40,368 nucleotides of DNA from Deltaproteobacteria bacterium (GTDB lineage: Bacteria > Myxococcota > JACRCW01). Every line of letters starts with the position of its first letter. Within the stretch, counting starts at the first letter, position 1. Made by a program: the position numbers and the translations under genes. The stretch lies in NCBI GenBank assembly GCA_016218805.1, contig JACRCW010000083.1:1-40368 (forward strand), read 5' to 3'. The notes below the pieces were generated by a model. It worked only from the letters and a program-made list of their open reading frames with translations. It was not told the origin of the DNA and did not search any database. Shown one piece after another: positions 1-40,368 of the stretch.

Positions 1-263
1 CGCGTGGTCCCGCACGACGACAGACCATTGCTCCCGGTCACCGTCCCGGCGGTGCAGCCGTCCGCCGCCGCGTTGTTGCACACGCCATCAACCGGGCAGT
101 CCCCGTTGAAGCGCGAGCACCCGGTGGCGGTTGTTCCTCCGTAGAGTCCCGCGCAGCTCCACGTGCGCGTGGTCCCGCACGACGACAGACCGTTGCTCCC
201 GGTCACCGTCCCGGCGGTGCAGCCGTCCGCCACCGCGTTGTTGCACGCGCCATCAACCGGGCA
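1..263. repeat. 165-bp (55-aa) tandem repeat inside the Cys-rich lipoprotein
   Basis: 1-98 and 166-263 are near identical (cgcgtggtcccgcacgacgacagacc...atcaaccgggca). The unit encodes PVDGACNNAVADGCTAGTVTGSNGLSSCGTTRTWSCAGLYGGTTATGCSRFNGDC. Confidence 0.9.
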
Positions 264-2267
264 CGTGGCACTGCAACCGCCGCAGTCCGTCGTTCCGGCC
301 GGGCACACACAGGCGCCACCCGGGAGGCTGCACACGTGACCACCCGCCGTACAGTCGGCATCGCTGCAGCAAGTACCGTCGGCAATGCACGCACCGTTGC
401 AGTCGTGCTGGCCGCCGGGGCACTCGCAGGAACCGCCCACGCCGGTGCACAGCTTTCCCCCGGTGCAACTGGCCGCCGTGCTGCAGCAGGTCCCGTTGTT
501 GATGCACGTGCCACCGCAATCATACGTGCCGGCCGCACAGGGACAGGTCGTCGTGGCCGGACAACAGGTCCCGTCGGGAACGCAGCTGCCGCCGCAGTCG
601 TACTGGTTGGACGGGCACGCGCAGGTAGCACCTGGCGCTGCGCACACCATGCCGCCCGTGCACGTGGTGGTGGCGGGGCAGCAACTCCCGTCGGCAATGC
701 AGGTCCCGCTGCAATCGTTGGTACCGGAGGGGCATTCGCAGGCGCTGCCCGGTGCGGGGCACTGGTGGCCGCCCGTGCAGCTCAGCGCGGTGGTGCAGCA
801 CGTTCCCGCGGCAATGCACCCGGTCCCACACGTCACGCCGGCGGCACATGCGCACGTGGCGCCGTCGGCGGGGCACGCCTGGCCGGGCGGGCATTCGTCA
901 GGTTGCGTACAGCACAGGTCCAGCGCGAGGCACACGGCGCCGCACAGCCGCGTCCCCGACGGACACAGGCACGTGTGAGCCTGGCACGTGCGGCCTCCGT
1001 TGCAGTCCACGTCGTCGCAGCAGCCCTCCGTGGCCACGCAGTCCGCACCACAGGCGCGCGTGCCCGGCGCGCACTCACACGTGGGCGCGTTGGCACCCGT
1101 TCCATTCACGCACACGCGTCCGGACGCACAGTCCGTGTCCAGGCAACACGCGCCGCTGGTGGGGACGCATCGCGAAAACGCCGCGCACAGCGCCTGGTCA
1201 GCCGGGCACGCGCACACGCGCGCGGACCCGCCGTCGCCCGGTGGCACGCACTGCTGGCCCGCCGCGCAATCTCCGTCGGCGCAACACCCCGCACCGGCCG
1301 CGCAGGCCCCGTTGCACAGGGATTGTCCCGCGGGGCATTCGCACACGCGCGCCAGGCCGCCGCCGCGCGCAAACGGCGGGGAGCACAGCTGGCCGCCGGT
1401 GCAGTCCGTGTCCAGGCAACAGCTCCCGGACGCCACGCACGTGCCGTTGCATTCGGCGTCACCGGGCTGGCAGGCGCAGGTCTTGTCGCCTCCGGCGGAC
1501 GGCGTCAGACACAGGTGACCGGCCGTGCACTCCGTGTTGTCGCAGCAGGATGCGGCCGGAATGCAGACCCCCGCGCACTCCTTCCCGCCGGGCGGGCAGC
1601 CGCACTGCCCACCGGTGCACTCACCGCCTTCAGGGCACGTGGCGCCCGCATGGGAGCCCGCGCAATCCTCCGCAGCGCCGCAGAACTGCAGCGACGTGGC
1701 GGGGTCCACACAGAACGCCTGGCCGGAGACCGCGTCGGTGCAGGACAACAAACCCGGCGGGCAGCTGTCCGTGCACGTGCCGTTGACGCAGTCCTTGCCC
1801 AGGCACGCGGTCCCCCGGTGGACACCCATGCAGTCCTGGGACGCGCCGCAGAACGTGGTGTCCGTGGCGGGGTCCACGCAGTTGCCGTCGCACCGGATGT
1901 GGCCGGAGGTGCATGTGGCACCGCCGCTGCTGCCTCCGGTTGATGCGCCGTTGCCGCTGCTCCCGCCGCCCGTGCTGCCCGAGAAGGAAACGCCGCCGCT
2001 CCCCGTTGCGGTGCTGGTTGCGCCCGACGTCACCAGGGCCGAGGACCCGCTGGTGCTGACCTGACTGTGGCCGGACCGCGAGGTGGAACCCGAACCGCCG
2101 GTGACCCCGGAAGACCCGCCGCCCACGGCCACGCAGGCTCCATCAATGCACGCGCGGCCCCCGCCGCAGTCGTAGGTCGCATTGCAGGTCTCGGTGTCCG
2201 TTGCGTTCTTCGGACACGCTGACAGGAATGCGGCTCCCAACACGGCCGCCGTCGCCAATCGAGTCAT
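1..2267 (-). CDS. Large Cys-rich repeat lipoprotein (3' end runs off the window)
   Basis: Absent from the ORF track because no stop codon lies in the window. ATG at 2267 with upstream GGAGGGAAGG. Translation starts MTRLATAAVLGAAFLSA-C (lipobox), then a Ser/Gly/Thr linker, two CVDPATxxxFCG units, about ten CxCPxGxxxCxGxC-x5-CC repeats and 55-aa repeats. Confidence 0.85.
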   Translation of the reverse strand, partial: MTRLATAAVLGAAFLSACPKNATDTETCNATYDCGGGRACIDGACVAVGGGSSGVTGGSGSTSRSGHSQVSTSGSSALVTSGATSTATGSGGVSFSGSTGGGSSGNGASTGGSSGGATCTSGHIRCDGNCVDPATDTTFCGASQDCMGVHRGTACLGKDCVNGTCTDSCPPGLLSCTDAVSGQAFCVDPATSLQFCGAAEDCAGSHAGATCPEGGECTGGQCGCPPGGKECAGVCIPAASCCDNTECTAGHLCLTPSAGGDKTCACQPGDAECNGTCVASGSCCLDTDCTGGQLCSPPFARGGGLARVCECPAGQSLCNGACAAGAGCCADGDCAAGQQCVPPGDGGSARVCACPADQALCAAFSRCVPTSGACCLDTDCASGRVCVNGTGANAPTCECAPGTRACGADCVATEGCCDDVDCNGGRTCQAHTCLCPSGTRLCGAVCLALDLCCTQPDECPPGQACPADGATCACAAGVTCGTGCIAAGTCCTTALSCTGGHQCPAPGSACECPSGTNDCSGTCIADGSCCPATTTCTGGMVCAAPGATCACPSNQYDCGGSCVPDGTCCPATTTCPCAAGTYDCGGTCINNGTCCSTAASCTGGKLCTGVGGSCECPGGQHDCNGACIADGTCCSDADCTAGGHVCSLPGGACVCPAGTTDCGGCSATCPVDGACNNAVADGCTAGTVTGSNGLSSCGTTRTWSCAGLYGGTTATGCSRFNGDCPVDGVCNNAAADGCTAGTVTGSNGLSSCGTT

Positions 2268-2550
2268 GCCTTCCCTCCGGTTCAAAGCGCTCACACTGGT
2301 TCCCGCTGCCCGGTGATGCAAGCGGTGCCGACGGGCGGGGCCGTACGTCAGTGTCTGCGGGCCCCAACCGCCCATGCGAAAAGGCAGGCCCGGCGGCGAA
2401 CGCGCGACCATCGAAGGCGCCCTGAGGTCCGGCAGCGCGTGCGACCGCACCTTCCCCAGTGCTCCGTATTGTGAGCCTCGGCGTCACGCAGTACGTTCGG
2501 TGCCCGCGCGGTCAGTTGTCCGCGCGTCACTCCCGCAACGGACGGCTTCC

Positions 2551-2982
2551 ATGCAACGCGCTCTGGTCGCTTTCGGTGGCATCATTCTCGCCGCCGCTGT
2601 CTTCTTCGTCACCATTGAGTCGCGCCTCCTGCTCCGCCAGGACGCGGACGGCGTCCTCGCCGTGCACCAGTCTGTGGTGGGGAGCGAGCGGAAGGAGCGC
2701 ATCACCGCGCTGCACTTCGAGCCCGGTTGCGTGCTGGCGGCAGATGGGCCCGGGGGACGGGCGGTGCTCCGCAAGGCCGGCTCGCCCAGGCCGTGTGCGG
2801 TGCTCGCCAAGGGGGCGGAGGCCGGCAGGGCGTTCCTCGCCGCGCCGTCTGGGGAGTTGGTGTTGTGGCAAGCACCGTGGCGCGCCCTGGGCGGGATCAA
2901 CTTTGTGGTGCTGATTGGCCTCGCCGCATGGGTGGGCTGGCAGCGCAGGCAGCGCCCAGGAGGCCTCCCGGAGCACGCCTGA
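2551..2982 (+). CDS. Hypothetical membrane protein with two TM helices
   Basis: MQRALVAFGGIILAAAVFFVTI N-terminal hydrophobic helix and C-terminal GINFVVLIGLAAWVGW followed by basic residues. Confidence 0.6.
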   Translation: MQRALVAFGGIILAAAVFFVTIESRLLLRQDADGVLAVHQSVVGSERKERITALHFEPGCVLAADGPGGRAVLRKAGSPRPCAVLAKGAEAGRAFLAAPSGELVLWQAPWRALGGINFVVLIGLAAWVGWQRRQRPGGLPEHA

Positions 2983-3135
2983 CGGGAGGGCGCCTGGTTT
3001 CCTGATAGGCGTCCTTTGTGACTTTGATGACGCTCACCGGGCGGATGACGCGCCAGCTCACGGAGCACCGGATGAACGGGACGTGGAGCGACAGCAGGAC
3101 CGCGCCCACCTGGCAACACCGTAGGAGGGAAGTCC

Positions 3136-3615
3136 ATGGGGAAGACCAAGATGACGACGCCACCGTCCAAGCGCGCGGCCAGGACCAAGGGACCCCCAAG
3201 GTCCACCAAGCCGGCGCTCCTCACCGGCGGCAACCCTCAAATCGCCAAGGCCGACGGCGACACCCCCGTGCAGGCCTACATCGCAGCCATGCCGGGGTGG
3301 AAGAGCGACGTGGGCCGCCGCCTCGACGCGATCATTGCGCGCGCGGTCCCCGGCGTGCGGAAGGCCGTCAAATGGAACTCGCCCTTTTATGGCGTTGAGG
3401 GCCAGGGCTGGTTCCTCAGCCTCCACACCTTCACCCGCTACGTGAAGGTGACCTTCTTTCAGGGCGCGCTGATGCGTCCCGTTCCGCCCGGAGGCACGGC
3501 CAAGGACGCGCGCTGGATTGACATCCATGAGGACGGCTTCAACGAAGCCCAGATGACGACGTGGGTCCGGCAGGCGGCCGCACTGCCGGGCTGGAAGCTG
3601 GGCTCCACACCGTAG
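3136..3615 (+). CDS. DUF1801 (YdhG-like) protein
   Basis: GGNPQIAKADGDTPVQAYIAAMPGWK...KAVKWNSPFYG signature; AGGAGG RBS upstream. Confidence 0.85.
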   Translation: MGKTKMTTPPSKRAARTKGPPRSTKPALLTGGNPQIAKADGDTPVQAYIAAMPGWKSDVGRRLDAIIARAVPGVRKAVKWNSPFYGVEGQGWFLSLHTFTRYVKVTFFQGALMRPVPPGGTAKDARWIDIHEDGFNEAQMTTWVRQAAALPGWKLGSTP

Positions 3616-3967
3616 TCAGCGCCGTGGTGCCGGTACCGCAGCGGTTCAGTCAGGGGACCCCGCGCCCCCACGGCCCAACTCCACCGCGCGAATCAGCGAC
3701 GTGGCGGCGGAGGGGAACCCTCCCGCGCGTGCGGCGTGGCGGCGCGTTCGCCGTCGGTCAACAGGACCAGGTACGCCTTGAGGAGCGTTTCTGCCTTCTG
3801 CAGGTGGGTCAGCGCTCCCGCGGCCCCAGCGTCTGCGTATCCAAACGTGTTGCCATGGTTGCTCTCCCAGGTTGTGGGTGACGTGCAGCGGGACGATTCA
3901 GCGGCCCCCGCAGGTGGCGTCCATCCGCCGGGTCAGACGTTCTGTTGCCCGGGCCCCGTTTGGTAGC

Positions 3968-4855
3968 GTGTGCGCGGTGGAACCCTTCTTTGGCCCGGTA
4001 CCCGGGCCCCTGTCTCCACGCGCAGAGCAGCAACTGGCGGCGGTGCTGGAAGGCCTTGCGTTGCAGCCGCCCGGCGACCCCTACCGCGCGTGCCGCTGGC
4101 TGATGGCCCAAATGGACCAGGTGTTCCATGGGGTCGGCGCCTCCGTCGGGTTCGCGGTACGGCACGGTGAAGAGACCACCACCCGGGCGCCAGGACGCGT
4201 GTTCGGCTGGTCACCCGGGCTGTTTGTTCATGGCGATGAGGTGGCGCACCGCGTGGAGATGACGCTGGACATCCTGCGCCAGCGTGATTTTGTCGAGGAT
4301 GATGTCACCCGCGACCGGATGCGCGCCGCCGGCCGGGTCCGCGTGTATGTGTGCCGCGGGTACAACCAACATTCGCCGCTGCCGGACGGGTTGGAGGGCG
4401 CCATTCTCCGGCGGTTGCGGCTGGCGGACCGCATGACCGTCCACATTCCGCTGGCTCCGCACGTGGAAGGCGTCCTGATGGTGGACCGGAAACGTGCACC
4501 GGTCTTTTCGCCCCAGGATGCCTGGCTGGCCTTCACGCTCCAGCGCTACGCGGTGGCCTGTCTGCGCAGCCTGGCGCGTGCGTGCGGCTACCTGGATGCG
4601 GTGGCGCCGCTGACCCCGCGCGAGCGCGACGTTGTGCGCCTGTTGCTGACGGGTCAGCGCGAGCGGGATGTGGCCCACGCGCTGGGCATGACGCCGAGCG
4701 CGCTCCACGAGCGGGTGAAGGAGGTCTACGGGAAGTTCCAGGTGACCAGCCGTCCGGAGTTGATGGCCCTCTGGCTCACCGGTGCCGCGCCGCGCCCCCC
4801 GGAGGTCCCTCCCCGCCGTCGCGGCGCCGGACGCAAGCCGGCCCACGGGGCGTAG
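3968..4855 (+). CDS. LuxR-family transcriptional regulator with N-terminal GAF-like sensor region (start uncertain)
   Basis: C-terminal LTPRERDVVRLLLTGQRERDVAHALGMTPSALHERVKEVYGKFQVTSRPELMA is a LuxR HTH. Confidence 0.8.
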   Translation: MCAVEPFFGPVPGPLSPRAEQQLAAVLEGLALQPPGDPYRACRWLMAQMDQVFHGVGASVGFAVRHGEETTTRAPGRVFGWSPGLFVHGDEVAHRVEMTLDILRQRDFVEDDVTRDRMRAAGRVRVYVCRGYNQHSPLPDGLEGAILRRLRLADRMTVHIPLAPHVEGVLMVDRKRAPVFSPQDAWLAFTLQRYAVACLRSLARACGYLDAVAPLTPRERDVVRLLLTGQRERDVAHALGMTPSALHERVKEVYGKFQVTSRPELMALWLTGAAPRPPEVPPRRRGAGRKPAHGA

Positions 4856-4877
4856 AGCCGTTCTCCGGCCATTGCGC

Positions 4878-6092
4878 CTACGGGCAGAAGTTCTCAGACC
4901 TGAGGTAGGCGTGGATGGCGTGCGTGGTCAGGTTGGGGTCACACCCAGGCTGACCGGCGGGCGGCGGCACGGGGCAGGTCACGTTGAAGCGGAACACGTA
5001 GTCGCCGTCAAAGCGGCACGAGCCGGCCGGCGTCATGGTGAGATTGAAATACTGCCGGCACTTGTTGTTGGCGTCCGGGCAGATGCGGCCATTGGGCTCT
5101 TCCACAAAACTGTTGAGCGTGAACACCGCGCTGAAATCCACCGTATCCGGCGTGAGGACGTAGGGCAGCGCGGAGAGCGTCCCCAGCTGAACAAAGGCCG
5201 GGTCACCGGTGTTGGCCGGGGAGACCTGCTGGGTGATGGCCGCGTTCACGCGGAACGGGGCAATCTGGACGTCAAAGGTGCCGCAGAAGTTCTCCGAGGA
5301 GAGGCTGGGCGTCACCTGGAAGGTGGTGAATGTGGGGTTGATGCGCGCGCAGTCACCGCCCGATGCACAGGAGACGTCAAACGTCATGGGGTACTCGCCG
5401 TTGAACCGGCAGGCGCCCGCGTCATGCATGCGGACATCAAAGTACTGCCGGCAACGGGTGTTGTTGGTGCCGGTGGGGCATACCCGCTGGGTGAGGTCTT
5501 CGGACACGTCAATGAGCACAAACCCGGGCGGGATGGTGACCTGGGGGTTGGTGAGCAACACCGGGTAATAGGACAGGGTTCCAAGCTGGAAGGTCACCGG
5601 GTCGTTGATCCCCAGCGGGCTCAACTGCGCCGTGATGGCAGCGTTCACGGTGGTGGGGGCATAGCTCGGTCCAGCGCTGGAGCTGCCGGAGCCGCCGTTG
5701 CTGGATGCACCGTTTCCGCTGGACGCGCCGGTGCTGCTGGCCACGGTGTTGGACGCGCTGGTGCCAACCGAACCGCCGGTGCTGCTGGCCACGGTGCTGG
5801 ACGAGCTGGTGCCAACCGAACCGCCGGTGCTGCTGGCCACGGTGTTGGACGTGCTGGTGCCACCCGAACCGCCGGTGCTGCTGGATGACGCAGCAAGGCT
5901 GGCGGGTGACGAGGAGGACGAGGGTGCGCTTGTGGTGGTGGCGGCCGATGCGCTCTGGCCTGAGGAGCCTGTGGTGGAGCTGCTGTTGGACGCCCCTCCG
6001 GTGGAGCTGCTGGATGAGTTGTCACCGGACTCACCGGTGCAACCCCAGGCGGAGAACAGTGCCGACATCATGACCAGGGACAGCCGTTTCAT
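4878..6092 (-). CDS. Lipoprotein with Ser/Thr/Gly stalk and two copies of a ~125-133 aa Cys-containing domain
   Basis: ATG 6092 with GGAGG RBS; MKRLSLVMMSALFSAWG-C lipobox-like signal; duplicated VNAAIT...CRQYF...CRFxGxY...SENFC domain. Confidence 0.85.
   Translation of the reverse strand: MKRLSLVMMSALFSAWGCTGESGDNSSSSSTGGASNSSSTTGSSGQSASAATTTSAPSSSSSPASLAASSSSTGGSGGTSTSNTVASSTGGSVGTSSSSTVASSTGGSVGTSASNTVASSTGASSGNGASSNGGSGSSSAGPSYAPTTVNAAITAQLSPLGINDPVTFQLGTLSYYPVLLTNPQVTIPPGFVLIDVSEDLTQRVCPTGTNNTRCRQYFDVRMHDAGACRFNGEYPMTFDVSCASGGDCARINPTFTTFQVTPSLSSENFCGTFDVQIAPFRVNAAITQQVSPANTGDPAFVQLGTLSALPYVLTPDTVDFSAVFTLNSFVEEPNGRICPDANNKCRQYFNLTMTPAGSCRFDGDYVFRFNVTCPVPPPAGQPGCDPNLTTHAIHAYLRSENFCP
5727..5884. 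repeat. 48-bp tandem repeat, about 3.3 copies, in the Ser/Thr stalk
   Basis: Units start at 5727, 5775, 5823 and 5871 (gccggtgctgctgg...); encodes 16-aa TVASSTGGSVGTSxSx units. Confidence 0.9.
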
Positions 6093-6538
6093 GGTGTGCC
6101 TCCATGTCTTTCGGGTTGTGTGCGAGTGCGGCAACAGACAACGGTTGCGGAACCGACGACCAGTCCTTTTCAGGAGGGGAGCGCCAAGATCCCGTCGGGC
6201 CAACACGGACGCACCCCGGAGGAGTTCCGCTCTGGGGACTGTCTCAGAAATGCGCCTGACGCCCCCTGCCAGAGTCACGCGCAGGGTCTGCCCGCACGGC
6301 GTGCCACCGCGCCATCCCGGCGCATGAGCGGAGTCATGGACCGGTCCGGTTCCTCGGCCGTTGTTCCGCGCTCCACGGTGACCGCCGCGGCGTCATGGTG
6401 CAGCAGAGCGATCAGCGCCGGCAGGCCGTCCGCACAGGGGCGCTCCTGCTCTCCTCCTGGGGCCCAACCTCGCATTGGCCAGGTGAAGGCGCGGCGATTG
6501 CCGCGATTTCTCCGCCAACCTGCGCAACCCCGTGCCGG

Positions 6539-7198
6539 CTAGCCTTCCACCGGCGGCAGGCTCCCCATCCCCGGCTCGGCGCGGCCTTCCACGGCGGCGC
6601 GCAGGCCGGCGGCCACCATCGCCACGGCCACGTCGTTGAGGCCTTCGTTGGGGATGACCACGTCCGCGTGGCGGCGGGAGGGCCACACGTACTGCAGGTG
6701 CATGGGCCGCACGGTGCGGAAGTACTGGTCCAGCACCTGGTCCACGGAGCGGCCGCGCTCATGGATGTCACGAACCAGGCGGCGGCCCAGGCGCACGTCC
6801 GCGTCATTGTCCACAAACACCTTGGCGGTCATGCGGTCCCGCAGCGCGGCGTCATGCAGGGCCATGATGCCTTCCAGGATGATGATGGGTGCGCTGGGCA
6901 ACGGCGTCACCTCCACCATCCGCACGCTCTCCACAAAGTTGTACAGCGGCTTGTCCACGGCGTGGCCGGCCAGCAGTGCGTCCACGTGGCGGTTGACCAG
7001 CGGCCAGTCAAACGCGTCCGGGTGGTCAAAGTTGAACTGCTTGCGCTCGTCCGGCGGGACGTCGCTGTTGTCCAGGTAGTAGCTGTCCAGGTCCATGATG
7101 ACGGCGGAATCACGCGGCAGGTGCGCCATGATCTTGCGTGCCACGGTGGTCTTGCCGGAGCCCGTGCCACCCGCGATTCCCACCAGCACCCGCCGCAC
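6539..7198 (-). CDS. udk: Uridine kinase
   Basis: GIAGGTGSGKTT P-loop, DSYY, NFDHPDAFD, ILEGI, RRLVRDIHERGRS motifs. Confidence 0.95.
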   Translation of the reverse strand: MRRVLVGIAGGTGSGKTTVARKIMAHLPRDSAVIMDLDSYYLDNSDVPPDERKQFNFDHPDAFDWPLVNRHVDALLAGHAVDKPLYNFVESVRMVEVTPLPSAPIIILEGIMALHDAALRDRMTAKVFVDNDADVRLGRRLVRDIHERGRSVDQVLDQYFRTVRPMHLQYVWPSRRHADVVIPNEGLNDVAVAMVAAGLRAAVEGRAEPGMGSLPPVEG

Positions 7199-7221
7199 TG
7201 CGCGTGGACCTCCCCGGGCGC

Positions 7222-7770
7222 TCAGCCAGCCCGGCGATAGAGACCGTGGCGGGTGACGTAGTCCACCACGGCGCGGTCCAGAAGGTGGTCCACGGCGCCG
7301 CCCGTTTCAAGCAGCGCGCGCACCTGCGTGGATGAGACCTCCGGCAGCACCAGCCCGCCCACGTCAGGGAAGCCGCCGCGGCCCATGACCACCAGGCCGG
7401 TGGTGGCCCGGATCTCCTCCCAGCCCTTCCACCGGACGGTCTCCGGCAGGATGTCCGCGCCGATCACCAGGGACAGTTCCACGCCCTGGATGCGTGCCCG
7501 CAACGCGCGCAACGTCTCCACCGTCCGGGTGGGGCGCGGCAGCTCCGCCTCCAGCGTGCTCACCTTGGCCCGCCCGCCAAAGTGGCGCACGGCCAGCTCC
7601 GCCATGGCCACGCGGTGGTGGAAGTCCGCCAGCGGCTTGCCAAACGCATGCTCCGGCACCGGCATGACCCACACCTCATCCACCGGCTGCGTGGCCAGCA
7701 CCCACGTCACCGCCAGCTGGTGGGCAACGTGCGGCGGGTTGAAGCTGCCACCGTAGACGGCAATGCGCAT
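7222..7770 (-). CDS. nadD: Nicotinate-nucleotide adenylyltransferase
   Basis: YGGSFNPPHVAH (HxGH-type), IGAD, WKGW, VSSTQVR and C-terminal V.DY...HGLY motifs. Confidence 0.93.
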   Translation of the reverse strand: MRIAVYGGSFNPPHVAHQLAVTWVLATQPVDEVWVMPVPEHAFGKPLADFHHRVAMAELAVRHFGGRAKVSTLEAELPRPTRTVETLRALRARIQGVELSLVIGADILPETVRWKGWEEIRATTGLVVMGRGGFPDVGGLVLPEVSSTQVRALLETGGAVDHLLDRAVVDYVTRHGLYRRAG

Positions 7771-7794
7771 GGCGGGCGGCACTGTACCCCTGCC

Positions 7795-8412
7795 TCACTT
7801 GACGGAGAACTTGGTGCCGCCGCCCACGGTGAGCCCTTCGCGGGACCGCTCGCGCCCGTCCAGATCATGGAACGCCACCGTGATGGACGGGCCCTGCAGG
7901 TCCAGCACGCCCACGGTGGGCTCGTCACCGGTCACGCTGCCGGGGGTGACAAACGCGCGCGGCCCAATGCGCACCACCGCGGCCTTGCGGCTGCGTCCGT
8001 GCAGGATCAGGTGCGCGTTGGCAATGTCCTCCCGGTTGAGGTCCCCCTTGTTGTGCACCAGCAGGCACAACGTGTTGCCCAGCATCTCCATCACCTTCTG
8101 CTCGTCAGCCGGCGCGCCGGTGCCCTTCTCGGCCACGCGCACCACGTCATCACGCGGGGCCGCGTGCGCCTGCCCCGCGGCGGCGTCCGCGGCCAGCGCG
8201 CCCAGCATCAGGGAGACCAGGTCCCCCTCCGTGCTCGGCGGCGGCGGCGGGGCGGCCGCTTCCGCGGTGGCCTCCTGGCACGCGTCCACATCCGCCCAGT
8301 TGCCGCCCAGGAAGAACACCCGTTCACAGTGCAGCGTGTCCACCAGCAGCCGGATGGCACGCGTCAGCGCCGCGATGTCCCCGCCGCTGTCCGCCGCCAA
8401 CCCGATGCGCAT
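7795..8412 (-). CDS. Degenerate YfcE/Vps29-like metallophosphoesterase-fold protein
   Basis: Strand order MRIGLAADSGG / VFFLGG / LLVHN / ILHGRS / FVTPGS mirrors the calcineurin-like YfcE motifs, but most metal ligands are substituted. Confidence 0.65.
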   Translation of the reverse strand: MRIGLAADSGGDIAALTRAIRLLVDTLHCERVFFLGGNWADVDACQEATAEAAAPPPPPSTEGDLVSLMLGALAADAAAGQAHAAPRDDVVRVAEKGTGAPADEQKVMEMLGNTLCLLVHNKGDLNREDIANAHLILHGRSRKAAVVRIGPRAFVTPGSVTGDEPTVGVLDLQGPSITVAFHDLDGRERSREGLTVGGGTKFSVK

Positions 8413-8491
8413 GCCACCCACCCGGTCCAAGTGTTTCGCCGCACCAGCACTATCACGGACTTGAGCGCGCACCCGAGGGCACGCGCCGCCG

Positions 8492-9688
8492 TCACGGGGC
8501 CACCAGCGCGCCGGCGTCAGGCGCCCACCCGCCCGCGTCCCACGCGCGTCCCCCGTCACACGCCTCCGCGCCGCAGGCGGCGGCCACGCAATGGAGCCCG
8601 GGGCACCCGGCGTCACACGGTTCACCCAGGCGTGCCGCGGCCACGCAGCGGCCACCGGTGCACGCGCTGTCAAAGCACGCCTCCGCCGCCCCCGCGCTGC
8701 ACGCATCCCCCGCGCGCGGCCGCGGCGTGCACGTGCCTGACACGCAGCGCTCATCCGCGCGGCAGATGGAGGAGGCGCCACACGCGCCGCCCGCCGGGGA
8801 GACGCGCACGGCCGCACAGCGCTGCGTGGTGGCGTCGCAGTACAGGCGGACACCGTCGTCGTGGCAGCGCGGCGCGCGCTGGCCGGCGGAGTCGCACGCG
8901 GCGCCCTCCTCGCCGGGGCCCAGGCAATGCGTGCCGCCGTCCGTGGCGGAGCACACCAGGCCCGGCGCGCACGGAAGGGAGAACCCGCCGCCCGCCTGAC
9001 AGTCCGCGCCCTCCACGCCCAGCGCCGTGCACACGCCCAGGGGCGGGAACGGCGGGAAACACATGCTGCCGGCGGGGCACGGTGTCGTCGTGCCGGTGCA
9101 CCCCTGGCCCAACCGGAGCGTGCCCGTGCAGCGCCCGTCCGTGCACAGCAGCCCCACCTGGCAGCCCGTGGGACCCCAGCACGGACCGCCCAACGGATAG
9201 CGCGCCACGCACAGACCGCAGGTGTCCGGTCCGCCGCTGCAGTACAGCCCCGGTGCGCACTCCGCCTCCATGGTGCACGGCTGGTCCGCCGTCACGCGCC
9301 CGCTGAACACATCCACGCAGGAGGGAGACGGAGCCTGGTCGCACGCCCGGTCGCGCTCAAACTCAATGCAACCGCGTGCGTGGCGCTTGTCGTAATGCAT
9401 GCGCCCCTGCTGTTCGGCGGCCCGCTGCGGGGCGCGCTCGCGCTCGCAGCGCGCGGTCATGGCGGGCTCGCAGCCCTCCACGTCCACCGCGGCGTACGTG
9501 GCCGGGTCACAGCGCTGCGCGTGCGCGCAGGCGGCGCCGGCCCACGCCGCGCAGAAGTCCGCGGCCGTGCCAGGCTGCGGCTCGGGGAAGGTGTTGAACG
9601 GCTCGGGCAGCACCGGTTCGCACCAGCAGCCCGGCACCTGCAGCGCCGCCAGCGTGGCCAGCACCGCCAACCACCGCCCACCGTGCAC
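8492..9688 (-). CDS. Cys-rich secreted protein or lipoprotein (Dickkopf-like Cys repeats)
   Basis: GTG 9688 after GGAG; hydrophobic leader ending VPG-C; FCAAWAGAACAHAQRC domain followed by GxxC-x(n)-CxxGLxC repeats. Confidence 0.75.
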   Translation of the reverse strand: MHGGRWLAVLATLAALQVPGCWCEPVLPEPFNTFPEPQPGTAADFCAAWAGAACAHAQRCDPATYAAVDVEGCEPAMTARCERERAPQRAAEQQGRMHYDKRHARGCIEFERDRACDQAPSPSCVDVFSGRVTADQPCTMEAECAPGLYCSGGPDTCGLCVARYPLGGPCWGPTGCQVGLLCTDGRCTGTLRLGQGCTGTTTPCPAGSMCFPPFPPLGVCTALGVEGADCQAGGGFSLPCAPGLVCSATDGGTHCLGPGEEGAACDSAGQRAPRCHDDGVRLYCDATTQRCAAVRVSPAGGACGASSICRADERCVSGTCTPRPRAGDACSAGAAEACFDSACTGGRCVAAARLGEPCDAGCPGLHCVAAACGAEACDGGRAWDAGGWAPDAGALVAP

Positions 9689-9803
9689 CCGTGTCTCCAC
9701 CACGCCGACCCGCCTCCGCCGTCCGCGAGGACCCCGGCGACTGTTACGGGACACCCCCGGGACGGGCAAGCCTCCTTGGCGGCGTGGGCGCAACCGGCGG
9801 CGG

Positions 9804-11057
9804 TCACCGCTGGGCACAGGCGCCCAGCAGCCGCACCAGGAAGTCCAGCATCCCCGTCGTCACGCCCGTGCCCTGCAACCGCTCCAGCGCGGCAAACAAC
9901 TCCATCCCCGCGCCGTCCACCAACAGAGGCAGCACAGACCCCACCACGTCACGCGCCAGCGTCTCGTCCAGCGCCAGGCGCCCGGTGACGCGCGCCAGGT
10001 ACGCGTTGAGCTCCGCGCCGGACCGCGAATCCACCGTCGCCGCCAGGTTGGGAACAAAGTCCCGCCACTGCAGGCTCTCCAGCCGGATGTAGTCGAACAA
10101 CATCCCCGCCATCTCATGCCCCGGGTCCTGGCGCCGCACGCACCCCAGCACCTGTTGCAGCGGCTGCAGCAGGCCCAGCTCCGGCGCCAAACCCAGGCCC
10201 AGCGCATCCAGAAACGCGTCCAGCCGTGCGCGGGTCTCCGCCGCCAGCCGCCGTCCCACAACGTCATCCACCTGCACGCGCAGGTTGCTCTCATAGTACT
10301 GCAGCGTGAAGGACGGTGAGACAATCCCGTCCACCAGCAGGTCCGCGAACAACTGGAACGCGGCCCGCCCGATGGCCGCGGGCCGCCCGGGCTCGTCAGA
10401 GAACTCCAGGCCGTCCAGCGCCTGGGACAGCGCGGGGTCAGCAATGAGCGCGGCCAGCGCGTCCAGCAGCGCGCTGGCAAACAACCGGGTCCCTGACGGG
10501 CAGCCCGCGCACGGCACGCGCACGGACAGCACGCGGTTCGCCAGCTGCATCACCGCCCGCGGCTGACAGACGCGCAGCGCGTCCGCCGTCACGCGCACGG
10601 GCCCGGCGTGCGGCCCCGCGGCAAACTCCTCGCCGGGCAGAAGCCCCAGCTTGGGTGACCCCACCACGTACCAGATGATCGCCCGCGCGTGCGGCGCCAG
10701 CCGCGCCAGGCTGTCCCCCGCCCGCAGGTCCTCCAGCGCCGGGACCAGGCCCCGCGGCGGCGCTTCCCTGAACAGTTCCAGCCCCACCCGCACCGCCTGC
10801 CGCCACTTGCCGGTCCGCACCAGCTTGTCCCGCACCAACTCCCCCAGCGGCTGCAGGTCCTCCCGGCTGGCCGCGCCAGTCACCGCCGCTCGTGCGCCCT
10901 CCAGGGTCCCGCACGCGCCGCCGTCCCCCGTCCCGGTGTTGGGCTCCATGTAGGGCGCCGGGTGACCTGCACCTCCACAGGCCACCAGGGCGGCCGCGGC
11001 CAGACCCGTGGACCACCGCCGCGGGGATGTGGTCCGTGGGTGCACGGGGGTGCTCAT
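9804..11057 (-). CDS. Hypothetical helical lipoprotein
   Basis: ATG 11057; GLAAAALVA-C lipobox; Leu/Ala-rich helical body; GC3-rich codon usage. Confidence 0.75.
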   Translation of the reverse strand: MSTPVHPRTTSPRRWSTGLAAAALVACGGAGHPAPYMEPNTGTGDGGACGTLEGARAAVTGAASREDLQPLGELVRDKLVRTGKWRQAVRVGLELFREAPPRGLVPALEDLRAGDSLARLAPHARAIIWYVVGSPKLGLLPGEEFAAGPHAGPVRVTADALRVCQPRAVMQLANRVLSVRVPCAGCPSGTRLFASALLDALAALIADPALSQALDGLEFSDEPGRPAAIGRAAFQLFADLLVDGIVSPSFTLQYYESNLRVQVDDVVGRRLAAETRARLDAFLDALGLGLAPELGLLQPLQQVLGCVRRQDPGHEMAGMLFDYIRLESLQWRDFVPNLAATVDSRSGAELNAYLARVTGRLALDETLARDVVGSVLPLLVDGAGMELFAALERLQGTGVTTGMLDFLVRLLGACAQR

Positions 11058-11290
11058 GCCACAGCGCCGCGCCCGACGGAACATGTGTGGGGGCCGCCCC
11101 CCATCCACGGGGCGTGCACTGCCGTTCACACCCTGACACACGTGGGCCGGCGCCCCCGTCCCGGGGGGCGTGTGAACCGCCCCGGCCCGGCGCGTGCACA
11201 CGGCCAGCAACTGGAAAAGCGCCGGGGAGCGTGGTTCATTCCCGGTGTTCCCCGGCCGCGGGCATTTTGGCGCGGCCCCGGAGGTAGGCC

Positions 11291-12778
11291 ATGAGTCTGC
11301 ACCGTTGCGTCCTGGGCGTCCTCGCCACCCTGCTGTCCGGCAGCACTGCGCTGGCCAACACGGCCCCACCGGATACCGCCACGTCGGAGGAGGTCCACCG
11401 CCAGCGCATCCGCGCCGAGTTCCTGCTGCTGCAGGACGCCCGCACCACAACGTGGGGGTCGGACTTTGGCGTGGAGGGGCGGTTGCTGACCCTGCGCATC
11501 CCGCTGGCGCGCTGGGCGTACGAAGAGGCCCCCGTGGCGGGCTTCCTGCGCCAGCGCACCCGGCCCGTGCTGCAGCGGCTGCACCTGGCCGGCGAAGGCA
11601 CCGCCATCCGGGACGCCGTCATCAATGAGCTGCCCCCCTTCCGTCTCACCGTTGGCGGCGAGGGCAGCACCTTCAACGCGGAGTTCGGCGCCGTGGAGCA
11701 CACGCTGGGGCACGGCGCGCTGGTGCAGCGCTACACCAACAACCCCAACGGCGGGTTTGACATGAGCCGGCTGGGCCTGGTCATCGGCGCCAACGCCAAG
11801 GCGGTGGGCGGCAACCTGATGATCGCCAACCTGCTGGAGCCCGGGAAGCTGGTGGGCTTCAACGTGCACGGGCGGCCCATCCAGTGGTTCGCCGGTACGT
11901 ACTCCAACTTCCAGCCTGAGGCCGCCAGCAACTTTGACATGTACTCGCTGCTGATGAGCGCGCTCACCGTGGGCATCTCCGGCGCGGTGGACACCAGCGC
12001 GCCATCCGTGGTGGGCCAGTCCGTGGTCAACGGGAGCAGCCTGCCCCAGGCCATCCCCGGCACGGTGGGCGGCCTGTCCGGCGAGGTGGACGTGGGCATC
12101 AACCACTCCGTGCTGGCCGCGCACATCTACGGCAACCTGACGGGCCTGGGCCGCACGTTTGAAGAGGTCACCGTGGGGCCGGACGGGCGGCTGGGCACCG
12201 GGCTCACGCAGGCCTCGCTGTTTGGCGCCGGGGCCACCGTGGGCGCGCGGTTCAACATCTTCCTGGAGGTGCTCAAGATCGGCGGCGCGCTGGAATACCG
12301 CCTGGCCGGCCCCAACTTCACCCCGTCATGGTTTGACCGCTATTACGAGGGCGACCGCCTGTACGGCCTGGGCGGCGGCCCCAAGATCACGGAGCGGTCC
12401 ATGGGCCGCCACGGGTACAACCTGCAAATCGGCGCGCAGCTGCTCAAGACGCTGGGCGTGTTCTGGGAGATGGCGGACCTGGTCCAGGTGGACCCGCGCT
12501 TTGGCAAGAATGACGGCACCATGCGGCTGGGCGGCGTGCTGCACCTGTTTGGTGTGCTGGACTTCTTGGGCGCGTACGTGAACCGCGGCTTCAATGACTA
12601 CGGCCGCATGTTCCGCGGTGATGCCTCGTCCATGTACCTGGGTGAGGCGCGCCTCAACCTGGGGCCGCTCAACCTGGTGGGCCGGCAGTGGCGCACCTTT
12701 GAACAGCAGCCCACCGGCGGCACCCGCCCGCGGGATGGCTCCAGCGTCATGGCGGAGCTGGTCATCGGCCTGCTGTAG
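11291..12778 (+). CDS. Putative outer-membrane beta-barrel protein
   Basis: GGAGG RBS; signal peptide (STALA); many alternating amphipathic strands with Gly and aromatic residues; ends in hydrophobic strand MAELVIGLL. Confidence 0.75.
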   Translation: MSLHRCVLGVLATLLSGSTALANTAPPDTATSEEVHRQRIRAEFLLLQDARTTTWGSDFGVEGRLLTLRIPLARWAYEEAPVAGFLRQRTRPVLQRLHLAGEGTAIRDAVINELPPFRLTVGGEGSTFNAEFGAVEHTLGHGALVQRYTNNPNGGFDMSRLGLVIGANAKAVGGNLMIANLLEPGKLVGFNVHGRPIQWFAGTYSNFQPEAASNFDMYSLLMSALTVGISGAVDTSAPSVVGQSVVNGSSLPQAIPGTVGGLSGEVDVGINHSVLAAHIYGNLTGLGRTFEEVTVGPDGRLGTGLTQASLFGAGATVGARFNIFLEVLKIGGALEYRLAGPNFTPSWFDRYYEGDRLYGLGGGPKITERSMGRHGYNLQIGAQLLKTLGVFWEMADLVQVDPRFGKNDGTMRLGGVLHLFGVLDFLGAYVNRGFNDYGRMFRGDASSMYLGEARLNLGPLNLVGRQWRTFEQQPTGGTRPRDGSSVMAELVIGLL

Positions 12779-12781
12779 GCC

Positions 12782-13471
12782 TCACGCCTCGGGCGGCCGC
12801 GAGCGGATCCGGTCCTTCACCTGCTGGATGATCTCGCTCTTGAGTTGGGCCACCAGCGCCGCCATCTTCTTCTTCTGGCGCTCGCTCTCAAACAGGAACT
12901 TCACGCCCATTCCCGCCGGCTGCGCCCTGCGCGTCCAGCACACCACGCCGCGCAGCCTGAGCGGCAGCAGCGCACCGGGGACGTCCACCTTCAGCGGCAT
13001 GATGGTCCCCAGCGGCACCAGCCGGTCCGTCACAATGAACGCGCCGCCCTGGCTGACGTCGTCGGTCCAGTCCGTGATGAACGCGCTGTCGCTGCGGTAG
13101 GCAATCTGCAGGCTCACCGGGAAGCGGTGGTCGGAGCGTTCGGTGAACGCAATGTCCTTGCCGTGCGCAAAGTCCAGCACCAGGTCGCGCGTGTCGCGCT
13201 CGCTCTCCAGGAACTCCACGCCCATGCCGGGAAACTGCCCGGGCGGCCCACCCGGCTCGTCCCGCCAGCGGACCAGGCCGCGCAGGCGGAACGTGCGCTG
13301 CTCCTGCAGGAAGTTCAGTTCCAGGTCCAACGTTTCACCGGGGCGGTACCGCAGGGCGCCCGGGACCACCAGGCCGCCGTGCCCGTCCCCGGGGATGTAC
13401 TGGTCAAGGAAGCTCTGCCGGTGCCGCAGCGGCACCAGCACGGTGGGGCGGGCCTTTGCGCGCGCGGCCAA
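12782..13471 (-). CDS. Tandem PilZ-domain protein (myxobacterial TIGR02266-like)
   Basis: TTG 13471 after AAGGAGG; RSDHR (RxxxR) and DVSQGG (DxSxxG) c-di-GMP motifs in the second domain; GMGVEF and GMGVKF in both domains. Confidence 0.88.
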   Translation of the reverse strand: MAARAKARPTVLVPLRHRQSFLDQYIPGDGHGGLVVPGALRYRPGETLDLELNFLQEQRTFRLRGLVRWRDEPGGPPGQFPGMGVEFLESERDTRDLVLDFAHGKDIAFTERSDHRFPVSLQIAYRSDSAFITDWTDDVSQGGAFIVTDRLVPLGTIMPLKVDVPGALLPLRLRGVVCWTRRAQPAGMGVKFLFESERQKKKMAALVAQLKSEIIQQVKDRIRSRPPEA

Positions 13472-13490
13472 GCGGGAGCTGCCCTCCTTG

Positions 13491-15476
13491 TCAGTGCGGC
13501 ACCACCAGCGGGTCCACGGCCAGCTTGCTGGCAACCTGGCGGTTGAGGTCCAACTCCGGTTTCACCGACGCCAGGTACGCGTGCCCCCCAGCCACGGCGA
13601 CATCCGTGTAGAAGCCGTACGGCCCCGGCGTGCTGCCCTCCAGCGGATCCCAGACGGTCCACTCCCCGCTGGGTTCGCGCTGGGCCACGCGCAGGTCCAG
13701 GTCCGTCTGCTCCTGGTAGACCACGTACGCGGTGGCGTCCTGGCCAAACACCAGCGAGGCCCCCGCGCCCAACAGGTGATAGCCCGGCGGGCTGCCGCGC
13801 CCGCTCTCCACGACGTGAAACTGCCCGGAGGCCAGCGTGGCGGATGCGTAGTAGCGCAGCTCCTGGCGGCCCTGGTCCACGTACACCATGCCCACCTTCC
13901 CGTTGGGGTCCACCGCCACGGACACGTACTGTCCCACGTCCGAATCCGCCCGCCCCGCCTGGCCGTCCCCGTCAATGGTCACCGTGACGGGCGTCCCCGT
14001 TCCCTGCACGCGGACCGCGCGCAGGTTGCCGCCCACCCCGTCGTACCAGGCGGCCACCACCGCGTCGGCAAACGCAGCCACGGACGTGAACAACCCCATG
14101 GCGCGCGGCAGGCCCTCAATGGGCGGTGACCCCAGGCCCGCGCACTCCACTCCGCTGCCGGTGTCCACGCACGCCTGGCTGGACGAACATGACGGTGTGC
14201 AGGTGGAAGCGTTGGGCCGGCACGCTGCGCCGGAGCCACCGTCAGTGCCGCTGGCCAGCACGCACGTGGAGTTGGCACTGCATGCGCCGTTGCACGGATC
14301 AAAGTCCGGCGCCTGTTCCAGCACGGAGGTGGTCCAATCCGCCGCGGAGGACGGGCTGGGCGTCCGCGCCAGGGCCAGGCGCGCCGCGCTGGCGGGGCGT
14401 CCGTCCGCGCCGGTGAGCCCGGTGGCAAAGTATGCCAGGACGGGCACGCCGTCTGAGGGGCGGAACGCCAGTGACGCGAACTGCCCGGCCACCCCGTCAT
14501 CATCCACCGTGTGGATGCTCCACTGCCCGGGCGCCACGTTGAGGGCGTACTTGAGCGCGCCGTGCGTGGCGTCAAAATACGCAATGTGCAGCCGCCCCAG
14601 GGCGTCCAGCGCGGCGGAGGCAAACTTCCCCACGTCGTCCCCCGGCTCCGTGATGCCGCGCCGTGGGCCGGTCACCGCACCGCCCAGCGTGCCGGTGGCG
14701 GGGAAGCCGTCCACGTACTCCACGTCCACCCGCTCCCCGGTCCGCCAATGGTGCACCACCACCAGGTCGCCGTAGCTCATGTCATACGCGGCCACGTCCA
14801 CAAACATCCCGCCCGCCACCACGGACGCGTAGTTGCCCAACACGCCGGGGCTGAGCGGCGGGAGCGGGAGGCACTCACACTCCCAGGCGCAGCAGATCTC
14901 CCCGCGCATGGTCTGCGGATCCTTGAGGACCAACAGGCTGCCCAGCCCGCAGGACTGCGCGCAGCCGGCGTGGTCCAGCGCCGGGTGACAGGACGCGGTG
15001 CCCACGTCACACACCTGACCGGCGGGGCAGCCGCTGCCGCACGGGCTGGTCCCCACGCACGAGCCCTTGTAGCAGTGCAGCCCGGCTTCGCACGGCGCGT
15101 CGCCGACGCAGGAGGGGAATTCGCAGATCTTGAAGCCGGCAGGCTCCACGCACTTCTGCCCGCGCAGCGTGCAGTCCGCCTCCGTGGTGCACTGCGTGTC
15201 ATTGGAGCGGCTGCGGCAGGTGTTGATGGCCAGGTCACACCGCGTGCCGGGACAGCACTCCGCGTCAGCCTCACAGAACGTGATCTGGCATTTGCCGTCC
15301 CGGTAGCTCTGCAGGTCCGGGCACTCGGTGGCCACGTCACAACTGGGGCCCGCGGGAGTCCCGCTGCTGCCCTCGTCACCCTGCAGATCAATGGCCTCAC
15401 AGCCGGCGCACCCGGACAGCGCCCAACCCGCGAGCCAGCACCCCGCCCACGCGGCGTGCCCCAGCCTTGGCCTCAT
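13491..15476 (-). CDS. Cys-rich lipoprotein with beta-propeller-like repeats
   Basis: ATG 15476 after GGAGG; ALSG-C lipobox; Cys-rich N-terminus followed by repeated G(K/Q)(F/Y)xSxA...(I/V)AY(F/Y)D blades. Confidence 0.8.
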   Translation of the reverse strand: MRPRLGHAAWAGCWLAGWALSGCAGCEAIDLQGDEGSSGTPAGPSCDVATECPDLQSYRDGKCQITFCEADAECCPGTRCDLAINTCRSRSNDTQCTTEADCTLRGQKCVEPAGFKICEFPSCVGDAPCEAGLHCYKGSCVGTSPCGSGCPAGQVCDVGTASCHPALDHAGCAQSCGLGSLLVLKDPQTMRGEICCAWECECLPLPPLSPGVLGNYASVVAGGMFVDVAAYDMSYGDLVVVHHWRTGERVDVEYVDGFPATGTLGGAVTGPRRGITEPGDDVGKFASAALDALGRLHIAYFDATHGALKYALNVAPGQWSIHTVDDDGVAGQFASLAFRPSDGVPVLAYFATGLTGADGRPASAARLALARTPSPSSAADWTTSVLEQAPDFDPCNGACSANSTCVLASGTDGGSGAACRPNASTCTPSCSSSQACVDTGSGVECAGLGSPPIEGLPRAMGLFTSVAAFADAVVAAWYDGVGGNLRAVRVQGTGTPVTVTIDGDGQAGRADSDVGQYVSVAVDPNGKVGMVYVDQGRQELRYYASATLASGQFHVVESGRGSPPGYHLLGAGASLVFGQDATAYVVYQEQTDLDLRVAQREPSGEWTVWDPLEGSTPGPYGFYTDVAVAGGHAYLASVKPELDLNRQVASKLAVDPLVVPH

Positions 15477-15754
15477 GCCACCTCCAACTTGCGACCGTGT
15501 CCAAAACGCCAAGCCCCACGCGGGGTTGGGTACTCTTACACGACGCAGGCGGCCCGTGCCACTGCGCGTGCGGATGCCGCAGCGCGGCATTCCGGTCCGT
15601 GCAGCAAAAGGGGGCTGATGTAGGTGGACGTTGGGCATCCCGGCGTGGATAATGCCGCGTCCCAGTTTCCCGGGATCCCGCGATCGCCCTGGCTGCGACG
15701 TGAAGCCGGGAACATACGGGGGCGGTGGAACGCGCCGCCCGACGGAGTTGGCAC

Positions 15755-17497
15755 ATGAACGGCCTCCAGGCAGCGCAACTGCAGAACCGGGCAAACACCA
15801 TGCTGGACGCGTGGCTCAAGACGGCCACGGGGTCGGAGTCCGTCAAGGGCACCACCGTTTCCAAGCGGGAGGCCAACGCGCTGCTGGCGCAGGCCAAGGG
15901 GCTGCCAGCGGGCGAGCTGGAGAACCTCAAGAAGGCGTTCCTGGCGTCCATCCAGGCCAACACGTTCACCGTGGCGCCGGACGCGCAGAAGGTGTTTGCG
16001 GAGTTCTTCAAGGTGCCGGCGGAGTCCATCCCCGTCACGTCCACCGCGCGCTCCCAGGTCAACAGCGCCCAGCAGACGCGCGTGGCCAATGAGAGCGAAC
16101 ACCGCAGCAAGGTGTCCAGCAAGGAGGTGCGGGACTTTGTGAAGAACGCGGAGGCCCTGCCGCCCAACCTCAAGGAGCTGGTGGGCAACGCGCTGATGGG
16201 GCAACTGCAGGCGGGCAACTACAAGCTGGACGCTGACGCGCGGGCCATGCTGACGCGTTTTGTGGCGCAGGCGGGCGGCAACGGCAACGGGATGTCCATG
16301 ACGGAGGGCGCGCGGCTGGCCACCGACCTGCAGTCCGGCGCCGCCGCGCTGGACCGCGTGGTGCGCGGCCAGATGATGAACGCACCGCGCCACATGCTGG
16401 CCGAGGTGGTCAACCGCGTGGAGGGCCGCGGCGGCCTGGACGCGCTGGACCGCAGCCTGTCATTGGGCGCGCAGCCCATGAGCTACGCGCAATACGTGGC
16501 CATGCACGGCGGCAGCTTTGAGGACATCCTGTTTGCCTTCCTCATGCAGCTGGCCGACAAGGCCGACAAGAAGCTGATGGAGAAGATGAAGGAGATGGAG
16601 CGCACCGAGAAGCTCCAGGCCAAGACCGGCCAGGCGGATGCGCGCATCAAGGAGCTGCTGGGTGAGCCCGGCGCCACCGCGCCCGGCGCCACGCCCGGGG
16701 CGGCGGGCGGAGGGGTGGGCAAGGTCAGTTCGCAGCTGGATGCGCTGGTGCAGTCCGTCCATTCCATGGTGCAGGCGGACAGCGCCGGCGGCGCGCAGGT
16801 GACGCAGGCCGAGGCGGACAAGCTGGTGGCCCGCCTGGAGACCCTGCCCCCCAAGGTGCAGGACCTGCTGGCCGGCTCCATTGCTGCGGCCATGCGTTCA
16901 GCCACGATGAACATGCAGCCCGAGGCGCAGGAAGCGCTGGTGAAGTGGGGCAAGGGCGTGCGCGGTGACGCGTTTGACATCCAGAAGACCGCCGAGCCGC
17001 CGCCCCCGCCGCCGGAACACGGCAAGATTGGCGAGCAGCTGGCCAAGAGCGGGAAGCTGGAGGACAAGCTGGCCGCGTTCCTGGTGGACACGCTGACCAG
17101 CGACACCATGACCCTGAAGGAGAAGTTCAAGCCCTTCAAGGCGCTGCGTGACGAGGTGGACAAGACCATGGGCCCGATGGCCCAGCAGGTCATTCCGCAG
17201 ATGGCTGAGCCGCCGGCGGACGCTGCGCCCGCCAAGAAGACCCACAAGGGCAAGCCCAAGATGGCCGCCGAGGAGGCCGCGCCGCCCCCCGCCCCCGCCG
17301 CCATGCAGGCACCGCAGGGTCCCGCGGGCGAGCCGCAGCCCGGCACGCTGCCCGACGAGCCCGCCAAGTCCGACGCGACCAACCAGAACGAACTGCAGCG
17401 CATCATGAACGAGCGCAACCGCATCTTTGAGATGCTCTCCAACATGATGAAGGCCATGCACGACATGATCATGACCAGCGTGCGGAACATGCGCTGA
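15755..17497 (+). CDS. Helical protein with three internal repeats and an EspA/Bsp22-like C-terminal helix
   Basis: ATG 15755 after GGAG; strongly GC3-biased codons; no signal peptide; C-terminus QNELQRIMNERNRIFEMLSNMMKAMHDMIMTSVRNMR. Confidence 0.8.
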   Translation: MNGLQAAQLQNRANTMLDAWLKTATGSESVKGTTVSKREANALLAQAKGLPAGELENLKKAFLASIQANTFTVAPDAQKVFAEFFKVPAESIPVTSTARSQVNSAQQTRVANESEHRSKVSSKEVRDFVKNAEALPPNLKELVGNALMGQLQAGNYKLDADARAMLTRFVAQAGGNGNGMSMTEGARLATDLQSGAAALDRVVRGQMMNAPRHMLAEVVNRVEGRGGLDALDRSLSLGAQPMSYAQYVAMHGGSFEDILFAFLMQLADKADKKLMEKMKEMERTEKLQAKTGQADARIKELLGEPGATAPGATPGAAGGGVGKVSSQLDALVQSVHSMVQADSAGGAQVTQAEADKLVARLETLPPKVQDLLAGSIAAAMRSATMNMQPEAQEALVKWGKGVRGDAFDIQKTAEPPPPPPEHGKIGEQLAKSGKLEDKLAAFLVDTLTSDTMTLKEKFKPFKALRDEVDKTMGPMAQQVIPQMAEPPADAAPAKKTHKGKPKMAAEEAAPPPAPAAMQAPQGPAGEPQPGTLPDEPAKSDATNQNELQRIMNERNRIFEMLSNMMKAMHDMIMTSVRNMR

Positions 17498-17619
17498 TGC
17501 GGACGCGCCTGCTCGCCGTGGTGGCGCTGCTGCTGCTGGGCGCGCTGGCCACGGCGTGCGGCGTCAAGGGCGCACCCCGCCCGCCCCGCAGGACCGCCGC
17601 CACCACCACCGCGCGCTGA
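17497..17619 (+). CDS. 40-aa lipoprotein, LptM/YifL-like
   Basis: Below the ORF-track cutoff. ATG overlaps the upstream TGA (TGATG). MRTRLLAVVALLLLGALATA-CGVKGAPRPP matches the CGxKGPxxxP pattern of YifL/LptM lipoproteins. Confidence 0.75.
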   Translation: MRTRLLAVVALLLLGALATACGVKGAPRPPRRTAATTTAR

Positions 17620-17622
17620 GCG

Positions 17623-18276
17623 TCACCCCTCCCAGATGCGGACGCGTCGGCGCGTGGTGCCCTCAATGCTGCCGGCGCATTCCACCTCCCCTTCCCACGC
17701 CAGCGCCAGGCCGTCCGGACGGAAGAACGGGCGGCCCGCATCCGCAATCACCACACGGCGCCCCTGCCCCTTCCAGGCCGCCACCACGTCCCGCCCGCGG
17801 TCCACCGCGGCGCTGCCGTAGAGGAAATCACCGGCAAGGATGGTGCGCGCGTCCCCAACCAGCGCCGGGTCCGCCAGCACGTCCCCGGCGCGCGCGGAAA
17901 GCACCACGCCGTGCCGGCGCGCCAACTCCAGCGCCGCGGCACCCGCCAGCGGATCCACGTCCAGCGCCTGCACGCGCGCCGCTCCCTGCCGTGCCGCGGC
18001 CACGGACGCCACGCCGGAGCCGCAGCCCACGTCCGCCACCACCTGACCACGCACGTTGAGCACGCCGCGCTCCAGCGCTGCGGCCAGCGCGTGCGAACCG
18101 GGCCATGCGCACGCGTAAAACGGCGGCGGCAGGCGCGTGCCCGCGGCGGCCTCCAGCGCCTCCCACGCGTCCAACTCCGTGTGCGCCTGCCACGCGTGCA
18201 CGGCGGGGCACAGCGCCAGCGGAAGGTAGGGCGCGTGGCGGTCCAGCAGCGCCACCAGAGACGCGTGGGTGAGCAC
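17623..18276 (-). CDS. Class I SAM-dependent protein methyltransferase (Methyltransf_16/METTL20-like)
   Basis: PPPFYACAWPGSHALA, VADVGCGSGV, ALDVDP, ILAGDFLY, IADAGR motifs; probable GTG start at 18276. Confidence 0.85.
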   Translation of the reverse strand: MLTHASLVALLDRHAPYLPLALCPAVHAWQAHTELDAWEALEAAAGTRLPPPFYACAWPGSHALAAALERGVLNVRGQVVADVGCGSGVASVAAARQGAARVQALDVDPLAGAAALELARRHGVVLSARAGDVLADPALVGDARTILAGDFLYGSAAVDRGRDVVAAWKGQGRRVVIADAGRPFFRPDGLALAWEGEVECAGSIEGTTRRRVRIWEG

Positions 18277-18316
18277 CTGACGTCGGTGCCACGGCGTGGG
18301 CGCGCGAACAAGGGGG

Positions 18317-18345
18317 TTGACGCCATCGGGTACCCCTGCTAGGTG
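18317..18345 (+). promoter_or_regulatory. Possible sigma70-type promoter of tRNA-Pro
   Basis: TTGACG (18317-18322), 17 bp spacer, weak -10 TAGGTG preceded by TG. Confidence 0.4.
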
Positions 18346-18363
18346 CGCGGCCCCACTTGGCAC

Positions 18364-18440
18364 CGGGGCGTAGCTCAGCCTGGTAGAGCGCTTGGTTCGG
18401 GTCCAAGAGGTCGTAGGTTCAAATCCTGTCGCCCCGACCA
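18364..18440 (+). tRNA. tRNA-Pro (anticodon CGG)
   Basis: 77 nt; acceptor stem CGGGGCG/CGCCCCG plus ACCA; D-arm GCTCAGCCTGGTAGAGC; anticodon arm CTTGG-TTCGGGT-CCAAG; T-loop GGTTCAAATCC. Confidence 0.97.
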
Positions 18441-18442
18441 GT

Positions 18443-18493
18443 CCACCGCCGCGCTTTCACGGAGAAATCCGGGGGGCGCGGCGGTGGTGTTTG
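18443..18493 (+). terminator. GC-rich hairpin directly after tRNA-Pro
   Basis: CCACCGCCGCGC (18443-18454) pairs with GCGCGGCGGTGG (18476-18487), with an inner CGGA-GAAA-TCCG hairpin, followed by TGTTTG. Confidence 0.6.
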
Positions 18494-18509
18494 AGGCGTC
18501 CGCGAGACT

Positions 18510-18536
18510 CCGCAGCGCCGGCGCAGCGATTGGCCC
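18510..18536. repeat. 27-bp direct repeat, copy 1
   Basis: ccgcagcgccggcgcagcgattggccc, identical to 19746-19772. Confidence 0.9.
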
Positions 18537-18763
18537 GGGATCGATGCCCACCACGGCGGCGAGCGAGGCGGACTCCTCGGATCGGGGGTCGATGGACGGC
18601 AGGCGGTTCACCGCCGTGCGCAGGTCGCTCAACTCGAGGTGCCCGTAGACCTGCGACGTGAACCGCGGATCGGTGTGGCGCAGCACGCGGTGGACGGTGG
18701 CGATCGAGCTCGCGCCCCTCGCGCGCGGCTGCTGCGCGAAAAGGACGTGCACCGCAGGCGGCT

Positions 18764-19048
18764 TCACAATCGCCGCGGCCACCGTCGAGCGCCGTGGAGC
18801 ACGCGCGCGATCTCCACGCGGTCTGCGCCCACGCGATAGGCCACCACGTACGGCAAGCCGGACACCACAAGCTCGCGCGTGCCCTTGGCCCGGCCGGGGC
18901 GACCCATCTTGGGAAACTCCATCTGCCCTTCGATGGCTGACAGCACGCGGTCCACGGTCTCCACCGCCGCGGCCGGGTTGTGTTGCTGGATGTATCCGAG
19001 GATGTCGTCGAGATCGTTGAGTGCGGTCTCGGCGAGAATCAGCCGCAA
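18764..19048 (-). CDS. Type II toxin, RelE/ParE family
   Basis: ALNDLDDILGYI...FPKMGRPGRAKGTRELVVSGLPYVVAYRV...EIARVLHGARRWP; overlaps the antitoxin stop. Confidence 0.92.
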   Translation of the reverse strand: MRLILAETALNDLDDILGYIQQHNPAAAVETVDRVLSAIEGQMEFPKMGRPGRAKGTRELVVSGLPYVVAYRVGADRVEIARVLHGARRWPRRL

Positions 19049-19320
19049 CGCGGTTTCTCCGCCGGGCGACCCGCCGCCTTGTTGCGCAGGTAGGCCTTCG
19101 CCTCGTCCCAGTTCACCGTGCGTCCTTCATCCGCGGCGCGCAGGCCTTCGTTCACCGCCGCGACCCACGCGTCGTCGTCCAGGAACGCCACCACGGCTTC
19201 CGCGGCCAGCTCCGCCTCGCTGCAGTGCTCCTCGGCAGCGCGTGCCCGCAGGCGCTCCAGCGCCTCCGCTGGCAGGTGAAGCGTCAGTTCCTTCGAGGTT
19301 GCTGGGACGGGCTGGCTCAT
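19039..19320 (-). CDS. CopG/RHH-type antitoxin
   Basis: N-terminal LTLHLPAEALERLRARA RHH pattern and acidic EGLRAADEGRTV segment; lies directly upstream of the toxin. Confidence 0.85.
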   Translation of the reverse strand: MSQPVPATSKELTLHLPAEALERLRARAAEEHCSEAELAAEAVVAFLDDDAWVAAVNEGLRAADEGRTVNWDEAKAYLRNKAAGRPAEKPRCG

Positions 19321-19559
19321 ACCCGGAGTGTACCACCGTCCCAGGCTCCTTTCAGCCGGCCGTGGCTGGAGACGCCCGCTCGTCGACAGCATCGGCGTCC
19401 ATCGCGTCGCCGCCCCTTCTTGCAGCGCGCGGCTCCCGGTCGGCAGCGGCTATCGCTCGTCCTCCGATTCGTGGCCCTCGGTGCGGGCGCCGACCGCAAC
19501 CGGACGAGGGTCTTGCCGCGGCGACTGCATCGGAGGGCGCTGCGGCCCACGAACGCCGC

Positions 19560-19715
19560 TTGCGCCGCTGAACAGCGCGAGATCCTCCTCGCGCACGCGG
19601 ATCGCGTTGAGAACGCGGACGTGCGGCAGGCGCCCCTCCTCGCAGAGGCGTAGACGGTGGCCTTGCAGACGCCCTGGCGGGCGGCGACCGCAGGCACCGA
19701 GAGGAGGGACGCGCC
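19560..19715 (-). pseudogene. Excisionase-like HTH (HTH_17) with a 1-bp frameshift
   Basis: LLSVPAVAARQGVCKATVY in one frame continues as LCEEGRLPHVRVLNAIRVREEDL in another; one base is missing near 19647. Confidence 0.75.
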
Positions 19716-19745
19716 CCTGCCCGGGACGAGTTTGAGCGCCGCGGG

Positions 19746-19772
19746 CCGCAGCGCCGGCGCAGCGATTGGCCC
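19746..19772. repeat. 27-bp direct repeat, copy 2
   Basis: Identical to 18510-18536. Confidence 0.9.
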
Positions 19773-19914
19773 CTGATTGGGTGCGACCAGGCGGGACCCG
19801 TGCGAAGGGGTGGGCGGCCGATGCTCAACGATCTCGACGGGTTGAGAGTCAGTGCCACGACGTGCAAACGCCTGTTGGGCGCGGGATGCGTGTCCACGCG
19901 GACGAGGACGCAAC

Positions 19915-21393
19915 TCAGCGTGCGGACCGCACGCAATCGCGCACGCGCGTGGGTGCGCGGCTGCGGTTGGCCTGCGGGTTCACCAGGATGAGGAACCGAT
20001 CCAGGTGGTCACCGGCAAACTCCCGGCCCTCGCTGCAGGTCCACCCTTCCGGAATGGCCACATTGACATGCGACGCGCCCAGCACCACGCGGACCTGGTC
20101 CCCGCGCAGCTCTTCCCGCCATTTCTTCTGGAACAATTCCTCGTCGGCAAACGCTTCCATCACCTGCGCACCCCAACCGGCGTACAGGGGGGCCAGCCGC
20201 ACACCCACCCCCAGGCCCAGCACCGCGGCCGGTGGCTGTTGTGACGCCAGTTCCTTCAGCGGCTCATTCACATTGCGCCGCGGGTCCGCCAGCGTGAACA
20301 CCCCCAGCAGGACGGCGTTGCCCACCGCAAACATGAGCACACCTGCGCGCCGCCACCGTGCCCCGCTGTCCCACGCGTCCACCAGCCCGGCCGCCAGCAG
20401 CACCATGAACAGCGGGAGCACCGTGAACATGAAGCGCTCCTCCTTGTGCCCCACCAGCGAATGCACCACCGCGAACACCACCAGCGCGCTGGTGAGCGTC
20501 ACCATCCCCCGTGCGGCGTCCAGCATGCCGCGCCAGATGGCCGCGGTGAGCGGCGGAAACGTGAGCCCCACAAAAAACGCCAGGAACACATGCCAGGGCA
20601 TCACGCCGTAGGAGTTGGCCCATTGGAGCTGGTAGTCCACGTACCGGAACAGGACGACAAAGAAGCCACCCTGCGTGTGGAGATCCACAAACCCCTGCAG
20701 CAGCGCAGGCAGCACACCGCCCGCGCACAGGGACAGGATCAGCCGGGAACGGTTGTGCTGGCGCGCCGCCAGCACCACGGCAACCACGAACACCAGCCCC
20801 ACGTGGAAGCGGAACAACGCGGCCAGTCCCAGGCACGCGCCCGCCGCCACTCCGTCGGCAACGCGCGGGTGCGCAGCCGTGCGCATGCGTTCAAACAACC
20901 ACAGGCCGGCCACCATGGGCGGTGCCGCGGCGGACTCCACCAGCGCCTGCGTGCTCACGTGCGGCATCATGAACTGCACCGCCACCAGCCACGCGGCCAC
21001 CACGGAGACCGCCTCTGACAGGTGAATCCGGGCCAACCGGTAGGTGAACACCACTGACAGCAACGACCAGGCCCCCAGCGCCGTGTAGCTCAGGTGCAGC
21101 AGCGTGGTGGGGGCTTCCATTCCCACCGCGCGCCCCGCTTTCATGACGCCATGGAGCAGCAACGGGAGGAACGCGGAGCGGAAGTTGGACGGCATGGGCG
21201 CGTCCGGCTCAAACAGCCAGCGCCACGCCGGGTCCAACACGTGAAAGTAGCAGTCGCTGGCGAAGTACCCGTCGCACCACCACGCCGCCACCAGGCGCAA
21301 CAGGCCACCGGCGAGCAGCGCCCACCACACCTGCCGCGGCACCCGCGCGTTGTGTTCTCCCGACGGCGTCATGAGGTGGACGCCGGATGCCAT
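19915..21393 (-). CDS. GT-C glycosyltransferase, Alg9/PIG-B (GT22)-like mannosyltransferase
   Basis: Multiple TM helices; N-terminal loop SDCYFHVLDPA, FRS, LAALFRF, and HSLVGHKEERFM (HKExRF motif). Alternative start at 21372. Confidence 0.8.
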   Translation of the reverse strand: MASGVHLMTPSGEHNARVPRQVWWALLAGGLLRLVAAWWCDGYFASDCYFHVLDPAWRWLFEPDAPMPSNFRSAFLPLLLHGVMKAGRAVGMEAPTTLLHLSYTALGAWSLLSVVFTYRLARIHLSEAVSVVAAWLVAVQFMMPHVSTQALVESAAAPPMVAGLWLFERMRTAAHPRVADGVAAGACLGLAALFRFHVGLVFVVAVVLAARQHNRSRLILSLCAGGVLPALLQGFVDLHTQGGFFVVLFRYVDYQLQWANSYGVMPWHVFLAFFVGLTFPPLTAAIWRGMLDAARGMVTLTSALVVFAVVHSLVGHKEERFMFTVLPLFMVLLAAGLVDAWDSGARWRRAGVLMFAVGNAVLLGVFTLADPRRNVNEPLKELASQQPPAAVLGLGVGVRLAPLYAGWGAQVMEAFADEELFQKKWREELRGDQVRVVLGASHVNVAIPEGWTCSEGREFAGDHLDRFLILVNPQANRSRAPTRVRDCVRSAR

Positions 21394-21468
21394 TGCACCG
21401 CGCGGAATGCAACGGGGCGGGGGCGCCTTGGCGGTGCGCGCCGGTGCGTGTTAGCGGCCACGCCCATC

Positions 21469-23151
21469 ATGCTGACGTCGGAAACCGGGTCCCTTCCGTT
21501 GTTGCGGGCCGCGCGTGGCGCCATGGTGGTGTCCTGCCTGTGCTCAGCGTTGTTGTGGCCGCTGGGGCTGGGCGTGGACGTCCAGGACCATGATGAGTCC
21601 ACGTATGCCGAACTCGCCCGGGAAATGGTGGAGCGTGGCGAATACTGGGACCTGCAATGCAACTACATGGACTGGTTTGGCCACCCGGTGCTGAGCATGT
21701 GGGTGCTGGCGGCGTCCTTCAAGCTGCTGGGCGTCTCTGAACTGGCGGTGCGGATTCCCGCGGCACTTGAGGTGATCCTGGTGCTGGCGTTGACGTGGTG
21801 GCTGGGCCGACGGCTGCACGGCCGCGCCGTGGCGGACCTGAGCGTGGCGTTGGGTGCGGCGCTCCCCGCCATGAGCCTGATGGGCCACAACGTCAAAACG
21901 GACCTCAACCTGATTCTCGTCATGGGCCTCACCATCATGGCCGCATGGGAAGCACTGGAACGCCCGCCGTGGTGGGTGGTGTCCGGCGTGGCCGCGGGGC
22001 TGGGCGTGCTCACCAAGGGACCTATTGGTCTGCTGCTGCCCGGCGCGGTGGCCCTGCTGGCCACCCTGTGGGCGGGCCGCGGCCGGGAACTGGGCCGGGG
22101 CGTGGTGTGGATGGCGCTGGGCCTGGCGGCGTTTGTTGCCACGGTGTTGCCGTGGAACCTGTTCATGTGGGGCGAACACGGCGCGCGCTGGTTTGAAGCG
22201 TTGTACTTGGAGAGCACGGTGCGCCGCTTTGGGGTGACCACGGCGCACACGGAAACCACCACGCCGCTGTATTTCCTGCACACGCTGTTGTGGGCCGCCG
22301 CCCCGGCGGTGCCGTTTGGCCTGCTGAGCCTGCTGTACCGCGCCAAGGACGTGCGCGGGCAGTGGCGCAGGCCGCCGTTTGCCACCCTTGACCTGGTGTG
22401 GCTGCTGGTCCCGCTGGCAGTGATGTCCTTCAGCTCCATGAAACTCCCGCATTACATCTTCCCGGTTCTGCCCGGGCTGTGTGTGCTGGCCGCCAGCGCC
22501 GTGGTGCAATGGGTGACGCGCGGCGGGGGCGTGTGGCTTTCGCGCGCGTTGCGCGCGGGGACGCTGCTGGTCTGCCTGCTGCTGGTGGTCTTTGCGGGAG
22601 CCATGGTCACGTTCACCTTCCCGGAACGGGAGGGCGCGCGCCTGCTGACGCTGTTTCTCGTCGGAGCGTCGGTGGTGGTGGTCCTGGGCGTGGGCGTGTG
22701 GCGCGGGCAGGTGCTTCCCTGGGTTATGGCTCCGTGCCTCGCGGCGATTCTTGCGGTGAGCCTGCACAACGGGGCGGCGCGGCCGGAGCTGGCGCGCTTC
22801 AATCCGGCGCGGACGGTTGCCACCGTGCTGGACGAGGATCAGCCGCCGCGCGGGCTGCAGACCATGGTGCACACGTTCACGGAAATCTCGCGCATGTCTG
22901 TGGTCTTCTATGCACACGTCCGGCTGGAGGATTCCTCCACCGCCAAGATGCTCCACATGGTGTACGGCCGGCCGCAGTACGCCCTGGTGAACCTGGCCCA
23001 CGTGCAGGAGCTGCAACGCGCCAACTTCCACGTGCGCGTGCGCGGCTTTGCGTTCACCTTTCCCACCAGCCGCCTGTCCATTCCGTTTGCCATGGTGGGC
23101 AACCGCGAAGACCTGGCCACCCCGCTGCTGCTCATCCAGACGTGGCGTTGA
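21469..23151 (+). CDS. GT-C glycosyltransferase, ArnT/PMT_2 family
   Basis: DESTYAELAREMVERG, GVSELAVRIP, LGVLTKGPIG, KLPHYIFP motifs; many TM helices. Confidence 0.9.
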   Translation: MLTSETGSLPLLRAARGAMVVSCLCSALLWPLGLGVDVQDHDESTYAELAREMVERGEYWDLQCNYMDWFGHPVLSMWVLAASFKLLGVSELAVRIPAALEVILVLALTWWLGRRLHGRAVADLSVALGAALPAMSLMGHNVKTDLNLILVMGLTIMAAWEALERPPWWVVSGVAAGLGVLTKGPIGLLLPGAVALLATLWAGRGRELGRGVVWMALGLAAFVATVLPWNLFMWGEHGARWFEALYLESTVRRFGVTTAHTETTTPLYFLHTLLWAAAPAVPFGLLSLLYRAKDVRGQWRRPPFATLDLVWLLVPLAVMSFSSMKLPHYIFPVLPGLCVLAASAVVQWVTRGGGVWLSRALRAGTLLVCLLLVVFAGAMVTFTFPEREGARLLTLFLVGASVVVVLGVGVWRGQVLPWVMAPCLAAILAVSLHNGAARPELARFNPARTVATVLDEDQPPRGLQTMVHTFTEISRMSVVFYAHVRLEDSSTAKMLHMVYGRPQYALVNLAHVQELQRANFHVRVRGFAFTFPTSRLSIPFAMVGNREDLATPLLLIQTWR

Positions 23152-23163
23152 CGGGCCCGCCCG

Positions 23164-23703
23164 CTACTCCAGGCGTTCCAACAGCAGCGCGGGACCGCCC
23201 TCGGACCACGGCGCACCGTCCGCTTCCGCGGCCCGCGGGGTGGGTAGCGGCGGCGGCGCAAAAGGCAGACCGTGGATTTCACGCGTATTGGGATCAATCT
23301 CCCAATCATGCATGCTGTAAAGCACGAGTTTACGACCGGCCTTGCTGAGTTCCAGGCAGAGCTCAAACGGCTCCGGCGCTTTGCCGGAGCACTTCCACGC
23401 GCGGTAGCCCACCGCGAGCTTCTTGCGGTCCTGCGGAAAGCTGAGCTTGAGGGTGATGTCGTCAGATTCCCACTCAAACCCCTCCAGCACGCTGCGCCAG
23501 CGCGAGGCGACCACGGCCGCACCGAAGCGGGTGTCGTCCATGTCCAGCGCCACGGCGTGCAGCACCAGGTCGCGTTCATGACGCGGCATGCGCTCCACCC
23601 AGAGGCGGTTCTTCATCAGCTCGCGGTCATCACCGGTGGCGCGGTGCACCGCCCACGCCCCCACCAGCCCCACCGCCACCATCACCACCGCGGACCACTT
23701 CAT
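23164..23703 (-). CDS. Hypothetical membrane-anchored or secreted protein
   Basis: ATG 23703 after GGAGG; N-terminal hydrophobic helix; NRLWVERMP and C...PFELCLEL segments. Confidence 0.7.
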   Translation of the reverse strand: MKWSAVVMVAVGLVGAWAVHRATGDDRELMKNRLWVERMPRHERDLVLHAVALDMDDTRFGAAVVASRWRSVLEGFEWESDDITLKLSFPQDRKKLAVGYRAWKCSGKAPEPFELCLELSKAGRKLVLYSMHDWEIDPNTREIHGLPFAPPPLPTPRAAEADGAPWSEGGPALLLERLE

Positions 23704-23704
23704 G

Positions 23705-24013
23705 TCACCCTCCGCAACGAAACGCGCGCCCCGCGACAGTCTGCCCCGTGAAAAGCTGGTCATTCTCGGACGACTCGATGAGCAGCGCGTTGCCCCCGAG
23801 CGTCGCCACCTGGCGCTTCGCCTGGGCCAGCGCCTCGTCGTAATAGGTGGGAATACCGGCGGCCGCGGAAGCCTTCACCTTCCCCAGTTCCTTGCACGTG
23901 GCGGCCCCGTCACGGTCCACAAGTTTCACGCCGGAATCGCCGTGGCGGGCGGTGGCGCAGCCGGAAAACAGGACAATCCCCAGCAACAGGGCGTGGAGCG
24001 ACGGTGGACGCAT
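23705..24013 (-). CDS. DUF4156-like lipoprotein
   Basis: LFSG-C lipobox; CKELGKV, LGGNA, GRAFRC pattern; GGAGGAG RBS. Confidence 0.8.
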   Translation of the reverse strand: MRPPSLHALLLGIVLFSGCATARHGDSGVKLVDRDGAATCKELGKVKASAAAGIPTYYDEALAQAKRQVATLGGNALLIESSENDQLFTGQTVAGRAFRCGG

Positions 24014-24093
24014 GCTGCTCCTCCCTCCCCGCGAAACGCTACGGGCGCAGCACCACTGACGCAAGACAACGGCGCGCATTCAACGGCCATCCG

Positions 24094-24990
24094 TCAGGCC
24101 GCCACCGCCGCCCGCTCCGTCAACGCGGCCCACAGCGGCGCACCCGCGCAGGCCAGGGACAGCGCCCGTGCGCCCAACTCCGCGGGGACTGCCGGGTGGT
24201 CGCGGTTCACGCGCACCAGGTGGGCGTCCGCGTGGCGGTGGGCAATCTCTTCGGCCGGCCACCGGACCACCGGCGGCGTGTTGAACCCCGAGCCGACGTC
24301 AAGAACGAGCAGCCGTCCAGACGCCGCCTGGTCCAGCCACGCGCGCAGGCGGTGCGCCTGTGGCTGGTACGGTTTGTCAATGAACCAGTCACCCCCGCGC
24401 ACGTTGAGCATTGCGCGCCCACCACAGCGCGGGCACCGCGGTACCAGCGTGGCGTCCACCAGTTCCTCCGTTGCCAGGTCCACGCACGGCAAGGCCGCGC
24501 GCACCCACTGCTCCGCAGGCCACGTGGCGTCGTCATGGCACCGCGCCAGGCATTGCAGGCGGCTGTAGCTTCCCTGCCGTGTCCAGATGCGGCTTGGGTC
24601 AAACCCGCTGCGCTCAAACAGGTCATCCGCGTTGCTGGTGAGCACAAACCGGTCACGGTGCGCGGTGAGTGCGCACAGCTGCAGGTACGGCGTGGGGTTT
24701 GGTGGTGGCTGGAAGCGCAGTTCTTGAAGGTGACGGGCCAGGTGGCCCCATTGCACCGCCTCACTTGGCCAGGGGTAGCCGAACACGTGGTAACGGCAAC
24801 GCGGCCCGCGCTCCGCCATCCGCGGGTAGCGCCGCCCGAACTGGCGCTCATCCGTGTAGTCAAACCCGGCATCCACGCTCATGCCGGCGCCCGCCGTGAT
24901 GAGGACGTGGTCCGCCTCCGTCAGCAGCCGGTCCACCCGCTCCACCACCTCCCGCGAAAGGGCCGTGCCCTTGGTGCGTCGTTCACGCAT
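24094..24990 (-). CDS. Class M sirtuin (SirTM, NAD-dependent protein ADP-ribosyltransferase)
   Basis: ITAGAGMS, FVLTSNAD, TRQGSYSRLQC (Gln at the catalytic-His position), CxxxC/CPRC Zn finger, LDVGSGFNTPPVVRWP. Confidence 0.88.
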   Translation of the reverse strand: MRERRTKGTALSREVVERVDRLLTEADHVLITAGAGMSVDAGFDYTDERQFGRRYPRMAERGPRCRYHVFGYPWPSEAVQWGHLARHLQELRFQPPPNPTPYLQLCALTAHRDRFVLTSNADDLFERSGFDPSRIWTRQGSYSRLQCLARCHDDATWPAEQWVRAALPCVDLATEELVDATLVPRCPRCGGRAMLNVRGGDWFIDKPYQPQAHRLRAWLDQAASGRLLVLDVGSGFNTPPVVRWPAEEIAHRHADAHLVRVNRDHPAVPAELGARALSLACAGAPLWAALTERAAVAA

Positions 24991-25795
24991 GACATGCCTC
25001 CTCGGCGGCCACCGCGTAGGTGGCACGTTCGTGCTCGGTGAAGGTGACCAGGACCACGTGGTGCGGGGCCGCGTGGTCTTGGAGGTAGGAGCGGACCGCC
25101 GCCAACGCCGCCGGCGCCGCGCTGGCCACCGGGTAGCCAAACACCCCGGTGGAAATCCCGCAGAATGCGACTCGGGTCCCCAGCCCCGCCGCCGCCGCAA
25201 GACACGACGCGTAACAACGCCAAAGCAGTTCCGCGTCACCGGCCGTGGGGTCCCGTCCGGCAAGGGCGGGGCCCACGGTGTGCACCACGTGCCGCGCTGG
25301 CAGGAAGTAACCGCGGGTGACGGTGGCGGTGCCACACGGCTCCGGCCGCCCGCGCGCAACCATGATCCGGCCGCACTCCTCACGGAGGCGCGGCCCGGCC
25401 GCCGTGTGGATGGCGTTGTCCACGCATCCGTGCCGGGGCTGATAACAGCCGGTCAGCCCGGAATTGGCCGCATTGACCACGGCATCCACCTCCAGCGCGG
25501 TGATGTCCCCGTGCCAGAGACTGACCCGTGACGCCCACCCCGCCTCACCCAGGCGCGCCAGGTCAGCGGCCCGCGTAGCGGTGCGCCCGGCGGATTCGGC
25601 CGCCCACAGCGCGTCCAGCAGCGGCCAGGCTTCCGCCGGTATGGCGTCCCACGCCGTGCGCGTCAGTACGGTGCGCAACCGCTCCCGCGCCGCCGCGGCG
25701 GGCAGGACTTGGACGTCTCCCAACACGCGGCGGATTCGGCTGACGAGCGATTCGGCGGTGACGGTGGGGAGCGGGGCGGGCGGCATCGGGATCAT
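24983..25795 (-). CDS. Zn-dependent macrodomain protein-ADP-ribose hydrolase
   Basis: WHGDIT, VNAANSGLTGCYQPRHGCVDNAIH (C-x4-H-x-C zinc loop), HTVGP, ISTGVFGYP; overlaps the sirtuin start. Confidence 0.92.
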   Translation of the reverse strand: MIPMPPAPLPTVTAESLVSRIRRVLGDVQVLPAAAARERLRTVLTRTAWDAIPAEAWPLLDALWAAESAGRTATRAADLARLGEAGWASRVSLWHGDITALEVDAVVNAANSGLTGCYQPRHGCVDNAIHTAAGPRLREECGRIMVARGRPEPCGTATVTRGYFLPARHVVHTVGPALAGRDPTAGDAELLWRCYASCLAAAAGLGTRVAFCGISTGVFGYPVASAAPAALAAVRSYLQDHAAPHHVVLVTFTEHERATYAVAAEEACHA

Positions 25796-25890
25796 GGTGG
25801 GCCGTGAACGTACGGCGCCGCACCCCCGCCGGCCATGACGGGCCATCCCGCTTGTATTGCAGATCGTCTCGCCGACAGATACGAAATGGC

Positions 25891-26787
25891 ATGGACCTTC
25901 TAACGGACTGGCTGGCCAGCGCGGGAACCAGTTTGGGAATGCTGGTGCGGGCGCGCCTGGCGCTGCCGTGGGGCATGAAGCTGGAGCCACACGGCGAGGT
26001 GATGTTCCACGTGGTGGTGGGCGGCAGTTGCTGGGTGCGGACGCCGTCCGTGAAACCCCGGCGTCTCCACCAGGGCGACATGGTGCTGCTGCCCCACGGT
26101 GATGGCCATGAGCTGGCGGATGAGGCGGAGACACCGGCCGTGGCGCTCCCCGCCGTCCTGGGGCGCGCCCCACCTGCCCGCGCCGCGCCCGCCACCACGC
26201 TGCTGTGCGGGACCTATTCGTTGGAGGATCGGATCGCGCGGCCTTTGTTGCGCTCGCTGCCGCGCGTGGTGGTTTTCAGCGCGGAGCGCGTGCGCGCCCA
26301 TCCGCCGCTGGGTGCGCTGCTGGCGCTGCTGACCCGTGAGGTGGACCAGCCCCAACCCGGTGGGGACGTCCTGGTGCGCCACCTGCTGGACGCGCTGTTC
26401 ATCTACGTGGTGCGTGCGTGGCTGGCGGAGGATGCCGCCGGTCCAACCAGTTGGCTGGCCGCGCTGCGGGACCAGCCGGTGGCCAACGCGCTGTCCCGCA
26501 TGCACGCGGAGCCGGCCCGGAACTGGACGGTGCAAGGACTGGCGCGCGTGGCCGGGCTCTCACGCGCGGCGTTCGCGCGGCGCTTTGCCGGGGCCATGGG
26601 TGAACCTCCGCTCACATACCTGGCGCGCTGGCGGATGGGTCTGGCGGCGCGCCTGCTCGTTGAGTCAGACGCATCCCTGGCCGAGGTGGCCACGCGCGTG
26701 GGTTACGAATCCGAGTTCGCGTTCAGCCGCGCGTTCAAGCGCATTCGCGGCCGCGCGCCGGGCGCCTTCCGGCGCGCCGCGGCGTGA
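25891..26787 (+). CDS. AraC-family regulator with cupin_6 domain (RclR-like)
   Basis: FHVVVGGSCW, GDMVLLPHGDGH, LLCG; C-terminal WTVQGLARVAGLSRAAFARRF...VGYESEFAFSRAFKR. Confidence 0.92.
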   Translation: MDLLTDWLASAGTSLGMLVRARLALPWGMKLEPHGEVMFHVVVGGSCWVRTPSVKPRRLHQGDMVLLPHGDGHELADEAETPAVALPAVLGRAPPARAAPATTLLCGTYSLEDRIARPLLRSLPRVVVFSAERVRAHPPLGALLALLTREVDQPQPGGDVLVRHLLDALFIYVVRAWLAEDAAGPTSWLAALRDQPVANALSRMHAEPARNWTVQGLARVAGLSRAAFARRFAGAMGEPPLTYLARWRMGLAARLLVESDASLAEVATRVGYESEFAFSRAFKRIRGRAPGAFRRAAA

Positions 26788-26862
26788 GCGCGCGCCGGTC
26801 CGGCACCGCGACGCGGGTTGAATCGCCAAGACGAAAGGGATGGACGCACAGGGCCGGCGGGT

Positions 26863-27819
26863 TCAACACGCATCCAGCACCGCTAAGTTCCGCTCCGGGC
26901 GGCGGGGAACGGATGCGGGAATGCACTGGGCCACGCATTCCTCCAGCGCGCGCAGGATCGCGAGCTTCCAGTGATCGCGTCGATAGACGATGCTGATTTC
27001 CCGCGCCGGCACCGGCGCGCGGAACGGGCGGACGTGCGCATCACGCTCTTCCCGGGGCAGCCCCTGCGCCATCAGCGCAGGAATGAGCGTGTGACCCTGG
27101 CTGCCCCGCACCAGGCGGCGCAGCGTGTCCAGGCTGCCGCTTTCAAAACGCACGTTTCCCGGCACCACATCACCCTGACCGGGCACCGCGCAGAAGTTCA
27201 GCACCTGGTCCTTGAAACAGTGACCGTCCTGCAACAGCCACATCTCGGCGGGATCCAGCTGGTCCCGCGTGATGCGGTCGTGACGCAGCAGCGCGTGCCC
27301 GGCAGCAAAGTACGCAAGGAAAGGCTCGTAATACAGCGGGTGCACCTTCAGCCCGGTGGCCGCCACCGGCGTGGCCAGCACGGCGCCGTCAAGGCGGTCC
27401 CTGGCCAGCTCGTCCAGGATGGTCTCCGTCTTGGCCTCTTCAATCAGCAGGCGCACCCGCGGATGCGCGCGCGTGAAAGGCTTGAGGAGGTACGGCAGCA
27501 GGTGGCTGGCCACCGTGGGGATGATGGCAAGTTTGAAGTCACCGCTGGCGGACCCGTCCGGTGCCTGTTGGGCCACCTGCAGGAGGCGCTCGTATTCGCG
27601 CAGGACCGTGCGTGCCTGCTCAAGGAACTGGCGGCCCTCCGGCGTCACCAGGATGGGTTTCCGCGCGCGGTCAAACAGGACCAGGCGGACGTCGTCCTCC
27701 AGTTTCTGGAGTTGCTGGGAAAGCGTGGGCTGACTCACGTGGCAGGCCAATGCCGCCTTGCCAAAGTGCCGCTGTTCGTCGACGGCGAGGGCGTACTGGA
27801 GCTGGAGGAGCGTGGGCAT
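26863..27819 (-). CDS. oxyR: Hydrogen-peroxide sensor OxyR (LysR family)
   Basis: HFGKAALACHVSQPTLS HTH; LLQDGHCFKDQVLNFC containing both redox Cys; divergent from ahpC. Confidence 0.92.
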   Translation of the reverse strand: MPTLLQLQYALAVDEQRHFGKAALACHVSQPTLSQQLQKLEDDVRLVLFDRARKPILVTPEGRQFLEQARTVLREYERLLQVAQQAPDGSASGDFKLAIIPTVASHLLPYLLKPFTRAHPRVRLLIEEAKTETILDELARDRLDGAVLATPVAATGLKVHPLYYEPFLAYFAAGHALLRHDRITRDQLDPAEMWLLQDGHCFKDQVLNFCAVPGQGDVVPGNVRFESGSLDTLRRLVRGSQGHTLIPALMAQGLPREERDAHVRPFRAPVPAREISIVYRRDHWKLAILRALEECVAQCIPASVPRRPERNLAVLDAC

Positions 27820-27825
27820 CGTGTG

Positions 27826-27861
27826 ATAGGCTAACGCTATCGACCCATCACAACAAGTGAT
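27826..27861. promoter_or_regulatory. OxyR-type binding site
   Basis: ATAG-N7-CTAT (27826-27840) followed 6 bp later by ATCA-N7-TGAT (27847-27861) in the oxyR-ahpC intergenic region. Confidence 0.75.
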
Positions 27862-27914
27862 TTCACTTATGGCGTGCCCGGGCGCATCCTGCGGTCACCA
27901 AGGAGGCAGGACCC

Positions 27915-28481
27915 ATGAACACGCTCATCAACACTTCCATCCCCGATTTCAAGGTGCAGGCCTATCACGACGACGCATTCCGCACGGTCACCCGGGAGGA
28001 CCTGCGCGGGAAATGGTCCATCTTCTTCTTCTACCCGGCGGACTTCACGTTCGTGTGCCCGACGGAGCTGGGCGACATGGCGGACAAGTACGAAGCGTTC
28101 AAGAAGCTGGGCGTGGAGGTGTATTCCGTCAGCACCGACACGCACTTCACGCACAAGGCCTGGCATGACGCGTCGGAGACCATCAAGAAGATCCGCTACC
28201 CCATGCTTGCGGACCCCACGGGCCACCTGAGCCGCGCGTTGGGGGTCTACATTGAAGAGGAGGGGCTCGCGTACCGCGGCACGTTTGTGGTTGACCCGGA
28301 GGGGCGCATCAAGATTGCCGAGGTCAACGACAACGGCATTGGCCGCAACGCCGACGAACTGCTGCGGAAGGTGCAGGCCGCGCAGTTTGTGGCGTCCCAT
28401 CCCAACGAGGTGTGCCCGGCCCGGTGGACGCCCGGCGCCAAGACGCTGAAGCCGGGGTTGGACCTGGTGGGAAAGATCTGA
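27915..28481 (+). CDS. ahpC: Alkyl hydroperoxide reductase C (2-Cys peroxiredoxin)
   Basis: FYPADFTFVCPTE, EVCPA, C-terminal LDLVGKI; AGGAGG RBS. Confidence 0.97.
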   Translation: MNTLINTSIPDFKVQAYHDDAFRTVTREDLRGKWSIFFFYPADFTFVCPTELGDMADKYEAFKKLGVEVYSVSTDTHFTHKAWHDASETIKKIRYPMLADPTGHLSRALGVYIEEEGLAYRGTFVVDPEGRIKIAEVNDNGIGRNADELLRKVQAAQFVASHPNEVCPARWTPGAKTLKPGLDLVGKI

Positions 28482-28507
28482 ACGCACGGAACACGGAGGT
28501 GGACGCC

Positions 28508-30058
28508 ATGTTGGATGACGGCATCAAAGAACAACTCGCGGAGGTGTTGGGGCGCCTGGAGGAGGAGGTGGCGCTGCGCGTGCCGGAGAGCGCGCATTCC
28601 GAGCACGGTGAGTTGCTGGCCATGCTCCACGACGTGGCGTCCACCTCCGCGAAGGTGCGCGTGGACCAGATCACCGGCGGGGGGACCGACGCGCCGGTGG
28701 TGGTCCTGCACGGGCCGGCGAGCAATGGCGCCATCCGGTTCCGCGGTGTTCCCGGTGGTCACGAGTTCTCATCGTTGATCCTGGGCATCCTGTGCGCCGG
28801 CGGAAAAGGCCGACTTCCGGACCCGGGCATCCTGGGACGCATCCGGGCACTGAAGGGGCCCATCCGGCTGCGCACCTACGTGTCCTTGTCCTGCGAGAAC
28901 TGCCCGGACGTGGTGCAAGCCTTGAACCTGATGGCTACGGTGCACCCGGACTTCCACCACGAAACCGTGGACGGCGCGGTGGCCCGGTCCGAGGTGGAAG
29001 CGTTGGCCATCCAGGGTGTGCCGTCCGTGATTCACCAGGACACACTGCTCCACGCGGGCAAGGCGTCGCTCGCGGAGCTGCTCGCGGTCATGGAGCGCTC
29101 GTTCGGCACCACCGCCGGCCCTGCCGCGGCGGACCTCGGGCTGTTTGACGTTGTCGTCGTTGGAGGTGGCCCCGCCGGGGCATCCTCCGCAATCTACAGT
29201 TCACGCAAGGGACTGCGGACCGCCATGGTGGCGGAGCGGCTGGGCGGCCAACTGCGGGAAACGCGCGGAATAGAAAACATGATTTCCGTGGCTTACACGG
29301 AGGGCGCACAGCTGGCGGCTCAGCTGTCCGAACACGTGGCGCGTTACCCGGTGGAGGTGTTTGAGCACCGCCGCGTCTCACGCATTACCGGCGACACGGA
29401 GAAACGCATTGAATTGGAGAGCGGGGAAACCCTGCGTGCCCGGACGGTGATTGTCGCAACGGGCGCGCGCTGGCGGCAACTCGGCATTCCGGGAGAGCAG
29501 GAGTACATCGGGCGGGGCGTCGCGTTCTGTGCACACTGCGACGGGCCCTTCTACAAGGGCAAGAACGTCGTCGTCGTGGGCGGCGGCAATTCCGGGGTGG
29601 AAGCGGCGGTGGACCTCGCGGGCATCGCGCGGGAGGTGACACTGGTGGAATTCGCCGGGCAGTTGAGGGCGGACAGCGTGCTGGTACAGAAACTGACGGA
29701 ATTGCCCAACACCCGCATCATCACCCACGCCCGGAGCACCCAGGTGTTGGGTGACGGCAAGCAGGTGGTGGGCCTGGAATACGAGGACCGCCAGACCAGC
29801 GTGCGAACCACGCTCGCCGCGGACGGGGTGTTCGTGCAGATCGGGTTGTTGCCCAATTCCCAGTTCCTCAAGGATGACGTCCAGCTGGCGCCCACGGGGG
29901 AAATCATGGTGGACGGGTGCGGCCGCACCTCCGTACCCGGTATCTACGCCGCCGGGGACGTGACCACGATTCCGTTCAAACAGATCGTCATGGCGATGGG
30001 GGACGGCGCACGCGCGGCACTGGGCGCCTTTGAGGACCGGTTGCGCGCGACCCCGTGA
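28508..30058 (+). CDS. ahpF: Alkyl hydroperoxide reductase F
   Basis: PGGHEFSSL, SLSCENCPDVVQALN, GGGPAG, CAHCDGP, GGGNSG, YAAGDVT motifs. Confidence 0.96.
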   Translation: MLDDGIKEQLAEVLGRLEEEVALRVPESAHSEHGELLAMLHDVASTSAKVRVDQITGGGTDAPVVVLHGPASNGAIRFRGVPGGHEFSSLILGILCAGGKGRLPDPGILGRIRALKGPIRLRTYVSLSCENCPDVVQALNLMATVHPDFHHETVDGAVARSEVEALAIQGVPSVIHQDTLLHAGKASLAELLAVMERSFGTTAGPAAADLGLFDVVVVGGGPAGASSAIYSSRKGLRTAMVAERLGGQLRETRGIENMISVAYTEGAQLAAQLSEHVARYPVEVFEHRRVSRITGDTEKRIELESGETLRARTVIVATGARWRQLGIPGEQEYIGRGVAFCAHCDGPFYKGKNVVVVGGGNSGVEAAVDLAGIAREVTLVEFAGQLRADSVLVQKLTELPNTRIITHARSTQVLGDGKQVVGLEYEDRQTSVRTTLAADGVFVQIGLLPNSQFLKDDVQLAPTGEIMVDGCGRTSVPGIYAAGDVTTIPFKQIVMAMGDGARAALGAFEDRLRATP

Positions 30059-30125
30059 CGCCGGGCCGCGCACACCGGCAGCAAGCCGCCACGGTCCACA
30101 TGGTTTCCCGCGCGTGCCGTGGCCA

Positions 30126-30173
30126 TTGACGGGGCCGCGGACCGCGCCTATGTTTCGATACATGTCGAAACAT
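30126..30173 (+). promoter_or_regulatory. Sigma70 promoter with overlapping palindromic ArsR-type operator
   Basis: TTGACG (30126-30131)-N17-TATGTT (30149-30154); perfect inverted repeat ATGTTTCGA-N6-TCGAAACAT (30150-30173). Confidence 0.8.
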
Positions 30174-30536
30174 CGAACCATGCCCCTGGACCGGCTGGCG
30201 GCCATGTTCAAGGCGCTGTCTCACCCGCAGCGCCTGAAGATCATCCAGAAGCTGTGCGGGTGCTGCGCACCGGGGGCCGCGTGCACCACCCGGGCAGACG
30301 GGTTGCGCTGTTGCGCCGGGGACCTGGGCGCGGACCTGGGGTTGGCCGCATCCACGGTGTCCCATCACCTCAAGGAACTGCGCCAGTGCGGCATCATGGA
30401 GGTGCAGCGGTGCGGACAGCGGGTGGAGTGCTGGATCAACCCCGCGGCGCTTGGCCAGCTGACCGCGTTCCTGGCCGGGGCGGTCTCCATGCACCCCGCA
30501 GCGACGGGAGGCGGCCATGGTCGTTCCAAGCGGTAG
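30162..30536 (+). CDS. Cys-rich ArsR/SmtB-family regulator upstream of hgcA
   Basis: MFKALSHPQRLKI, CAGDLG, LAASTVSHHLKELRQCG; 9 Cys. Start at 30162 or 30180. Confidence 0.9.
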   Translation: MSKHRTMPLDRLAAMFKALSHPQRLKIIQKLCGCCAPGAACTTRADGLRCCAGDLGADLGLAASTVSHHLKELRQCGIMEVQRCGQRVECWINPAALGQLTAFLAGAVSMHPAATGGGHGRSKR

Positions 30537-31587
30537 CGCGCTCAGCACGCACTTCACGGACGGCGCGGTGGACGCGGCGGGCGTCCAGGTGCCGCGCGTG
30601 CGCACGGCGCTGACGTGGAGGGACCACTGGGGCACGCTGCTGGCGCGCTGGGCCATCCACCGCATGGACTACCGCGTGGCCCCGGGGTTGTACGCAGCGG
30701 GAACGCCGGATGCGACGTCACCGGTGCTCGTCTCAGCCAACTACAAGATGAGCTTTGACTGCGTCCGGTCGGCGCTCGCGGGCCGCCACGCGTGGCTCCT
30801 TGTCCTGGACACGGCGGGCATCAATGTGTGGTGTGCCGCGGGCAAGGGCACGTTTGGCACGGACGAGTTGGTGCGGCGGGTGGCGGATACCGGGCTGGAC
30901 CGCGTGGTGTCCCACCGCAAACTGGTGGTGCCGCAATTGGGTGCACCCGGCGTGGCCGCGCATGAGGTGCGCCAGCGTTGCGGGTTCCGAGTCATGTACG
31001 GACCTGTTCGGGCGGAGGACCTGGCCGCGTTCCTGGACGCCGGGATGAAGGCGTCGCCGGAGATGCGGCAGGTGCGCTTCAACCTGCGCGACCGGATGAC
31101 GTTGAGCCCCGTGGAGTTGATGCAGGGATACAAGGTCGTCCTGCCGGTTGCCGCGGTATTGCTGCTGCTCGGCGGCCTGCGGTCCAGCGGGTGGTCCTGG
31201 GACGCGGCCCGCCAGACGGGCGGATTGGCGGCGCTGCTGCTCTTTGCTGCTTTTACCGGTGCCGCAGTGCTGGGTCCCGCGCTGTTGCCTTGGCTTCCCG
31301 GCCGGGCCTTTTCGGTCAAAGGCGCAATGCTGGGCGTGGCGTTTGCTGCGCTGCTGCCGCTGACGGGTGGGGCAGGTTCCCCGTGGCACACGGCCGCGTG
31401 GGCGTTGCTCATCCCAGCCCTGGCCAGCTTTGCGCTGATGAACTTCACGGGTGCCACCACGTTCACCTCGCTCAGCGGCGTGCTGGCGGAGATGCGGCGG
31501 GCCGTGCCCGTGCAGGTGACCGCGGCCGTGGTGGGCCTGGGCTTGTGGGTCGCGGGTCTTTGGCTGGATGGAGGGCCGACCACGTGA
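30517..31587 (+). CDS. hgcA: Mercury methylation corrinoid protein HgcA
   Basis: PGLYAAG, SPVLVSANYKMSFD, cap helix GINVWCAAGKGTFGT, PQLGAPGV, YGPVRAEDL, plus C-terminal TM domain ending MNFTGATTFTSLSGVLAEM. Confidence 0.97.
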   Translation: MVVPSGSALSTHFTDGAVDAAGVQVPRVRTALTWRDHWGTLLARWAIHRMDYRVAPGLYAAGTPDATSPVLVSANYKMSFDCVRSALAGRHAWLLVLDTAGINVWCAAGKGTFGTDELVRRVADTGLDRVVSHRKLVVPQLGAPGVAAHEVRQRCGFRVMYGPVRAEDLAAFLDAGMKASPEMRQVRFNLRDRMTLSPVELMQGYKVVLPVAAVLLLLGGLRSSGWSWDAARQTGGLAALLLFAAFTGAAVLGPALLPWLPGRAFSVKGAMLGVAFAALLPLTGGAGSPWHTAAWALLIPALASFALMNFTGATTFTSLSGVLAEMRRAVPVQVTAAVVGLGLWVAGLWLDGGPTT

Positions 31588-31877
31588 GGTACATCGAGGA
31601 CGTTGTCACGCTGGAACTGGACGTGGACCGGTGCAATGGCTGCCGCATGTGCCTGCGCGTGTGCCCCCACGCCGTGTTCCAGATGAGCGGCAAACGCGCC
31701 GTCCTGCATGACCGCGGGGCATGCATGGAGTGCGGCGCCTGCGCCCGCAACTGCGAGCAGGGCGCCATCCGCGTTCGCGCGGGCGTGGGTTGCGCCGCCG
31801 GCGTCTTGGCGGGCCTGGTGGGCGGCAGCGAACCCAGTTGCGGCTGCTCCGTCGACAAACCATCCGGGTGTTGCTGA
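31584..31877 (+). CDS. hgcB: Mercury methylation 2[4Fe-4S] ferredoxin HgcB
   Basis: GTGA overlap with the hgcA stop; CNGCRMCLRVCPHAVF, CMECGACARNC, GVGCA and C-terminal CGC...CC. Confidence 0.96.
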   Translation: MRYIEDVVTLELDVDRCNGCRMCLRVCPHAVFQMSGKRAVLHDRGACMECGACARNCEQGAIRVRAGVGCAAGVLAGLVGGSEPSCGCSVDKPSGCC

Positions 31878-32124
31878 GCGGCCCGACTGGGGGGGCGAGA
31901 TCCCGCGGTTCAACGCCGCCGCCGGAAACCCGCCAGAAACGCAAGGCCGGCGCAAATCGGCAAGATTCCTCCAGACAGAACACCGCTGGCGGCGCACCCG
32001 CAGCCCGCCCATGGTCGCTCGTCGTGAGAATTGTCCGGATACCCCCGCGCGAACGGTTGGGCCTCCATGGGGACCAGGATCGCTCCCTTCCGCGCCGCCC
32101 GCATCGTCGGAGGTAGCCCGGGAA

Positions 32125-33300
32125 TCAGAACGGCATGGACGTGTCACACGGGTGCCAGACGGCGAACGGGTCCAGACCGCGCCCGTTGGGGGTCAAATCG
32201 GCCTGTGTGGTGTGCTTCAGCGTGCGCCGGTTGTTCCAGAGTTCAAAGCCCATGAACGAAGGAAACCGCCAGGCCATCTCAACGTCCGCCGCCTGCCACG
32301 TGCCGCCGTTGATGAACGTGGACAGCGCACCTCTGGGATGTGCCGCGTAGCTGATGGCACCAAGGCGGGTAACCAGGTCATTGGCCCGGGCCACGGACGG
32401 CATGAACGCGCCAAGGCACTCCATCGGCCAGGCGCCCCCTGACGCGGAGGATTCCACGTATCCGCCGCCGAACTCGAGCATATGGATGGTCTTCTCGTCG
32501 GCCGATTTCACGTTGATTTCTTCACCGGTGACGATGACAAACGGCCGGCGCGCAGCCACCCAGGACATCGCATCTTCGGCGTCGCTGGTCATGGCGTGCC
32601 AGGGGTCGTTGAAATCACCCTGCCCGGCGGAGTGGTCACGCACCACACAAGACAGGCCACCGCCGGTGGCTTCACAGTGCGTGAACCGCGCCACGCGCGA
32701 CGACGTCTTCTCGAACCCCGGTGCCGAATAGCAGGGATCATCCAAGTCACAGGAGTGATTCGTGGTGATTGCCCATCCAGCCCCAGGGCTTCGCCGGCGT
32801 TGGCCATGCTCCGGTGCGGCAGGCCAAACTCCGCCCAGTTGTTGGTGTACAGCGTGTGCGAGTGCGCGTCTCCGGCGTACCACGCCCCGAATTGGCCACG
32901 CCCCTGGGGGAGCGGCGCCTCCCCACGTGGACGCGCAGGCGGACGACGTAGTGCGGGTTGCGCTCGCAGCCGTCCGCATGGAGATCCACCGGAAATCCAG
33001 GTCCCTCCCCGTGGCGTCAGCACCCCAGACCCGCCGGGGCGTGATGAGTTCGCCATCAGCCGCCATCCCTTCATTGCCGGTGAAGCGGCGGAGCTCCGCC
33101 ACAAACATGCCCGCGGTCTCCTCCGCTGCCGCCAGGTCCACGCCGCCAAAGTTCCGGGACGCAACGTTGACCCAGTCGTTCTTCAACACCCGGATGCGGG
33201 CGGAGCGGAGGCGCAGCTCGCGGCAGCGGTCGGCATCCGCCGCAATGATGGAGAATGGAATGAGATCCTGTTCGCGCGGGTCCTTCCCGGTGAGGGCGCC
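32125..33300 (-). pseudogene. Frameshifted, truncated PHP-fold (CehA/McbA-like) metallohydrolase
   Basis: WYAGDAHSHT...GLD in one frame; WAITTNHSCD, GEEI, IHML, YAAHP, FELWN in another; apparent 1-bp deletions near 32990, 32922 and 32776; no terminal GxSDxH motif. Confidence 0.7.
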
Positions 33301-33436
33301 ATGCCACGCCAGTGACGCAAGCCGCGCAGCGCCGCAGCACTCCGGGCCGCGCGCCAGCAACAACTTCAACTGCTGCACGAGCATGGCGGCCGCCCGGGCG
33401 CCGGATGCCTATTCTGCGATCCGAAGGGAGGTTGTC

Positions 33437-33745
33437 ATGAGTTCGCGCATCAGAGGTGCCGTAGGGGTCTTCGCGGCCATCCTGCTGCCGCCGGTCTCAG
33501 CATTCGCGCAGGCATCACCAGACCCGTTTTCCATGGGCGGCCTGGTCGGTGGCGCCATGTGGTCGTCCGTCGCGCTGGCGGGCACACTGTTGTTGGTGGC
33601 CGCCGCCGTCGTGGCGGTGGTGGCGGTGCCGTGGTTGAGGAAAGGCGGTCGCAGCCCGTGGGAGCAACGCCGCGCGCGGCGAATGGACAACACCGTCTGG
33701 ACACCGGAGCAGCGCCTGGCCGCAAGAGCCCGCGCGAAGCCGTGA
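33437..33745 (+). CDS. Small membrane protein with signal peptide
   Basis: GGAGG RBS; signal peptide ending AFA; one TM helix; basic tail. Confidence 0.55.
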   Translation: MSSRIRGAVGVFAAILLPPVSAFAQASPDPFSMGGLVGGAMWSSVALAGTLLLVAAAVVAVVAVPWLRKGGRSPWEQRRARRMDNTVWTPEQRLAARARAKP

Positions 33746-33854
33746 CGTCAGGGCGGACTTATCCGGTGCGGCCCAATCCGCCCGCACCGTGAGCCGGGCG
33801 ACCGTTCGCCCGCGAGTGACGCGCTTGTGATCCGGCTGGATAGAAGACGGCTCG

Positions 33855-34247
33855 TCAGACGCCGTGTGCTCGCTGCGGAAGGCCGTCGGTGATGTCGTAG
33901 TAGTCGCCCTTGTCGGCAGCGTGGACGTGGATGCACGTCCGCGTGCCGGTAGGTCCGTCAAAGGCCCCCATGGCAATCCCTATCCAGTCCTTGTCCACGT
34001 GGTCCCAGAACAGCGATGAGCCGCACGTGGCACAGAACCCGCGGCGCACCCGCTCCGTGAAGAACCAGGACACGTGTTCGGCGCCCCGCACGGTGACCGC
34101 GGTCCGGGGCACGTCTGTGGAAACAAAGTAATGGCCGGAGAATTTCCGGCATTCGCGGCAGTGGCAGGCATCGGGCGGGGCAAGCTCACCCGTGACCGCC
34201 AACGTCACCTTGCCGCACAAGCAGGACCCTTGGAGCGTCGCGTTCAT
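33855..34247 (-). CDS. GFA/CENP-V family zinc protein
   Basis: GSCLCGKV, CHCRECRK, RGFCATCGSSLFW motifs. Confidence 0.93.
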   Translation of the reverse strand: MNATLQGSCLCGKVTLAVTGELAPPDACHCRECRKFSGHYFVSTDVPRTAVTVRGAEHVSWFFTERVRRGFCATCGSSLFWDHVDKDWIGIAMGAFDGPTGTRTCIHVHAADKGDYYDITDGLPQRAHGV

Positions 34248-34411
34248 GCTCGTTCTCTCCCTCCGCGTTGTCCCAGCCCAACAACTCGACGTTGAAGCAC
34301 TGCGTGAGTGACGTGAAAGTAATACGCGGGTTCCTTGTTCACCAGCCAGCTGCAGGCCTCGCCATGAAGTCGTCGTTTGCGCCACGCCGACCGCGCCGGC
34401 GGCCGACCCGC

Positions 34412-35374
34412 TCACTTCCCCGACGCCATGACCTCGGCTGCCAGGTCCGCTGCGGCGTTGAACGTGTGCGCCTCACAGGAGTCGGACTGCAGTGTTTCCG
34501 TACATGCGTAGCGCATGGCCTTCTTCCGCGATGCGACAAGACCCGTGCGGAACGCGAACCGATCCACGCGGATGTCCGCCGTTGCCGCCGTGGCACCGCC
34601 AGGCAGGCCCATCCTGAGGTCCACCACCACGACGAGAAGCTCAAGCGCCGTGGAGGAGCGCAGCAGCTCGCGCGCCACGTTCTCGTCCAGAGACCCGTCG
34701 TGCTTCAGCAGGCGCTCCGTGATGGAATCGCCCGGTGGCTTCGGCGGCCCAAGGCCGCGGCGCCCGAGCGCCTTTGTGGTGCGCTGCAGCAGCACATCCG
34801 CATACGGGTCCAAGCGGGTGGGTTTTGTCAGCCGGCCCACCTGCCACGCCTGCCCGGCGCCGTCCCGCACCAGCGATGCGACCACCACGCCCTGCGCGCG
34901 AGCCGGTGGCTCCGCCGACAGAAACGCGGAACTGCGGGTAATGCTCCCCGCGACCTTCCGGTACACGGCGGCGAGACCTGCGCCGGGGTCGCTCACCGGC
35001 CGCTGGATGGTCTCTGATGCGAGGACCTTCTGCGTCCCCAACTCCACCAGTTGGATGGTGATGTACGCGGTATCGCCCACGCTCATCGCTTCGGTCTGGA
35101 GCAGCAGTGACACCCCCGCCTGCTTCGCCACGTCGGCGTCACAACTGGTGTCGCGGCAGGCCGCGTCCTGCCCCATCGCGGTGGAGAAGACGCCGAGCTC
35201 CTCAGGCGCCACCACCTTCATGCGGCTTCCCGAGACGGCGGACCGCGCGGCGGCCACCGCAGCGTCGTCAAGCTGGCCGCGCGCAGCCTGGGGCATGGTG
35301 CCGCGCGCGGGCGCCACGGCAACCGCGGACTCCTGCGGCGCAGCAATGAGCAATGAAAGCAGCGAAATGAGCAT
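34412..35374 (-). CDS. Secreted hypothetical protein with a CsgG/TolB-N-like domain
   Basis: Hydrophobic leader; CRDTSCDADVAKQAG...ITIQLVELGTQKVLAS pattern resembling myxobacterial CsgG-like domains. Confidence 0.55.
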   Translation of the reverse strand: MLISLLSLLIAAPQESAVAVAPARGTMPQAARGQLDDAAVAAARSAVSGSRMKVVAPEELGVFSTAMGQDAACRDTSCDADVAKQAGVSLLLQTEAMSVGDTAYITIQLVELGTQKVLASETIQRPVSDPGAGLAAVYRKVAGSITRSSAFLSAEPPARAQGVVVASLVRDGAGQAWQVGRLTKPTRLDPYADVLLQRTTKALGRRGLGPPKPPGDSITERLLKHDGSLDENVARELLRSSTALELLVVVVDLRMGLPGGATAATADIRVDRFAFRTGLVASRKKAMRYACTETLQSDSCEAHTFNAAADLAAEVMASGK

Positions 35375-35469
35375 GGCGGCGAACATCGCAGCGGCTGCCG
35401 GCGATGGCAACCTGGGCGACACGCGCCCATGGGCCCCGTTGCGTGTTGCCACACCCGCGCGTCTGCCGT

Positions 35470-36438
35470 TCACCGCCGACGGACGCACTCCAACAGCAAT
35501 TCGCCGAGATCACGCCCGCGCAGCTGCTCCCGCCACGGGCAGCCGGTGGCTTCCAGCAGCCGGGCAAGACCATGCCCGGTGGCGTAGTAGAACTCGCCGT
35601 CCGTCACGCCCAGCCAACGGTCCATGCGCGCCGCCGCGGGTTCCGGCTGCCAGTGCGGAATCAGGTCCGCCAGAATCCCGGCATGGTCGTCCAGCGTTTC
35701 CTCAACCAGGCGGGCGGTGCCTTCCATGCGCTCCAGGGCACGCTCCGCGTCCCGCGCACCGTGGAGGCGGGCCGCACGCAACGCCACCAGCGGTTCCACG
35801 TCCGCGACTTCCAGCGCATGGCCGTCGGCCAACCGCTGCAACAGCGCCTTCACCCGCGCACGCTCGGCGTCGACGCTGCTGCGGAGTGCACCGCTGTTGT
35901 AGGCGTCCATCAGGGACCGCCGCGCCGCCTGCGTAGCCGCAAGCAGGTCCTCCTCCCAGCGGGGATCCTGCATCTGAAATGCGTGGAAATACTCATGCGT
36001 GAAGATGGCGGCCCACACCACGCGGGGGAACGGCGCCAGCCCTGGCTCCACAATGGTGAACGTGATGGACCCGTTGATGCGGTCGGCGGACGCAAAGAAC
36101 CGTGGGGAAAGGAAGGATTCGCGGGTGCCATCTGGACGGGTCAGGGACGGCGCACGGAACATGGGACCCAGCGATGACGGAAACGCGTGCGGCGCATACC
36201 CGGGCGGCGGCGCGTCGGCGCGGAATTGCCACTGCTCGTGGCGCCCCACGACGACAAACGGCACCTTTCCAGGCACCCAATCTGGCCAGGCTACGCGCGC
36301 GACGCGCGCAGCAACGCGCAGCCCGAGCTCCGCGTCCGCCAGTACGCCCGCCGACGGGCGGGGCGGAGTGGACCGCGCGCCGCAACCGGTGACCAGCAGC
36401 ATGACGAACCAGGGAACCAGGCGCTTCCGGTCATGCAT
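35470..36438 (-). CDS. Lipoprotein with gluzincin-like metallopeptidase motifs
   Basis: LVTG-C lipobox; HEYFH (HExxH), downstream EGTARLVE and YYATG. Confidence 0.7.
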   Translation of the reverse strand: MHDRKRLVPWFVMLLVTGCGARSTPPRPSAGVLADAELGLRVAARVARVAWPDWVPGKVPFVVVGRHEQWQFRADAPPPGYAPHAFPSSLGPMFRAPSLTRPDGTRESFLSPRFFASADRINGSITFTIVEPGLAPFPRVVWAAIFTHEYFHAFQMQDPRWEEDLLAATQAARRSLMDAYNSGALRSSVDAERARVKALLQRLADGHALEVADVEPLVALRAARLHGARDAERALERMEGTARLVEETLDDHAGILADLIPHWQPEPAAARMDRWLGVTDGEFYYATGHGLARLLEATGCPWREQLRGRDLGELLLECVRRR

Positions 36439-36885
36439 CGTTGTTCACCTCGAGCACGGAGGATGGCGCGAATGGAAAGGGCGTGCGACGCAGAGTCATA
36501 TGACCGCGCGGCGGCGGAACACCAGCACCGCGGGATCAACCTCCAGCGGCGGCACCAGCGCGGCATCGTCAGTCCGCTGGATATCCGGGAATTCGTAGGC
36601 ATCCCGTCACCCGCGGCAAGCCGGAACAGCGTGGTGTCGACGACATACAGCTCGACACCGGCAGAGCGGAACGCGCGGCGCTGCGGTCACCAGCGTTCCT
36701 CCACGCCCTTCCACGTTGCGGCGGAAATCCGGCAGACATGCCAATTGACCACGCTGCACCTTGAGCGCGGCGAGGAAACGCGGCCTTGCACCGGTGCGCA
36801 GACTGCAGAACTGCGGTGAATGCGCACAAACCTCAGCTTCACCGGGTGGAAGGAGCCGTTCTGCACGGCGGACAGCCGCGGCTGC

Positions 36886-36901
36886 GGGCACGTGATTTGC
36901 T
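36886..36901 (+). promoter_or_regulatory. Putative sigma54 (-24/-12) promoter
   Basis: GGGCACGTGATTTGCT has exact GG-N10-GC spacing and matches TGGCACG-N4-TTGCW except for the first base; about 80 bp upstream of the SLT gene. Confidence 0.6.
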
Positions 36902-36983
36902 TCAGGTGCGGGTGTCCAGATGTCAGCGAGTCGTCGGGCCTGGGCTGGGCGACTCGCGGACACAACGTCCCGGGGGGGACATC

Positions 36984-37862
36984 ATGAAGACCGCGCCGAC
37001 GAGGACAGCATCGTCTTTGCTCGTGACTGCGTTGTTCCTGATTGCCCGAATGCCCGCGGCGGCATCGTCCGCACTGGACGCTGCGGTGGCTTCCCGGCCG
37101 GCGCGGAATGCGCACGCTGCAACGGTTCCCCTGGCGGCGACGCTGCGGCACACGAGCACCGAGCGGGCTGCGCAACGTGCCGTGATGACAGCGGTGACGG
37201 ACTCCGGCCACCGCGGGACGGCGGCGCAACGCCTGGGCGCGACCATCATGCGGGCAGCTCACGCCAACGGTCTGGACCCGCTGCTGCTGGTGGCCATCAT
37301 CCAGGTGGAGAGCGAGTTTGACGTCATGGCGCTCAGCAAGCGGGGCGCCAGGGGCCTGATGCAGATCATGCCCGCCACGGGAAAGTGGCTGGCCGACCGG
37401 CTGGGCCAACCACTGCCGTCGACGGACGAGTTGTATGACGTTGACCTCAACGTGCTCCTCGCGACCCGGTATCTCGCAGAACTGCGGAGTCAATTCGGGT
37501 CCATGGAGCATGCGTTGCTGGCGTACAACGCGGGCCCCACCGCAGCCCGGGCGATTCTCTCGGATCCGGACCGGCGCGCCCGCTGGCTGAAGGGTTATCC
37601 CGCAAAAGTCCAGCGGTGTTTCAAGGCGCTGCAGGCGTCCCAGGCGTCCGAGATTGAGACGCCGCCAGGGGCGACGGACACGACGGCCACGGCGACACGT
37701 TGCGAAGCCGCAGAGTGTGCGCGTACGGCGGGCAGTCAATCTGAACGAGCCCTCCGGAACCTGGTGCGGAGACAGGGCCTCCGCTGGGCAGTGAATTCCG
37801 CCGTTTTCCCCGGGCCCCATCCGCGCCGCCGGTTTGCCTGGCCCGGCACTCCATCAGGGTGA
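36984..37862 (+). CDS. Lytic transglycosylase (SLT domain)
   Basis: AIIQVES, GARGLMQIMPATG, LLAYNAGP motifs; N-terminal leader. Confidence 0.92.
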   Translation: MKTAPTRTASSLLVTALFLIARMPAAASSALDAAVASRPARNAHAATVPLAATLRHTSTERAAQRAVMTAVTDSGHRGTAAQRLGATIMRAAHANGLDPLLLVAIIQVESEFDVMALSKRGARGLMQIMPATGKWLADRLGQPLPSTDELYDVDLNVLLATRYLAELRSQFGSMEHALLAYNAGPTAARAILSDPDRRARWLKGYPAKVQRCFKALQASQASEIETPPGATDTTATATRCEAAECARTAGSQSERALRNLVRRQGLRWAVNSAVFPGPHPRRRFAWPGTPSG

Positions 37863-37943
37863 TGGTTGACTGCGGACGCCGGCTGAGGACGCGCGAGTAG
37901 GCAGGAACGTCCATGCGCAGGGGATGCGGAACGCCGGATGACC

Positions 37944-40205
37944 TCATCGCAAGCCGGACGCGTCGTCGCCGATGGTCGGGTCCAACGAAAGCGCGCGGTC
38001 CAGGGCTTCCCGGGCGGCGGCGTCTTCCTTGCGGCCTCGCAGCGCGCGCCCGTGATTGAGCCACACGACCGCAAGGTCCGAACGCAGCAGAACCGCCGCG
38101 GAGCACGCGTTCGTGGCCGCCTCGTCGTCGCCGCGCTCGTGCTCAAGGACGCATAGATTGTTCCAGCTCTGCACCAGGTCCGGCCGCGATGTGACCGCGC
38201 GACGCAAGGCGGCGCGCGCTTCTTCAACTCGTGGCGGCACCGACTGAAGGAAAATGTCCGCAAGGTCCTGCTGGACGAGCCCGTCGTCAGGCTCCAGGTC
38301 TGTCGCCCGCCTGAGCACCCACGCCGCCAACCGGACCTTTCCGCCAGCCACGTATGCCCGCGCCAGCACACGCATCGCTTCCACGTTGGTCTCGTCCAGC
38401 GACAGCCCCGCACGCGCGCGCTTCTCCGCGGTCGCACCGTCGCGCAGCGCCAACGCCAGGTGGCCCGCGGCGGCGTGGGCGTACGCGTCCGTCATTCCCG
38501 CTTGTTCTACTGCCTCCACCGCGTCGGCAAGCGCGTGCGTGCGCACGTCAAGCAGAACCAGGTTGACCAGCGCGCGGCCGCAACCGGGGTCCTCCGCAAG
38601 CGCTCTACGGTACTCCCGGCGGCCCTTCGCCGGGCCGTCGGCGTGCTCCGCCTTGACGGCGACCGCCAGGTTGGCAAGACACGACGTGACTTGGACCTCC
38701 GGTTCAAGAATCCCCTGGCGGCGTGCAAGCCCCCCCGCCATTGCTTCGTTGAACTTCCGCAGCGCCCCGTCGCACGGCGGTGCCGACGGCTGGACCGGCT
38801 TCTCGGGTGTCACCACATGAGGTGCCGCAAGCCCCGCGTGCATGTCGTCGAGAAATGGCGAGCGGTTGTTTCGCGCTGGTGCCGGCGCCCGCTGCCCTGA
38901 TTTCAGCGCGCTCAACCTTTCGACGGCCAGCCGGACGTATTCGGCGTGCACCGGATCCCCTCGGAAGCGGGCAATGAAGCGTTTGAGGGTGTCCGCAAGG
39001 CGCCGCTTTTCGCCGAGTTTCTCCAGCGGCGCCACGGCGCGGAACCCGACGGACGCAGCATCCGGGCGCTCCGGATACGACGTGGAGTACCTCTCGTACG
39101 CCTGCGCGGCAGGAAGATGTTGAAGCGTTGCCTCCAGGATTTCCGCCATGTTGATCATCGCGGCAGCGCGGTTCTCACTCTTGGGGTACTGCCTGATGAA
39201 AGCGGCGTACGCGTCAATGGCCCGCTCGAATTCGAACGCCGCCCGGAGCGATTCTGCGGCTCTCCATTGCGCCGGTTCCCTGAGTTCGCTCTTGGGATAC
39301 CTCTCCACCATCCGTGCATAGACCGACGCGGCCAACGCGACGTTGCCAGCCTTGGAGTACAGGAACGCCGCCTGGAAGAGTGCCTTGTCCGCAAACGGGT
39401 GCTCCGGCGACCTGTCAACGACTCGGATGTACTCGCGGGCGGCGCCACGCAGCCAGGCGTGAGCTTCCACCTTCTCGCCGATGCTGATCAGTTCTTCTCC
39501 TTTGTCCGTTCGCCACTTGGCCGGCTGAAAGACGGCGCCGTGCCGCTCGTTTTCTCCATGGCCGACACCCAGGACCTCCACGTTGCGTGCGAACTTCGCA
39601 GCGTCGTCGCAGTCGCGTTGGCCAACCAGGATCAGCATCACGTGGTGGGCGCAAACGACAGCCGCATCCGATTGGGGCGCATTCTCCACGACATTGAGCA
39701 GCCTTGGCAGTGCCTCGTTGAAGTGCCCGTGCCGTACGAGGACCTCCGCCGCTGCTGTCTTCACCGCTGGCACCCTCTCATCAGCCGGCGCTGCTTCCAC
39801 AAAGCGGTCACACGCTCGGATGAGTTCCTGCTGGAGGGGCGGGACGGCGACGGTGGCCGGCAGTATGGCGTCGGCCTCAAGCCGCGGAAGTGCGACCGGC
39901 GGCTTGCGCTGCGCCTCGGCCTCGATGAGTTTGGACAGCGCAAAGAAGACTCCGGCCGCGGCTTCCTCGCGGTACTGCGTCGTTGTCTTGGAATCCCGAA
40001 TCTGAGCGTATTCGTCGGCCGCCCTCCGGAATTGTTGCGAGCAGTACAACGCGTCGGCGAGATACCAGCGCACTTCCAGCGCGTTCGGGTCGTCGGGGCG
40101 GCGCGCCAGGTACTCGGTGTACGCCGTGGCCGCCTTCTCGTATTCCGGCAATGCCAGCGGGTACTCATCGTGGGACACGCGTCGCTGTGCCTCCTGGTGG
40201 TGCAA
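37944..40205 (-). CDS. TPR protein resembling gliding-motility GltD/AgmU (N-part) and GltE/AglT (C-part); probably 5'-truncated
   Basis: Many TPR/BamD-like repeats (YPKSE, AIDAYAAFIRQYP, WNNLCVL, WLNHGRAL). The frame opens after a stop near 40282 with no good start or signal peptide and begins mid-repeat (LYVAAILHHQEAQ). Confidence 0.65.
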   Translation of the reverse strand: MHHQEAQRRVSHDEYPLALPEYEKAATAYTEYLARRPDDPNALEVRWYLADALYCSQQFRRAADEYAQIRDSKTTTQYREEAAAGVFFALSKLIEAEAQRKPPVALPRLEADAILPATVAVPPLQQELIRACDRFVEAAPADERVPAVKTAAAEVLVRHGHFNEALPRLLNVVENAPQSDAAVVCAHHVMLILVGQRDCDDAAKFARNVEVLGVGHGENERHGAVFQPAKWRTDKGEELISIGEKVEAHAWLRGAAREYIRVVDRSPEHPFADKALFQAAFLYSKAGNVALAASVYARMVERYPKSELREPAQWRAAESLRAAFEFERAIDAYAAFIRQYPKSENRAAAMINMAEILEATLQHLPAAQAYERYSTSYPERPDAASVGFRAVAPLEKLGEKRRLADTLKRFIARFRGDPVHAEYVRLAVERLSALKSGQRAPAPARNNRSPFLDDMHAGLAAPHVVTPEKPVQPSAPPCDGALRKFNEAMAGGLARRQGILEPEVQVTSCLANLAVAVKAEHADGPAKGRREYRRALAEDPGCGRALVNLVLLDVRTHALADAVEAVEQAGMTDAYAHAAAGHLALALRDGATAEKRARAGLSLDETNVEAMRVLARAYVAGGKVRLAAWVLRRATDLEPDDGLVQQDLADIFLQSVPPRVEEARAALRRAVTSRPDLVQSWNNLCVLEHERGDDEAATNACSAAVLLRSDLAVVWLNHGRALRGRKEDAAAREALDRALSLDPTIGDDASGLR

Positions 40206-40368
40206 GATCGCAGCAACGTAGAGGGGGTGTTGACGGGGGCGTGAGAGCGCGGAAATCCGGTGAAGAACGGATGTTCGCCCTCATGTGAGGTGGGCGGCGC
40301 GGCGGCGTTTTCCTCCCCACCCGGGAACAGGAAGAGACGGTCGGCGGGGCGTCCCGGTATGGGTCCCG

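Follow-up and report, generated by a model that had tools for sequence, protein, structure and literature searches.

The locus described here raises the question of whether genes for ADP-ribosylation, peroxide defence and mercury methylation that lie side by side work as one system. The first-pass annotation had suggested a possible redox/metal(loid) stress island in which peroxide scavenging and reversible ADP-ribosylation protect or regulate HgcAB. We analysed the window (the whole stretch of 40,368 nucleotides) and found that a block at 24094..31877 (7.8 kb) holds nine intact, contiguous genes: sirTM, Zn-macro, cupin-AraC, oxyR-ahpCF and arsR-hgcAB. The genes and candidate control sites were as follows.

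24094..24990, minus strand: SirTM, a class M sirtuin (ADP-ribosyltransferase type); best PDB matches 8rsn and 5a3a; Gln139
24983..25795, minus strand: Zn-dependent macrodomain (ADP-ribosylhydrolase); NAAN, Cx4HxC (C117/H122/C124), Dx3H, N-terminal extension
25891..26787, plus strand: AraC-family regulator with Cupin_6 and HTH_18 (Pfam), divergent from the macrodomain gene
26863..27819, minus strand: OxyR, by its best NCBIfam and PDB matches; C201-x8-C210 (GHC-x8-C)
27826..27840, no strand assigned: putative OxyR-type half-box ATAG-N7-CTAT upstream of ahpC
27915..28481, plus strand: AhpC; C48 and C167
28508..30058, plus strand: AhpF; two CxxC motifs
30126..30154, plus strand: candidate sigma-70-type promoter TTGACG-17-TATGTT for arsR-hgcAB, the sole promoter match in 8.4 kb
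30150..30173, no strand assigned: putative ArsR operator, a perfect 9-6-9 palindrome that overlaps both the -10 box and arsR codons 1 to 4
30162..30536, plus strand: ArsR/SmtB repressor of the winged HTH family, 124 aa, nine Cys
30517..31587, plus strand: HgcA corrinoid mercury methyltransferase; NVWCAAGK cap helix at 103
31584..31877, plus strand: HgcB ferredoxin, directly downstream of hgcA; two CxxCxxCxxxC motifs and a C-terminal CC

Family scores, motifs and an order check bore out the annotated gene identities and contiguity, with the same order and orientation and no extra gene inside the block. AhpC (TIGR03137, 323 bits against 272), AhpF (TIGR03140, 701 against 503), HgcA (NF040863, 440 against 275), HgcB (NF040864, 115.5 against 99) and ArsR (NF033788, 62.9 against 55) passed their curated cut-offs. 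OxyR (200 against 329), the Zn-macrodomain protein (NF003163, 236 against 272) and the sirtuin scored below their equivalog cut-offs and carry the defining motifs. Start positions were corrected to 24990 for sirTM (in place of the long ORF's upstream GTG at 25383), about 25795 for Zn-macro, 25891 for araC and 30162 for arsR. The intergenic gaps measured 95 bp (macro-araC), 75 bp (araC-oxyR), 95 bp (oxyR-ahpC), 26 bp (ahpC-ahpF) and 103 bp (ahpF-arsR), and the overlaps were 8 bp (sirTM/Zn-macro), 20 bp (arsR/hgcA) and 4 bp (hgcA/hgcB).

The genome is metagenome-assembled (170 contigs, 6.43 Mb, 92% complete), which would leave room for an assembly or binning artefact joining DNA of different organisms, as would the origin of the cleanest read support, run X1, which may be the source sample and is one of four DNA runs from one study. 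However, separately assembled X1 unitigs (24976-28163 and 28167-33909) span the two module junctions at even depth (21.6 and 24; core side 19.6) and show 0 differences, and in a second sample, X3, one contig (30005-30516) bridges ahpF-arsR. A chimera is unlikely because of these clean crossings; with a contig composition that is also typical of the bin, we regard an artefact as hardly credible. The genome encodes a cbb3 oxidase scoring over its cut-off and a PFOR-like gene, and catalase, KatG, Fe/Mn-SOD and cytochrome bd had no match in the 92% recovered. The host is probably a microaerophilic, Myxococcota-like bacterium.

In the sirtuin, the catalytic His is replaced by Gln139. This residue was invariant in 55 of 55 aligned homologs, and the QG at 139-140 aligned to both 5a3a and 8rsn. 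The protein matches 8rsn, a fungal fusion protein, better (E 1e-47) than it does the streptococcal 5a3a (3e-25). With its His-to-Gln sirtuin and linked Cx4HxC macrodomain, overlapping and macro first, the module resembles the lone SirTM/Zn-Macro pairs (Rack 2015; Ariza 2024), which are already published and whose target is not established according to the accessible part of PMC11490716. The extended, lipoate-linked type of SirTM operon was not recovered: GcvH-L, LplA, LLM and OYE were absent from the window, and GcvH (GCV_H) had no match anywhere in this genome. A cupin-AraC gene is divergent from this pair; it is not conserved with the pair elsewhere, where Rrf2, other AraC, MarR or ECF sigma regulators are found instead. 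Sirtuins of same-phylum relatives (7 fetched loci, 29-33% identity) had no macro neighbour and were left uncounted as SirTM.

The AraC protein is of the Cupin_6 type, and its best NCBIfam match is the HOCl-sensing RclR (28% identity to the E. coli protein), although it scores 116 bits against a cut-off of 400 and no rclABC genes adjoin it. The sensor cysteines of RclR are Cys21 and Cys89 in the accessible text of PMC7464077; C106 here is the C89 equivalent, whereas Ala occupies the C21 position. The annotation placed all three regulators in families with Cys-based sensing members. OxyR and ArsR have likely sensing cysteines, and AraC keeps only one of the two in RclR. A plasmid search with AraC returned generic family matches only, at no more than 47%.

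The peroxide module resembles known oxyR-ahpCF defence loci in its divergent oxyR with a C-x8-C pair, its ahpC-ahpF operon and its putative OxyR-type box. The cysteine pair of OxyR is of the C199/C208 type, with C201/C210 as its counterpart here, and ATAG-N7-CTAT is the half-box consensus, which we applied to the candidate site before ahpC. This half-box is the sole perfect copy in the 6.43-Mb assembly, and none was found at up to 2 mismatches in the block's other two intergenic gaps. The layout of divergent oxyR and ahpC-ahpF also occurs in two other genomes, G032 and G186; the half-box is present in the oxyR-ahpC gap of G032, not in that of G186. The locus is unusual in being rare in the host phylum (ahpF in 4 of 400 genomes), and in Myxococcus xanthus ahpC is under PexR instead of OxyR, as stated in the accessible part of PMC12754779.

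For the mercury methylation module, five hydrophobic segments by hydropathy were found in the C-terminal membrane domain of HgcA, for which at least four helices are expected, and NVWCAAGK fits the cap-helix motif N(V/I)WCA(A/G)GK. A plasmid search with HgcA gave no match. The family score of ArsR and the palindrome over its own promoter place it in the ArsR/SmtB family; C35, C51 and C90 (C29, C45 and C84 if counted from a later ATG) were invariant in 27 of 27 aligned homologs. The putative operator is a single genomic site at up to 3 mismatches and the only AT-rich one among 125 perfect 9-6-9 palindromes, and it is absent from the host's separate ars operon (contig C42). The promoter match is weak alone (shuffles give 0.4 +/- 0.7), and the arsR transcript is predicted to be leaderless, starting at or beside the arsR ATG. 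At two further loci, L193 and L026, the operator architecture recurs and a TTGACA hexamer lies at about the equivalent place. L193 (genome G141) has a same-clade arsR (55-57%), hgcA (58%) and hgcB (65%) with operator and upstream TTGACA conserved, and no oxyR, ahpCF or sirTM near them. The gain from the locus is modest: for one clade of ArsR proteins that control hgcAB, the candidate operator and promoter are now sharply defined, and a bacterium whose genome is oxygen-respiring and myxobacterium-like joins the putative mercury methylators.

An ArsR gene upstream of hgcAB has already been published, as seen in the accessible parts of PMC7438021, PMC10349881 and bioRxiv 2022.10.17.512643. In the second of these, 14 of 31 cultured methylators have ArsR no more than three ORFs away from hgcA, and the third describes ArsR2-hgcAB of Pseudodesulfovibrio mercurii ND132 as arsenic-responsive. 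The present locus is like these in having an ArsR/SmtB gene just upstream of hgcA-hgcB and overlapping. It differs from ND132 in its Cys spacing (compared by motif, not alignment, with the C47/C49/C86/C88 given in the accessible text), in an operator that overlaps a probably leaderless start, and in the preceding ahpCF.

We assessed whether the modules are linked in other genomes, and the linkage was seen in this genome only. OxyR, the AhpF N-domain or SirTM was near 0 of 128 other hgcA loci (104 clusters; 35 of the first 49 reach 3.7 kb), oxyR, ahpCF or hgcA was near 0 of 86 SirTM loci (72 clusters; 21 reach 6.5 kb upstream), and 0 of 5 other ahpF loci had any module linkage. L025 (hgcA-like, below cut-off) was excluded from the SirTM-locus and 128-locus counts, and L026 (an hgcA fragment) from the latter. 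Among 400 same-phylum genomes, the carriers of hgcA (11), ahpF (4) and SirTM (8) formed separate sets; with carriers so rare, the expected overlap is 0.1-0.2 genomes, so the separation indicates no co-inheritance, not avoidance. AhpF was found in 0 of the 80 further hgcA genomes screened (of 88), and the SirTM/Zn-macro pair in 1, on a different contig from hgcA; four of five sirtuin matches there had His, not Gln, and so were not SirTM. The pair was also absent from a set of 41 hgcA genomes, where the best other macrodomain had a GGGG loop. A sirtuin 6 kb from hgcA in G500 proved to be an ordinary one, and a macro gene 3.1 kb from hgcA at L266 lacks a Zn-loop and has a GGGG loop instead. In these searches Pfam caught distant AraC and Bcp neighbours that had escaped tblastn. 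The database holds no same-genus genome and one same-family genome, so the linkage could persist in unsampled kin. The open-licence PMC and bioRxiv literature, supplements aside (where neighbourhood tables could list such a locus), contained nothing on hgcAB with OxyR or on a native function of hgcAB in oxidative stress; titles and abstract starts showed nothing related on hgcAB with alkyl hydroperoxide and methylation.

The three modules have their nearest kin in separate genomes, which belong to different families. By pairwise identity, not trees, AhpC is nearest to G032 (82%, family f6) and SirTM to G264 (69%, family f11). HgcA is nearest to G141 (family f21) among the phylum rows in a quick tree whose support around the window sequence is mostly weak, and it sits outside a well-supported (96) clade containing the HgcA of same-class G002. 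One alternative is a cassette origin, in which an unsampled donor would have brought the three modules together and they would have entered as a single unit, travelling together yet separately regulated. The tight junctions (75-103 bp) without scars, the similar codon statistics across modules and the rarity of each module in the phylum fit a cassette; against it, no second copy of any two-module junction was found in the 128 hgcA, 86 SirTM and 5 ahpF loci, the rest of the surrounding island has the same codon statistics, and nearest homologs are scattered as above. We consider this origin improbable. A redox switch on methylation, in which SirTM ADP-ribosylates HgcA, HgcB or AhpC/F and Zn-macro reverses it, is far less probable still: adjacency and the open target of lone pairs would allow it, and the known SirTM target is unavailable here because GcvH has no match in the genome, but no SirTM locus surveyed has hgcAB or ahpCF nearby, nearly all other hgcA genomes screened lack the pair, and elsewhere the pair is under different regulators.

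A further possibility is local functional coupling, in which ahpCF transcription driven by OxyR continues across the 103-bp gap into arsR-hgcAB and/or AhpCF is retained to protect the cob(I)alamin and Fe-S centres of HgcAB, and hgcAB would answer to peroxide as well as metal(loid). The two operons share a strand, and neither an intrinsic terminator 3' of ahpF nor a notable gap fold (z=-0.15) was found; together with a cbb3 oxidase and no detected catalase or Fe/Mn-SOD, this makes read-through or indirect HgcAB protection possible. However, the missing terminator says little because no other operon end of the block has one either and the genome encodes Rho, and it was dropped as evidence. Moreover, arsR has its own putative promoter and operator, and oxyR-ahpCF adjoins none of the 128 other hgcA loci. 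Thiol-repair genes are weakly over-represented in the 3 kb around other hgcA genes: at 6 of 128 loci, from about 3 lineages, msrAB is no more than 3.3 kb away from hgcAB, and 2 related genomes have a TGA-containing peroxiredoxin (seleno-peroxiredoxin) about 1 kb upstream. After loci that had suggested the query were dropped, the excess shrank to p ~0.05 (7 against 1 clusters; msr alone p=0.36), with kin that are not independent. We therefore judge coupling unlikely, and equally doubtful the dual control of hgcAB by ArsR and OxyR-driven read-through, with AhpCF sustaining the corrinoid and Fe-S centres at the oxic-anoxic boundary. If true, read-through or protection would bear on methylmercury formation in low-oxygen waters and the native role of hgcAB, and dual control with such neighbours would point to repeated recruitment of oxidative-stress repair beside hgcAB, enabling micro-oxic mercury methylation; a juxtaposition in a single genome cannot carry a claim on either low-oxygen methylation or the native role.

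The surroundings of the block offer another account of its contiguity. The features on its left were as follows.

18364..18440, plus strand: tRNA-Pro(CGG) (ARAGORN), left anchor of the accessory region; codon adaptation falls right after it
18573..18782, minus strand: what is probably left of the C-terminal part of a tyrosine integrase, a weak call (phrog_1 integrase, E=0.042, was the single match; no Pfam integrase match)
18764..19320, minus strand: ParE toxin and putative antitoxin, parDE (PF05016 E=3e-17)
19560..19722, minus strand: broken excisionase-like HTH_17 remnant, weak (PF12728 E=0.002 and 0.073 in two frames)

The accessory region spans at least 22 kb, from the tRNA-Pro to beyond the contig end, and the block is its middle third. 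Codon adaptation was 0.755 in 10 core genes and 0.599 in 21 post-tRNA genes (p=2e-5), whereas the 9 module genes (0.604) did not differ from 12 other island genes (0.579; p=0.24). A tRNA gene, mobility remnants, a toxin-antitoxin pair and low codon adaptation are typical of a tRNA-anchored genomic island; unlike an intact one, this region has weak mobility remnants with no intact integrase, no right att site found before the contig end, and tetranucleotide usage that does not single out the block. Its combination of cargo was seen at no other locus examined. The word island in the annotation is thus apt, but the island extends far past the three modules and includes unrelated genes. Each module occurs in 1-3% of the 400 same-phylum genomes, so their contiguity exceeds random gene scatter, and the island context explains it.

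We consider it likely that the block is cargo in this larger, decayed island, comprising three known self-contained units joined by horizontal accretion. It looks like collected cargo instead of a joint system because each unit seems to have its own switch and none of the other genomes checked had the trio. A control site of their own is seen for two modules, the OxyR box and the ArsR operator, each found once and at its own module, and comparing the two revealed no shared regulator sites. The proposal of a conserved, co-regulated system protecting or regulating HgcAB is accordingly not supported, as the linkage was seen in this genome only, the nearest kin are in different genomes, oxyR and arsR do not share control sites, and AraC keeps just one RclR sensor cysteine. 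In the cargo reading, the units would have been brought side by side by accretion, in an inferred order of arrival. OxyR would sense H2O2 via C201/C210 and activate ahpCF from the box before ahpC, and AhpCF would probably be a main peroxide scavenger in a cell with no detected catalase. ArsR would bind the palindrome that spans its promoter and start codon and act as a repressor until released by a metal(loid), probably As(III); from that promoter, arsR-hgcAB would be made as one transcript. The lone SirTM/Zn-macro pair would add and remove ADP-ribose on a protein target, probably under the divergent AraC.

Two smaller observations concern the island itself. GTTCAAC/GTTGAAT words near the junctions were considered as integron attC and, by eye, formed no complete sites. 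The parDE genes are flanked by a 48-bp direct repeat (18489-18536 / 19730-19772), and a paralogous copy lies on contig C28.

The first-pass annotation had placed nine genes contiguously at 24094-31877 with no other gene between them, and our analysis confirmed this placement.

Layout of the nine-gene block (24094-31877)
Within 24094-31877, minus strand: sirTM and Zn-macro
Between Zn-macro and oxyR, plus strand: cupin-AraC gene
Between the cupin-AraC gene and ahpC, minus strand: oxyR
Right part of 24094-31877, plus strand: ahpC-ahpF, then arsR-hgcA-hgcB

AhpC, AhpF, ArsR, HgcA, and HgcB passed the curated NCBIfam profile cut-offs. The sirtuin, macrodomain, and LysR proteins scored under the equivalog cut-offs and carry the defining residues (Gln for His in the sirtuin, Cx4HxC in the macrodomain, and C-x8-C in LysR). 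The module junctions are tight: araC and oxyR lie 75 bp apart, and ahpF and arsR are separated by 103 bp. Both were crossed with 0 differences and even depth by unitigs of X1, a metagenome read run possibly from the source sample, and ahpF-arsR was also bridged by one contig from a second sample; the four read runs are groundwater DNA from a single study. These crossings argue against the contiguity being an artefact, the chance of which we regard as practically negligible.

The earlier reading was that the three modules may be one redox/metal(loid) stress island protecting or regulating HgcAB. A synteny survey did not bear out a conserved three-module linkage. OxyR, the AhpF N-domain, and SirTM were found at 0 of 128 hgcA loci, which form 104 clusters at 80% identity and supplied ~1.8 Mb of flanking sequence; the positive control ArsR was enriched there within 3 kb of hgcA (17 vs 4 clusters, p=0.008). 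Similarly, oxyR, ahpCF, and hgcA occurred at 0 of 86 SirTM loci (72 clusters), only 21 of which reach 6.5 kb upstream, and the macro gene was present at 59 of the 61 loci whose upstream DNA was long enough. Neither hgcA nor SirTM was found at the 5 other ahpF loci. Among 400 same-phylum genomes, 11 had hgcA over cut-off, 4 had ahpF, and 8 had SirTM, with no overlap; scoring covered the best 3-6 candidates of each genome, and chance alone predicts little overlap. A further 80 hgcA genomes, out of 88 in the phylum to which a Desulfomonile locus belongs, gave no AhpF and one true SirTM/Zn-macro pair, on another contig. The genomes compared include none of the host's genus, and the conservation result applies beyond the genus level.

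The nearest kin differ module by module. AhpC shares 82% identity with that of genome G032, and SirTM shares 69% with that of G264 and 72% with a Myxococcales-labelled protein. HgcA shares at most 67% identity with any homolog listed, and in a quick tree it fell near that of G141 (weak support, 83), outside the clade (96) with HgcA of the same-class G002. Transfer of the three modules en bloc from an unsampled donor seems to us clearly unlikely.

The block forms the central part of a larger, decayed island, whose left part holds the following features.

Features left of the block
End at 18440: tRNA-Pro, left of the accessory region
Directly after tRNA-Pro: integrase-like remnant (weak, phrog_1 E=0.04)
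After tRNA-Pro: parE toxin gene and partner, inside a 48-bp direct repeat
After tRNA-Pro, in the left part of the accessory region: broken HTH_17 remnant

Median codon adaptation (gene calls by a custom script) was 0.755 for the 10 genes called to the left of the tRNA, at 6.4-18.4 kb, and 0.599 for the 21 to its right (p=2e-5); only 3.8% of 2218 gene windows of the same size reached a value this low. The 9 module genes did not differ in codon adaptation from the 12 other genes of the region (p=0.24), which encode glycosyltransferases, a GFA-family protein, SLT, TPR, and unknown proteins. Therefore, the term "island" holds for an accessory island, but one larger than the three modules and carrying unrelated cargo of like codon adaptation. 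Such an island explains how three modules that each occur in 1-3% of the phylum can be neighbours. Tetranucleotide usage of the contig was unremarkable, and no right att site was found within the window. Codon adaptation is low again over 1-6300, at the left end of the contig; this stretch, with DUF1801, LuxR-type, and unknown genes, is possibly a further accessory region. Downstream of hgcB, at 32125-33400, PHP/metallo-hydrolase-like words occur in long ORFs that have no Pfam match and apparently occupy more than one frame, possibly a broken gene.

We consider it likely that this tRNA-anchored island gathered three autonomous units, of stress or accessory function, by accretion. The host assembly (6.43 Mb, 70% GC, 92% complete) contains a myxobacterial paralog domain over cut-off; this domain and the pattern of family sizes in its phylum hint at Myxococcota. 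The assembly also encodes a cbb3 oxidase (over cut-off), along with a PFOR-like gene and a second gene of the heme-copper family; cytochrome bd, catalase, KatG, and Fe/Mn-SOD had no match in it. These presences and absences are naturally read as signs of a microaerophilic or facultative host whose ROS defence is thin. OxyR-AhpCF would handle peroxide in a host without a catalase match. On host contig C154 (10545-14367), two neighbouring, divergent heme-copper-oxidase-family genes could be assigned to no NCBIfam family (best score CoxA, 78 bits of 671) and are possibly an atypical oxidase or NO reductase. Metal(loid) binding by ArsR would de-repress hgcAB, by analogy to ND132, where hgcAB was induced by As and not by Hg according to bioRxiv 2022.10.17.512643. 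The host also has a distinct ars-like operon (arsR, acr3, arsC, and neighbours) on a different contig. SirTM/Zn-macro may cycle ADP-ribose on a putative protein target other than GcvH, which was unmatched in the host genome; that Hgc or Ahp proteins are the ones ADP-ribosylated is hardly credible.

The control sites were also compared, and candidates emerged for OxyR and ArsR but none for AraC. The sole perfect copy of ATAG-N7-CTAT in the assembly, which we take to be the OxyR consensus, sits in the oxyR-ahpC gap as a putative OxyR box. The word is shared with the G032 oxyR-ahpC gap and absent from that of G186, and no OxyR-type word within two mismatches was found in the macro-araC or ahpF-arsR gaps. 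Upstream of arsR lies a candidate promoter, TTGACG-17-TATGTT (one such site vs 0.4 expected, weak alone), overlapped by a perfect 9-6-9 palindrome, the putative ArsR operator. Allowing up to three mismatches, this palindrome has no second match in the genome, and it is the only AT-rich one among the genome's 125 perfect 9-6-9 palindromes. Homolog N-termini put the arsR start at 30162, so that it falls within the palindrome, 7 nt downstream of the -10 box; a leaderless, autorepressed transcript is the predicted consequence. The TTGACA, palindrome, and ATG layout recurs at same-clade arsR genes in L193 (a G141 locus, directly before hgcAB) and L026 (G045), and arsR-hgcAB therefore appears to be portable, carrying a switch of its own. 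The operator's right arm encodes the clade's N-terminal MS(K/N)x (window 30126-30173, L193, and L026:8450-8530), and upstream extensions of homologs P0124, P0128, and P0133 resemble, by eye, a translated left arm. These sequences suggest that the operator/ATG layout is clade-wide, and this operator and promoter architecture is our most reusable result. At L026:8510-10566, the arsR and operator precede a DsbD-type gene and then an hgcA that matches only the first 74 model positions. As for the proposed Cys-sensing regulators, AraC retains the counterpart of RclR C89, but its C21 position is Ala, and thiol sensing by it is hypothetical; RclR activation needs both cysteines according to PMC7464077.

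Local coupling, in which read-through or protection links ahpCF and hgcAB, is rather unlikely. No intrinsic terminator was found after ahpF, as read-through would have it, but the scan gave none for any other operon end of the block, and Rho is present in the host genome. Thiol-repair genes showed a mild excess close to other hgcA genes (10 vs 2 clusters within 3 kb, p=0.03), the queries being picked from such neighbours and some matches being generic disulfide reductases. This favors coupling, but without the discovery loci the excess was 7 vs 1 clusters (p=0.05; kin not independent), and msr alone was not significantly enriched near hgcAB. Likewise, msrAB lies within 3.3 kb of hgcAB at 6 loci from about three lineages. 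In two related genomes, L234:820-5009 (G703) and L235:7063-11187 (G623) have a TGA-containing peroxiredoxin, probably a selenocysteine protein, with a cupin and an AbrB-like gene upstream of hgcAB and msrA/msrB downstream; two further lineages have msrAB, fused or adjacent, at up to that distance (loci L261, L268, L297, and L312).

PMC7438021 and PMC10349881 already describe ArsR upstream of hgcAB, and the former reports that hgcAB neighbourhoods otherwise have little in common. Lone SirTM/Zn-macro pairs with unknown targets are likewise described in PMC11490716. In the open-licence literature, supplements apart, no paper turned up that links hgcAB to OxyR or AhpCF. The three-module combination seems undescribed, but it was seen once and consists of known parts; it is real and ordinary in kind.

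In agreement with PMC10349881, hgcA was often preceded by a small regulator, either MarR, AbrB/MazE-like, or ArsR (L048, L051, L056, L057, L079; L049, L063, L066, L068, L070; L192, L193, L197, L198, L061). The AbrB/MazE-like genes encode ~92 aa, with a Pfam match in L068 only. At L236:1290-9525 (G500), hgcAB directly follows a glycine-cleavage/lipoate cluster and a LigB-type dioxygenase, with names read from translations and only LigB confirmed by Pfam. Upstream of lone SirTM/Zn-macro pairs we observed Rrf2 at 4 loci (L218, L219, L220, L222; a double-SnoaL gene between in two), AraC with double-SnoaL at 5 (L125, L132, L142, L145, L154), an ECF-type sigma factor at 4 (L115, L131, L151, L159), and MarR at 3 (L103, L144, L149). 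The regulators of these pairs are interchangeable, and the SnoaL partner, which recurs, may be a clue to the substrate or pathway of SirTM/Zn-macro.

Follow-up and report, generated by a model that had tools for sequence, protein, structure and literature searches.

An intact arsR–hgcA–hgcB operon and its putative ArsR operator in a candidate mercury methylator of the phylum Myxococcota

The window (the whole stretch of DNA analysed, 40,368 nt) carries an intact arsR–hgcA–hgcB set on the plus strand at 30126..31877, in which the essential cysteines of HgcA and HgcB are all kept. It is preceded by oxyR–ahpCF (26863..30058), which forms the context of the arsR–hgcAB unit and lies outside it. The features of the region are as follows:

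26863–27819, minus strand: oxyR-like gene (OxyR is the best match but falls below the cut-off), divergent from ahpC
27915–28481, plus strand: ahpC (TIGR03137 over cut-off)
about 28508–30058, plus strand: ahpF (TIGR03140 over cut-off), ending 67 nt upstream of the -35 box
30126..30154, plus strand: sigma-70-type promoter, -35 TTGACG (30126–30131), 17-nt spacer, -10 TATGTT (30149–30154)
30150..30173, no strand assigned: putative ArsR operator, a 9-6-9 inverted repeat ATGTTTCGA-tacATG-TCGAAACAT over the -10 box and the start codon
30162..30536, plus strand: arsR, ArsR/SmtB-family repressor of 124 aa
30517..31587, plus strand: hgcA, corrinoid protein of 356 aa with a cap helix and a five-helix membrane domain
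31584..31877, plus strand: hgcB, 97 aa, GTG start, 2x[4Fe-4S] ferredoxin with a terminal Cys-Cys

The first-pass annotation, made from the letters of the DNA, had described a complete operon with overlapping reading frames, an intact cap helix and transmembrane domain in HgcA, and a CMECGAC motif with terminal cysteines in HgcB, and all of these features are borne out. The window HgcA scores 439.9 bits against NF040863 (cut-off 275), HgcB 115.5 against NF040864 (cut-off 99), and ArsR 40 bits against PF01022 (cut-off 22). The consensus of the HgcA cap helix is N(V/I)WCA(A/G)GK; that of the window protein, NVWCAAGK, comprises residues 103–110 (30823–30846) and contains Cys106, while residues 207–350 hold five hydrophobic segments in a simple hydropathy profile (Kyte–Doolittle). 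The Co-ligating cysteine of HgcA is given as Cys93 in a passage of PMC7305189. HgcB has the cluster motifs CNGCRMCLRVC and CMECGACARNC (cysteines C17/20/23/27 and C47/50/53/57), the second with a C-E ending in place of C-P, followed after about 12 residues by Cys70, the equivalent of Cys73 of ND132, and by the tail cysteines Cys86/88/96/97. The arsR and hgcA frames overlap by 20 nt, hgcA and hgcB by 4 nt (GTGA), the latter overlap making hgcB directly adjacent to hgcA, and GGAGG is found upstream of each downstream gene.

It is scarcely credible that the finding is an artefact, either of a chimeric or misbinned contig or of a non-methylating CFeSP paralogue mistaken for HgcA. The window HgcA stays below the cut-offs of the CFeSP gamma model (69.6, cut-off 306) and of the HgcAB-fusion (HgcAB-like) model (195.2, cut-off 285), and in the HgcA tree it lies among HgcAs, with six CFeSP rows and three NVWCAAGG rows on separate long branches; a search of the 92% complete host genome gave no CFeSP at all. 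As for the contig, read depth is flat across 20.4–40 kb, one read-derived contig of depth 24 (neighbours 20–26) spans 28167–33909, in the deepest run, which may be the source sample, and in a second run the hgcA pieces have a depth equal to that of the other pieces. The tetranucleotide profile and GC3 are typical of the genome (distance rank 18/100), and six blocks of 1–3 kb match the same-family genome G001 at 65–70% identity. Against this, the variable 23–40 kb stretch matches G001 poorly and nowhere at length, and no listed read-derived piece bridges 28163–28167. No repeats flank the operon, and the window proteins scanned, a subset of the ORFs, included no recognisable integrase.

The position of ahpCF raises the question of whether hgcAB could be co-transcribed with it under OxyR and serve in peroxide or redox stress. 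The genes share a strand, the ahpF stop codon lies 67 nt from the -35 box, and no terminator was found in the gap between ahpF and arsR; nevertheless, this reading is very improbable, as arsR–hgcAB has its own conserved promoter and putative operator, ahpC or ahpF is found beside hgcA-type genes in none of 53 other loci, and the entire 23–40 kb stretch is variable and hardly matches G001. A conserved ahpCF–hgcAB link was rejected.

The left end of the operon as first annotated, 30126, is the first base of the -35 box. The sigma-70 match is weak when taken alone, because 0.5 sites are expected by chance and one was found, but among related promoters the -10 box recurs in 66 of 74 and the -35 box in 68, with a Shine–Dalgarno-like sequence in none (0/74). 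The predicted start site is the A of the arsR ATG, and the transcript is thus probably leaderless and sigma-70 driven, starting at 30162. The ATG at 30162 (124 aa) is also the most likely start of arsR, rather than the database call at 30180 (118 aa); an MS[NK]xR N-terminus recurs in the family of the window ArsR. The core of the putative operator, TTCGA-N6-TCGAA, occurs only once in the 6.43-Mb genome and exactly in 62 of the 74 related promoters, and the arms of the inverted repeat pair at 6.8 of 9 positions in the actual register, compared with 1.5–3.3 in slid registers. Covariation within the palindrome (6.81 against 6.53 in shuffled data) is small, and six distant rows as well as relatedness inflate it; it was dropped as support.

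ArsR has a Cys-rich loop (C34/C35/C41/C50/C51) and Cys90 on the wing strand; C51 and C90 are found in all 47 aligned sequences and C35 in 43 of them. The modelled structure is a winged helix (mean pLDDT 76, below 50 in the loop 36–46). In the loci of this ArsR subfamily arsM lies downstream in 37 of 52 and hgcA in eight, never both within 2.5 kb, and the linkage to arsM suggests that the window ArsR may share the response of ND132-type ArsR2 to arsenic or SAH. The host also has an ars operon of its own, arsR–arsD–arsA–acr3–arsC–arsM on contig C42, with a different ArsR and without the TTCGA-N6-TCGAA operator. In the ArsR tree the window protein belongs to an hgcA-only clade of seven rows (99/96) nested among the ArsRs that head arsM operons, and the placement of hgcA-linked among arsM-linked rows implies at least four changes of cargo; since the data also allow all 12 hgcA-linked ArsRs to form one clade (p-AU 0.15), repeated cargo swapping is only possible.

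These relationships bring in the tentative possibility that the selected function of the operon is the handling of arsenic or another metalloid, with hgcAB occupying the arsM slot and mercury methylation being a side reaction. The shared repressor subfamily and operator and the nesting of the hgcA-linked ArsRs speak for it, as do the SAM-dependent methyltransferase nature common to HgcAB and ArsM (a passage of PMC11588087) and the arsenic-responsive hgcAB of ND132 (parts of 10.1101/2022.10.17.512643). It is weakened by the arsM already present in the separate ars operon of the host, by the single ArsR clade mentioned above, and by the literature, as none of the passages covered describes HgcAB methylating arsenic. 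It is a proposal about the retention of the operon, and mercury methylation by the operon's products can be true at the same time.

The host belongs to the Myxococcota but not to Myxococcia; its class is small and uncultured, with three other genomes in the collection. Its placement is based on one marker, RpoB, in a tree with named myxobacterial anchors, where the host joins Anaeromyxobacter oryzae and Myxococcaceae in a 100/100 clade, outside the 100/100 Myxococcia clade, while all six Desulfobacterota-labelled rows are excluded. GltC is over its cut-off (545.6, cut-off 450), GltE and GltG are just below theirs, and named nearest matches point to the same phylum, so that the assignment to Myxococcota rather than Desulfobacterota made in the first-pass annotation is upheld. 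In an RpoB tree without named anchors, a row labelled "Myxococcia" by NCBI name mapping groups with Desulfomonile. The genome is present in groundwater runs (run X4, with a share of 0.09, was left out of the habitat assignment); no RNA run was among those listed with it, which speaks neither for nor against expression. HgcA is found in 12 of 401 genomes of the phylum, in none of 172 genomes of the family grouping with Myxococcaceae, and not in the same-family genome G001; identity to the HgcA of classmate G002 is only 51%, and monophyly of 10 HgcAs of the phylum is rejected (p-AU 9e-6). The patchy and polyphyletic distribution indicates that hgcAB was horizontally acquired.

Aerobic predatory myxobacteria have a low-affinity aa3 oxidase, catalase, SOD, and a large PKS/NRPS content. 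The "largely aerobic and predatory" frame in which the locus had been seen does not suit this genome. The host falls outside Myxococcia, and in its genome, at 92% completeness, no A-type (aa3) or bd oxidase, catalase, KatG, Fe/Mn-SOD, or rubrerythrin was found and crude motifs for KS and NRPS gave no match. What the host encodes is a cbb3 oxidase (CcoNO over cut-off), a ba3-like oxidase, clade II NosZ, NapA, PFOR, an HdrA-Mvh-like complex, OxyR-AhpCF, and MtrC/OmcA-type cytochromes, which make metal respiration probable; 36 proteins have at least three haem motifs. dsrA, present in classmate G002, and NrfA were not found in the host, and family scans gave no confirmation of the PFL, CODH, SOR, and FprA candidates suggested by motifs. 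The search for MerB matched none of six genomes, the controls likewise being without a match. We infer that the host is not an aerobic predator but a microaerophilic or facultatively anaerobic groundwater bacterium.

Haem is made by the HemE-HemF-HemY-HemH route (HemF 392.8, cut-off 297), and the 92% complete genome has no HemN over the cut-off (the best match, 26.6%, is a HemW), no AhbC/D, no class III ribonucleotide reductase, and only a below-cut-off match to the class I beta subunit. As HemF depends on O2 and HemN was not found, the host probably meets traces of oxygen, and HemF without HemN or AhbC/D, together with the lack of a class III reductase, argues that the cell needs some O2. The suggestion that the methylator might be oxygen-tolerant stands in a microaerobic sense only: cbb3, ba3, HemF without HemN, and OxyR-AhpCF speak for it, and the enzymes listed above as not found and the full anaerobic-respiration toolkit speak against it.

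In its defensible form that suggestion is of a methylator active while respiring O2 at oxic–anoxic interfaces, HemF needing O2 and cbb3/ba3 with AhpCF keeping the cytoplasm near-anoxic. The haem route serving so many multihaem-motif proteins, the two high-affinity oxidases, the adjacent ahpCF, and the occurrence of A-type or cbb3 oxidase motifs among the hgcA-positive genomes of the phylum (7 of 12) all favour it; it is nonetheless rather unlikely, given the lack of the other oxidases and protective enzymes, the O2-sensitive PFOR and HdrA-Mvh, a HemN that may sit in the missing 8% of the genome, and passages describing HgcAB as O2-sensitive (PMC11588087) and aerobic methylation as unconfirmed (PMC12874090). 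An association of NosZ with hgcA is unsupported, NosZ being present in 3 of the 12 hgcA-positive genomes and also in the hgcA-negative G001.

The gene content, promoter, operator-like palindrome, host placement, and respiratory gene set, which form the sequence-based part of the explanation, are probably those of a self-contained, horizontally acquired arsR–hgcAB operon that would confer ArsR-switched mercury methylation at near-anoxia on a microaerophilic or facultatively anaerobic member of the Myxococcota. By analogy with relatives, RNA polymerase would start at the arsR ATG to give a leaderless mRNA, repression would come from ArsR dimers bound to TTCGA-N6-TCGAA, across the start codon and the -10 box, and the repressor would let go when a thiophilic metal(loid), As(III) being the likeliest, binds its Cys-rich loop and Cys90. 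Translation of hgcA and hgcB would be coupled. In line with established biochemistry, low-potential electrons, for which PFOR and HdrA-Mvh are present, would pass through HgcB to reduce the HgcA cobalamin to Co(I), SAM would methylate it, and the HgcB cysteines would hand over Hg(II), and methylmercury would arise co-metabolically. The cell would scavenge its corrinoid rather than make it, since CobS was not found in the 92% complete genome and a cobalamin riboswitch lies upstream of a TonB-type receptor gene; MetH, NrdJ, and MetK are present. The terminal oxidases and corrinoid supply that the first-pass annotation had proposed to look for are thus in place as cbb3 and ba3, B12 by uptake, and SAM via MetK. 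Methylation would be expected at or near anoxia, during N2O, nitrate, or metal respiration, with O2 held very low by the high-affinity oxidases, and not in fully oxic growth. The absences from a 92% complete genome and the ars operon with another ArsR count against this explanation, and a need for O2 is hard to square with Co(I) chemistry, which is O2-sensitive.

It is quite unlikely that the host is an O2-requiring microaerophile, its many cytochromes depending on HemF, that runs HgcAB with Co(I) shielded by high-affinity oxidases, AhpCF, and clade II N2O reductase, and that it methylates at the oxic–anoxic fringes of aquifers, switched by arsenic through a leaderless operator common to this locus and arsM operons. 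Were it so, production of methylmercury inducible by arsenic could be recognised in sequences by the operator, and a metalloid would be indicated as the selected substrate of HgcAB.

Methylmercury production by the host is a real candidate, not an unprecedented one, and the label of an unusual methylator was overstated: hgcAB of Myxococcota, arsR–hgcAB operons, and oxidase-bearing hgcAB genomes are in print (PMC12953829, PMC12874090, PMC9494745, PMC8163782, PMC10349881), and Myxococcota dominate a suboxic methylator community (PMC12953829). The genome adds a near-complete candidate methylator with a redox-interface lifestyle from a barely sampled class. Of wider use is the operator, a precise candidate binding site with a start site for an hgcAB-linked ArsR. 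The subfamily of this ArsR normally controls an arsenite methyltransferase, a point relevant to the reason for the existence of hgcAB and to its inducer. No report of an ArsR/hgcA palindrome or of a leaderless start-codon operator was found in the literature searched (that outside subscription journals, regulon databases, and bioRxiv supplements), and the two proposed elements are details without a precedent found there.

The window proteins show every sequence-testable defining feature of the HgcA and HgcB families (NF040863/NF040864), as taken from passages of PMC7305189 and PMC11588087, at only 59–67% identity to their closest database relatives. According to parts of 10.1101/2022.10.17.512643, the arsR2–hgcA–hgcB locus of Pseudodesulfovibrio mercurii ND132 has the same gene order, an ArsR/SmtB regulator directly upstream, and no further ars genes. 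Both repressors have cysteines on the loop after helix 2 and on the wing strand, and C51 and C90 of the window ArsR, compared by positions, are 39 residues apart, as are C47–C86 and C49–C88 of ND132, in similar secondary-structure places. ArsR2 has a four-Cys CxC...CxC pattern which the window ArsR lacks, so that As(III) is a candidate inducer only. For the window locus a promoter and a putative operator were identified, while the words "promoter" and "operator" do not occur in the main text of the ND132 paper. ND132 is a sulfate reducer, whereas the host is a nitrate, N2O, and probably metal respirer with high-affinity oxidases and without dsrA. The ArsR–arsM operons (NF008823) share with the window the repressor subfamily, the leaderless promoter geometry, and the TTCGA-N6-TCGAA site, but carry arsM as cargo in place of hgcAB.

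The published Myxococcota/Myxococcales hgcA genomes (PMC12953829, PMC12874090, PMC9494745, PMC7438021) share the phylum of the host; they are marine, brackish, or permafrost genomes, some of them of sulfate reducers, unlike the groundwater host without dsrA. Formation of methylmercury under suboxic or nitrate-reducing conditions is debated and no aerobic methylator is confirmed, as stated in passages of PMC12874090 and PMC10504345. A wider oxygen tolerance has been proposed, in parts of PMC10504345, PMC8163782, and PMC10349881, for "high-redox respiratory" or facultative hgcA carriers, including Nitrospinota UBA7883 (PMC10349881), which like the host have, besides hgcAB, cbb3 or the respiration of nitrate or metals. 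Those carriers belong to other phyla, and to their set the host adds a NosZ of clade II and a haem route that apparently runs through HemF only.

The arsR-hgcA-hgcB operon of the window is genuine, the three genes lying where the first-pass annotation had placed them, and mercury methylation is predicted from them. Its features are the following.

30126–30154, plus strand: sigma-70-like promoter TTGACG-17-TATGTT, the sole such site in 27.7–32.3 kb (0.5 expected by chance)
30150–30173, spanning the −10 box and ATG 30162: 9-6-9 palindrome, putative operator, whose core occurs once in the genome
30517–31587, plus strand: hgcA, NF040863, 439.9 bits (cut-off 275)
31584–31877, plus strand: hgcB, NF040864, 115.5 bits (cut-off 99)

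HgcA carries NVWCAAGK at residues 103–110 and five hydrophobic segments. It passes its own model and fails both the CFeSP gamma model (69.6 bits, cut-off 306) and the HgcAB-fusion model (195, cut-off 285), which bears out its earlier designation as a true HgcA. A CFeSP paralogue was rejected as an alternative, as the CFeSP rows lie far outside in a quick 62-row HgcA tree (loci L016, L095, and L098 were lost to the ORF filter). In HgcB, two ferredoxin motifs are accompanied by Cys70 and by four cysteines in the tail. The arsR and hgcA frames overlap by 20 nt and those of hgcA and hgcB by 4 nt, with GGAGG preceding both hgcA and hgcB.

The arsR ATG at 30162 is in frame 7 nt past the −10 box and gives MSKHRT, fitting the family start MS[NK]xR. 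Related promoters were taken from the best 80 of 513 confirmed metagenome loci of this ArsR family, 74 being distinct and readable. In 66 of the 74, four or more of the six −10 positions match at exactly the offset seen in the window; 68 match the −35 box at five or six of six positions, and none has an SD-like word. The exact TTCGA-N6-TCGAA occurs in 62 of them, but the right half-site was in the start-finding pattern, so that the independent counts are those for the left half, −10, −35, and SD only. Palindrome pairing, scored in 81 distinct loci (from 90, with 6 dropped and the start picked by M-S), averages 6.8/9 at the window register and 1.5–3.3 at slid registers. In three loci with more distant ArsRs (L229, L231, and L232, from collection genomes G396, G017, and G008) the same or a similar palindrome of the TTCGA-N6-TCGAA type stands upstream of a leadered start; these sequences suggest that the operator was relocated onto the ATG in one ArsR subfamily. 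A third TCGAA-like repeat follows nine bases after the right half-site in loci L145–L227 (arsR +3 to +17, codons xR[NKT]) and may represent a second, intragenic binding site. Our literature search found no report of a TTCGA-N6-TCGAA operator or a leaderless start at hgcAB, though supplements, subscription journals, and regulon databases may hold one.

Among 77 distinct ArsR loci, 25 had less than 700 nt downstream; in the other 52 the cargo is arsM in 37, hgcA in eight, and acr3/arsC in one, while none combines arsM and hgcA within a 2.5-kb flank. In a 58-row ArsR tree the window protein falls in a seven-row, hgcA-only clade (99/96) nested among ArsRs heading arsM. At least four cargo changes are needed, though a single clade for the 12 hgcA-linked rows is not rejected (p 0.15, on 107 columns only). 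Cysteines C51 and C90 occur without exception in 47 sequences, and C35 in 43 of these; in a structure model, C34–C51 fall within the loop joining helices 2 and 3, which is modelled with low confidence, and C90 lies in the wing strand. Small Cys-rich membrane proteins accompanied by a DsbD-like protein, often between ArsR and hgcA/acr3, were seen in L147, L152, L177, L184, L215, and L227, and C_GCAxxG_C_C proteins occur near arsM in loci of this family. The host also has a canonical ars operon on contig C42, with separate ArsR and arsM and without the TTCGA-N6-TCGAA operator. Over C42 23900–36000 (L131, L300), genes for a Psr/Phs-like molybdoenzyme lead, all on one strand, into an adenylate-cyclase-domain gene and arsR-arsD/CMD-arsA-acr3-arsC-arsM; the cluster encodes a 3-haem cytochrome, a catalytic subunit of 1011 aa, an Fe-S subunit, a TorD-type chaperone, and a MOSC protein. 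The molybdoenzyme could be an oxyanion reductase linked to arsenic resistance; its score against the ArrA model is far under the cut-off.

The mechanism proposed here starts from what is read directly in the DNA: intact genes, the geometry and conservation of promoter and palindrome, the linkage of the ArsR family to arsM, and the host gene content. Transcription of arsR-hgcAB would be leaderless, ArsR would repress its own promoter, and As(III) or a similar thiophile would release it. Co(I)-HgcA would be methylated by SAM, and Hg handled by the HgcB cysteines, as described in the available text of PMC11588087 and PMC7305189. N2O is able to oxidise Co(I), and in soil it inhibited the formation of methylmercury (PMC10100821, in part), so that NosZ could protect HgcA in the host; NosZ is found in only 3 of 12 hgcA carriers of the phylum and also in the hgcA-negative sister genome G001, which makes such shielding a speculation.

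The host genome comprises 6.43 Mb in 170 contigs (92.4% complete, 1.2% contaminated), the window being the whole of contig C38. The alternative that this contig is chimeric is unlikely. Its tetranucleotide closeness to the genome mean ranks 18th among 100 large contigs, and GC3 of arsR, hgcA, and hgcB lies in the 12th–18th percentile. The stretch is present in four runs, all labelled groundwater metagenome and from a single study, of which X1 may be the source sample. One X1 contig equals 28167–33909 with zero differences at a depth of 24 (neighbouring pieces 20–26), X2 holds hgcA and hgcA-hgcB pieces at a low depth equal to that of its other pieces, and X3 one piece from the ahpF end through arsR. 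No piece among the read-derived ones listed covers the full stretch or bridges 28163–28167. Against G001, a genome of the same family, window positions 6.6–23.1 kb give six blocks of 1–3 kb (65–70% match) and those from 23.1 kb onward only short matches, which places hgcAB in a variable region. Elsewhere in the window, tRNA-Pro is followed by a parDE-type pair between 32-nt direct repeats (18364–19777; repeats 18510–18541 and 19746–19777), a small insertion; adjoining sirtuin-like and macrodomain (protein-ADP-ribose hydrolase-like) genes (24094–25795, minus strand), near oxyR-ahpCF, resemble an ADP-ribosylation stress module; and the end (40228–40368) has a depth of 75.6 vs about 24, roughly threefold, consistent with a repeated element terminating the assembly.

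The nearest named RpoB proteins (75–77%) are from Anaeromyxobacter oryzae, Anaeromyxobacteraceae, Myxococcaceae, Myxococcales, and unassigned Deltaproteobacteria. In an RpoB tree (31 rows, single marker, LG+G4; 11 rows of an earlier tree omitted) the host joins the named Anaeromyxobacter and Myxococcaceae neighbours in a 100/100 clade that excludes six Desulfobacterota-labelled rows, and lies outside the 100/100 Myxococcia clade. GltC passes its cut-off, with GltE and GltG slightly below theirs. The RpoB placement and gliding-protein scores together uphold the earlier assignment to Myxococcota; the host is nevertheless not Myxococcus-like. Its class is poorly sampled: besides the host, our collection has one member of its family and two further members of the class.

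All absences in the host refer to a search of its 92%-complete genome. COX1 matches number three: a cbb3 CcoNO fusion over the cut-off, a subunit that matches ba3-type structures best (E about 1e-44; A-type 1e-6 or weaker), and a weak match neighbouring the ba3-like subunit. Cytochrome bd and Fe/Mn-SOD, each present in 4/4 relatives, were not found, nor were haem catalase, KatG, rubrerythrin, dsrA, NrfA, class III ribonucleotide reductase, or, by tblastn, Cu/Zn-SOD and A-type oxidase. The possible oxygen tolerance proposed in the first-pass annotation holds in a microaerobic sense only: the cbb3 and ba3-like oxidases and HemF speak for it, and the failure to find the other oxidases and protective enzymes speaks against it. 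The genome encodes clade II NosZ with nosD and napGH-like genes, NapA, PFOR, an HdrA-Mvh-like hydrogenase cluster (under archaeal equivalog cut-offs), MtrC/OmcA-like and DmsE-like cytochromes, the Psr/Phs-like molybdoenzyme, and, by our gene calling, 36 proteins with at least three CxxCH motifs (maximum 32). Four cytochromes (C54 26683–29253, C89 23994–26336, C36 6043–8553 and 11098–13602) have 28–32 CxxCH in ~800 aa, three of them scanned without an NCBIfam family, and a 2576-aa protein on C165 combines 19 haem motifs with an M36-peptidase-like region. Haem synthesis comprises HemE, HemF (392.8 > 297), a HemY-like gene, and HemH; the E. coli HemN query matched HemW only, and none of eight radical-SAM proteins scanned (25 motif candidates) reached the AhbC/AhbD cut-offs. 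This HemF-based route points the opposite way from the anaerobic-respiration genes, and the host is best read as probably microaerophilic or facultatively anaerobic, living at redox interfaces. COX1-family matches occur in 9/12 hgcA-positive genomes of the phylum; by motifs that we take to be diagnostic, applied to 16 of 26 matches, four genomes have A-type, three cbb3, and one NO reductase alone. The host is not the most oxygen-equipped of these carriers.

Corrinoid is predicted to come from uptake: a cobalamin riboswitch precedes a TonB-type receptor, and CobS was not found in the 92%-complete genome. MetH, MetK, and the B12-dependent ribonucleotide reductase NrdJ are encoded. On C33 (22946–29982, L280) a bifunctional homocysteine methyltransferase/MTHFR, a SahR-like ArsR-methyltransferase fusion, and metH are clustered; an AhcY motif had no match in the genome.

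HgcA passes its cut-off in 12 of 401 sampled phylum genomes, the host included, in none of 172 of family f11 (whose single tested member groups with Myxococcaceae), and not in G001 (96% complete). The window HgcA is 51% identical to that of classmate G002 and belongs to a 16-row group (SH-aLRT 94) with G132 and rows labelled Deltaproteobacteria, Riflebacteria, Krumholzibacteria, and Thermodesulfobacteriota; a single clade for ten phylum HgcAs was rejected (p-AU 9e-6). In G132 the arsR-hgcAB unit lies ~1.9 kb from an IS66 tnpB. At least 14 of 119 ArsR homologues listed have a longest contig of the same size as that of some listed HgcA homologue (by eye, indirect). The operon behaves like a mobile cassette. 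G002 (C81, C108) has dsrA, CobS, and its own hgcAB, apparently acquired separately, and is a probable sulfate-reducing methylator in the host's small class. Other Myxococcota (L098–L101 and L042, in G396, G189, G304, G151, and G038) hold HgcA-like frames of 390–833 aa that score under the cut-off; three of these have the cap variant NVWCAAGG and are adjacent or fused to an HgcB-like protein.

The phylum as an hgcA carrier and the operon layout are already known, and the predicted host lifestyle is low-oxygen. The available parts of the literature report Myxococcota carriers (PMC12953829, where they dominate a suboxic layer; PMC12874090; PMC9494745), Myxococcales in an hgcA context together with arsR and arsM in hgcAB neighbourhoods (PMC7438021), hgcA genomes with terminal oxidases and 'greater oxygen tolerance' (PMC8163782), high-redox respiratory methylators (PMC10504345), and a facultative hgcA lineage with cbb3 along with arsR ahead of hgcA in 14/31 confirmed methylators (PMC10349881). 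Worth testing are the apparent reliance of haem synthesis on HemF alone and the operator conserved across hgcAB and arsM operons. In a lake, arsR ahead of hgcA accompanies lower hgcA expression (PMC11984097, in part), and in ND132 the arsR preceding hgcA is arsenic- and SAH-responsive (10.1101/2022.10.17.512643, in part). The HgcA and HgcB residues of the window agree with those essential in ND132, as given in the available text of PMC7305189 and PMC11588087.
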